The notes beneath the pieces were generated by a model. That model searched no databases. It was not told the DNA's origin and saw only the letters and a program-made list of their open reading frames with translations. Positions 1 to 32,000 of a stretch of 32,000 bases of DNA are shown piece after piece. Positions within the stretch are counted from its first letter, which is position 1, and every line of letters starts with the position of its first letter. Where the stretch lies: assembly GCF_000757865.1 (NCBI RefSeq), contig NZ_CP007754.1:1050001-1082000 (forward strand), written 5' to 3'. The stretch comes from Prochlorococcus sp. MIT 0801 (GTDB lineage Bacteria; Cyanobacteriota; Cyanobacteriia; PCC-6307; Cyanobiaceae). Position numbers and translations under genes: made by a program.

Positions 1-497
1 CAAAAGTCATTACTGACTACAAAACGTCTACAAGTAAAGAAGGTGGCTCGACAAGTTGTGAGGCTTCATTCTCTACTGCGGGTTTAACATTTGGTGCCAG
101 AGTATTTAAAATAGACGATAATGGCTACGTTACATTTTCATTAAGTCCAGAATTAACATCGATTTCAGAAATAATAAATATACCTGGTTGTGGTGCAATA
201 AATATTCTAAGTGTGAGGCGTTTAGATACAGGAACTTTACGAGTAAAAGACTCTCAGACATTAATTTTAACAGGTGTTATATCAAACAGAGATTCAAAGG
301 TCGTAACGAAAACCCCCATATTAGGAGACATTCCAATACTTGGAAGAATATTTAGATCAAATGCAGGTAGTAAAAGAAAAGGGGAATTAATAATTCTTGT
401 TACCCCTAGAATACTAAACGATTCAGTATCAAACACATCAGAAGTCGGCTTTGATCCAAGTAATGAAGAATCAAAAAATTTCCTTAAAAACAAATGA
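1..497 (+). CDS. pilQ: Type IV pilus secretin PilQ, C-terminal part (5' end outside window; codon phase starts at base 3)
   Basis: Frame 3 is open from the window edge. The translation ...RRLDTGTLRVKDSQTLILTGVISNRD...TPILGDIPILGRIFRS...GELIILVTPRIL matches the conserved secretin C-domain pattern. Confidence 0.85.
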   Translation, partial: KVITDYKTSTSKEGGSTSCEASFSTAGLTFGARVFKIDDNGYVTFSLSPELTSISEIINIPGCGAINILSVRRLDTGTLRVKDSQTLILTGVISNRDSKVVTKTPILGDIPILGRIFRSNAGSKRKGELIILVTPRILNDSVSNTSEVGFDPSNEESKNFLKNK

Positions 498-1174
498 AAT
501 ACAATTCACGTTATAAATTAGATCTACTATGGGAAAGAAGAAATAAAAGTAGCAGTACTCAACTTACATTTACCAATACAAAAAAACTTCGCAAATTGGG
601 TTATTATGGTGGTTGTTTCATTGCAGGAATAGGAATATTAATTTTTTCATTAGGCTTATTTCATACTTATAGAAGAATAAAATTTAAAGAAAAATTAGCT
701 TTAGAATCAAAAGAATATCAAGTATTAAAAAGCAAATTTGAATTATTAAAGAAGGAAGTTAATATTATTTATAGTATTAATAATCGAATCGCAAAAGGTA
801 TTATTGGAACTAGGTCTGGTTCATCATTATTATTAGAGTTGCAAAGAATATTGCCAAAAACCACTCAGATAACATCAATCAGAGTAAAAGATAATAATCT
901 AATATTGACTGGCAAAGTAAAAGAACCTTATGGACTTGACCATATAAATTCATTTAAAGTTCAAATTTCAAATTCGTTCTTAATTAATGATCAATCAGTT
1001 TTTTTGTCAAGAATAAGTAGATCAGATCAAAATAAAAACAACCTAAATTTCCTTATATCATCAAAATTCTCAAATCCATCTACATCAACAATATTAGATA
1101 ATTACGAAAGTCTTAAAACCTATGGACTACTTAAACGTGTTCAGTTATTAAAACAAGAGGGTCTAATAAAATGA
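494..1174 (+). CDS. pilN: PilN-like pilus alignment protein (bitopic)
   Basis: ATGA start/stop overlap with pilQ. Short basic N-terminus, one TM (CFIAGIGILIFSLGLF), coiled coil, then ILPKTTQITSIRVKDNNLILTGKV... as in PilN-type proteins. Confidence 0.6.
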   Translation: MKYNSRYKLDLLWERRNKSSSTQLTFTNTKKLRKLGYYGGCFIAGIGILIFSLGLFHTYRRIKFKEKLALESKEYQVLKSKFELLKKEVNIIYSINNRIAKGIIGTRSGSSLLLELQRILPKTTQITSIRVKDNNLILTGKVKEPYGLDHINSFKVQISNSFLINDQSVFLSRISRSDQNKNNLNFLISSKFSNPSTSTILDNYESLKTYGLLKRVQLLKQEGLIK

Positions 1175-1839
1175 CAAATTTATCCTCTAATAAACTAAAA
1201 AGAAAGTTTATTACACCTGAAAGAACACTACTATTCACGCCTATATTAGTTGGTTTAATTATTTTTGTATCTCTAATGACATTTGCCTTTAGGCCTTTAA
1301 TAAAGAAATTAAACGTAGAAGAAGCAAAGATCAAAACATATGAAACTAAGGTTTCATACATACCAATCTACAAAAGATATATTAAAGATATCTCTAATGT
1401 AAGAAATAAGGTAAGCAATCAGCAAAAGAGATTAGTTGACTTAATTTCTGATCCAAATGAATTAGATACAATACTCGCTCAAATAAATAAACTTTGTATA
1501 AAAAATAATATAAATATACTTTCTATTATTCCTCAAGAAATAGTTAACCAATCAAATAGTAAAGATAAAAATGATCCTTTTTTAATCCCTAAAGTAGAGA
1601 AACATGTCTTCAAAATTAATTTAGAAGGTTCATTTAATGGTCTAATTGATTTCCTTAAAGATTTAGAACTACTTCAGACTATTGTAATTTCAGATAATAT
1701 TAATATACTTGTATCATCTGATAATACAAATAAAATTAATGATAAAAACACTATTAATTTAAGAATGAGTTTTGACTTAAGTACTTATGCAAGAAAAGGA
1801 TCAATAAATAGCTTTAAACAAAATAATAAAAATTTATAA
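1171..1839 (+). CDS. pilO: PilO-like pilus alignment protein (bitopic)
   Basis: ATGA overlap with the upstream gene. N-terminal TM (LLFTPILVGLIIFVSLMTFAF), coiled coil, and a C-terminal ...HVFKINLEGSFNGLIDFLKDLELL... segment typical of PilO. Confidence 0.55.
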   Translation: MTNLSSNKLKRKFITPERTLLFTPILVGLIIFVSLMTFAFRPLIKKLNVEEAKIKTYETKVSYIPIYKRYIKDISNVRNKVSNQQKRLVDLISDPNELDTILAQINKLCIKNNINILSIIPQEIVNQSNSKDKNDPFLIPKVEKHVFKINLEGSFNGLIDFLKDLELLQTIVISDNINILVSSDNTNKINDKNTINLRMSFDLSTYARKGSINSFKQNNKNL

Positions 1840-1843
1840 TTAA

Positions 1844-2314
1844 ATGTTATTTTTCTATGTTGGTATTGGATTCGGAATGTTCACCACAATTTTTGCAATG
1901 CTTCAAACTTCAATGATTTTAAATAAAAAAGTATATATAAATGATAAAAAATTGTTAGATCCAAATGAATTCAATTTGAGGAAACCAAATGATAAAAAAT
2001 TTCTTCAACTATTAAATGAAATGAGTGGTGTATCACTTGGTTCGGGTAATGAAATATGTCAGAATATAAAAAATGGATTCACAGATAAATTAGATACCAA
2101 TTACACTATTCTATCTAAATACTCAGAATTGAATATTTATGAACCTGGAATTGAATCAAATACTAATCATTCAAGATTTATCGGTGGGTGTGACTTAGTA
2201 AAAGATTCACATCGAGTTATTATAGTCCCGAACTCTACAGATATAAATACATACAACTTATATTCGTGCATAATTAATACAGAACCTAAATGTATTTTTG
2301 AATTATCTAATTAA
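1844..2314 (+). CDS. Membrane-anchored protein of the pilus operon, function unknown (non-canonical pseudopilin?)
   Basis: 156-aa ORF 4 nt after pilO-like. Hydrophobic N-terminus (FFYVGIGFGMFTTIFAMLQTSMIL) but no G/E+5 prepilin motif. Confidence 0.5.
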   Translation: MLFFYVGIGFGMFTTIFAMLQTSMILNKKVYINDKKLLDPNEFNLRKPNDKKFLQLLNEMSGVSLGSGNEICQNIKNGFTDKLDTNYTILSKYSELNIYEPGIESNTNHSRFIGGCDLVKDSHRVIIVPNSTDINTYNLYSCIINTEPKCIFELSN

Positions 2315-2320
2315 AAACTG

Positions 2321-2533
2321 ATGATAACCTCATTTATTGGCATATTAATATCATCAATGGCAATGACTGCGCTTATATTGTCAATTCAGTCAATTGAAAA
2401 GTCCTATAGAAGAGCTGGAAAACACTCATTAACAAAATATGAAATTGACATAATAAATACAGCAGGTTTAAATACAGATGAGAATATAAATCTTTTAAAA
2501 AAAGATATTGAGAATCTTCCAAAAGAGTATTGA
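2321..2533 (+). CDS. Small membrane-anchored protein of the pilus operon
   Basis: 70-aa ORF with an N-terminal TM (ITSFIGILISSMAMTALILSI), tightly packed between operon genes. No canonical prepilin cleavage motif. Confidence 0.4.
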   Translation: MITSFIGILISSMAMTALILSIQSIEKSYRRAGKHSLTKYEIDIINTAGLNTDENINLLKKDIENLPKEY

Positions 2534-2539
2534 TCAGTT

Positions 2540-3133
2540 ATGTTTAAAAAGAAAAAACAAAATATATTAAATGGAATAAATTTTATTAACAAGAGCAGAG
2601 GAATGTCATTGGTAGAATTTATTATTTCAATAACATTATTATCACTATTATTTACGATTTATGCTGGTTTCGTTGAGGTCGCATCCAGGTTTACAAATAA
2701 ACAGGTAACTAATTTAGATCAATCAAATGGACTCCTAATAGATCACCACTATATGTCATTGACATTAGACAAATATATTAATTTTCTATCTCAACCAGGT
2801 ATAACATCAAATGATATTGATATTATAAAAAATAAAACATTTTCTGGGCTCCCTGTTGGATGTAGCAGATCTCCAAATATTGAATGGAATATACCAGTAA
2901 GTACAAAACCGATAGCTGGAATTGACTGGAAGCCTTCTAATGCTGGCTATGTAATTTGCTTAAAATCAACATCTATTAATGAAAGTTCTTTAGAAGATTT
3001 AATCTCTAAATCACAAGGTAATATGCTTAATGCTCAAACAGGTTTATATTTCTTGTTAGCCCTACCAGATGAAGTATCATTTAATGCATTACCAATGCGA
3101 AAACTATTCTGTAGGCCACATCCATTCTGTTAA
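2540..3133 (+). CDS. Minor pilin / pseudopilin with prepilin-type N-terminal cleavage-methylation motif
   Basis: Motif ...NKSRG|MSLVEFIISITLLSLLF has Gly at -1, Glu at +5 and a hydrophobic helix. The leader is about 21 aa. Confidence 0.65.
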   Translation: MFKKKKQNILNGINFINKSRGMSLVEFIISITLLSLLFTIYAGFVEVASRFTNKQVTNLDQSNGLLIDHHYMSLTLDKYINFLSQPGITSNDIDIIKNKTFSGLPVGCSRSPNIEWNIPVSTKPIAGIDWKPSNAGYVICLKSTSINESSLEDLISKSQGNMLNAQTGLYFLLALPDEVSFNALPMRKLFCRPHPFC

Positions 3134-3138
3134 TTATC

Positions 3139-5055
3139 ATGGCATTAGAACTTACTGAAAATGAAACTTTTTTTGGATTAGATATATCTATTTTTAAAAA
3201 ACAATTTTTCGCATTTAGGAGAGAAATATCTAAAAGGTATTTCTTACTTGAATTTGGAACTAATTATTTAAAATATGGTGAAGCAAGAGTTACAAATGAT
3301 CAAGTATTTTGTACAAAAATCAATCATATTTCTATAGATCAAGATGCCATTGAAAGAGGAACACCTAAGGATGCTGAAAAAATGGCATCATTTCTTAGAC
3401 AAATAATTGATGAAGAAAAAATTTGGGCTCGTCGTATAGCAATTACACTACCACCAGAGGCATCTTTAACAAAGCTAATTTACCTACCAGCAGAACTAAA
3501 CCACTTGGGAGCTAAAGAATATGTAAGCAGCTCATCATCTGGGTTTCAATTTCCTATATCTTTAGAACAAACTGATTTTGATCTTATACCCATTAACAAT
3601 CTTCCCCTGAACATAAAAAATAATAGTAGAGCTTATTCACTTAGTAGCATTCCAAAGAAGCTTATAGACAACGTTATTAATACATTAGAAAAAGCAAATC
3701 TGGAATTACATTCTCTTGATATCGCATCATCATCACTTGAGAGATTAGCTCTATCTACAATAGAAAATTTAGAAGAAAAAGAAGTTTTTATACTTATAGA
3801 ATTAACAAATGAATGTAGTCATTTTCATATAATTTGTAAAAGCGGTCCAATTTATATTTCTTCGCTTGCTGCTATAAAACCTTTTAATCTACTTGAGAAT
3901 TATGAGGGTGAAGATTCTATCGAAGAGGCAATAATCAATAGTAAAGATTATTTACCAATTTCAGAAATGGATCTTAAGGTTCTTTTTGCAGAAATAAAAA
4001 GAGAAATCGATAATTTTCGTTCTGCATATTCACTAGAAATATCCGAAATCAAACTTTCTGGTATAAATAGTAGTCATCCAAATATTAAAGATTTTTTTGA
4101 AAAAAAATTTAAAATTACAACTAGTATTTTAAGATCCTTAACATCTCAAGATATAGGTGATATAAATCTCTCAAAACCAATATGCATGCAAGATCTAAAT
4201 AGAATGATAGGACTTGGATTAAGTATTATACAAACTGAAAATAGTGATCTTCCTAAGTCGAACTTGAAAGAGATAGATATACAGACTATTAGTAAAAATT
4301 TAAATAAATCTAACAATGATATTAGTAAATTAAAAATCGATAATAATAATAAACTGACTTCAAATCCAAACTTATTAAATATAGAGAATTCAACTAATAA
4401 TACAAACAAGGGAGCAAGTGATAAATCATTTGAGGAATATATTGAAGATACTAATAGAAAAAATATTAACAAATTATCATTTGAAGAATTTTTAGAATTG
4501 AAGAAATCATCAAATAAAACTAATCAATCTTTTCTAGAACAAGCTTCTAAAAAATTTAATAATAACAACGATGTTCTTAAAGAAAATATCAATGAAGTAA
4601 TTAACAAAACTATGGTTCAGAATATAGATACTCTTATTAATAAAGATTCTTCATTAGATATTAATAATAGCAAAATAGAAAGGACTGAATTAAATAAACC
4701 TAAGAAAGAAATCAATACAAAAGAAGAGCAAGAAATAAAAAATAATACTATTAACTATAATTCAGAAAAAATTAATACTATTCTAGAAGAATCAAGTAAA
4801 CTAGATAGCAACAAAGAAATAAAAACTAAATCAGATTCCAAAGAACCAGTAAACAACGAAAATGAAATTAATAGTTTCAATGAAATAGTAACCTCAGAAG
4901 ATATAAACAAAGAATTAGATTTTAAGAATAATAAATCTAATGAATTAGAATTAAAAGAAAGTTCAGAAAGTAACAAAAATACATCGCAATCATTACCATC
5001 AAAAAATAATGAAGATATAAATAATAATACGGATTTTAAAATGCCTGAAATCTAA
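3139..5055 (+). CDS. pilM: PilM-like actin-fold pilus assembly protein with about 270-aa N/K/S/E-rich low-complexity C-terminal extension
   Basis: The first ~360 aa show PilM-like blocks (FGLDIS..., ITLPPEASLTKLIYLP, HSLDIASSSLERLA, ILIELTNECSHFHIICKSG). The rest is low-complexity (NNNKLTSNPNLLNIENSTNNTNK...). Confidence 0.6.
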   Translation: MALELTENETFFGLDISIFKKQFFAFRREISKRYFLLEFGTNYLKYGEARVTNDQVFCTKINHISIDQDAIERGTPKDAEKMASFLRQIIDEEKIWARRIAITLPPEASLTKLIYLPAELNHLGAKEYVSSSSSGFQFPISLEQTDFDLIPINNLPLNIKNNSRAYSLSSIPKKLIDNVINTLEKANLELHSLDIASSSLERLALSTIENLEEKEVFILIELTNECSHFHIICKSGPIYISSLAAIKPFNLLENYEGEDSIEEAIINSKDYLPISEMDLKVLFAEIKREIDNFRSAYSLEISEIKLSGINSSHPNIKDFFEKKFKITTSILRSLTSQDIGDINLSKPICMQDLNRMIGLGLSIIQTENSDLPKSNLKEIDIQTISKNLNKSNNDISKLKIDNNNKLTSNPNLLNIENSTNNTNKGASDKSFEEYIEDTNRKNINKLSFEEFLELKKSSNKTNQSFLEQASKKFNNNNDVLKENINEVINKTMVQNIDTLINKDSSLDINNSKIERTELNKPKKEINTKEEQEIKNNTINYNSEKINTILEESSKLDSNKEIKTKSDSKEPVNNENEINSFNEIVTSEDINKELDFKNNKSNELELKESSESNKNTSQSLPSKNNEDINNNTDFKMPEI

Positions 5056-5063
5056 ATAATTAA

Positions 5064-6206
5064 TTAACCCATCACATTAATCATTTTGAACATTGGTAAA
5101 TATAAAGAAACTACAATTGTTCCAACTATTCCAGCTACAACCATTATCACCATTGGTTCCATAGCTTTTGTTAGAGATGAAACAGCTTCTTCAACCTCTC
5201 TTTTATAAAAATTAGCTAGATTTTCTGTCATAAATCCTAATCTCCCAGTTTCCTCCCCTATTTTCAACATCGACTTTACTAATTTAGGAAAGACATCATA
5301 ACTATCTAATGAGGAAGATAACTCTTGCCCTTCTTTAACTTTTTGAATGCCATTAGAAAGACATCTCTTCATTCGATCATTTGAACTCGCTGAAATGCAC
5401 CTTTGAATTGCTTCAACAAGAGGTATTCCAGAAGCAATTAAAGTAGATAATGTTTCACATAAGGAGGCTACTTCTGAACGTAGAATCAATGAGCCAAAAA
5501 GAGGGATTTTTAAAATTAAACTATCAACACGAAATCTTCCTGATCTAGATTTATAATATGAACTAAATAAATAAGATGTTATTATTAGAATAATTGGCGT
5601 AAATATAAAAAATTGTATTGAAGTTACAATTTGAGATAATGTTAGCATAAATTCTGTTATTGCTGGTAATTCTGCTCCCATATCAGTAAACATTTTATCA
5701 AAGGTAGGTACAATAAAAATTAATAATCCAAGGCTAACAGTTAATGCTAATACAAGAATAATTACTGGGTAAATCAATGCTCCTTGTATTTGGCTTTTTA
5801 TCTTAGCTTGTTGTTCAATAAGAGAAGCAATTCTGTCTAAAATTTGATCAAGAATACCTCCTGCTTCACCTGCCTCAATTAATCCAACTGTTAAAGAAGG
5901 GAAAACCTTTGGATATTTTGCAAAGCATGTTGATAATTCTTCTCCAGCACTCAATCTTTTAGATATCTGAACTTGAAGAGAGCTAAATTTTTGATCTCTA
6001 GTATTTTCAGAAAGTAATTCAATACCTTGAGCTAAAGGAACACCACTTTGAATAATTACAGCTAATTGTCTAAAGAAAACTAATAAATCATTCTGAGAGA
6101 CCTTGAAATCTTTTGGATTGAATTTAACATTTGATTTTTGTGATCTTATATTTGAATTATTCAATCGAGAATAATCACTTAACTGATTTTCACCATAGGA
6201 AGGCAT
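5064..6206 (-). CDS. pilC: Type IV pilus inner-membrane platform protein PilC (GspF family)
   Basis: 380 aa with two GspF-type repeats and TM segments (...LAQGIELLSE..., ...PLVEAIQRC...), ending ...VVSLYLPMFKMINVMG. Confidence 0.9.
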   Translation of the reverse strand: MPSYGENQLSDYSRLNNSNIRSQKSNVKFNPKDFKVSQNDLLVFFRQLAVIIQSGVPLAQGIELLSENTRDQKFSSLQVQISKRLSAGEELSTCFAKYPKVFPSLTVGLIEAGEAGGILDQILDRIASLIEQQAKIKSQIQGALIYPVIILVLALTVSLGLLIFIVPTFDKMFTDMGAELPAITEFMLTLSQIVTSIQFFIFTPIILIITSYLFSSYYKSRSGRFRVDSLILKIPLFGSLILRSEVASLCETLSTLIASGIPLVEAIQRCISASSNDRMKRCLSNGIQKVKEGQELSSSLDSYDVFPKLVKSMLKIGEETGRLGFMTENLANFYKREVEEAVSSLTKAMEPMVIMVVAGIVGTIVVSLYLPMFKMINVMG

Positions 6207-6212
6207 AGTTGT

Positions 6213-7259
6213 TTAATTGTTAATTAGGGCTTTTGGATTTGATGCTTTACTTAAACCTTCCTCTAACGAAATAATATTGGAATCAATCAAATCCTTAAGA
6301 CATTGTTCTAATGTATTCATACCATCCTTACTACCTGTTTGTAATTGTGAATATATTTGACTCACTTTTCTTTCTCTAACAAGGTTTGAAATCGCGGGAG
6401 TATTGATAAGTAATTCATATGCAAGAGATCTCTTTCCAACATTATTTTTGCAAAGAGTTTGAGACATAATTCCTAATAGAGATGTTGAAACCTGGAGTCT
6501 TGCTTGTTCTTGCTGATCCGCTGGGAATACGTCTACAATTCTCTCAACTGTTTTTGCGGCAGAGGAAGTGTGAAGAGTTCCCAGTACTAAATGACCAGTC
6601 TCAGCTGCAGTTATAGCAAGTTGTATTGTTTCCAAATCTCTCATCTCACCTATATAAATTATGTCAGGATCTTCTCTTAATGCCGCTTTCAAAGCCGAAG
6701 TAAAACTTTTAGTATCTCGTTTAACTTCTCTTTGATGAATTATTGAGTTTTGAGAATGATTAAATTCAAACTCTATAGGATCTTCAATAGTAAGAATATG
6801 TCTCTTTTGTGTTTCAAGTATGCAATTAATAAATGATGCCAAAGTAGTAGATTTACCAGAGCCAGTGGGACCAGTACATAGGACTAAACCTCTATGTTTT
6901 GTAGTCAATTCAATGAATGGTTTAGGTAAACCTAAGTCTTGCCATTTTGGTAATTGATCAGGGAGAATTCTCAAAGTGAGACATCTTTTTTCATTTGCAA
7001 TATATGCATTAATTCTTATTCTTGAGAGTCCGTCTAGGCCAATTGAGGTATCTAAATCTCCTGTTTGATTGTATTGATCTAATTTTTCCTTGTCCAAAAG
7101 CTCACTAAGGAGTTGATCCATATCATTCTTACCAAGTATTTTATCTACTAATTGAATATCGGAATTTACTCTGATTGCAATTTGAGAATCTTCTTCAAGA
7201 TGAATATCAGAAGAATCATGTTTTATCGCATATGCAACTATTTGTCTTGCTACAGACAT
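6213..7259 (-). CDS. pilT: Twitching-motility retraction ATPase PilT
   Basis: 348 aa with Walker A GPTGSGKSTT, LREDPDIIYIGEMRD, and AAETGHLVLGTLHTSSAAKTVERIVDVFP, which is characteristic of PilT. Confidence 0.9.
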   Translation of the reverse strand: MSVARQIVAYAIKHDSSDIHLEEDSQIAIRVNSDIQLVDKILGKNDMDQLLSELLDKEKLDQYNQTGDLDTSIGLDGLSRIRINAYIANEKRCLTLRILPDQLPKWQDLGLPKPFIELTTKHRGLVLCTGPTGSGKSTTLASFINCILETQKRHILTIEDPIEFEFNHSQNSIIHQREVKRDTKSFTSALKAALREDPDIIYIGEMRDLETIQLAITAAETGHLVLGTLHTSSAAKTVERIVDVFPADQQEQARLQVSTSLLGIMSQTLCKNNVGKRSLAYELLINTPAISNLVRERKVSQIYSQLQTGSKDGMNTLEQCLKDLIDSNIISLEEGLSKASNPKALINN

Positions 7260-7286
7260 AGTAAATTAAGTATATATATATGTAAT

Positions 7287-8942
7287 TTAATTATGATCAT
7301 CATTACAGATTTTGCTTAATTCTGAAACGGTTGTAATTTTGTTCTCTATAAGCTTCACAGCGTAAGACTTTAAAGTAATCATTCCTTCTGAAACAGCAAT
7401 TTCTTCGATCTCTTGGGTAGAAAGTTGTTTTTTTATAGCATTTGAAATAGGTCTTGTAATTCTTAACAACTCATAAGAACCAACTCGTCCCTTGTAGCCG
7501 ATACCATTACATCTATTACAAAGAATTCCTTCTTTTTTTCTTTGACTTTTCTCTTCAGCTGTTAAACATGTCGCAACTCTTACAGGAGTACCTCTATTTA
7601 AACCTGTAAAGTCTGCTTCTTCAATAGATAATGGTCTTTCAACGCTACAACTTGGGCATACTTTTCTTAGTAGTCTTTGAGCTAGTACACCTCTTAGAGA
7701 AGCCGTTAACTTATATGGAGGAACTTCCATATCTAATAATCTTGTTAAAGAAGTAGAAGCACTATTTGCATGCAAAGTAGTAAAAACTAAATGCCCTGTT
7801 TCAGCAGCATCCATTGAAGATTCCGCTGTTTCAGGATCTCTAGTTTCACCAATTAGAATTACATCTGGGTCTTGGCGAAGAAAAGTTCTTAACAGATTTG
7901 CAAATGTTTGACCTTTTGCTCTAAGTACAGGAAATTGTTGAATATCTCCACCCATATCATATTCAATCGGATCTTCAGCAGTCACTATATTTAATTCTCC
8001 ATTATCTTTCTCTCTCAAAGCTGAAGCCAAAGTAGTTGATTTTCCTGATCCAGTTGGACCAGAAACGATAACAATCCCATTCGCTTGATTAATAATTTTT
8101 CTAAATTGTGATCTAACATTTTCATCTTGAATAAGTATATCCAGATCAAGAACATCAGTATCGTTATTTAGATACCTAAGAACCATTTTTTCACCATATT
8201 TTCCTGGAGCCGTTGAGCACCTAAAATCAAGAGAATTACCTTCCCAAGTCCTTCGAATTTTTCCATCTTGTGAAGCTCTTTTTTCAGCTATATCCATCTT
8301 GGCCATATTTTTTAGACAAGCTGTTAATTTTAAGCCAGGAAGTTTAGGAATGGATACATAACTTTGAAGAACTCCATCTCTTCTAATTCTAATTTTTATT
8401 TGTTTTTCATGAGGCTCTATATGAATATCTGATGCTCCTTTCTTACAGGCATCTATCAAAACCGTGGCAGCTGCTCTTTGAATTTTATTCCCAAGCATTT
8501 CCGTAGATAAATCTATTTCCTCAATCTCTATATCTTCATCACTATCATCAAAATCAAAACCAACAACTTGATCAGACGAATCATCTACAGAAACATCTAG
8601 TAGAGTTTGAATTACATCGTCTTCTGAAAAATCATAATTTTCTAAACCTTCACTATTAAATATCCTTTCTTCTGAGGCTTGATCCAACAAAGATTGAATT
8701 TTGTCGGGAGCTAGTTCTATAAATGCACATTCATATCCATTACTTGCAATTCTTTGCTTAATTGTATTTCCAATAGTTCCAAGATATGAGATATTACCAA
8801 CTGCTATTGTTATTACTTGACCTTTAGGGGGTAGACTTGGCTCAATTTTTAAAGGTACAACTACATTTTCTCTACACCATTGAAGAGATAAATGTTTATC
8901 AATAAGAGATCTTATTTGAGTGACTTGATAGGTATCAGACAT
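7287..8942 (-). CDS. pilB: Type IV pilus extension ATPase PilB (GspE family)
   Basis: 551 aa with Walker A GPTGSGKSTT, LRQDPDVILIGETRD, the tetracysteine CPSC...CNRC motif and GYKGRVGSYELL. Confidence 0.9.
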   Translation of the reverse strand: MSDTYQVTQIRSLIDKHLSLQWCRENVVVPLKIEPSLPPKGQVITIAVGNISYLGTIGNTIKQRIASNGYECAFIELAPDKIQSLLDQASEERIFNSEGLENYDFSEDDVIQTLLDVSVDDSSDQVVGFDFDDSDEDIEIEEIDLSTEMLGNKIQRAAATVLIDACKKGASDIHIEPHEKQIKIRIRRDGVLQSYVSIPKLPGLKLTACLKNMAKMDIAEKRASQDGKIRRTWEGNSLDFRCSTAPGKYGEKMVLRYLNNDTDVLDLDILIQDENVRSQFRKIINQANGIVIVSGPTGSGKSTTLASALREKDNGELNIVTAEDPIEYDMGGDIQQFPVLRAKGQTFANLLRTFLRQDPDVILIGETRDPETAESSMDAAETGHLVFTTLHANSASTSLTRLLDMEVPPYKLTASLRGVLAQRLLRKVCPSCSVERPLSIEEADFTGLNRGTPVRVATCLTAEEKSQRKKEGILCNRCNGIGYKGRVGSYELLRITRPISNAIKKQLSTQEIEEIAVSEGMITLKSYAVKLIENKITTVSELSKICNDDHN

Positions 8943-8957
8943 AAATATAACTACATC

Positions 8958-10283
8958 TTAAAAGCCCATACAGGACCTATACCCGCTTCCATGACAGAGT
9001 GGATCATTTGATAAACCACTACCTTGTTTACACCACATATTAATAAGAAATTTCGGTCCATCTGATTTAGCTAAACATTGAGCATGCGTCGGACAATCGC
9101 CTGCACAATTATTGCCTCCCCCACCATTGCCTCCACCACCATTGCCTCCACCACCATTGCCTCCACCAGTATTAGCACAATTAGAATTATTGTATTCACT
9201 TTCGGTGGTGTATTGAATTTCATCGCACATCCAGAAGGTTTCTCCACAAGTGCCTGGACCTGGATGAGGACCATATTTCCCATCATGAGCTTTTGGGTTG
9301 GCCAATCTTGCTTCATTTCTATTGAAGGAACATTCATCTTCTTGTTGTTGAATTATTTTGGCTTCATTAGCACTAATACATGCATTCATGTCATCTTCAT
9401 CATTTTTTTTATCGCCTAAACAAAAATAATATGTTACCTCGGGTTGACCTGCTCTGACACAACTATTTAACTGACTACTTGACATTGCTCCAGAAAATTC
9501 AGTGGCTTTCTGTGCAAGGATTGCAGCACTACATTCCTTGCCTAAATCTTCTTCCTGTTTTTGTTTATATTCATCTTCATTAGAAACAATATCTCCTTTG
9601 TATAACCAAGTCTCAACTGAGCAATATTCAGTAGAGCATGTGGCAAGAGTACATCCTTGTGTATCAATACTTACATCCCATCTATTTCTTAATCCTGAAC
9701 CTTTAGGAGGACCTAATCTAAAATTACTAAAGTCCGTTTCACATTTTTTAGATTTTTTATCATACTCTTTTTGATACGCCCACTTATCTTTTTGAAGTTG
9801 ACTTGGTCCACAATTAGGACCACCCCATCTTTTACATCTATTAAGGCTAGCTTGATTATCTGCTGGGTCAGATATTTTTGTAACTTGATTATTGGAAGTA
9901 ATTTCATATCCCATTTCAAACAGAATTTTTTCATCAGAACTTATAGGTGTTATATAAAATTCTGAACATTTATCTTTATCAGTTTTAACTTTATATCCTG
10001 TTGGTGAAAGTCGATTGTTATCTATTACAGATGAGGGAGGACTAACTGTCTCTGGGTCAGTTCCACTTCTTGTTGAAGCAAGACATTCGATAAGAGAATT
10101 ATTCATAATTGTCATTGCCTCATCAATCTTTGCGAGTTTTGTCCATTTTGTAATATTTCCTATACCTAATGAACCTAAAATTCCAAGTATTAGTACTACA
10201 AAAGTTAATTCTATTATAGAAAACCCCTCTTCTGAACTAATCAGATGAGGGGGTTTCTTATTAATAGTTTGTATTAAATTCAT
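8958..10283 (-). CDS. Large (441 aa) Cys-rich type IV pilin-like protein with C-terminal GGGGN repeats
   Basis: Prepilin motif ...SSEEG|FSIIELTFVVLILGILG. There are 22 Cys in the globular part and a GGGNGGGGNGGGGNGGGGNN tract. The gene sits between pilA and pilB. Confidence 0.8.
   Translation of the reverse strand: MNLIQTINKKPPHLISSEEGFSIIELTFVVLILGILGSLGIGNITKWTKLAKIDEAMTIMNNSLIECLASTRSGTDPETVSPPSSVIDNNRLSPTGYKVKTDKDKCSEFYITPISSDEKILFEMGYEITSNNQVTKISDPADNQASLNRCKRWGGPNCGPSQLQKDKWAYQKEYDKKSKKCETDFSNFRLGPPKGSGLRNRWDVSIDTQGCTLATCSTEYCSVETWLYKGDIVSNEDEYKQKQEEDLGKECSAAILAQKATEFSGAMSSSQLNSCVRAGQPEVTYYFCLGDKKNDEDDMNACISANEAKIIQQQEDECSFNRNEARLANPKAHDGKYGPHPGPGTCGETFWMCDEIQYTTESEYNNSNCANTGGGNGGGGNGGGGNGGGGNNCAGDCPTHAQCLAKSDGPKFLINMWCKQGSGLSNDPLCHGSGYRSCMGF
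9111..9170 (-). repeat. 15-bp in-frame tandem repeat, 4 units (attgcctccaccacc), encoding the (GGGGN)n tract of the large pilin
   Basis: Direct reading gives units at 9111-9125, 9126-9140, 9141-9155 and 9156-9170. The first and last units are slightly diverged. Confidence 0.9.
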
Positions 10284-10307
10284 CAGAAATTATTAACTAA
10301 TTTCTAA

Positions 10308-10829
10308 CTACCAAACTGAATTTCTACATCCTCTTTCCACAGCATCACCACTAGCAGTACATGTTTTAGCCCCAGTGCCAAGGTTGTATACAAAGCTTGG
10401 ATATTCAGCAGTATTCTCTGAACGAATTTCCATTAAACCAGAACTAGTACAAGTTAGTGGTGTTACAGATGTTGATCTTGTCAGAGTTCCTTGGCCTTGA
10501 TTGTTGAAAACAGTTTGATACCAACCAGCTCCATTTTTGGTACCGTCTCTATATCCATCCAAACTTATCGAAGGAATGTAAGTTCCTGAACCTTGGTCAG
10601 CCATATTTGCTGCACATTCTTTAACAGTTGTAGCAAGAGTAGTAGCAGCAGCAGCAGCTCTTGCTTTACTAGCAATTTTAGTAAACTGTGGAATTGCAAT
10701 AGCCGACAAAACAGCTAATACAGCAACAACAACAACAAGTTCAATTAGAGAAAAACCTTTTTGACCTGGTTTCAAAGATAAAACCTTTTTAACTTTTGAG
10801 CTAGAAAGGTAATTTTGCAACAAATTCAT
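10308..10829 (-). CDS. pilA: Major type IV pilin PilA
   Basis: Motif ...KPGQKG|FSLIELVVVVAVLAVLSAIAIPQF, a C-terminal disulfide loop CTASGDAVERGC, and noticeably GC-richer codon usage than its neighbours. Confidence 0.85.
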   Translation of the reverse strand: MNLLQNYLSSSKVKKVLSLKPGQKGFSLIELVVVVAVLAVLSAIAIPQFTKIASKARAAAAATTLATTVKECAANMADQGSGTYIPSISLDGYRDGTKNGAGWYQTVFNNQGQGTLTRSTSVTPLTCTSSGLMEIRSENTAEYPSFVYNLGTGAKTCTASGDAVERGCRNSVW

Positions 10830-10859
10830 TAGAAACTAATAAATTGATATATTACATAT

Positions 10860-10888
10860 ACTTTATATATATCTTTCCCATTAGACAA
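10860..10888 (-). promoter_or_regulatory. Candidate sigma70-type promoter for pilA (-35 TTGTCT, 17-nt spacer, -10 TAAAGT on the minus strand)
   Basis: Read by eye in the 73-nt gap between the lipoprotein stop and the pilA ATG. The region is AT-rich, so other -10 boxes are possible. Confidence 0.3.
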
Positions 10889-10902
10889 CTAAATGAAATG
10901 AA

Positions 10903-11421
10903 TCATGATTCATTTATATTCTCAGTTTCAAAAAGTTTAATTTCAGCTGAATTCTCTTTATATTTGAGTCTTAATACTCTTGTATCAATATCAATACCTT
11001 CTACTACCCAACCATTTGGCAATAAAGAAGTACTCTCTCCTCCTATATCTCCGACCTGAACTGTTCCTGATTGATCATTGTAAGTAACAAAAACATTTAT
11101 CACGTCATTCTCTGCTATTTGACCAGTAAATTTAAAGCTTTCTGGAATTACCAGTACATTTCCCTCGATTACATCAATAGGTAGAAATGGATTATTTCTT
11201 CCTATTGAAAGATTGTCTATTAATTCTTCAGAAGATTTTAGATTTTCTAATTCTGGAACATCTGTTTTTTCAGGAATAGAAGAAAATTCATTCGGAAAAA
11301 CAGGTGGCTTTATTATCTCTGATAAATTTGTATTGTTTGAAGAGCAAGAGCTAATCAGAGGAATAGTTAAGAAAAGAAGCAATAAATAATGCTTGTTAAT
11401 AATAGAAGAATCCTTAATCAA
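10903..11421 (-). CDS. PilP-like pilus lipoprotein
   Basis: Lipobox LISS|C after a hydrophobic leader. It has an NPF motif (GRNNPFLP) and a C-terminal beta-rich domain (FTGQIAENDVINVFVTY...VQVGDIGG...WVVEGIDIDTRVLRL) as in PilP. TTG start in the ORF track. Confidence 0.55.
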   Translation of the reverse strand: MIKDSSIINKHYLLLLFLTIPLISSCSSNNTNLSEIIKPPVFPNEFSSIPEKTDVPELENLKSSEELIDNLSIGRNNPFLPIDVIEGNVLVIPESFKFTGQIAENDVINVFVTYNDQSGTVQVGDIGGESTSLLPNGWVVEGIDIDTRVLRLKYKENSAEIKLFETENINES

Positions 11422-11538
11422 GTATAAAAATGATAACTTTATTTGATATTACCAATAAATATTCAATTGTCAGAATATTATAAATATTAGTAATTTAGTT
11501 AAAAAGACTTAAACATTTTTAGTTAAAAAAAGATATTC

Positions 11539-12384
11539 TCAAAGATATTTCCACCATAAAATATTTCCAAGTGATTTAATCCAGAATTCGTCACCAAGAA
11601 TCCATACTAAAAAAGTTGAAACACATATAAATGGTCCAAAGGGAATATAATCTCCTCTTCTAATTAAATTTAAACATAATGCTATTACTGAATAAACTGC
11701 ACTAATTAAAAATGATAAAACAATAGTTAATTCTAAACCAATTGTTCCAAGCCATGCTCCACACATTGCAAATAGTTTAATATCACCACCTCCAAATGCA
11801 GGTTTATTGAAGGCAACGAAAACTACCTTACTAAAAATAAAAAATCCAATTATTGAAAAAATATAGGCAAAAAAATGATCTTCTAGTTTGACACTGTTGT
11901 AATCAAAATAGAAAAACTTTGTAATGAGAATTAGTAAAAAACCAATTATTGATCCAGAAAAAGTTAATGAGTCAGGAAGAATCATCTCATCAATATCAAT
12001 TACCGTAAGAACAATTAAGTAAGAAACTAGAATCCAGCTAGAAACCAGTAAAAATAATTCATAGGAAAGATTGTTATAAAAATTTCGATCATAAAAGCAT
12101 AATAGAAATAAAAAAGATGTAATTATTTCAATCAAAGGATATCGAAAAGGAATAGACAAGTTGCAATATCGGCATTTAAATCTTAAAAACAACCAACTAA
12201 GGATAGGAAATAAATCAAAAAAACTAAGTTTTTCTCCACATTTAGGGCAATAACTTCTTTTAAGAATATAAGGCTCTAATTTCGGGAGCCGTAATATAAC
12301 AACATTTAAAAAACTTCCTACACAAGCTCCAAGAATTAATACAAATAATCCATGCATGATATTTATATAGAAAATTGATATCAA
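11539..12384 (-). CDS. pilD: Prepilin peptidase / N-methyltransferase PilD (peptidase A24)
   Basis: Cys motif CPKCGEKL...CRYC, GGGDIKL active-site motif, and multiple TMs. The track start is TTG; an ATG at 12357 (MHGLFVLILG...) is the more likely start. Confidence 0.9.
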   Translation of the reverse strand: MISIFYINIMHGLFVLILGACVGSFLNVVILRLPKLEPYILKRSYCPKCGEKLSFFDLFPILSWLFLRFKCRYCNLSIPFRYPLIEIITSFLFLLCFYDRNFYNNLSYELFLLVSSWILVSYLIVLTVIDIDEMILPDSLTFSGSIIGFLLILITKFFYFDYNSVKLEDHFFAYIFSIIGFFIFSKVVFVAFNKPAFGGGDIKLFAMCGAWLGTIGLELTIVLSFLISAVYSVIALCLNLIRRGDYIPFGPFICVSTFLVWILGDEFWIKSLGNILWWKYL

Positions 12385-12419
12385 AATATATTAAAATTAT
12401 ATATCAATGACTAGTATGC

Positions 12420-12797
12420 TTAAAAAAGAGAGTAAAGACTAGCTAAACATAAAATAATTTTCTTTAAGGAGAATGGTATATAGACAATCAAAACAAACTC
12501 AAATATGCATAAAAAAATATTTAATTTCTTAATTCTCAGAATTGAATTTAATATTAATATGATTATACTGGAATTAATTATTATAGTAAATAACAATCCA
12601 GCTATTAATTGGTTTGTTTTTAAACCAAAAAAAGGGTTTAAAATAAAATCACTGAAGATAAATATATAAGAAATTATGATGGACTCAAATGGATTTAAGA
12701 CTTTAAATCCAAATGGGCTAATCAATGGTAAATAAGGAGCTATTGTTTTCTTAATCATTTTCATAATAAAATATTTAATTAAATATAATAAACTCAA
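12420..12797 (-). CDS. Hydrophobic multi-TM protein, unknown function, first gene upstream of pilD
   Basis: 125-aa ORF with 3-4 predicted TM stretches. TTG start in the track; internal ATGs (IMKMIKK) are possible starts. Confidence 0.4.
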   Translation of the reverse strand: MSLLYLIKYFIMKMIKKTIAPYLPLISPFGFKVLNPFESIIISYIFIFSDFILNPFFGLKTNQLIAGLLFTIIINSSIIILILNSILRIKKLNIFLCIFEFVLIVYIPFSLKKIILCLASLYSLF

Positions 12798-13417
12798 CTG
12801 TTAAAACATAATATAGGATCATCTTGTATTTCTTCAGTAGAAAAAGAAAAGCTACTTTCAAAGCAACATTACATACTGAAATATGTTTTATTGAAATCTG
12901 AACTTAAACTATCAATGTCATCCAAAGATGAAATCCTTTCTATTGGAAAGCTTTTCCTCCACAGAGAGAATTGACTCATATCTAGAGACAATCCAAGCCC
13001 GACTTTCTGTTTATAACACCAACTGGAAATGCCTATAGATGCAAAAGGTTTTTCTAGACATGTGGTCCTCAGGAGATCTTCTATTGAAAAGCGTCGAAAT
13101 CACAAAGGTCGACAAATTTGAACTCTTAGGTTGAACTTCAGCAATATGCGTTTTCGCTCTTGGCTCAAAATTTACTTGTGAAGGGACTCAAAACGATGAG
13201 CTTTTGACAGACACTTCGATTTATAAAAAATTGAAGAAAAATGGAAAGTAGCATGGATGCAAAGAGTTTCAGGTCAATCAGATATCTCATTATGGAACGA
13301 ATAATTTATATTTCCTTCTTAATGGTTAAGTATTCGTAAATTCTATTTATATTCTTACGCCTGAAGTAATCATTCAAACATAGAGATAATTTAAAAGAGA
13401 AACAGTAATTGTCGTAA

Positions 13418-13594
13418 ATGCAAGAAAAACCCAATGTTGAAGAATTAATTGCAGATTCTATGGTAATGCTCTTGATTAGAGCAGAAAAATTACCTCAAAG
13501 AGAAAGGTTGGCAATTACTCAAGAATTCAGAGAATGGCTTAATGGTAATTGCAAAATTGAAGATATACTGATTCTAGATACAAGAATTAAATAG
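13418..13594 (+). CDS. Small hypothetical protein (58 aa)
   Basis: Manual translation MQEKPNVEELIADSMVMLLIRAEKLPQRERLAITQEFREWLNGNCKIEDILILDTRIK. ATG start, below the ORF-track length cut-off. Confidence 0.35.
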   Translation: MQEKPNVEELIADSMVMLLIRAEKLPQRERLAITQEFREWLNGNCKIEDILILDTRIK

Positions 13595-13691
13595 AATAGC
13601 TACATAAAGTTGATAATTATCACTGTTAGTTAATTAATATTTGAATAATTATTCACCCAATAATCACTTTAAAGTAATTTAAAGGGTAAGA

Positions 13692-13817
13692 CTATACAAT
13701 TCCTGGAATGATCCAGCCTGTTATTCCGTAGTTAATCACAGCTGCAAAGAAGCCCATCATCGCAAGGCGGCCATTCATTTGCTCGGCTGTTTTCCAGTAG
13801 TTAGTTTCTTTGTTCAT
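13692..13817 (-). CDS. hli: High-light-inducible protein (HLIP, CAB-like one-helix protein), 41 aa
   Basis: MNKETNYWKTAEQMNGRLAMMGFFAAVINYGITGWIIPGIV, with the E-x-x-NGR-x-AM motif plus a TM helix. The ATG overlaps the upstream stop (TAATG). Confidence 0.9.
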   Translation of the reverse strand: MNKETNYWKTAEQMNGRLAMMGFFAAVINYGITGWIIPGIV

Positions 13818-13963
13818 TACACAACACCTGGAATGATTTGACCTGTTGTTAGATATGCACCGATGAGTGCCCAGCATCCAACAAATGCTGCGTAACCATT
13901 GAGTCTTTCAGCAATTACTTTGCCTTCTTCTACTCTTGGAGTTTCAGTCGTTTGTTTTTTCAT
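13817..13963 (-). CDS. hli: High-light-inducible protein, 48 aa
   Basis: Manual translation MKKQTTETPRVEEGKVIAERLNGYAAFVGCWALIGAYLTTGQIIPGVV. TAATG overlaps at both ends. Confidence 0.85.
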   Translation of the reverse strand: MKKQTTETPRVEEGKVIAERLNGYAAFVGCWALIGAYLTTGQIIPGVV

Positions 13964-14082
13964 TAAACAACACCTGGGATAAGTTGACCGGTTGTTAGGT
14001 AGATACCTGTTAGTAGAACGAATGCCATCATGGCTGGTCTGCCGATGCTTCTTTCTAGGATTGTTTTGTTAGATGGTTGCAT
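13963..14082 (-). CDS. hli: Short HLIP-like one-helix protein, 39 aa (divergent motif)
   Basis: Manual translation MQPSNKTILERSIGRPAMMAFVLLTGIYLTTGQLIPGVV. It shares the C-terminal TTGQ(I/L)IPGVV with the neighbouring hli genes. Confidence 0.7.
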   Translation of the reverse strand: MQPSNKTILERSIGRPAMMAFVLLTGIYLTTGQLIPGVV

Positions 14083-14102
14083 TGTTATTAGTAGTTATTG
14101 GT

Positions 14103-14309
14103 TTAGAAAATTCCAGGAATGATTTGACCTGTTGTGAAGTATGAAACCAAAAGACTGACCATTCCGATCATTGCCCAACGGCCATTTGTCTTTTCTGCTT
14201 CTTCTGGATAGCTGGTGTAGTCCTCTACAAGCTGTGGCTGTGTTTCACGGCCAAAGATGTTTTGCTTGCCGTACTCAGTGATTACCTGAGAAGAAGATGA
14301 ACTTGTCAT
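14103..14309 (-). CDS. hli: High-light-inducible protein, 68 aa
   Basis: MTSSSSSQVITEYGKQNIFGRE...AEKTNGRWAMIGMVSLLVSYFTTGQIIPGIF. The ATG at 14309 is preferred over the track start at 14339. Confidence 0.85.
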   Translation of the reverse strand: MTSSSSSQVITEYGKQNIFGRETQPQLVEDYTSYPEEAEKTNGRWAMIGMVSLLVSYFTTGQIIPGIF

Positions 14310-14590
14310 TACTGAAATTGCGTTGATGTGAATGAACATAAAGTATTAACTTTGTTGATCAAAGATACGGTCGGGTACGGCTTCTTCTCATCCTTAATAG
14401 CTCTAAACCTCAAACACTAAATACAACAACTAATTAGAGAGATATTTATCCAATGATTAGATCTATTGATGACTCTAATAAGTATAAATAGCCCGAACTG
14501 GTTAGCACTACTTCAACCGTCCTACTCGTATTGAGGGCTTCTTTTATATTTAAATCATCTTTTTATACCAACCAGATCAAACTTTGAGTC

Positions 14591-14701
14591 ATGCTTGCAA
14601 TCAACAAAACTACTGCTGCAAAACTAATCGTTCTCTGGAATCTTCCTGCACTACTTCTATTAATTGGTGCTTATGAAGTTGGTTCTACCGTATTTGCTTA
14701 A
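14591..14701 (+). CDS. 36-aa membrane mini-protein (family 1)
   Basis: MLAINKTTAAKLIVLWNLPALLLLIGAYEVGSTVFA. Paralogs lie at 23234-23347 and 28675-28785. Confidence 0.5.
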   Translation: MLAINKTTAAKLIVLWNLPALLLLIGAYEVGSTVFA

Positions 14702-14707
14702 CTTACA

Positions 14708-14872
14708 ATGACATCATCTGATAACAGTCCAAAGAATTGGTCCGAGTGGAACAACACAAAGCATTTCACTGATTATTCAAGAGATTCAGGAACAGGCAAA
14801 TTTGTTCGCTTTACCATTGCTGCCTTACTCTTCGTTCCAGTTGGATTCCTCGCTTACATGACTACTATCTAG
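14708..14872 (+). CDS. 54-aa single-TM mini-protein
   Basis: MTSSDNSPKNWSEWNNTKHFTDYSRDSGTGKFVRFTIAALLFVPVGFLAYMTTI. It starts 6 nt after the previous stop. Confidence 0.45.
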   Translation: MTSSDNSPKNWSEWNNTKHFTDYSRDSGTGKFVRFTIAALLFVPVGFLAYMTTI

Positions 14873-15149
14873 GCAAAAAATCAGCCGGGAAGTATTGATC
14901 TAATACTTTTTATCGGTCTGCAAGTTTGGTGGTTTATTCCAATTACAAGAAAAAGCAACGAGTTAAACAAATACATTATTAATCAGCAATAAGAAAGGAA
15001 TCAACTTAAAAAACTATATAGAAGATAGATATTTAATCTCAAACAAATTCAATAAGAATAAAAATAAAATAAGCAAAACTAATCCCGTATTAATTCTTTT
15101 TGTTTATCAAAATAGGAGTAAAAAACAATATTCATAAGTAGGATTATTT

Positions 15150-15326
15150 ATGTCTTGCGGAAAACCGTTAAAACATGCACAAGAAAAAGTAAAGCCAATA
15201 ACTAATAATTTCAATTCATTTCCTTTCGAGAAAGAGGGAATGCTATCTTTTTACAAAGATCCATTTAATTCTATCGATTGGAAAAATGAGGGCCTGCAAC
15301 TTGGCAAGGCTAAGCCGATTGATTAG
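15150..15326 (+). CDS. Small hypothetical protein (58 aa)
   Basis: Manual translation MSCGKPLKHAQEKVKPITNNFNSFPFEKEGMLSFYKDPFNSIDWKNEGLQLGKAKPID. Confidence 0.35.
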   Translation: MSCGKPLKHAQEKVKPITNNFNSFPFEKEGMLSFYKDPFNSIDWKNEGLQLGKAKPID

Positions 15327-15416
15327 ATCATAATAATTCTTGATTTGCATAATCTAAGTTAAAAGTAAATACCTACAACCAGCTAAGCATGCAAGAAATA
15401 TTTTTTATAACCAGTA

Positions 15417-15569
15417 CTAATTCTCATTCTTGAGATGAACTTCAACACATCTTGATGTACATTCAACCCCCTCATCATCAAGTGAAAAAGATGTCACACA
15501 GGCGAAGTACAATTCAATTGCATCTCTTTCTTCTATGCTTTGACTATTAACAGAAGAACAAGAAGACAT
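15417..15569 (-). CDS. Small Cys-containing hypothetical protein (50 aa)
   Basis: Manual translation MSSCSSVNSQSIEERDAIELYFACVTSFSLDDEGVECTSRCVEVHLKNEN. Confidence 0.4.
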   Translation of the reverse strand: MSSCSSVNSQSIEERDAIELYFACVTSFSLDDEGVECTSRCVEVHLKNEN

Positions 15570-16049
15570 TTCTAACCTATTACATAGAACTTACAACTAT
15601 TTAGCACCAATGTTCGTCATATTTACCCTTCAAAACTTTATATAAATACCTATTTTATACATTCAATTTAATATTGATTACTTGCTAATTTCAAAAACTA
15701 ACTAAGTAAAAAAGCTGTGTGGTTATAAAAAGAAAAAAGTAACAATAGAAATAATACTTAATCCAAAGTTAATAGAAAATCTCCTATTGTTTTCAAAGTA
15801 TTAGAAGCTTCATACAAAAATGATAAGGATGACTAATATAGGTCAATCTTATCAATTAGCTCAAAAAAAGAGAAAACATTGATTGAATAAGAGGGTTTTA
15901 TTCATACCAATAGATTTACTGATTGCTATTTGCCAAATCTTGGTGAGTTTACCCATCCTAGATATCTTATTTAGAAGCTAAATTCTGTCTGTCAGATTTT
16001 ATCTGATCTTATTTATTGCTCTTTCGAGCAAATACTTATCGCTCTTTTC

Positions 16050-17132
16050 ATGACCACTATTCAGCAGCAGCGTTCTTCGTTGCTCAAAGGTTGGCCACAA
16101 TTCTGCGAGTGGGTTACTTCCACCAACAACCGTATCTATGTCGGTTGGTTCGGTGTATTGATGATCCCTTGCCTTCTTGCGGCAACAACTTGTTTCATCG
16201 TTGCATTTATCGCTGCTCCTCCAGTTGATATCGACGGTATCCGTGAGCCAGTAGCTGGTTCATTCATGTATGGAAACAACATCATTTCTGGTGCTGTTGT
16301 TCCTTCAAGTAACGCTATCGGCCTTCACTTCTACCCAATCTGGGAAGCAGCAACTCTTGATGAGTGGCTATATAACGGCGGCCCTTACCAGCTTGTAATC
16401 TTCCACTTCCTTATTGGTATCTCTGCATACATGGGACGTCAGTGGGAGCTTTCATACCGTTTAGGTATGCGCCCATGGATCTGTGTTGCTTACTCAGCAC
16501 CTGTATCAGCAGCTTTCGCTGTATTCCTTGTTTACCCATTCGGTCAGGGTTCATTCTCTGATGGTATGCCTCTAGGAATCTCTGGAACATTCAACTTCAT
16601 GTTCGTTTTCCAGGCTGAGCACAACATCTTGATGCACCCATTCCATATGGCTGGTGTAGCAGGTATGTTCGGTGGTGCTTTGTTCTCTGCAATGCACGGT
16701 TCTTTGGTTACTTCATCACTTATCCGTGAGACCACAGGACTTGATTCACAGAACTACGGTTACAAGTTTGGACAAGAAGAAGAGACATACAACATCGTTG
16801 CAGCTCATGGCTACTTCGGTCGTTTGATCTTCCAATATGCAAGCTTCAACAACAGCCGTAGCCTTCACTTCTTCTTGGCTTCATGGCCAGTGATTTGTGT
16901 TTGGTTGACATCTATGGGCATCTGCACCATGGCGTTCAACTTGAACGGTTTCAACTTCAACCAGTCTGTAGTTGATACTTCAGGCAAGGTTGTACCAACC
17001 TGGGGTGACGTACTTAACCGTGCAAACCTTGGTATGGAAGTAATGCACGAGCGTAATGCTCACAACTTCCCACTTGACCTAGCAGCTGCTGAGTCTACTT
17101 CTGTAGCTCTTGTTGCACCTGCAATCGGTTAA
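16050..17132 (+). CDS. psbA: Photosystem II reaction-centre protein D1
   Basis: 360 aa with [40 protein letters not shown]..., [23 protein letters not shown] and [14 protein letters not shown] motifs. Codon usage is GC-richer than the flanks. Confidence 0.98.
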
Positions 17133-17151
17133 GTCTTTAACTTGATTTTTT

Positions 17152-17180
17152 AAAGCCCTCTTTTAGAGGGCTTTTTTTTT
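17152..17180 (+). terminator. Rho-independent terminator of psbA
   Basis: Perfect 9-bp stem aaagccctc / gagggcttt with a 5-nt loop, followed by a T-run. Confidence 0.8.
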
Positions 17181-17337
17181 GCAATTTTGGATTTAATAAA
17201 AATAAAAGGAGGGCAACAAGAAATTCTTTATATGGAGTTGTAACTGTTAAGTCCTATATCTCAACCTCTATGCAAAACCTATTAGAGGTTTATAAAGAAA
17301 CAACTGTTTACTACTTATCTTCACGTAGCTCCGCGAA

Positions 17338-17976
17338 ATGAATATATCAAAATTCCTATTAATTGATGCTGTATTAGTAATTGCAGCAATCCCACTTCTA
17401 TTTTTTGTTTCAGGTGGCAAAAGAAAATCTCCACTTTTACGAAGTTCAAGTAAAGAAGATTTATTGAGAAAAGCCTCATGCAAACTCCCTGACAAAGAAA
17501 AGCTTATAGAACTTGAAAAATTCGCAAAAAAACAAGGTAGTGGAATTGAATGCGATTCAATTATTGGAATTTGGAAATTTATATCAATATGGAAAAAAGA
17601 CATCGACGAGGAAGATCCTGTATTTAGTTCATTGCTTAGAGTCTTCTATGCAAAAATAGAGTTCAAAAGAGACCTTTTAACTGAAAATTCAACTGAATTC
17701 TCTGTTATCGCCTCAATTCAATTTGGTATTTTCAGCATTGTTTTTTCAGGAACTGGTTATTTAAAAGGAAAACAACCTTTAGTAGCATTCTGTTTAAATC
17801 TAATTGAACTCAAATCAGGTTCAAATATTTTATTGAAAAGATCTCTTAAAGAACCGAAAGAAAAGGAGAAGTCATTTTTTGCCTTGATTGCATTAGAAGA
17901 AAACGACGAATTACTTTCAGCCAGAGGTCAAGGAGGTGAAGTCGTGCTTTGGTTGAAAGATTGCATTCATAAGTAA
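17338..17976 (+). CDS. Hypothetical protein with N-terminal TM; possibly PAP/fibrillin-like
   Basis: 212-aa ORF with an ATG start. GIWKFISIWKK... and the C-terminal ...LLSARGQGGEVVLWLKD loosely resemble fibrillin-family motifs. The functional call is weak. Confidence 0.55.
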   Translation: MNISKFLLIDAVLVIAAIPLLFFVSGGKRKSPLLRSSSKEDLLRKASCKLPDKEKLIELEKFAKKQGSGIECDSIIGIWKFISIWKKDIDEEDPVFSSLLRVFYAKIEFKRDLLTENSTEFSVIASIQFGIFSIVFSGTGYLKGKQPLVAFCLNLIELKSGSNILLKRSLKEPKEKEKSFFALIALEENDELLSARGQGGEVVLWLKDCIHK

Positions 17977-18072
17977 AGAAGTTCAGATTAATCACTAAAG
18001 TCATTCATGAATTTTGTATGAACTTCTATTTGCACGCATTTAAATTGAATACTGCTTACAATTGAATTTTAA

Positions 18073-18918
18073 ATGCCCGAAGGACCAGAGATAAGACGCG
18101 CAGCAGATAGGATTAGTAAAGTTTTAATTGGCAAAGAAATTATTGAAAGTAATTTTTACTATGAAGGGATAAAAGAGAAAGAGGGGAAAGTCAAAAACAA
18201 AAATATCAAAGAGATAACAACTAGAGGAAAGGCAATGATTATTCGTTTCATAAATGATTAGTCAATGTATAGACATAATCAGTTATTTGGAAGATGGACA
18301 GTCAATTCTAATACAACAAATATCAAATCAAGAAGAGCTCTTAGAGTAGCTTTCACAACAAATAAACATACTGTCAGATTGTGGTCAGCGACAGATATTG
18401 AACTTATTCCAACCGATGAAGAAAGTGAACATTCATTCTTAAAAAAAATTGGGTCCGATGTCCTGAATGAATCATGTAGTTTAGAATTAATAGAAGAAAG
18501 ATTAACGTCGAAAAGTTTCCATAAAAAGAAAGCCTCAACTTTGATGCTGGATCAGGCTGTCTTTGCTGGATAAGGGAACTACCTTCGCTCAGAAATCTTA
18601 TTCGATGCAAAAATACATCCAGATGATAGACCGTTTGATCTTGATAAAACGAGAATTACCGAATGGGCAAAATCAATAAAAAACATCTCACAGTTAGCGT
18701 ATAAAACTGGAGGTTTTACAGTCTCGAAATCATTAGCAGATAGAAACAAAGAGAATGGAGAGCCAAGAAGATCCAATAGACATGCGGTTTTCAGGAGACA
18801 CCAATATGAATGTTTAAATTGCAAGGATCGTATAGAAAGGAAATGGTATGGGAAAAGGAAAGTTGATTATTGCCCTAGCTGTCAAATTGAAAGAGGTAAA
18901 AGCAAACCCTACAGATAA
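18073..18918 (+). pseudogene. nei: Endonuclease VIII / Fpg-family DNA glycosylase (nei) interrupted by two in-frame stop codons
   Basis: A single frame reads MPEGPEIRRAADR...RFIND[TAG 18259-18261]SMYRHNQLFGRW...LMLDQAVFAG[TAA 18574-18576]GNYLRSEILF...ECLNCKDRIERK...YCPSCQ. The N-terminal catalytic MPEGPE, the H2TH motif and the zinc finger are all present. Confidence 0.85.
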
Positions 18919-18996
18919 TGTTTTTTAGCAATTGGCGAACGATAAAAATTTAGGCAACATGTTTTTTGATGAACGTATATCAAAAGATAGACATAC

Positions 18997-19539
18997 TTAA
19001 TTATTGATTGGCTTAAAAAAATCGGCTACCAAAAAATTCTTCCTTTTTAGTAAAGCAAATGTTGTCCCCTTATAACCTCTACATACTCGCAATTTATCAG
19101 TCAATACGGTTGTATCTAGCCAACCCGTTTGAGTCATTTTTAATTTCTGATAAAAAGACAATGTTTTTTCCAAACAACTGAGGGCCTATTATCCCTGCTT
19201 TTTCAAAGGTTACGTTTATTCGTTTTTGATCAATAATATCCAACTTTGCCAAAATATTCGTCGATAAGGCTTTTCCAAGAAATCCCTTAAGACTCAGGAA
19301 GTTAAGTCCTCTGCCTTTCTCTAAATCTAATATTTGAAGATTATGTAAAAACGGTGAATAATTTAGAACAGGAGATTTTGAATTACTCCATCTCAATTCC
19401 CATACGCCTCTAAGATGGCCCAATTGCTTAATTATGTCTGGAGAAGAATCCTGTTCAGATAGTTTAATCAACTTCTCAAATTTTTTTTTGATTTTGGCGA
19501 TTGCTCAAGAGTTTCTATTAATTTTGATGTGTTATTCAT
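18997..19539 (-). pseudogene. PAP/fibrillin-like gene with two apparent frameshifts
   Basis: The track ORF 19097-19471 ends ...NDSNGLARYNRID*. A 1-nt frame change at the ccc run (19124-19126) gives GWLDTTVLTDKLRVCRGYKGTTFALLKR, a fibrillin C-terminal-like motif. The upstream ATG at 19539 is out of frame across a 9-nt T-run (19481-19489). Confidence 0.55.
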
Positions 19540-19701
19540 GATTTAATTAATTGATTATTAGATAAAGTTGATCAAAATCTACTTCTATGAAGTAAAGAGG
19601 GTGAAATAGTTTTCACTGGCTTTACTTGAACTAATGAAAGTATGAAATTTTTTTAGGGTTATTTTTGACATGATCTCTTTTTCCGATCTTATTAGATAAA
19701 A

Positions 19702-19836
19702 CTAACTTCTAAAAGGAGAGTTATAGTATGCTTTATTAACGGTATAAAGAGTGTAAAGAGAGACAGCTATACCTAAAAATCCAACTACTAAAATTGGTGA
19801 AAAAGATGGGAAAGAATAGGTAGGAATAGAAGTCAT
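19702..19836 (-). CDS. 44-aa single-TM mini-protein
   Basis: Manual translation MTSIPTYSFPSFSPILVVGFLGIAVSLYTLYTVNKAYYNSPFRS. Confidence 0.4.
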   Translation of the reverse strand: MTSIPTYSFPSFSPILVVGFLGIAVSLYTLYTVNKAYYNSPFRS

Positions 19837-19885
19837 AATAACCTAAAGATTGCCATTATGTTCTAAAAGATCTGAATATAATATG

Positions 19886-19969
19886 GCAGGGGTTTTCACG
19901 GTAGTAGATCACGGTTAACCCTACAACGGATTAACCCAGAGAAAGGAGGTAATAGCCATCTTGTTTTTT
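19886..19969 (+). ncRNA. Candidate small RNA (GC-rich element A)
   Basis: A perfect TATAAT box at 19876-19881, a GC-rich body containing GGTTAACCCTACAACGG and AAGGAGGTAATAGCC, and a T7 run at 19963-19969. No ORF. It resembles the element at 29272-29339. Confidence 0.3.
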
Positions 19970-19981
19970 TCTTTGGAGTCT

Positions 19982-20341
19982 TTAAGAAGTTCTTTCTTTA
20001 AATTGATGAGGTATTGGAAAATCTTCTCGTATTTGTTTTAAACGTTTTTTGTAAATAGTTTCGTAATCTGGATCACGGCTTTTATATGCGTTGTAATTTT
20101 GCCCTTCAAAATCTTCTTCTTTAATTAACTCTTCTACTTGCTTAATAAGGTCTCTGTAGATATTTGCTCCTACTATCTGTTCTTTAGTAAGTTCGCTTCC
20201 ATGAGAATCAGCGTATTGAATAATCCCTTTGTAGGTAAAAAGCCATTGTCTCCTTGCCAGTGGATCTAATGCGATAACTTCCTTAACTATAAAACTTGTA
20301 CAAAGTTTGAACTTTACTTCTAAATCGTTAGTGTCAATCAC
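19982..20341 (-). CDS. Hypothetical protein (119 aa)
   Basis: Long ORF for this AT content with varied, charged composition. GTG start and no internal Met. Confidence 0.5.
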   Translation of the reverse strand: MIDTNDLEVKFKLCTSFIVKEVIALDPLARRQWLFTYKGIIQYADSHGSELTKEQIVGANIYRDLIKQVEELIKEEDFEGQNYNAYKSRDPDYETIYKKRLKQIREDFPIPHQFKERTS

Positions 20342-20495
20342 AAAGGAAGAAAATTATCGCCTCTGGATTGTAGATGGAAATTTCAAATTCATTCATTCGG
20401 TTTGAATCCCTCAACAGAAATAGTTTTAATTTCATTATCAATTGAGTGATGTTGATTCATTTTTATTTGGCAAGCTCAATCTTATAAACTGTATC

Positions 20496-20726
20496 TTAAC
20501 AATTATTCCTTTTATCCCATTCGATAGCAAAATCACAAGTCATAGCCGCTCCAAGTTTTTCCATATCTAAGACATTCATAAGTAAATGTGATTTATGCTC
20601 GTCAACTTTCACTAACTCATAAGCATCCACAAACTCCCTACAAAGATCTTCAAGAAATAAGTTACTAACGTCATTTTCAAAAGAATCAAAAGTACAGCTA
20701 AAGGTAGAAACGATAAAAGTATTCAT
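20496..20726 (-). CDS. Hypothetical protein (76 aa)
   Basis: ATG-initiated ORF with acidic, protein-like composition. Confidence 0.5.
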   Translation of the reverse strand: MNTFIVSTFSCTFDSFENDVSNLFLEDLCREFVDAYELVKVDEHKSHLLMNVLDMEKLGAAMTCDFAIEWDKRNNC

Positions 20727-20857
20727 TAAAACTTATTGATAATAGCGTTGCACAATTACCTTGAAATTTCTGTTGGGAATGATATCTCTTCAGGCTCTTC
20801 TGACATATCAGGATAATTAATACTTTCGGCTCTACAAGTATGGGTTGGTGAATTTCA

Positions 20858-21184
20858 TTAGAATTTCATGGCCTCTTCGATGATAGAAATCTCTCTGGTG
20901 TTTCTTCTAGTAAGTCCACGCAGGTCTAATTGAAAACGTATTACCTCCAATGCAAGCTTGTTAAATCGAAAGGTGGCTTGGACATATCCATGTGAGTAAT
21001 CAGATTCAAAATATCCAAAACCTTTCAAGTCTTTTACGAGTAAATAGCTATCAAAAATTTTGCTGTACCACCTGATCAGCATACTGTTATCCATAATGTC
21101 AGCGATAGCTATACGGGATATGGTCTTAGTTCTTACAGCAAAGTAATCATTAAGGTCTTGGTAAATAGGTAAATAGAATTTCAT
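20858..21184 (-). CDS. Hypothetical protein (108 aa)
   Basis: ATG-initiated ORF with aromatic-rich, globular-looking composition. Confidence 0.55.
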   Translation of the reverse strand: MKFYLPIYQDLNDYFAVRTKTISRIAIADIMDNSMLIRWYSKIFDSYLLVKDLKGFGYFESDYSHGYVQATFRFNKLALEVIRFQLDLRGLTRRNTREISIIEEAMKF

Positions 21185-21710
21185 TAATCCTTTCTAGCTG
21201 ATCTTTATCTCATAACAAATGTAATATGTAATCTCAATTTTAGGGCTATAAAAAACATAGGAGGCTAAACAGCTTCAATTAATTTATAGGACTGTTGATC
21301 GATGGTTTCATTTGCTAGAGCAAGAACAAGATCATTGCTTTCAAGGCTATGGCCTGTGACAGAAAAGCCCATCAAAAATAAAGAAATTGAATTAAACAAG
21401 TCCAAAAAGCTGATTACAGATATTGCCGAGCAAAACAAGTGTTTCTTGGAAGCAAGCAAGAATGGTGGACTCTGGTTTTCTTAGGTCATTGACTTCAAGG
21501 CAGAATAGAGACCTATCTCTGAATGATTATGGCGGAAGGATTAGGACTAGATATCAAGTCCTCCAAAAACAAGCTAATAGTTATGGGGAAATTTATTTAA
21601 TTGGAATCACCAAAATAAAAAGAACTATTTTGCTAATTCTTTAAACCAGCAAAGTATTGAAACTTAAAACATCGAATTCTTTTAAAAGAAAATAAATTAT
21701 TGAACGTCAA

Positions 21711-22253
21711 TTATTTATTTGCCTCTTCTTCAATGTGTTTTTTAAGGGTATAACCATGACAATCAAATGGATATTCAGCCCTAGTCATCTCGCTTGCCTG
21801 AGTCTTATCAGCATCATTACCTCTAAATTTTCGACAATCACATATAAAGTCCATCTTTATTCCATCTTTATAATCCTTCACTCTCGCATCTAACCATTCT
21901 TTTGCTTGCTCTGGCATCTCATCACAAGCAATCCATGACCCCCAGAACAGTGCATCAAACATTTGTATTGCTTCTGCTCTTTTATTTGGCCCTGCCAGCT
22001 CCTCACAAAAATTTCTTACTGGACAGTCTTTTCTGCTGATATAAAACTTTTTAGCTTGATTCTCATAGCCTCTAACATATGTTTTTTTATTATTTACTGC
22101 GTCCAAAGCAGCGTTTAATTGATCTCCTCCAAAAGTATTGGTTATTCGCGCTTTATCGATTGATATCTGAACAGTCAGTTCAGTTTCACTTTCATTAGCG
22201 ACATCATCTCTTCTGACATCAAATTGTCCAAGCACTTCAATTTGTTCAGTCAT
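21711..22253 (-). CDS. Hypothetical protein (180 aa), paralog of 24111-24533
   Basis: Blocks shared with the paralog: YVRG...ISRKDCPVRNF, FDALFWGSW, EWLDARVKDYKDG and HGYTLKKHIE. Confidence 0.7.
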   Translation of the reverse strand: MTEQIEVLGQFDVRRDDVANESETELTVQISIDKARITNTFGGDQLNAALDAVNNKKTYVRGYENQAKKFYISRKDCPVRNFCEELAGPNKRAEAIQMFDALFWGSWIACDEMPEQAKEWLDARVKDYKDGIKMDFICDCRKFRGNDADKTQASEMTRAEYPFDCHGYTLKKHIEEEANK

Positions 22254-22313
22254 CTAGGTGAAACTCTTCTTCCATTAGATTGAATGATTTTAATCTAATT
22301 TGTTCAAAACGAT

Positions 22314-22655
22314 CTATGGCTTAAAGAGAAAAGTCCTTTTAATTATTAATTGATGCTTCATCCCAATTATCTCGCTTTTTGAAAGAACTTTTCCATTTCT
22401 GACTTGGTACTCTAATCCAAAAAGTTGATTGCTTAACTGATCCATTTGACAGACTCTTTTGGAAACTCTTTTTATTTTCCATTTCCTTTGCATACCACCA
22501 ACAACTTTTTTCCAGTCTTTTTTCCAAATGAGATAAGTGCCTCCTTCATGAACCCATTTATTACATTCTTTTCTAGCCTCTATTTTATCAAAGGTATCTG
22601 CATTCAGAGGAGAGAAAAGAATCAAGACTATTACGAGCAATAACGAGCGTTTCAT
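22314..22655 (-). CDS. Small secreted protein (signal peptide), unknown function
   Basis: From the ATG at 22655: MKRSLLLVIVLILFSPLNA|DTFDKIEARKECNKW... The track start at 22688 is TTG. Confidence 0.55.
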   Translation of the reverse strand: MKRSLLLVIVLILFSPLNADTFDKIEARKECNKWVHEGGTYLIWKKDWKKVVGGMQRKWKIKRVSKRVCQMDQLSNQLFGLEYQVRNGKVLSKSEIIGMKHQLIIKRTFLFKP

Positions 22656-22857
22656 AAAGCAATCATGATTTGAAAGTTCATTGCTCAAACCAAATCAAGT
22701 CGTGTAATCCAACTCCCAGATAAGAAAAAGAAGAGTAGGAACCACTTATCAATAAGATTTTCAATATTAATTCAATTTTTTCCAAAGGAAATATCAGATT
22801 AACTTTATAAATTTCTAGCTGACTCTTGATTCTGCAGTTATAGCTAAGAAGCTATGA

Positions 22858-23061
22858 CTAATTGATTTTCACACCATTACAGTTTAAGCCGCTGCACTGA
22901 AGCTTGAATAAGAGAGATAAAACAAAATGATGAAAGGTTGGAGATGCCTTATCTAGCCCGATGAGAAATATCAATAAAGAAATTAATGTCATTGAAAGAT
23001 ATTGCATCCAGTGAATACCTAGGCTATCTAACCCATAATTATTAAATTCTTTGATCTCCAT
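22858..23061 (-). CDS. Hypothetical membrane protein (67 aa)
   Basis: ATG-initiated ORF with a central TM (YLSMTLISLLIFLIGL). Confidence 0.4.
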   Translation of the reverse strand: MEIKEFNNYGLDSLGIHWMQYLSMTLISLLIFLIGLDKASPTFHHFVLSLLFKLQCSGLNCNGVKIN

Positions 23062-23233
23062 TAGATTTTTGGAAATACTAACTTAAAAAAATTTAAGTAG
23101 TGGCTTTAGTTAAGCGCAGCTTTAGATAAAACTTATTTATTGGCTCCTTTACTGAAAGAATTTTCACGTAGAATTCATCAAAATTTTGAATCAGCGGCTT
23201 AAAAGGGTTCATATCCATTGGATTGTCCTATAA

Positions 23234-23347
23234 CTAAACGATTACTGAAGTGCCAATTTGGAATGCACCGGCCAAGAGCAGTAATACAGGAAGGTTCCAA
23301 AGGACTAGAACTTTCAAAGCAGTTTTTTTATAAGTTGCTGCAGTCAT
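23234..23347 (-). CDS. 37-aa membrane mini-protein (family 1)
   Basis: MTAATYKKTALKVLVLWNLPVLLLLAGAFQIGTSVIV, similar to the 14591 and 28675 copies. Confidence 0.5.
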   Translation of the reverse strand: MTAATYKKTALKVLVLWNLPVLLLLAGAFQIGTSVIV

Positions 23348-23491
23348 TTTGACTTGGGGAAGGAATAACTTCAGAGAAAGATAGACCTGAATCTCTGAAA
23401 GTCCAATCATAAGAAAATACTTAGTTTGAGTGAGGTTCGGGCGGGGTAGGGCTAACCGTGGAATAAATTTTTCTTATGGATCTGAAACTTT

Positions 23492-23608
23492 TTAACCCTG
23501 CATCATATAAACAAGAAATCCACTGAAAATAGCAAGTTTTCCGACGACAAAGTAAGGAATAAACTTTTTGATTCTTGTTTCAGCTAATGCTTTCGTATTT
23601 GAAGTCAT
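23492..23608 (-). CDS. 38-aa membrane mini-protein (family 4)
   Basis: MTSNTKALAETRIKKFIPYFVVGKLAIFSGFLVYMMQG. ATGA overlap with the upstream ORF. Resembles 28426-28545. Confidence 0.45.
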   Translation of the reverse strand: MTSNTKALAETRIKKFIPYFVVGKLAIFSGFLVYMMQG

Positions 23609-23721
23609 ATAAGACCTAAGCTCCCAAAAGTGAAACCAACTCCGCAGAAGAAAACAAATTCAGCTAAATCTCTGCATCCTGATGGGATTGAATTTAATGC
23701 AACGTTAATTCGTTGAGCCAT
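23605..23721 (-). CDS. 38-aa membrane mini-protein
   Basis: MAQRINVALNSIPSGCRDLAEFVFFCGVGFTFGSLGLI. Its stop overlaps the next ATG (ATGA). Confidence 0.4.
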   Translation of the reverse strand: MAQRINVALNSIPSGCRDLAEFVFFCGVGFTFGSLGLI

Positions 23722-24110
23722 TTGACCTTGTACTCGCAGGTGAATGTGGAAAGATACTATAAAATTAAGAACAAATACCCAGACACGTGACAGTTTAAAG
23801 GTGGGGTTTTCGAGAATTAGTTAAACTTATGATTCATAATCTCTTTCACTTCAACGTAGTTGTAAAAAATCCAACAAACAAAGCTCTCCAAAAATAATGA
23901 CCCATTGAGAAGAATCCTTTAAAAGCTCTTTTCCTTTATTTTTAATTTATATATGCAAGCCTAAAAAAGAATAGCTTTATAAATCCGATCATGCAGCTTA
24001 AAAATTTTATTTTTTCTGACTTATAAATAAGCATTTACAAGTCAAAAAATAGATCACATATAAAAGTTTATTAGTTCCTAATGAATTTTAAGGAGCTGTC
24101 TTCAATAAAT

Positions 24111-24533
24111 TTATTTAGCTAAATATTCAATATAATTTTTCAAAGTAAAACCATGAGAATCATCATTACCTTTTACAAAATCAATATCATCAATAAGGTC
24201 TAAATTATGTCCCGCCATTAGCTCCTTCACTCTGGCATTAAACCAATCCTTGAGAGGTTTCTCTATTGCATCTTTTTGATGTTGAGACCATAGATAAGTA
24301 TCAAAAGCTTTTACAGCATCCTCTCTGCTCCACTTTGGTAGACCAAGAAAATGATTTTTAACAGGACAATCTTTTCTATTTATATAGTGTTTTATCGCAG
24401 TCTTAGACATCCCTCTTACATACCGTTCTTCTGCATGTGTATTTTTAACTAACAACTGTCCTGCAGTATTTTCATCTTTAACTTGAACCTCCCTCCTAAG
24501 ATCCTTGAGACCTAAAACTTGTATTGGATCCAT
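24111..24533 (-). CDS. Hypothetical protein (140 aa), paralog of 21711-22253
   Basis: Blocks shared with the paralog: YVRG...INRKDCPVKNHF, FDTYLWSQH, DWFNARVKELMAGH and HGFTLKNYIE. Confidence 0.7.
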   Translation of the reverse strand: MDPIQVLGLKDLRREVQVKDENTAGQLLVKNTHAEERYVRGMSKTAIKHYINRKDCPVKNHFLGLPKWSREDAVKAFDTYLWSQHQKDAIEKPLKDWFNARVKELMAGHNLDLIDDIDFVKGNDDSHGFTLKNYIEYLAK

Positions 24534-24535
24534 AA

Positions 24536-24637
24536 CTAGTTGGCTTTTTTAGTATCACTGAATTTCAACCAAAAACTATTGAATACATTTTTCCAATAAT
24601 TAATCACAGAATCAGGGATAGGTTTATCTAGGGGCAT
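24536..24637 (-). CDS. 33-aa hypothetical mini-protein
   Basis: MPLDKPIPDSVINYWKNVFNSFWLKFSDTKKAN. Its stop lies 2 nt before the next ATG. Confidence 0.3.
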   Translation of the reverse strand: MPLDKPIPDSVINYWKNVFNSFWLKFSDTKKAN

Positions 24638-24871
24638 TTGGTAAAAAGAACTTCAAACATTATTTTTAGCCGCTTTTCATGCCCAGACAGAATTTGTATC
24701 ACTTCCTCACCATGAACAAATTTGATTTCGCCTGAATAAAGGTTTGCGACTTGAAAAGGTTTGGGGGGAGTTGGGTCTCTAGCTCCTCCAACAAATGAAA
24801 AAACTTTCGCAATATCATCTTCTCCAACAAGAACAGTATCTCCAATTTTAACTTTTAAGAATTATGGTCAT
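24628..24871 (-). pseudogene. About 80-aa ORF separated from its ATG by a 1-nt frameshift in a 4-nt homopolymer
   Basis: The ATG at 24871 gives MTIILKS*. Removing one base of the run at 24853-24856 gives MTIILKVKIGDTVLVGEDDIAKVFSFVGGARDPTPPKPFQVANLYSGEIKFVHGEEVIQILSGHEKRLKIMFEVLFTKCP. Confidence 0.4.
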
Positions 24872-25026
24872 CCCTCTTTTTCATTTGTTCCGTTTCTGAT
24901 TAATGGTTTCTTTGGAAAAAAGAACGTGACTAATAGATCAAAAAAATTTCCTAGTGAAACGAATCAACCTCCACCAACATAGATGAGTTGGTTTGCTTGT
25001 TTAGAGACTTCAAGGATTGATATCAT
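24868..25026 (-). pseudogene. Paralog of 31503-31739 interrupted by an in-frame TGA
   Basis: MISILEVSKQANQLIYVGGG[TGA 24964-24966]FVSLGNFFDLLVTFFFPKKPLIRNGTNEKEG, compared with the intact ...TNLLIYVGGGGFVLLGAFYFGRIVTFFFPNNPLIKKGKKENE. The stop sits where the paralog has Gly. Confidence 0.55.
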
Positions 25027-25114
25027 TCTTTTTAAATTTCCTTGCGATCAAGACAAAAGATAGTGCCCCTAAGACAAGGGCAATATCAACAAGCAAGTGA
25101 TAGTTGATATCCAT
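25010..25114 (-). CDS. 34-aa membrane mini-protein
   Basis: Manual translation MDINYHLLVDIALVLGALSFVLIARKFKKNDINP. Confidence 0.3.
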   Translation of the reverse strand: MDINYHLLVDIALVLGALSFVLIARKFKKNDINP

Positions 25115-25116
25115 TC

Positions 25117-25353
25117 CTATTTAAGAAAAGGAAGAAATTTGCTGAAGGTTGCAGGAAATGATCCAATGATCAGAGCCATCACTCCAAGAACAACAGCCAC
25201 AATCGAATCATCTACTAAAAGATCCTTCCAGTTATATTTCATAAAACCATCATATTGCTTATCCTGTTGAATTTTTATGGGATTAAAGATCAGTTTTACC
25301 GGACGAGATAAATCTTGCCTGACTGTCGAACTCACCCTCGATTCTAAAAGCAA
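25117..25353 (-). CDS. Hypothetical single-TM protein (78 aa from TTG, or 41 aa from the ATG at 25242)
   Basis: C-terminal TM IVAVVLGVMALIIGSFPATF. The start is uncertain. Confidence 0.45.
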   Translation of the reverse strand: MLLESRVSSTVRQDLSRPVKLIFNPIKIQQDKQYDGFMKYNWKDLLVDDSIVAVVLGVMALIIGSFPATFSKFLPFLK

Positions 25354-25362
25354 TAGTGATTT

Positions 25363-25503
25363 CTAAAGCAAAAACCTATGATGATCCCCCATACCATCAA
25401 GTGGGTAGTCGTTTTCAAACTGTTCAACAACTTTAGTTGAAACATTAAATTTATTAATTAAGATAGAGATGCTTTTGTTAATCAAACGAGAAAGGAAAGC
25501 CAT
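25363..25503 (-). CDS. 46-aa hypothetical protein
   Basis: Manual translation MAFLSRLINKSISILINKFNVSTKVVEQFENDYPLDGMGDHHRFLL. Confidence 0.3.
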   Translation of the reverse strand: MAFLSRLINKSISILINKFNVSTKVVEQFENDYPLDGMGDHHRFLL

Positions 25504-25657
25504 AAAACTTTTCAAGTTGTGTTCGTTATAACCACAAGCCCGATACTTTCAAGTGGTTAATACGGAAAAGAAGTTTTATTTAGGTAGCACAAAAATCTGA
25601 TTAAGGTTTTCCAACAACTTTTATGCAATGGTTTATTTGTTAGACGAGTGTTTAAAT

Positions 25658-25882
25658 ATGCGGGCGAGCTTCGACACTCTTACATAATTTACTTTTTTCT
25701 CTCTGACAGTATTACTTACAGGATGCATCACTTCTAGAGGTGGAACTGGAGGAAGCTATCCAGCAGGTTGGAATCCATCTTTTTCTGGTCAACCAGGAAC
25801 TTTCACTTGTGATGGTGCTTCTTGCCAATATGCTGAATTCTATTGCGAGACAGGTGAACACCCCAACATGTGTGATTGCTAG
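25658..25882 (+). pseudogene. Small Cys-rich lipoprotein gene with an in-frame TAA in the signal peptide
   Basis: MRASFDTLT[TAA 25685-25687]FTFFSLTVLLTG|CITSRGGTGGSYPAGWNPSFSGQPGTFTCDGASCQYAEFYCETGEHPNMCDC. A lipobox LLTGC is present and there is no alternative start after the stop. Confidence 0.45.
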
Positions 25883-25890
25883 TTAATTGT

Positions 25891-26112
25891 CTATGACTTA
25901 ATTAATTGATAGCCTTTCACGAGGTTATATAGCCCCCATCCAAAAGCTCCAAGGACAAGGCCATAAAAAACAAATGGAACTATTGGATTTTTATACAAAA
26001 AAGACCTAACTTTTTTTTGAATATTTTCTTTATCAAGTACAGGCAACTTTAACTCAACTGGTTTTTCTCTTGGAGGGAGTCCCAGTTCTTTTCTTCTTTT
26101 AGCTTCTCCCAT
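25891..26112 (-). CDS. Hypothetical protein (73 aa) with C-terminal TM
   Basis: MGEAKRRKELGLPPREKP...IVPFVFYGLVLGAFGWGLYNLV. ATG start. Confidence 0.6.
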   Translation of the reverse strand: MGEAKRRKELGLPPREKPVELKLPVLDKENIQKKVRSFLYKNPIVPFVFYGLVLGAFGWGLYNLVKGYQLIKS

Positions 26113-26207
26113 AAAAAAAGAGGACGTAATCCTCTAAAGATAAATCGGAGTTGGTCTTTGGCTTAAAAAGATTTAGACGGTTTAATAAAAAAAATCATTC
26201 ATTAAGC

Positions 26208-26363
26208 ATGACTGAAAAAGTTTACCCAAAAGAATATGAGGCCGTATGGGAATCTGTTTTAGATTGCGTGGATGGGCTGAAAGAAGAGTTCAGTTGGTCA
26301 AAAGATGTAATTGCCAAGATGCTTAGAGAACTTGCTGAAAAAGTAGAAAGCGAAGAGGGCTAA
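26208..26363 (+). CDS. Small acidic hypothetical protein (51 aa)
   Basis: MTEKVYPKEYEAVWESVLDCVDGLKEEFSWSKDVIAKMLRELAEKVESEEG. The ATG is preferred over the TTG at 26151. Confidence 0.5.
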   Translation: MTEKVYPKEYEAVWESVLDCVDGLKEEFSWSKDVIAKMLRELAEKVESEEG

Positions 26364-26439
26364 AAAAAGACTACAATAGTCTCATCAAGTTAACGACTTA
26401 GCTCTGCTAGCAACTGCTAGCTCAGGTCTAAGAAGTAAA

Positions 26440-26468
26440 AGACCTCCCCTAAAAAGGAGGTTTTTTTG
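26440..26468 (+). terminator. Rho-independent terminator
   Basis: Stem acctcc / ggaggt with an 8-nt loop, an A-run before and a T7 run after, about 77 nt downstream of the 26363 stop. Confidence 0.7.
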
Positions 26469-26706
26469 CAGATAGTGCTCTGGTTAGTGATATGAATTGA
26501 CAATCTCTTTGATTTTCTAAGCATTCACTCAACCTAGTTCTCCTTTATCCAAATTTATTGGTATTGGTAATTCGTATAGATTTTCAGCGCCACCAACATT
26601 TTTTTAATTAGCAAATTTTATACATGCGAAATACATTATGTGAATACTCTCTAAGTAAAACAAATAATTAATTCTAGAAAGGGATAATTAAATCTATTCT
26701 GAGCAA

Positions 26707-26871
26707 ATGGGGCAGGAGCTTAATCATCAAGAAATAGCGAGAAATTTAGCAAAGGCTATGGCAGACAAAGCAAATGAAAATGAACTTAGAAGGTTGTACG
26801 AAGAGACAATGTTTCAGCAGTTCATCTCAATGGAAAAAAGTGAATTATCTGAGCTTTTATGGCATGGATAA
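26707..26871 (+). CDS. 54-aa hypothetical protein
   Basis: Manual translation MGQELNHQEIARNLAKAMADKANENELRRLYEETMFQQFISMEKSELSELLWHG. Confidence 0.4.
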   Translation: MGQELNHQEIARNLAKAMADKANENELRRLYEETMFQQFISMEKSELSELLWHG

Positions 26872-26924
26872 TCAAACTCACACAGTTGGGTTTTAGAATT
26901 TAAAAAATCTTTTTTTAGCAAATC

Positions 26925-27113
26925 ATGCAATATCTTTTTGGTCTTACTCTTTCAGAAATGGGAATAAGTCCTTTATTAGTCGCCATAATAATTTCCTTTA
27001 GCATTTTATTTATCGTTGCCTTTGGTCTTAGCTCAAAGAATATGGATAGTGATGGAATTATGAATTGGATGATGAAAAAGCCTGAAGACTGGATAGGAAA
27101 TAAAAAGTCATAA
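26925..27113 (+). CDS. 62-aa membrane protein
   Basis: TM ISPLLVAIIISFSILFIVAFGL followed by a polar tail. Preferred over the antisense ORF 26915-27118. Confidence 0.45.
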   Translation: MQYLFGLTLSEMGISPLLVAIIISFSILFIVAFGLSSKNMDSDGIMNWMMKKPEDWIGNKKS

Positions 27114-27317
27114 CGCATCCGTCAAACTTTCTTGTTCAATATCCTTTAACTTTAGGTTTATATCTTGCAATCTATTTTTAGCCATAGAAATATATTCTTC
27201 TGCACCGTATCTTCCTTAAAAGGTTTTAGTTTCTCCTTTAAAAAAATCCTTGTACATTTTTATATCACTCTGCCATTGATCTCTAGCTACAATTAAAGAT
27301 TTATATTGTCTAGTCAT
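27108..27317 (-). pseudogene. 69-codon reading frame with one internal in-frame TAA
   Basis: MTRQYKSLIVARDQWQSDIKMYKDFFKGETKTF[TAA 27216-27218]GRYGAEEYISMAKNRLQDINLKLKDIEQESLTDAL. It could instead be two tiny ORFs. Confidence 0.3.
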
Positions 27318-27326
27318 TTTGGATAT

Positions 27327-27638
27327 TCATCGTTTAGTTGAATTAACCATAGACATAACAAAACATGAAATAAAAGAAATTATATTTGCACTCAAGCGTC
27401 CCATAGGAGTTGAGATTGATAAAGATCTTTCAAAATTCCTAACTAAATCTAATCTTGACTCCTTGATAGTCTTTTCACCTCTGGTATTTAAAATGTCCTC
27501 TATGATTTCATGCATTTGCTCATGCATAGGGTGTGAATTGTTAATACTCCAATATCTATCTAAAGCATGAAGCTTACTATTACTAAAACACTCCGCTCGA
27601 CTCTTAAAGAAAATACAATCAGCAGATGACATGAACAT
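27327..27638 (-). CDS. Hypothetical protein (103 aa)
   Basis: ATG start. The N-terminal two thirds look protein-like (DRYWSINNSHPMHEQMHEIIEDILNTRGEK). It overlaps a plus-strand ORF, so the strand call is uncertain. Confidence 0.35.
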   Translation of the reverse strand: MFMSSADCIFFKSRAECFSNSKLHALDRYWSINNSHPMHEQMHEIIEDILNTRGEKTIKESRLDLVRNFERSLSISTPMGRLSANIISFISCFVMSMVNSTKR

Positions 27639-27690
27639 ATACTGTCTCAGACTTGAAAAATATATATTTCATTTTCGCTCCTATACCTAA

Positions 27691-27900
27691 AGACAGTCTA
27701 GAAAAAATGAAACACAATCTTGTTTCTTAATTACATCAAGGCATCGTGATGTAAATGCTTCATATGCTGGTGGGATTCCACTAAGTAAGATCGAGGCTGT
27801 TATGGATCACACCACAGAAGTGAATCATCAAAGTTATGCAAGATACATTCCAAACGGTACGGCTGATCTGTATGCCAAGCGCAACTCGAGGGTCGCATAA
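27691..27900 (+). pseudogene. 3'-terminal remnant of a tyrosine recombinase (phage-type integrase) gene
   Basis: The open frame has no start codon. ...CFLITSRHRDVNASYAGGIPLSKIEAVMDHTTEVNHQSYARYIPNGTADLYAKRNSRVA* fits the box II pattern R-H...G.pl..I...(M/L)(G/D)H......Y. Confidence 0.5.
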
Positions 27901-28095
27901 ATATGGAAAAAGACTCAAGTCGCTCAAATACTTTGCTCCTCTAGTTCAGATAGTTCTATGCCCTGTAACTATTATGTTTTTATGGGCTGTGTTTACAGGT
28001 CCTGAAGTAACCCTTGAAGTAAATGAAGAATTAGTTCGTAAAGAATAGACAAAGGTCTAATGTTTACATCTCATCAAGGTTGACATGATAGACGT

Positions 28096-28333
28096 ATGAA
28101 AAGTTTTTTTTAGTTATGCCATAGCATTTCTTTTTATCTTTATCGCACTTTCATCACAAGTTCATGGTTTTCAAAATGAATCGATCCTAGATAAATCCCA
28201 AATAATAATTGCAAATAAATACGCAGAGAGATTTTACAGTGCTAAAGCCGATCATTTTTTTGAAGGGTTAGACTATATGCCATTACAAATCTTGCAGTCC
28301 TTGGAATTTTTCTTTATGTCACTTATAGAATGA
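28096..28333 (+). pseudogene. Secreted-protein gene frameshifted in a T8 run
   Basis: The ATG at 28096 reads MKSFF then TAG. Removing one T from the run 28104-28111 gives MKSFFSYAIAFLFIFIALSSQVHG|FQNESILDKSQIIIANKYAERFYSAKADHFFEGLDYMPLQILQSLEFFFMSLIE. Confidence 0.5.
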
Positions 28334-28425
28334 CCAGAAAATAAAAACCTTTATATGAAAAATCAATAACAAAAAAATATAGTTAATTTATTTAAAACGT
28401 GAGATGTTCTTAAAACAGAAATTAA

Positions 28426-28545
28426 TTAGCCGAATTTAGAAGCAACAAATATTGCAAGTATAGATAGCTTTGCAGCGATGCCAAAAGCGATTATTTTTCC
28501 AAAACTTGAACCATCTCTTGTTTTGGAGGTATCAGCTGAAGTCAT
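28426..28545 (-). CDS. 39-aa membrane mini-protein (family 4)
   Basis: Manual translation MTSADTSKTRDGSSFGKIIAFGIAAKLSILAIFVASKFG. Confidence 0.45.
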   Translation of the reverse strand: MTSADTSKTRDGSSFGKIIAFGIAAKLSILAIFVASKFG

Positions 28546-28666
28546 GAGAAAGAATTAATTGAACTTCAAGCGGAGTTAAATCACTATTTTCTAATCCCCA
28601 AAGCTCACCATTGTCGGAAGCTTCAAGAATGGATTCGTAAAAATCAGGTGAAAAATTTGAAGGCAT
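28532..28666 (-). CDS. 44-aa acidic mini-protein
   Basis: MPSNFSPDFYESILEASDNGELWGLENSDLTPLEVQLILSHDFS. Its 3' end overlaps the next ATG. Confidence 0.4.
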   Translation of the reverse strand: MPSNFSPDFYESILEASDNGELWGLENSDLTPLEVQLILSHDFS

Positions 28667-28674
28667 TGTTTTAA

Positions 28675-28785
28675 TTAAACGATTACAGAAGTAGCAACAT
28701 CAAATGAACCTGATGCGAGTAGAAGAGCAGGGATGCAGAAGAGAGTTAGGAACTTAGCTGTTGAGGAATTATCGATTGAAGTCAT
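28675..28785 (-). CDS. 36-aa membrane mini-protein (family 1)
   Basis: Manual translation MTSIDNSSTAKFLTLFCIPALLLASGSFDVATSVIV. Confidence 0.5.
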   Translation of the reverse strand: MTSIDNSSTAKFLTLFCIPALLLASGSFDVATSVIV

Positions 28786-29271
28786 GTCAGGTAGAGGGAG
28801 ATAATTTTTCGGTAATACAGGGATTGAACATTACATTCACCGATGAGTTGAGTATAAAAAGTACTCTTGAAATGATGATGTTCGGTTGAGGTAGTGCTTT
28901 CCACGCCCTTCCACAGATAGGAGGAGTAGACCAAAGGTCTAGCAGGGAGGATAAACTAAATCATATATAGTTTTGTTCTTGATCTTCTTGTTCCAATAAT
29001 CGAAAATCGACAAAAAATATTGCGGCTGATGAGACTAAGATTAAAACAGTTCAGCCCAGCAAAAAAGTGTATCTTTTTAGATATGCTAGTCAAAATTGTA
29101 TAGTCTACACAAGGAGAAAACTGGTATCAATAAGGAAGCTTAATTGCAATTTTTTAACTGACTGATCTATATTTAATATTGTTCTGGAGTAGACATTTGA
29201 AAGATCGAGGCAGAGTTAATAACTAAGAGTATTCCAAACATTATTGCGTGATGTGGAGTAAAGATAATGGT

Positions 29272-29339
29272 GCAGATCCCCGCGTGAAGATAAGAAGTTA
29301 AGGAGGTAGTGCGTTGTAGTAAAAATACGACTTTTTTTT
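29272..29339 (+). ncRNA. Candidate small RNA (GC-rich element D) with intrinsic terminator
   Basis: GATAAT box at 29263-29268, body ...CCCCGCGTGAAG...AAGGAGGTAGTGCG, hairpin gttgta/tacgac (29313-29331, one G-U pair), then a T8 run at 29332-29339. No ORF. Confidence 0.35.
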
Positions 29340-29516
29340 AGGGAGTTCTACACACCGACAGGACATACAGATCGATTAGAAAGTTAACGTGTATGAAAAA
29401 TTTGAAAATGTTTACTTTCTCCAGCATTCCTAAATCAAAAATGACTGATCTTTGACGTAACAAAAGCCGACAAAGAAAAAGCATACAAACATGTTCAAAA
29501 CCATTTATCCAGCTTC

Positions 29517-29633
29517 ATGAAATCATCTGACTTTTATCTCTCATTTTTTTCCCGTAGACCACTCGAAATGAGTTTGTTTTTTGTTTATTGCGGAGCATTA
29601 GCTTGTTTCGTTAGTTCTATAGGTCATTACTAA
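29517..29633 (+). CDS. 38-aa membrane mini-protein
   Basis: Manual translation MKSSDFYLSFFSRRPLEMSLFFVYCGALACFVSSIGHY. Confidence 0.3.
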   Translation: MKSSDFYLSFFSRRPLEMSLFFVYCGALACFVSSIGHY

Positions 29634-29641
29634 TAAATAAA

Positions 29642-29743
29642 ATGAATTCTTCTAATGATTTATTTCAAAAGCCAATAGCAATGACATTTGCTTTTGTTGT
29701 CTGTACTTATTTAGCTGATTCTTTGGTAGGTAGTTTTGTATGA
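29642..29743 (+). CDS. 33-aa membrane mini-protein
   Basis: MNSSNDLFQKPIAMTFAFVVCTYLADSLVGSFV. ATGA overlap with the next ORF. Confidence 0.35.
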   Translation: MNSSNDLFQKPIAMTFAFVVCTYLADSLVGSFV

Positions 29744-29937
29744 AAATTCCAACTATTAGCCTTAAAAGAGTCCTTGAAGTGACAATGAATGATGCTGTAA
29801 AAAGAATAAATGAGCTAGATGGACTGAATGAAAAAGCACTAAGAGAGGAGTACAAAGAATGGATTGAAGCAAGTGAAGGCAGCAAAGACCAGCCACATGT
29901 CCTTTATGCCAACCAAATCAATATTGAACAAAGTTAG
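29740..29937 (+). CDS. 65-aa hypothetical protein
   Basis: Charged, helical-looking sequence (...NDAVKRINELDGLNEKALREEYKEWIEASEG...). Preferred over the antisense ORF 29652-29885. Confidence 0.55.
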   Translation: MKIPTISLKRVLEVTMNDAVKRINELDGLNEKALREEYKEWIEASEGSKDQPHVLYANQINIEQS

Positions 29938-30206
29938 CTCATAAAAAAAGATCAATAAGATACTTAATTTCAGGAAGTATCGACAACTCAAAAAAAAGCA
30001 AAACTTTTAGACAAAAAGGAATAATTGATTCACTCAAAATACTATAGACACATTAATAGTGCTAAGTAAATAGCTGATCTATACGAATTACTCCTCCAAA
30101 TGTGAGGCGTTGACTTAAGCCAATCTTACAAAGTTACAACCCAAGTCATTAGTATATAGACAATGATTATCGTTTTAGCGAGGGTATATAGATCCTTACT
30201 TCGACT

Positions 30207-30371
30207 ATGGATTCTTGCACCAAAGATATTCATAGATATGCTTTCGCAATGGTTAAGGCCGCAAGGTCAATGCCAGCTGATATTGCAGAAAAGCTCGATC
30301 ACATAAAGCAATTAAGATTTAATGTTCAATTAAAGGTATTAAGAAAAAGAATCAACAGACGATCAAATTAG
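30207..30371 (+). CDS. 54-aa hypothetical protein
   Basis: Manual translation MDSCTKDIHRYAFAMVKAARSMPADIAEKLDHIKQLRFNVQLKVLRKRINRRSN. Confidence 0.4.
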   Translation: MDSCTKDIHRYAFAMVKAARSMPADIAEKLDHIKQLRFNVQLKVLRKRINRRSN

Positions 30372-30497
30372 GTAGACCTATTTATGTTTATATTGTAAAA
30401 ACTTTTCCTACTTCCGGGATATAGGAGTAAAGATATAAAGATCAAGCCAACAGTGGAAAGTCTAAGATTGATTGGATCAAGTTAGATTGACAATCGC

Positions 30498-30540
30498 TCA
30501 ACAATCATTTTTGCCTAACGGAAAAATTGTTGATTTTAGG
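30498..30540 (+). terminator. Weak AT-rich hairpin plus T-run (possible terminator)
   Basis: Arms tcaacaatcattttt / aaaaattgttga (one bulge) around the loop gcctaacgg, followed by tttt. Confidence 0.25.
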
Positions 30541-30639
30541 TAAGAAAGCCTCAATCATTTAATCATCTTGATAACTAAGTTTACTAGGCAATTTTTTTCT
30601 AAAAATTAGACTCCAAGAAAATAACATTCAGATGCCTGA

Positions 30640-31026
30640 TTATATAATCAACGAACTGGTTTAAATACAGACTCAGGACGTATGTTTCGTTTGTATAACG
30701 CTTCATTTAAACGCTTACCTAATGCTGATGGAATGGCATATTGGTTTAATCAGTTTAGCTCTAGAGCAAACTCCATCAGAGTCGTTGCATCATCATTTCT
30801 AGGTTCAGCTGAATTTGTTGAGTGATTTGGAGATAACGTTTCTGATTCCACCTATGTGAATACTCTCTACAAAAATGTCTTAAAGAGAGATGCTGATACA
30901 AGAGGCCTAAACTATTAGTTATGAAAACTTAATAGTGGAGCAGAAACAAGATTTGAAGTTTTACTTGGCTTCTCTGAATCAGCAGAGAATAAAACTCTTT
31001 TTATTGAAATGACGAGGTTTGGTTAA
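30640..31026 (+). pseudogene. DUF4214-like repeat remnant with three in-frame stops and no credible full-length start
   Basis: ...MFRLYNASFKRLPNADGMAYWFNQFSSRANSIRVVASSFLGSAEFVE[TGA 30823]FGDNVSDSTYVNTLYKNVLKRDADTRGLNY[TAG 30916]L[TGA 30922]KLNSGAETRFEVLLGFSESAENKTLF... These are two DUF4214-type repeats. Confidence 0.65.
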
Positions 31027-31150
31027 CCTTTGCAGGGTTGGGGAAACTACTACTAAGAGGGGCAAATAGCCTTTCTTTTTTAGTCTTGTTGCTGATAATT
31101 ACTGTTTAAGAGATACTACCGTTAGTCGGTGGAGTAATGAAACTTCTTTT

Positions 31151-31324
31151 TCAGTCAGTTTCTTTTGATCGAGTAAACATATAATCTTCCCATGCATCAT
31201 AGTCGTGATTGCATAACGCTCTTATAGCCTGATTCTTTAAACTTTCTTCGTAGTTCTTGGCATCATTAAGCGAGTCAAATCTTGTACCGTCAAAAGATTC
31301 GTAGATAGTAATTTCTTTGACCAC
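31151..31324 (-). CDS. 57-aa hypothetical protein (GTG start, or ATG at 31332 if an A-run differs by 1 nt)
   Basis: Manual translation VVKEITIYESFDGTRFDSLNDAKNYEESLKNQAIRALCNHDYDAWEDYMFTRSKETD. Confidence 0.4.
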   Translation of the reverse strand: MVKEITIYESFDGTRFDSLNDAKNYEESLKNQAIRALCNHDYDAWEDYMFTRSKETD

Positions 31325-31378
31325 ATTTTCATATCACCCTTCTATATCATTAAACAAATAATTGATTAATGACAAGTT

Positions 31379-31510
31379 TTAGCTAAGACCTGAAAAGAAA
31401 AAATACCAAATGAAAACGATTGCGTTTAGGCCAAAGGTCACTGAAATCCCAATGATCTTGAATTTCATTCCAACATCATTCGAACCAGAATTTAATTTCA
31501 CGTCAGGCAT
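31379..31510 (-). CDS. 43-aa membrane mini-protein
   Basis: MPDVKLNSGSNDVGMKFKIIGISVTFGLNAIVFIWYFFFSGLS. Its start overlaps the upstream stop by 8 nt. Confidence 0.4.
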   Translation of the reverse strand: MPDVKLNSGSNDVGMKFKIIGISVTFGLNAIVFIWYFFFSGLS

Positions 31511-31739
31511 CGTTATTCTCCTTTGATTGATTTGAGGCCTTCTCGAGAAACTCGACAAATTCTTTTTGTTTTGGAGTAAGTTCCTCGTTCTCTTTCTTCC
31601 CTTTTTTGATTAATGGATTGTTTGGGAAAAAGAATGTAACTATTCGCCCAAAGTAAAAAGCTCCTAATAAAACAAAACCACCACCACCCACATAAATCAG
31701 CAGGTTGGTTTGTGTAGAAGTTGCAAAAATTGGAACCAT
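31503..31739 (-). CDS. 78-aa single-TM protein (family 2, intact copy)
   Basis: MVPIFATSTQTNLLIYVGGGGFVLLGAFYFGRIVTFFFPNNPLIKKGKKENEELTPKQKEF... The paralogous pseudogene lies at 24868-25026. Confidence 0.6.
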   Translation of the reverse strand: MVPIFATSTQTNLLIYVGGGGFVLLGAFYFGRIVTFFFPNNPLIKKGKKENEELTPKQKEFVEFLEKASNQSKENNDA

Positions 31740-31850
31740 TAATCCTATTTTTCCGTAAACGAAAATTGGAAAAGGACTGATCTAAATCAGCCCTAGTTAT
31801 ATAGAGAGCCATCGACTGTCGACCTTCTTTATTCAATCAGAAAGGGTTAT

Positions 31851-32000
31851 TTATTCAGTCGGGACAGTGGTCTTTTTACCTTTAGCTCCCGCTGAGGCGC
31901 TAAAAACCACCATCTCTTCATCACCATTGTTTTGACAATAATGAGGAGTATCTTGGGATGAAGCGAAGCTTTCACCAGCTCCTAATGTCAGTGATTGTCC
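31851..32000 (-). CDS. C-terminal part of a cupin-like protein (5' end outside window)
   Basis: The frame is open from the window edge. GQSLTLGAGESFASSQDTPHYCQNNGDEEMVVFSASAGAKGKKTTVPTE* resembles the second cupin motif region. Confidence 0.45.
   Translation of the reverse strand, partial: GQSLTLGAGESFASSQDTPHYCQNNGDEEMVVFSASAGAKGKKTTVPTE

Follow-up and report, generated by a model that had tools for sequence, protein, structure and literature searches.

A probable type IVa pilus machine with a derived gene order in Prochlorococcus sp. MIT 0801

A cassette of 15 genes (~14.7 kb) in Prochlorococcus sp. MIT 0801, a strain of clade LLI, very probably encodes a type IVa pilus machine with a derived gene order. 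The cassette is compact, self-contained, and patchily distributed, and it is real; the pilus is retractile, of the PilA1 flotation type, and probably functional. The window, i.e., the whole 32,000-nucleotide stretch of DNA that was analyzed, contains ~12.8 kb of the cassette (positions 1 to 12797) with only the last 164 codons of pilQ, so the cluster would begin ~1.9 kb before the left edge. The listed pilus genes are tightly packed, intact open reading frames (ORFs), except for pilQ, which is cut by the window edge. Thus, the original prediction of a complete and intact set of type IV pilus parts held for all of the parts and their ORFs, save for the 5′ portion of pilQ, which lies outside. 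The genome is indeed that of a Prochlorococcus, as had been proposed, since PilM of the window is 100% identical to a protein of MIT 0801.

The layout that had been predicted was recovered in full. The genes form two convergent operons whose ends are 8 nt apart. On the plus strand, the end of pilQ is followed by the pilN-like and pilO-like genes, with ATGA overlaps at both stop-start junctions, then by the genes for the 156-aa protein, the 70-aa protein, and the 197-aa minor pilin, and finally by pilM (order Q-N-O-x-x-minor pilin-M). By rising coordinate, the minus strand carries pilC, pilT, pilB, the gene for a 441-aa pilin-like protein, pilA, the PilP-like gene, pilD, and the gene for a 125-aa protein; the PilP-like gene is thus in the opposite operon, between pilA and pilD. 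The GC content is 29.8% in the cassette versus 34.4% in the rest of the window. The cassette adjoins a region of tiny orphan ORFs. The features are as follows.

1 to 497, plus strand: 3′ end and stop codon of pilQ (secretin), with the secretin C-terminus at 3 to 497; Pfam Secretin, 89.7 bits.
494 to 1174, plus strand: PilN-like bitopic inner-membrane protein, 226 aa; Pfam PilN below cut-off, orthologue alignment.
1171 to 1839, plus strand: PilO-like bitopic inner-membrane protein, 222 aa; Pfam PilO, profile.
1844 to 2314, plus strand: 156-aa protein with a hydrophobic N-terminal helix, no leader peptide, and four conserved Cys.
2321 to 2533, plus strand: 70-aa protein with a hydrophobic N-terminal helix; transmembrane helix at residues 1 to 25.
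2540 to 3133, plus strand: minor pilin, 197 aa; Pfam N_methyl, 22.4 bits (cut-off 21.2); TIGR02532, 18.2 bits (cut-off 16.3).
3139 to 5055, plus strand: pilM, 638 aa; Pfam PilM_2, 54.1 bits (cut-off 27).
5064 to 6206, minus strand: pilC, inner-membrane platform protein, 380 aa; Pfam T2SSF, 193.7 bits, two repeats.
6213 to 7259, minus strand: pilT, retraction ATPase, 348 aa; TIGR01420, 419.6 bits (cut-off 319.1).
7287 to 8942, minus strand: pilB, extension ATPase, 551 aa; Pfam T2SSE, 340.5 bits.
8958 to 10283, minus strand: pilin-like protein, 441 aa; prepilin N-terminus, EEG↓FSIIEL.
10308 to 10829, minus strand: pilA, PilA1-type major pilin, 173 aa; Pfam N_methyl, 34.1 bits; TIGR02532, 33.2 bits.
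10903 to 11421, minus strand: PilP-like lipoprotein, 172 aa; family profile and fold model.
11539 to 12384, minus strand: pilD, prepilin peptidase/N-methyltransferase, 281 aa; Pfam A24_N_bact, 105.3 bits, and Peptidase_A24, 61.8 bits.
12420 to 12797, minus strand: 125-aa polytopic membrane protein; about three hydrophobic segments.

Every named core part was backed by an HMM, a profile, or a fold model. The pilQ fragment matched the GspD, MshL, and PilQ models of NCBIfam; its ORF is open over at least 549 codons on a 100%-identical contig (L001), and the orthologues of loci L002 and L003 comprise 797 and 779 aa, respectively. The PilN-like protein scored 19.1 bits (E = 0.0013) against Pfam PilN, below the cut-off of 22.8, and a profile search against PDB sequences matched no PilN. 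Its Synechococcus orthologue scored 34.3 bits with the same model, and the window protein, which has a single transmembrane helix (residues 35 to 59) and an N-terminal LDLL..RR motif, aligned over its full length with the PilN-like proteins of both sets found in Synechococcus/LLIV loci (see below). The PilO-like protein, also with one transmembrane helix (residues 17 to 45), matched Pfam PilO (26 bits; cut-off 22) and T2SSM_b (22.6 bits), and its family profile matched Myxococcus xanthus PilO (3jc8_Oa; E = 1.8e-6). PilM consists of an actin-like cytoplasmic PilM domain (approximately residues 1 to 370), followed by 268 aa of low complexity, a tail in which N, K, E, and S abound and which is repetitive and of variable length in relatives; a search for a transmembrane helix returned none. 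PilM matched TIGR01175 under the model cut-off (E = 9e-12), its family profile matched PilM of Thermus (2ych; E = 0.0014) and of M. xanthus (E = 0.004), and NCBI names the product "type IV pilus biogenesis protein PilM." Among the assignments put forward by the original prediction, HMM searches therefore supported PilO and PilM, left PilN below the cut-off, and gave no match for the PilP-like lipoprotein.

Since neither this lipoprotein nor any of 59 distant relatives matched a Pfam or NCBIfam model, profile and fold evidence was needed. The protein, annotated by NCBI as a 159-aa version, has a lipobox (LISSC), a GRNNPF motif, and a C-terminal beta domain, and belongs to a family of 200 members (E ≤ 1e-3). 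A profile of 60 family members matched M. xanthus PilP (3jc8_Pa; E = 4.2e-4, 23 bits) from the lipobox Cys through the beta domain. The C-terminal domain was modeled by AF2 with a pLDDT of ~85, and the top six Foldseek matches in the PDB (E values of 0.03 to 0.3) were PilP (2ivw, 2lc4, 4av2_M, 2y4y) or GspC (3oss_C; TM 0.69) in five cases and LspC (7oio) in the other. Profile and model are concordant and weakly suggest that the 172-aa lipoprotein is a PilP.

The PilT model matched, TIGR01420 (pilT_fam), covers PilT/PilU; PilT also scored 174 bits against Pfam T2SSE and is 80 to 92% identical to its orthologues in all related loci. The best NCBIfam match of PilB was TIGR02538 (PilB; 395 bits, under the equivalog cut-off of 676), and those of PilC were PilC and GspF models. 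The pilA product, with a GFSLIE prepilin motif and a disulphide loop at its C-terminus, has exactly the sequence of Pro_MIT0801_1246, entered as PilA1 in Supp. Data 1 of Aguilo-Ferretjans et al. 2021 (PMC7994388), which also lists PilQ (Pro_MIT0801_1235), PilC (Pro_MIT0801_1242), and PilB (Pro_MIT0801_1244) for MIT 0801. The 441-aa pilin-like protein has a transmembrane helix (residues 18 to 46), 22 Cys, and a (GGGGN)x4 tract; this G/N tract is encoded by a 15-bp tandem repeat (3.9 copies, 9111 to 9168). Its match to N_methyl was weak (E = 0.15), and its N-terminus matched PilA-type NCBIfam models (E = 5.5e-4). The gene is the partner of pilA: homologues (24 to 44% identity) adjoin pilA in all related loci long enough to show it, the one in L009 being cut by the contig end. 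The 197-aa minor pilin combines a canonical prepilin signal (KSRG↓MSLVEF) with a C-terminal CRPxPFC loop, and the G↓MS(L/V)(L/V)E motif and C-terminal Cys pair are kept in seven loci. Well-studied type IVa systems have four core minor pilins, whereas the cassette encodes only one or two canonical ones and no PilY1-like protein.

Three small proteins had no match in Pfam or NCBIfam. The 156-aa protein has 45 homologues, nearly all of 153 to 156 aa, with invariant M1, F3, F4, Y5, G7, G9, C72, C116, C142, and C150, and its gene occupies a constant position in all related loci. Its AF2 model (pLDDT 72) comprises the N-terminal helix, three more helices, and a four-strand sheet; a fold search of the PDB returned nothing significant. 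This protein may be a non-canonical pilin-like or periplasmic accessory protein. The 70-aa protein lacks a canonical prepilin motif and is conserved, in sequence as well as in position, across the loci of Prochlorococcus, LLIV, and Synechococcus. Conservation of the cassette ends with the gene for the 125-aa protein, and homologues (40 to 49% identity) occupy the same place after pilD in L002, L003, L010, and L011. The roles proposed for these three proteins are guesses.

The gene order had been singled out as unusual. It was found in five other low-GC Prochlorococcus loci (L002, L003, L009, L010, and L011; 30 to 33% GC), and is the norm in the sense that every low-GC Prochlorococcus locus retrieved has it. 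In comparison to the window, these five loci are 85 to 92% identical in PilT and 77 to 88% in PilB but just 38 to 62% in the pilins and PilN/PilO, and the flanks of the cassette differ from carrier to carrier. The original prediction had allowed that the cluster might prove already described and universal in close relatives: it is described, and its carriers share the order, but it is not universal, since the MIT 0801 relatives NATL1A, NATL2A, and PAC1 lack pilus genes (PMC7994388). Of LLI single-cell genomes, 21 to 29% have the pilus genes (PMC7994388).

A split organization was found in LLIV Prochlorococcus (MIT 1318, L006) and in marine Synechococcus (UW106, L007; and L012); L012 is cut at its left end and displays the second block only. 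In these loci, unlike in MIT 0801, an extra upstream operon (pilM-like/N1/O1/pilQ) is followed by three reverse-strand genes (pentapeptide-repeat, unknown, and DsbA-like) and then by a second block (N2/O2/two small genes/minor pilin/pilM). The latter is orthologous to that of the window and is convergent with a pilC-pilT-pilB-large pilin-pilA series arranged as in the window (80 to 81% and 64 to 68% identity for PilT and PilB, respectively). The pilD, PilP-like, and 125-aa protein genes are not nearby, conserved housekeeping genes (aminotransferase, GT28 glycosyltransferase) border the locus, and the GC content is 49 to 54%. PilN and PilO of the window resemble the second set more closely than the first, whose leading gene encodes a distant relative of PilM (hhalign E = 4.6e-5, probability 69%). 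Judged from these comparisons, MIT 0801 retains the second block only, fused to pilQ and accompanied by pilD and the pilP-like gene. Very probably, the first M/N/O set has disappeared from the low-GC cassette together with the three genes in between, so that pilQ came to abut the second block. In the cassette, pilD, the pilP-like gene, and the small membrane-protein gene lie beside pilA, which they do not at the Synechococcus/LLIV locus. The outcome is one compact unit present in some strains only, at differing genomic places. We lean toward real horizontal exchange of the cassette; its low GC content could reflect membrane and low-complexity proteins instead of foreign origin.

The absence of the cassette from the nearest cultured relatives (PMC7994388) could also indicate an inactive remnant being lost from a streamlined genome, as could the tiny orphan ORFs alongside and the pilT gene of L011, which is broken into pieces of 266, 55, and 45 aa. 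We consider this very unlikely, because all 15 cassette ORFs in the window are intact, lengths and key motifs are kept in six loci and in the 45 homologues of the 156-aa protein, and Prochlorococcus pilA1 transcripts occur in Tara metatranscriptomes (PMC7994388). Furthermore, PilT and PilB are 77 to 92% identical at the protein level versus ~79% for DNA, indicating purifying selection.

In a functional pilus, the steps of assembly would be those of established type IVa pilus biology. Three prepilins, namely PilA, the 197-aa minor pilin, and the pilin-like protein of 441 aa, would be cleaved and methylated by PilD; PilB would drive polymerization via the platform protein PilC, and PilT retraction. 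Cytoplasmic PilM would bind the N-terminus of PilN, and PilN, PilO, and the PilP-like lipoprotein would connect the components in the inner membrane with the PilQ secretin, the exit of the fiber. Priming or capping of the fiber would probably fall to the minor pilin, possibly together with the 441-aa pilin and the two small proteins that have N-terminal anchors. Based on PilA1 orthology, the likeliest use of the pilus is that established for Synechococcus WH7803, in which long PilA1 pili were found experimentally to increase drag, keep cells suspended, and reduce grazing (PMC7994388). By this analogy, we rather favor a flotation and anti-grazing function in MIT 0801, although the two PilA1 pilins have little in common beyond the N-terminal helix. 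Exoproteome evidence for PilA1-type pili was reported in Prochlorococcus MIT9313 (PMC7994388).

DNA uptake, which the original prediction had also suggested, would require fiber retraction to bring DNA to ComEA/ComEC in a naturally transformable strain. PilT is present, and type IV pili power DNA uptake in Synechocystis and S. elongatus (PMC7125226, PMC7994388), but ComEA, ComEC, and PilA3 (and also PilA2) are not listed for MIT 0801 in Supp. Data 1 of PMC7994388, making this role unlikely. In that study, all strains with PilA3 have both ComEA and ComEC, and it is by the reverse association that the competence type is defined, whereas the pilin of the window is of the PilA1 type and no com gene was recognized among the window ORFs examined. 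The probability of a competence pilus is accordingly very low indeed. Also very improbable is a type II secretion system or other non-pilus filament machine secreting proteins without long pili: the secretin fragment scored slightly higher with GspD than with PilQ models, the PilO-like protein also matched GspM, GspE/GspF scores almost equaled those of PilB/PilC, and the PilP-like domain also resembles GspC, but the cassette encodes a bona fide PilT-family ATPase above its cut-off (420 bits), a PilM_2-family protein that is separate and not part of a GspL fusion, no GspH-K pseudopilin set, and a pilin listed as the PilA1 homologue of WH7803, the pili of which are ~10 µm by electron microscopy (PMC7994388).

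The type IVa pilus machine of MIT 0801 is of the same kind as the WH7803/MIT9313 PilA1 pilus, from the same group of organisms (PMC7994388). In both, pilA is paired with a larger pilin-like gene, and the GFSLxE motif variant recorded there for Prochlorococcus accommodates the GFSLIE of the window. Since both the pilus genes of MIT 0801 and the role of such pili in flotation and against grazing appeared in print in 2021, the novelty implied by the original prediction is low, and our results are mostly confirmation with a few new details. The unusual gene order is real and absent from that description, which reports a "standard pilMNOQ operon" in WH7803, with PilM and PilO assigned by position only, and makes no mention of the Q-N-O-x-x-pilin-M order or of a second N/O/M block, nor of the PilP-like gene or the neighboring pilD. 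The "PilE" reported there for MIT 0801 is a distant gene (1509), not the 441-aa gene beside pilA.

The part list (PilQ/P/O/N/M/C/B/T/D plus major and minor pilins) is shared with the canonical type IVa systems of M. xanthus and Pseudomonas aeruginosa (3JC8), and M. xanthus PilP, PilO, and PilM are direct profile matches to the MIT 0801 proteins. The canonical order is M-N-O-P-Q, whereas that of MIT 0801 is Q-N-O-...-M with pilP in the other operon. MIT 0801 also differs by the disordered PilM tail, by the absence of PilY1 and of the set of four core minor pilins, and by the three conserved proteins without a family. In Synechocystis PCC 6803 and S. elongatus PCC 7942, the order is M-N-O-Q, with several pilin sets and competence genes; in MIT 0801 the competence genes are reportedly absent (PMC7994388) and the pilus genes are all in one place. 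Cyanobacterial pilP is encoded apart from pilMNOQ (PMC12288463), as is the pilP-like gene of MIT 0801 from pilN/O/Q, and pilB, pilT, and pilC are adjacent in MIT 0801 and in these freshwater cyanobacteria alike.

ORF listing and translation showed that two tightly packed convergent gene strings occupy positions 1 to 12797 of the window.

Features of the cassette (window positions, strand, product)
3-497, + strand, last 164 codons of the secretin gene pilQ
494-1174, + strand, 226-aa PilN-like protein
1171-1839, + strand, 222-aa PilO
1844-2314, + strand, 156-aa protein
2321-2533, + strand, 70-aa protein
2540-3133, + strand, 197-aa minor pilin
3139-5055, + strand, 638-aa PilM
5064-12797, - strand, ORFs of 380 aa (PilC), 348 aa (PilT), 551 aa (PilB), 441 aa (pilin-like), 173 aa (PilA), 172 aa (candidate PilP-like lipoprotein), 281 aa (PilD) and 125 aa, in this order

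Only 8 nt separate the ends of the two strings, in agreement with the two convergent operons of the original prediction, and both the pilQ/226-aa and the 226-aa/222-aa junctions are ATGA overlaps. The window begins within the secretin gene, whose frame stays open for at least 549 codons on the read-assembly contig L001, which is 100% identical; secretin orthologues comprise 779 to 800 residues. Promoter-like sites (75 versus 78.9 in shuffled sequence) and terminator-like sites (3 versus 3.8) were not in excess, and the operon boundaries were deduced from gene spacing alone.

HMMs, profiles and a fold model supported the parts of a complete type IV pilus machinery, as originally predicted. The extension ATPase PilB (Pfam T2SSE, 340 bits), the retraction ATPase PilT (TIGR01420, 420 bits for a cut-off of 319; T2SSE, 174 bits) and the platform protein PilC (Pfam T2SSF, 194 bits) are all encoded, equivalog models being the best matches of PilB and PilC, though under their strict cut-offs. 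The prepilin peptidase PilD (A24_N_bact, 105 bits; Peptidase_A24, 62 bits) is accompanied by a major pilin, PilA (Pfam N_methyl, 34 bits), which displays the G↓F-x-x-x-E signal in the form of a KG↓FSLIE site. The 164-aa fragment of PilQ matched Pfam Secretin (89.7 bits), the remainder of the gene being known from L001 and from a published table. PilO was identified by Pfam PilO (26 bits; cut-off, 22) and by a family profile matching PilO from Myxococcus xanthus (3jc8_Oa; E 1.8e-6). An actin-like PilM was identified by Pfam PilM_2 (54.1 bits; cut-off, 27) and by a family profile matching PilM from Thermus (2ych) and M. xanthus (3jc8_Ma). Thus, most of the proposed profile-HMM checks were passed (PilO, PilM, T2SSE, T2SSF, A24, N_methyl and Secretin), the exceptions being PilP, which had no match, and PilN, for which the 226-aa protein scored 19.1 bits, under the cut-off of 22.8. 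The Synechococcus orthologue of the latter protein scored 34.3 bits with the same model; the protein can be aligned over its full length with the Synechococcus family, contains the single expected transmembrane helix and is encoded at a fitting position. Comparison of the PilN family profile with PDB sequences did not retrieve any PilN.

The lipoprotein encoded between pilD and pilA had no Pfam or NCBIfam match and few close homologues, and Pfam analysis of 60 members of its family gave no PilP match. A first, shallow alignment used as a profile against PDB sequences retrieved nothing. When HMMER was run exhaustively with a profile of five sequences, the family grew to 200 relatives, and a 60-sequence profile matched M. 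xanthus PilP (3jc8_Pa; E 4.2e-4) over the lipobox cysteine, a common G-R-x-D/N-P-F motif and the C-terminal domain. The AlphaFold2 model contained a confident six-strand C-terminal domain (pLDDT of about 85), for which five of the best six Foldseek matches in the PDB were to PilP structures (Neisseria, Pseudomonas) and to the homology region of GspC (3oss_C; TM, 0.69; rmsd, 2.6 Å), the sixth being Legionella LspC. Although the E values were weak (0.03 to 0.3), the matches agree with one another. The lipobox, the profile match and the concordant folds support with moderate confidence the predicted assignment of this gene to a PilP-like lipoprotein, for which binding to the secretin is predicted. 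Its placement agrees with the observation that cyanobacterial PilP is encoded apart from pilMNOQ (PMC12288463).

A set of four core minor pilins with PilY1 was not found, since only the 197-aa protein passes N_methyl as a minor pilin (22.4 bits; cut-off, 21.2) and the cassette has no PilY1-like gene. The 441-aa protein combines a prepilin N terminus (EEG↓FSIIEL) with 22 cysteines and a (GGGGN)x4 tract, which may be a length-variable linker. This tract is encoded in perfect frame by a 15-bp tandem repeat (window positions 9111-9168; 3.9 copies; 97% matches). The published table for MIT 0801 gives the name PilE to the distant gene 1509, which encodes a pilin-like protein of 337 aa whose C-terminal part resembles a lectin, and not to the 441-aa pilin-like gene beside pilA (PMC7994388).

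Three small proteins of the cassette are conserved. The 156-aa protein has 45 homologues, nearly all of 153 to 156 residues, sharing an invariant leaderless N terminus (M-x-F-F-Y-x-G-x-G) and four invariant cysteines. It was considered as a pilin and not called one, because the prepilin motif is absent and a PDB fold search with its model (pLDDT of 72) returned only noise (best E, 0.68), with no pilin fold. The 70-aa protein, also devoid of a prepilin motif, is kept from Prochlorococcus to Synechococcus, and the 125-aa protein is polytopic and conserved downstream of pilD. From their position, our guess is that the three proteins might be non-canonical minor pilins or assembly factors.

PilM ends in a long low-complexity tail (window positions 4250-5055; 20% N, 14% K, 12% E and 12% S) terminating in a conserved D-F-x-M-P motif. 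The tail varies from about 170 to 430 residues among relatives and consists, in the low-GC Prochlorococcus locus L002 (positions 11100-12136), of some four nearly identical repeats, each about 45 residues long.

The mechanism can be deduced from the established type IVa model (Chang et al. 2016, structure 3JC8; Craig et al. 2019). Accordingly, PilD would process the prepilins, PilB and PilC would extend the fibre, PilT would retract it, and PilM, PilN, PilO and PilP would provide the link to PilQ. Priming of the fibre would be ensured by the minor pilin, possibly with the neighboring small proteins.

PilA1 pili hold Synechococcus WH7803 in suspension and lower grazing, PilA1 is present in planktonic but not in sedimenting cultures of MIT9313, and the demonstration of a pilus fibre is limited to WH7803, WH7805, BL107 and MIT9313 (PMC7994388). 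Orthology with WH7803 PilA1 makes drag and flotation with grazing evasion the somewhat favored function of the predicted pilus of MIT 0801. Roles in adhesion or as a phage receptor are possible. DNA uptake, one of the roles raised in the original prediction, is unlikely, as the PilA2, PilA3, ComEA and ComEC columns are empty for MIT 0801 in the published BLAST table (PMC7994388), and no com gene was recognized among the window ORFs examined. The locus does not have the features of a type II secretion system, for which a GspL/GspM/GspC assembly platform, GspG-K pseudopilins and no retraction ATPase would be expected, since it encodes a PilT-family ATPase scoring above cut-off and PilM as a separate protein, and no GspG-K pseudopilin set is present.

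Instead of the standard pilM-pilN-pilO-pilQ operon, the window displays the order pilQ-pilN-pilO-x-x-minor pilin-pilM. The predicted unusual order, with pilQ first and pilM last, was recovered in five related Prochlorococcus loci of 30 to 33% GC, two from single-cell genomes found by a genome scan that returned four loci (L002 and L003) and three from exact-protein look-ups (L009, L010 and L011), with order and orientation exactly as in the window as far as the contigs reach. Identity to the window proteins in these loci was 85 to 92% for PilT, 77 to 88% for PilB, 69 to 83% for PilC, 45 to 62% for PilA and 43 to 52% for PilN and PilO; synonymous sites are likely to be saturated at the observed DNA identity of 65 to 79%. 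In MIT9211 and MIT0601, the same pilQ-to-pilC locus-tag spacing (7 genes, from the numbering in the PMC7994388 table) suggests the same order. Since every low-GC Prochlorococcus locus compared has this arrangement, the order does not stand as exceptional: the non-canonical order is the rule in this lineage.

The left part of the loci from LLIV Prochlorococcus MIT 1318 (L006) and marine Synechococcus UW106 (L007) encodes a 278- to 332-aa protein, PilN1, PilO1 and PilQ, followed by three reverse-strand genes (pentapeptide repeat, unknown and DsbA-like). A second block (PilN2, PilO2, two small genes, minor pilin and PilM) then converges on pilC-pilT-pilB-large pilin-pilA. A further marine Synechococcus locus, L012, is cut at its left end and shows the locus from the DsbA-like gene onward only. 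The gene that opens the first set had no Pfam match, and its family profile retrieved nothing from PDB sequences; profile-profile comparison revealed a remote relative of PilM (E 4.6e-5; probability, 69%). PilN and PilO of the window are closer to the second set than to the first. Together with the comparison of the loci, this indicates that neither the first M/N/O set nor the three genes that follow pilQ in the LLIV and Synechococcus loci are present in the low-GC cassette. In the low-GC cassette, the pilD, PilP-like and 125-aa genes adjoin pilA, whereas they do not at the Synechococcus and LLIV loci.

In WH7803, pilM and pilO were assigned from position alone (PMC7994388), and in a review MIT9303 and MIT9313 are recorded as having no pilM. 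The presence of a recognizable PilM_2-family gene as the last gene of the second block accounts for both the positional calls and the "absent" pilM; a displaced pilM in a compact cassette is easily missed. Retention by the cassette of one of the two M/N/O sets of Synechococcus also guides which genes to delete first.

We propose, only tentatively and with more doubt than conviction, that the cassette is a minimal, horizontally exchanged type IVa module of streamlined Prochlorococcus, with the 156-, 70- and 125-aa proteins as new components. These would then stand in for PilY1 and the customary four minor pilins. Since the second N/O/PilM block is the one that the minimal set has kept, it would be this block, and not the pilMNOQ assigned by position in the literature, that forms the true alignment complex in marine picocyanobacteria, and the first set would be an accessory paralogue.

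In L011, pilT (positions 10690-11741) was called as three pieces of 266, 55 and 45 aa, which may reflect decay or an assembly error, and the opposite strand upstream of pilQ carries an additional ATPase gene of the T2SSE family (465 aa). Two loci labelled as proteobacterial MAGs, L004 and L005 (50 and 62% GC), contain picocyanobacterial-type minor pilin and PilM genes (29 to 35% identity), L004 having PilQ, PilN and PilO homologues as well; both are probably mis-binned Synechococcus-like contigs.

The cassette is flanked in L002 and L010 by asparaginase-II-like and RsfS genes on one side and by an epimerase gene on the other. The flanks in L003, L009 and MIT 0801 are unlike these, hli genes and psbA forming the right flank in MIT 0801, and L002 and L003 resemble each other at the nucleotide level only within the cassette. 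The GC content of the MIT 0801 cassette is 29.8%, versus 34.4% elsewhere in the window, and that of the genome is 34.9% (PMC7994388). Scans of the whole window with Rfam (gathering thresholds) and for tRNAs returned nothing, so that no tRNA-linked island boundary is visible, and no repeat boundary was seen in the window. The patchy distribution, differing flanks and low GC suggest that the cassette moves or is repeatedly lost; we lean, by a modest degree, toward real horizontal exchange. By its patchy distribution and variable location, the cassette is a clear example of a large multigene trait in the flexible genome of Prochlorococcus.

Prochlorococcus is the ocean's most abundant phototroph. 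Pili mediating suspension and grazer deterrence bear on carbon export, a point already made in 2021. The gene numbers of PilA1 (1246), PilC (1242), PilB (1244) and PilQ (1235) of MIT 0801 are tabulated, and nothing is listed for the other LLI isolates NATL1A, NATL2A and PAC1 (PMC7994388 Supplementary Data 1). The window pilA sequence is identical to PilA1 1246, and PilM is 100% identical to a Prochlorococcus sp. MIT 0801 protein already named PilM at NCBI. According to the same study, pilA1 occurs in 33% of Prochlorococcus isolates, and about a quarter of single-cell genomes have pilA1 and the pilus apparatus (PMC7994388). Literature searches on MIT0801 pili, or on the Prochlorococcus pilus and flexible genome, retrieved only the 2021 paper and reviews. 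With the MIT 0801 genes tabulated and the role shown in WH7803, the existence and likely role of the cluster were already published, and the novelty originally implied does not hold: the finding is of a known kind. New in detail are a complete inventory of the parts, a candidate for PilP, a PilM gene out of its usual place, the disappearance of one of two paralogous M/N/O sets and the consolidation of the genes into a cassette-like unit.

Directly to the right of the cassette, four tandem small ORFs (61, 48, 39 and 78 aa; window positions 13692-14339, - strand) all end in ...TTGQ(I/L)IPG(V/I)(V/F), two of the four matching Pfam Chloroa_b-bind; this is a high-light-inducible (hli) gene cluster. 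The psbA gene (D1 protein, 360 aa; 16050-17132, + strand) forms a local GC peak of 46.8% amid roughly 33% GC. The following 15 kb or so (17133-32000) contain no ORF of more than 212 aa and a sole Pfam match, a PAP_fibrillin fragment at 19097-19471, and resemble a genomic island of the hypervariable kind, made up of small orphan genes. Two paralogous ORFs in this region (21711-22253 and 24111-24533, - strand) have a common ...RKDCPV(R/K)N... core.

What the first reader, a model, noticed from the sequence alone, without database searches (positions are those of the whole stretch)
8958..10283. Giant (441 aa) Cys-rich pilin encoded directly downstream of pilA
It has a canonical prepilin N-terminus, but the globular part is about three times the usual size. 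It contains 22 cysteines (an even number, so up to 11 disulfides), acidic and Lys-rich stretches and a Gly/Asn repeat. It sits between pilA and pilB, as a co-transcribed second pilin would. It could be a tip adhesin, an alternative major subunit, or a heavily cross-linked fibre subunit. I do not recognise its globular domain.
Basis: partly seen in the sequence, partly recalled or inferred. Interest (0 to 1): 0.75.

Follow-up and report, generated by a model that had tools for sequence, protein, structure and literature searches.

The report
Giant disulfide-rich modular pilin of picocyanobacteria
This Prochlorococcus gene encodes an unusually large type IV pilus subunit: a normal pilin "handle" carrying a 30 kDa cysteine-rich module that resembles nothing known. 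It is conserved next to pilA in many marine cyanobacteria and probably forms the working end of their pili.

Summary
Window 8958-10283 (-) is an intact 441-aa ORF with a G|FSIIE prepilin motif, 22 Cys and a Gly/Asn repeat. It lies 24 nt after pilA and 15 nt before pilB in Prochlorococcus sp. MIT 0801.

It is not an orphan. A profile search found 177 clusters at 50% identity with E<=1e-10, mostly 350-490 aa with 16-28 Cys. Named members come from Prochlorococcus and marine Synechococcus. The order pilA-X-pilB-pilT-pilC holds in loci of 27-55% GC.

A confident AlphaFold2 model (pLDDT 86.9) shows two modules. Residues 21-160 form a pilin module. Residues 161-441 form a ~30 kDa module: a long helix, three homologous beta-hairpin+helix repeats, a disordered Gly/Asn linker and a small Cys knot. 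The C-module matches nothing in Pfam, PDB, BFVD or phage genomes.

Cys counts are even in 69 of 76 members, and variable Cys appear and disappear in pairs. This points to intramolecular disulfides, not fibre cross-links.

It is the fastest-evolving gene of the cluster (43-44% identity against 85-90% for PilB and PilT).

My best reading is a modular minor pilin displayed at the pilus tip, working like TcpB/CofB or S. sanguinis PilB but unrelated to them in fold. That makes it a new variant of a known kind. Its location in the pilus and its ligand are untested.

The parts
8958..10283 (-). Gene for the 441-aa giant Cys-rich pilin. The mature protein is 421 aa, 45.7 kDa, pI 5.0.
10224..10283 (-). 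Class III signal (leader) peptide, residues 1-20, ending in Gly20. Predicted PilD cleavage falls before Phe21.
   Evidence: Read directly from the sequence. G20 and E25 are nearly invariant or invariant in the family.
9804..10223 (-). Pilin module, residues 21-160. It comprises the alpha1 helix (23-72), an alpha-beta loop, a 4-stranded sheet (97-139) and a helix with the C150-C158 pair. C67 and C106 are invariant.
   Evidence: AF2 model, pLDDT >90 over this region. The top Foldseek PDB hits are T4a pilins, but with E 0.3-1.4. hhalign against the PilA family gives probability 99%, driven by alpha1. This region is 66% identical among close relatives.
9636..9803 (-). Start of the C-terminal module, residues 161-216. 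It contains a long helix (162-190), a strand (197-201) and a lineage-variable insert carrying the C211/C216 pair.
9168..9635 (-). Three homologous beta-hairpin + alpha-helix Cys-containing repeats: R1 217-262, R2 272-330, R3 338-372.
   Evidence: Profile-profile hhalign gives probability 96-97% and E 5e-10 to 7e-9 for all three pairs. The secondary structure comes from the AF2 model.
9102..9167 (-). Disordered Gly/Asn linker, residues 373-394, encoded by a 15-nt in-frame tandem repeat (9111-9168, 3.9 copies, 97% match).
   Evidence: (pLDDT <50). Its length varies across the family.
8961..9101 (-). C-terminal Cys knot of about 47 aa, made of four short helices. C403, C418, C430 and C438 are conserved; C393 and C397 are extra in this strain. 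It ends in a conserved C-M-G-like C-terminus.
   Evidence: It is the most variable region, 25% identical among close relatives.
10308..10829 (-). pilA, the presumed major pilin (173 aa; mature 15.4 kDa; 4 Cys). It is listed as PilA1 (Pro_MIT0801_1246) by Aguilo-Ferretjans et al.
10903..11421 (-). Conserved 172-aa predicted lipoprotein (signal ...LISS|C) of unknown family. It always accompanies pilA and the giant pilin in Prochlorococcus-type loci.
11539..12384 (-). pilD, the prepilin peptidase (A24_N_bact + Peptidase_A24).
5064..8942 (-). pilB (7287-8942), pilT (6213-7259) and pilC (5064-6206): the extension ATPase, retraction ATPase and platform protein, directly downstream of the giant pilin.
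3..5055 (+). Convergent assembly operon. It holds the secretin 3' end (3-497, runs off the window), a PilN-like ORF (494-1174), a PilO/GspM-like ORF (1171-1839), orf156, orf70, a 197-aa pilin-like protein with G|MSLVE (2540-3133), and a 638-aa PilM-like protein.

Best explanation
The gene encodes a bimodular ('modular') type IV pilin belonging to the PilA/PilB/PilT/PilC/PilQ pilus machine encoded around it.

Shown or strongly supported:
- It carries a class III signal peptide with Glu5, and a prepilin peptidase is encoded in the same cluster.
- Residues 21-160 form a pilin-sized module whose alpha1 helix closely resembles that of the adjacent PilA.
- Residues 161-441 form a separate module of about 30 kDa: a long helix, three homologous hairpin+helix repeats, a flexible Gly/Asn linker and a small Cys knot. 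It is held together by about 9-11 intramolecular disulfides.
- The protein family is conserved in the position immediately upstream of pilB across Prochlorococcus and marine Synechococcus.

Inferred mechanism:
- PilD cleaves the leader.
- The pilin module docks through alpha1 and Glu5 into the PilA filament as a low-abundance subunit. The most likely position is first subunit at the tip, because a 30 kDa C-terminal appendage is hard to fit in the filament body.
- The rigid, disulfide-stapled and rapidly diverging C-module is thereby presented outward as the contact or adhesive end, and possibly also as the assembly primer. Pilus extension and PilT-driven retraction then act on whatever it binds.

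Functionally it would work like TcpB/CofB of type IVb pili or PilB of S. sanguinis, with an unrelated and previously undescribed effector module.
For: - Identity and motif.
- PilD, PilB, PilT, PilC, the secretin and PilM/N/O-like genes lie in the same cluster.
- N_methyl (PF07963) is detected in 56 of 76 family members, and no other Pfam family recurs.
- A PDB profile search hits only the alpha1 of solved pilins.
- The AF2 model with 76 sequences has mean pLDDT 86.9 and 278 residues at >=90. It shows alpha1, a 4-stranded sheet and then a distinct C-terminal architecture.
- The five best Foldseek PDB hits are all T4a pilins and cover only the N-module.
- PilA and the giant pilin share 35% identity over the leader plus alpha1, including the alpha1-C Cys.
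- The three internal repeats are homologous at hhalign probability 96-97%.
- Even Cys counts in 69 of 76 members and paired gain/loss of Cys support intramolecular disulfides.
- In Synechococcus-type loci a DsbA-family gene flanks the cluster.
- Synteny pilA-X-pilB(-pilT-pilC) holds in L001-L005 and in metagenomic loci of 27-55% GC. pilA lies upstream in 22 of 24, and pilB lies directly downstream wherever the contig continues.
- Within Prochlorococcus the giant pilin is 43-44% identical, against PilA 51-63%, the 197-aa pilin 62-66%, PilC 77-79% and PilB/PilT 85-90%.
- Within the protein, the pilin module is 66% identical and the distal parts 25-49%. This is the pattern expected for a conserved docking module carrying an exposed effector.
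- Precedent from the literature: bulky modular pilins are argued to fit only at the tip (PMC8179133). TcpB and CofB are large pilins with disulfide-stabilised C-terminal domains and flexible linkers, retain Glu5, and are present at about one per pilus (PMC5207764).
Against: - No experimental data exist for this family: no proteomics, localisation or mutant.
- The Foldseek pilin hits are not statistically significant (E 0.3-1.4), and the globular part of the pilin module has no significant sequence similarity to PilA on its own.
- Glu5 is retained, so incorporation along the filament, not only at the tip, is possible.
- Model coordinates and PAE were not available to me. I could not test steric compatibility with the filament body, and I could not read disulfide pairings from the model.
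- The cluster also encodes other candidate minor pilins (the 197-aa protein, perhaps orf156 and orf70). The giant pilin therefore need not be the primer.
- Fast divergence could reflect relaxed constraint rather than diversifying selection.
Confidence: 0.55

Rival explanations
1. It is a second major (co-polymerising or alternative) subunit. Many or all positions in the fibre would carry the 30 kDa module on its linker, giving a thick 'bottle-brush' pilus. Such a fibre could, for example, raise hydrodynamic drag or shield PilA.
For: Glu5 and a PilA-like alpha1 allow incorporation anywhere in the filament. The gene follows pilA after 24 nt with no terminator-like site, so it could be transcribed at a similar level. 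One metagenomic variant (L029) has the big pilin as the only pilin upstream of pilB. Pili of marine picocyanobacteria are proposed to act through drag (PMC7994388).
Against: A small canonical PilA is retained next to it in 22 of 24 loci. Bulky modular pilins studied so far are low-abundance tip subunits. Making a 421-aa, 22-Cys subunit in bulk would be costly for a streamlined oligotroph. The pili imaged in marine Synechococcus are thin (~6 nm), although that strain has a different cluster type.
Confidence: 0.2
2. It is a periplasmic pseudopilus-type component, as its database name 'type II secretion system protein' suggests. It would act as a piston tip or adaptor for secreting another protein rather than as a surface adhesin.
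For: The NCBI name. CofB and TcpB also act as adaptors for secreted CofJ and TcpF. A conserved 172-aa exported lipoprotein is always co-located with it.
Against: The cluster has PilT, a PilQ-type secretin and a PilA that others have already classed as the pilus major pilin. There are no T2SS-specific GspC/L/K or GspH hits. The database name is the generic label given to any N_methyl protein.
Confidence: 0.08
3. The Cys-rich module is a metal-binding (Fe, Zn or Cu) or redox module rather than a disulfide-stapled scaffold.
For: Cys content is 5%, with short-spaced Cys motifs such as CxxxxC and CxxxC.
Against: The protein is exported to an oxidising compartment. Cys counts are even in 69 of 76 members and Cys are gained and lost in pairs. 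No His/Cys metal-site pattern is conserved. A DsbA-family gene neighbours the cluster in Synechococcus-type loci.
Confidence: 0.05
4. It is a decaying or mis-annotated gene with no function in this strain.
For: The cluster belongs to the flexible genome: LLI relatives NATL1A, NATL2A and PAC1 lack pilus genes. The gene contains a slippage-prone tandem repeat.
Against: The ORF is intact at full length. 14-18 Cys positions and the repeat architecture are conserved down to 22-26% identity, with conserved synteny. The tandem repeat unit is 15 nt, so copy-number changes stay in frame.
Confidence: 0.02

Closest known systems
Type IVb minor pilins TcpB (V. cholerae) and CofB/LngB (ETEC)
   Same: They are large pilins (TcpB 423 aa) and retain Glu5. 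A pilin-sized N-module is followed by C-terminal domains joined by flexible linker(s) and stabilised by disulfides. They are low-abundance, tip-associated initiators and adaptors (PMC5207764; PMC8179133). From my own knowledge, not checked here: their genes directly follow the major pilin gene.
   Different: There is no sequence or fold similarity beyond alpha1: CofB and TcpB are absent from the PDB profile and Foldseek hits. Their C-domains are beta-repeat and beta-sandwich, whereas this one is helix/hairpin repeats with about 9 disulfides. The machinery here is T4a-like with a PilT retraction ATPase, whereas TCP has none.
Modular pilins sensu Raynaud et al. 2021 (S. sanguinis PilB with vWA, PilC with lectin)
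   Same: The design is the same: a small pilin 'carrier' module with a bulky C-terminal 'effector' module. [quoted passage not shown]
   Different: The effector module here matches no known domain, whereas PilB and PilC carry recognisable vWA and lectin domains. The host is a diderm planktonic phototroph.
GspK / PilX-type large capping minor pilins
   Same: It is the largest pilin of its system and a candidate first subunit of the filament.
   Different: GspK lacks Glu5 and carries its alpha-domain as an insertion inside the beta-sheet. This protein keeps Glu5 (invariant in 76 of 76), its extra module is C-terminal, and it gives no T2SSK Pfam hit.
PilA1-PilE pilin pair of Synechococcus sp. WH7803 (Aguilo-Ferretjans et al. 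2021)
   Same: It is a second pilin encoded next to the major pilin of a marine picocyanobacterial pilus. PilE co-occurs with PilA1 in exoproteomes.
   Different: WH7803 PilE is 167 aa and aligns to this family only over alpha1 (48 columns). That study's BLAST assigned 'PilE' in MIT 0801 to another gene, Pro_MIT0801_1509. The gene studied here is not among the genes that study lists for MIT0801 (supplement row). It belongs to a different cluster type.

Membership tests
Type IV pilin superfamily (class III signal peptide proteins) | A short hydrophilic leader ending in Gly, followed by about 21 hydrophobic residues with Glu at mature position 5 | tested here: met
   The sequence reads ...SSEEG20|FSIIE25LTFVVLILGILGSLGIG. 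G20 is nearly invariant and E25 invariant across 76 members.
Type IV pilin superfamily (class III signal peptide proteins) | Match to the N-terminal methylation motif models (Pfam PF07963 / TIGR02532) | tested here: inconclusive
   The window protein itself gives no Pfam hit at E<=0.01, and only a weak NCBIfam PilA N-terminus hit (E 5.5e-4). However, 56 of 76 family members match PF07963, and the family profile hits the alpha1 of solved pilins.
Type IV pilin superfamily (class III signal peptide proteins) | A cognate prepilin peptidase and T4P assembly machinery are available | tested here: met
   PilD, PilB, PilT, PilC, the secretin and PilM/N/O-like genes are in the same cluster.
Type IV pilin superfamily (class III signal peptide proteins) | Pilin fold: a long alpha1 packed on a 4-stranded antiparallel sheet | tested here: inconclusive
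Type IV pilin superfamily (class III signal peptide proteins) | Actual cleavage, N-methylation and incorporation into a filament | not testable with these tools
   This needs pilus proteomics or N-terminal sequencing.
Modular pilins (Raynaud et al. 2021) | An N-terminal pilin module followed by an additional structural module | tested here: met
   The AF2 domain layout and the internal repeats show this. The conservation profiles of the two parts differ.
Modular pilins (Raynaud et al. 2021) | [quoted passage not shown] | tested here: not met
   Residues 161-441 match no Pfam family even at E<=1. No Pfam family recurs in the 76 members apart from N_methyl. There is no PDB or BFVD fold match. 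This places it with the 'unsignatured' modular pilins such as CofB and ComZ mentioned in that paper.
Modular pilins (Raynaud et al. 2021) | Tip display and a direct role in binding a ligand | not testable with these tools
   This needs localisation and binding experiments.
TcpB/CofB type IVb minor pilins | Sequence or fold homology of the C-terminal beta-repeat / beta-sandwich domains | tested here: not met
   CofB and TcpB are absent from the PDB profile hits and the Foldseek hits. The model is helix/hairpin-rich.
TcpB/CofB type IVb minor pilins | A large Glu5-bearing pilin encoded directly after the major pilin gene | tested here: met
TcpB/CofB type IVb minor pilins | Type IVb machinery without a retraction ATPase | tested here: not met
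   A PilT homologue is present (348 aa, T2SSE, E 4e-51).
GspK / T2SSK-like capping pilins | No Glu5; an alpha-domain inserted within the beta-sheet; Pfam T2SSK | tested here: not met
   Glu5 is invariant. The extra module is C-terminal. There is no T2SSK hit.
FimT/FimU (GspH-like) minor pilins (the name given to the Synechococcus sp. N32 homologue) | Match to GspH/FimT domain models | tested here: not met
   No such Pfam or NCBIfam hit was found for the window protein or for any of the 76 members.
PilE of Synechococcus WH7803 | Homology beyond the generic alpha1 | tested here: not met
   hhalign of WH7803 PilE against the family profile aligns only 48 alpha1 columns.

The most novel reading that the evidence does not exclude
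The conserved giant pilin could be the functional business end of a widespread, so far uncharacterised class of picocyanobacterial type IV pilus. Its previously unseen disulfide-stapled repeat fold would bind a specific environmental ligand, such as particles, other cells, polysaccharide or DNA, or would serve as the contact point exploited by cyanophages and grazers. Either role would explain why it evolves faster than the major pilin itself. Alternatively, it could polymerise along the fibre to build an unusually thick, rigid, drag-enhancing pilus.
Probability: 0.2. Interest if true: 0.75.

Novelty: new variant of a known kind. Interest (0 to 1): 0.58.

Why it matters
Type IV pili were recently proposed to keep Prochlorococcus and Synechococcus suspended, to protect them from grazers and to raise phage encounter rates (PMC7994388; bioRxiv 10.1101/2025.09.20.677514). 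Those studies considered only small pilins of a different cluster type. In the cluster type found in MIT 0801, in many wild Prochlorococcus and in some Synechococcus, this work shows an obligatory partner of PilA: a 40-50 kDa disulfide-rich modular pilin whose effector module matches no known domain. That protein is the obvious candidate for what the pilus touches. It is also a testable target for adhesion, phage-receptor and grazing experiments, and it may represent a new extracellular fold.

Tried and rejected
- Pfam, NCBIfam and PHROGs scans of the whole protein and of residues 161-441 gave nothing beyond weak N-terminal pilin signals.
- A Pfam scan of all 76 family members found only N_methyl recurring.
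- A PDB sequence-profile search matched only alpha1.
- Foldseek of two AF2 models against PDB and of the better model against BFVD found nothing for the C-module.
- tblastn of the C-module against 50,697 phage genomes gave no match.
- I considered that the gene is the 'PilE' of Aguilo-Ferretjans et al. and rejected this.
- The promoter/terminator scan was uninformative in this AT-rich DNA: promoter-like sites were at the shuffle level and there were no terminators.
- hhalign of the globular part of the pilin module against PilA, without alpha1, was not significant. Paralogy with PilA beyond alpha1 is therefore unproven.
- Scanning metagenome contigs with the broad alignment A2 failed because no stretch was conserved enough. 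A sub-alignment worked.
- Two cluster look-ups for organism names returned almost only unnamed metagenomic proteins.
- A DsbA-family gene was not found among the window ORFs scanned. The DsbA link therefore rests on two Synechococcus-type loci only.
- Literature searches for a described cysteine-rich or large pilin in cyanobacteria found nothing relevant.
Full report
**Observation**

The ORF at window 8958-10283 on the minus strand is real. It is 441 aa, starts with ATG and has 22 cysteines (5%). The N-terminus reads MNLIQTINKKPPHLISSEEG|FSIIELTFVVLILGILGSLGIG. This is a class III (prepilin) signal with Gly at -1 and Glu at mature position 5.

The Gly/Asn run at residues 373-392 is encoded by a nearly perfect 15-nt tandem repeat of 3.9 copies at 9111-9168. 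The gene starts 24 nt after a 173-aa pilA (10308-10829) and ends 15 nt before pilB (7287-8942). No terminator-like hairpin was found anywhere in the operon.

The protein is 100% identical to a protein of Prochlorococcus sp. MIT 0801 annotated only as 'type II secretion system protein'. The base composition of about 33% GC, the hli genes and psbA in the window agree with that origin.

**Genomic setting**

The minus strand carries, in order:
- pilD
- a 172-aa predicted lipoprotein
- pilA
- the giant pilin
- pilB
- pilT
- pilC

Converging on it, the plus strand carries:
- the 3' end of a secretin gene, whose frame is open to the window edge
- PilN-like and PilO/GspM-like ORFs
- orf156 and orf70
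- a 197-aa pilin-like protein (G|MSLVE)
- a 638-aa PilM-like protein

This is a compact but complete T4a-like pilus system with a retraction ATPase.

**The gene is a member of a sizeable, undescribed family**

A word-indexed search found 24 relatives at 37-50% identity. An exhaustive HMMER profile search of 1.84 billion cluster representatives found 177 clusters with E<=1e-10 and 79 with E<=1e-30. Most full-length members are 350-490 aa, carry a G-F/Y-S/T-L-x-E motif and have 16-28 Cys.

Hits that match only the C-terminal region look like 5'-truncated gene fragments from short contigs. I therefore saw no evidence that the module occurs outside this pilin family.

Nearly all members come from unnamed metagenome contigs. 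The named ones are:
- Prochlorococcus: MIT 0801, and single-cell genomes AG-402-I20 and AG-436-C14.
- Marine Synechococcus: MU1617 and N32.

Metagenomic loci range from 27% to 55% GC.

**Synteny**

In L001-L003 (Prochlorococcus) the order pilD - lipoprotein - pilA - X - pilB - pilT - pilC, with the convergent assembly operon, is identical to the window.

In Synechococcus MU1617 (L004) and a TARA scaffold (L005), the giant pilin is only 24-26% identical. Even so, the order pilA - X - pilB - pilT - pilC is kept, and a DsbA/Thioredoxin_4 gene flanks the cluster.

Among 24 further metagenomic loci, a PilA-like gene lies upstream in 22. pilB follows directly wherever the contig continues. In the lowest-GC loci the lipoprotein homologue sits between pilA and X. 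One variant (L029) has no pilA upstream.

The published survey of picocyanobacterial pili lists the window's pilA as PilA1 (Pro_MIT0801_1246). It assigns 'PilE' to an unrelated gene elsewhere in the genome (Pro_MIT0801_1509). The giant pilin is not among the genes its supplementary table lists for MIT0801. WH7803 PilE itself is 167 aa and aligns to this family only over alpha1. Literature searches and a recent review gave no description of the family.

**Architecture**

With a 76-sequence alignment, AlphaFold2 gave a confident model: mean pLDDT 86.9, with 278 residues at >=90. A 24-sequence run gave the same secondary structure at pLDDT 77.6.

- *Pilin module.* Residues 23-72 form a continuous alpha1 helix. 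Residues 97-139 form four strands. A helix follows that carries C150 and C158.
- *C-terminal module.* From residue 161 the chain forms a 29-residue helix. Three units follow, each a beta-hairpin plus a helix: 223-260, 284-328 and 350-365. Residues 373-392 are a disordered segment (pLDDT <50). Residues 395-441 form four short helices.
- *Internal repeats.* Profile-profile comparison of sub-alignments shows the three hairpin+helix units are homologous to one another. Probability is 96-97% and E is 5e-10 to 7e-9. The shared pattern is C-x3-[WYF]-x-[CF]-x-G-x5-[ED]-x2-[YM].
- *Fold searches.* Foldseek against PDB returned T4a pilins as the best five hits: P. aeruginosa 1244 and P1 PilA, Francisella PilE (two chains) and A. 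baumannii PilA. They cover only about the first 130 residues, and E is 0.3-1.4, which is not significant. Nothing matched the C-module. BFVD gave nothing.
- *Sequence searches.* Pfam (even at E<=1), NCBIfam, PHROGs, a PDB sequence profile and a phage tblastn gave no match for the C-module.

**Cysteines**

Across the 76 members:
- C67, C106 and C275 are invariant.
- C150, C158, C181, C221, C251, C318, C346, C353 and C369 are present in at least 90%.
- C403, C418, C430 and C438 are present in most members that have those alignment columns.

Mature proteins have an even number of Cys in 69 of 76 cases. Variable Cys co-occur in pairs: C150-C158 (phi 1.0), C288-C302 (0.95), C181-C221 (0.74) and C211-C216 (0.69). 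The protein is exported to an oxidising compartment, and a DsbA-family gene neighbours the cluster in two Synechococcus-type loci. Together these point to 9-11 intramolecular disulfides, not inter-subunit cross-links or metal sites. This is an inference. I had no access to model coordinates to check S-S geometry.

**Evolutionary behaviour**

The table gives identity between MIT 0801 and three other Prochlorococcus-type loci.

| Protein | Identity |
|---|---|
| Giant pilin | 43-44% |
| PilA | 51-63% |
| 197-aa pilin | 62-66% |
| PilC | 77-79% |
| PilB | 85-88% |
| PilT | 88-90% |

Within the giant pilin, among close relatives:
- alpha1 and the pilin globular part are 66% identical;
- the long helix and R1-R3 are 32-49% identical;
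- the C-terminal knot is 25% identical.

PilA and the giant pilin share 35% identity over the leader plus alpha1, including the Cys at the end of alpha1. An hhalign of whole pilin modules extends in register through the sheet (probability 99%). That score is driven by alpha1, and the globular part alone is not significant.

A conserved docking module carrying a rapidly diverging, Cys-framed distal module is the signature expected of an exposed effector on a conserved carrier.

**Interpretation**

The protein is a type IV pilin of this machine, and it is bimodular. I hold that with about 0.9 confidence.

How it works is inferred. The closest functional precedents are the large minor pilins TcpB and CofB. 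They have a pilin-sized N-domain, C-terminal domains on flexible linkers stabilised by disulfides, and Glu5. They are present at about one copy per pilus, initiate assembly and act as adaptors (PMC5207764). A further precedent is the modular pilins of S. sanguinis, for which modelling suggests that only the tip can accommodate the bulky module (PMC8179133).

I therefore favour a low-abundance, tip-displayed subunit whose C-module is the contact or adhesive end and possibly also the assembly primer (0.55).

It is not a member of the TcpB/CofB, GspK, FimT/GspH or WH7803-PilE families. The defining sequence and fold features were tested and not met. In addition, the machinery has PilT, and Glu5 is retained.

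The rivals are:
- a co-major subunit decorating the whole fibre (0.2);
- a T2SS-like periplasmic or secretion role (0.08);
- a metal-binding module (0.05);
- a decaying gene (0.02, essentially excluded by conservation).

**Novelty and score**

Modular pilins are a known kind, and their discoverers predicted that many would carry unsignatured modules. The existence of one more is therefore not a categorical surprise.

What is new:
- a large, conserved and apparently undescribed family, found here in Prochlorococcus and marine Synechococcus and otherwise only on unnamed metagenome contigs;
- an effector module with no detectable relative, built from three hairpin-helix repeats and about nine conserved disulfides;
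- its fixed position between pilA and pilB in one whole class of marine cyanobacterial pilus clusters.

I rate it a new variant of a known kind, with interest 0.58.

**Limits**

Noticed in passing
L004 20099-20824; L005 11322-12080: In the two Synechococcus-type loci long enough to see it, a DsbA/Thioredoxin_4 family gene sits immediately next to the pilus cluster, beside the PilN-like gene. It may be a dedicated oxidase for the Cys-rich pilin. No such gene was found among the window ORFs scanned.
   Followed up: partly
window 10903-11421 (-): A 172-aa ORF with a lipoprotein-type signal (...LISS|C) matches nothing in Pfam, NCBIfam or PHROGs. It is conserved at about 50% identity in Prochlorococcus loci. 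In the lowest-GC loci its homologue lies between pilA and the giant pilin, so it travels with the two pilins.
   Followed up: partly
window 9111-9168: The Gly/Asn linker is encoded by a 15-nt tandem repeat (3.9 copies, 97% match). Slippage would change linker length in frame, and the linker's length and composition differ widely between family members.
   Followed up: partly
window 12800-32000: The pilus cluster abuts an island-like stretch. It holds three hli (high-light-inducible) genes at 13692-14339, psbA at 16050-17132, and many short orphan ORFs. No tRNA gene was found in the window. According to the supplement of PMC7994388, the closest LLI strains (NATL1A, NATL2A, PAC1) have no pilus genes, so the cluster belongs to the flexible genome.
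   Followed up: partly
window 3139-5055 (+): The PilM-like protein is 638 aa. Only its first ~330 residues match PilM models. The rest is a long Asn/Lys/Glu/Ser-rich low-complexity tail whose length varies between loci (562-724 aa homologues).
   Followed up: no
window 10284-10310: The 24-nt pilA-giant pilin spacer contains an AT-rich palindrome (AGAAATTAGTTAATAATTTCT), also flagged as an 11-nt repeat of 2.1 copies. It could modulate the expression ratio of the two pilins.
   Followed up: no
L029 1736-2692 and 6615-7034: A variant cluster (48% GC) has a shorter family member (318 aa, 14 Cys) as the only pilin upstream of pilB. A different pilin-like ORF follows pilC.
   Followed up: no
window 21711-22253 (-) and 24111-24533 (-): Two island ORFs of 180 and 140 aa look like paralogues. 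They share a YVRG...K.YI.RKDCPV.N motif. One gives a weak DUF4326 hit.
   Followed up: no
outside the window (Pro_MIT0801_1509, sequence in the supplement of PMC7994388): The same genome encodes another large pilin, about 330 aa, with a different C-terminal region. It may be a second, different modular pilin in this strain.
   Followed up: no
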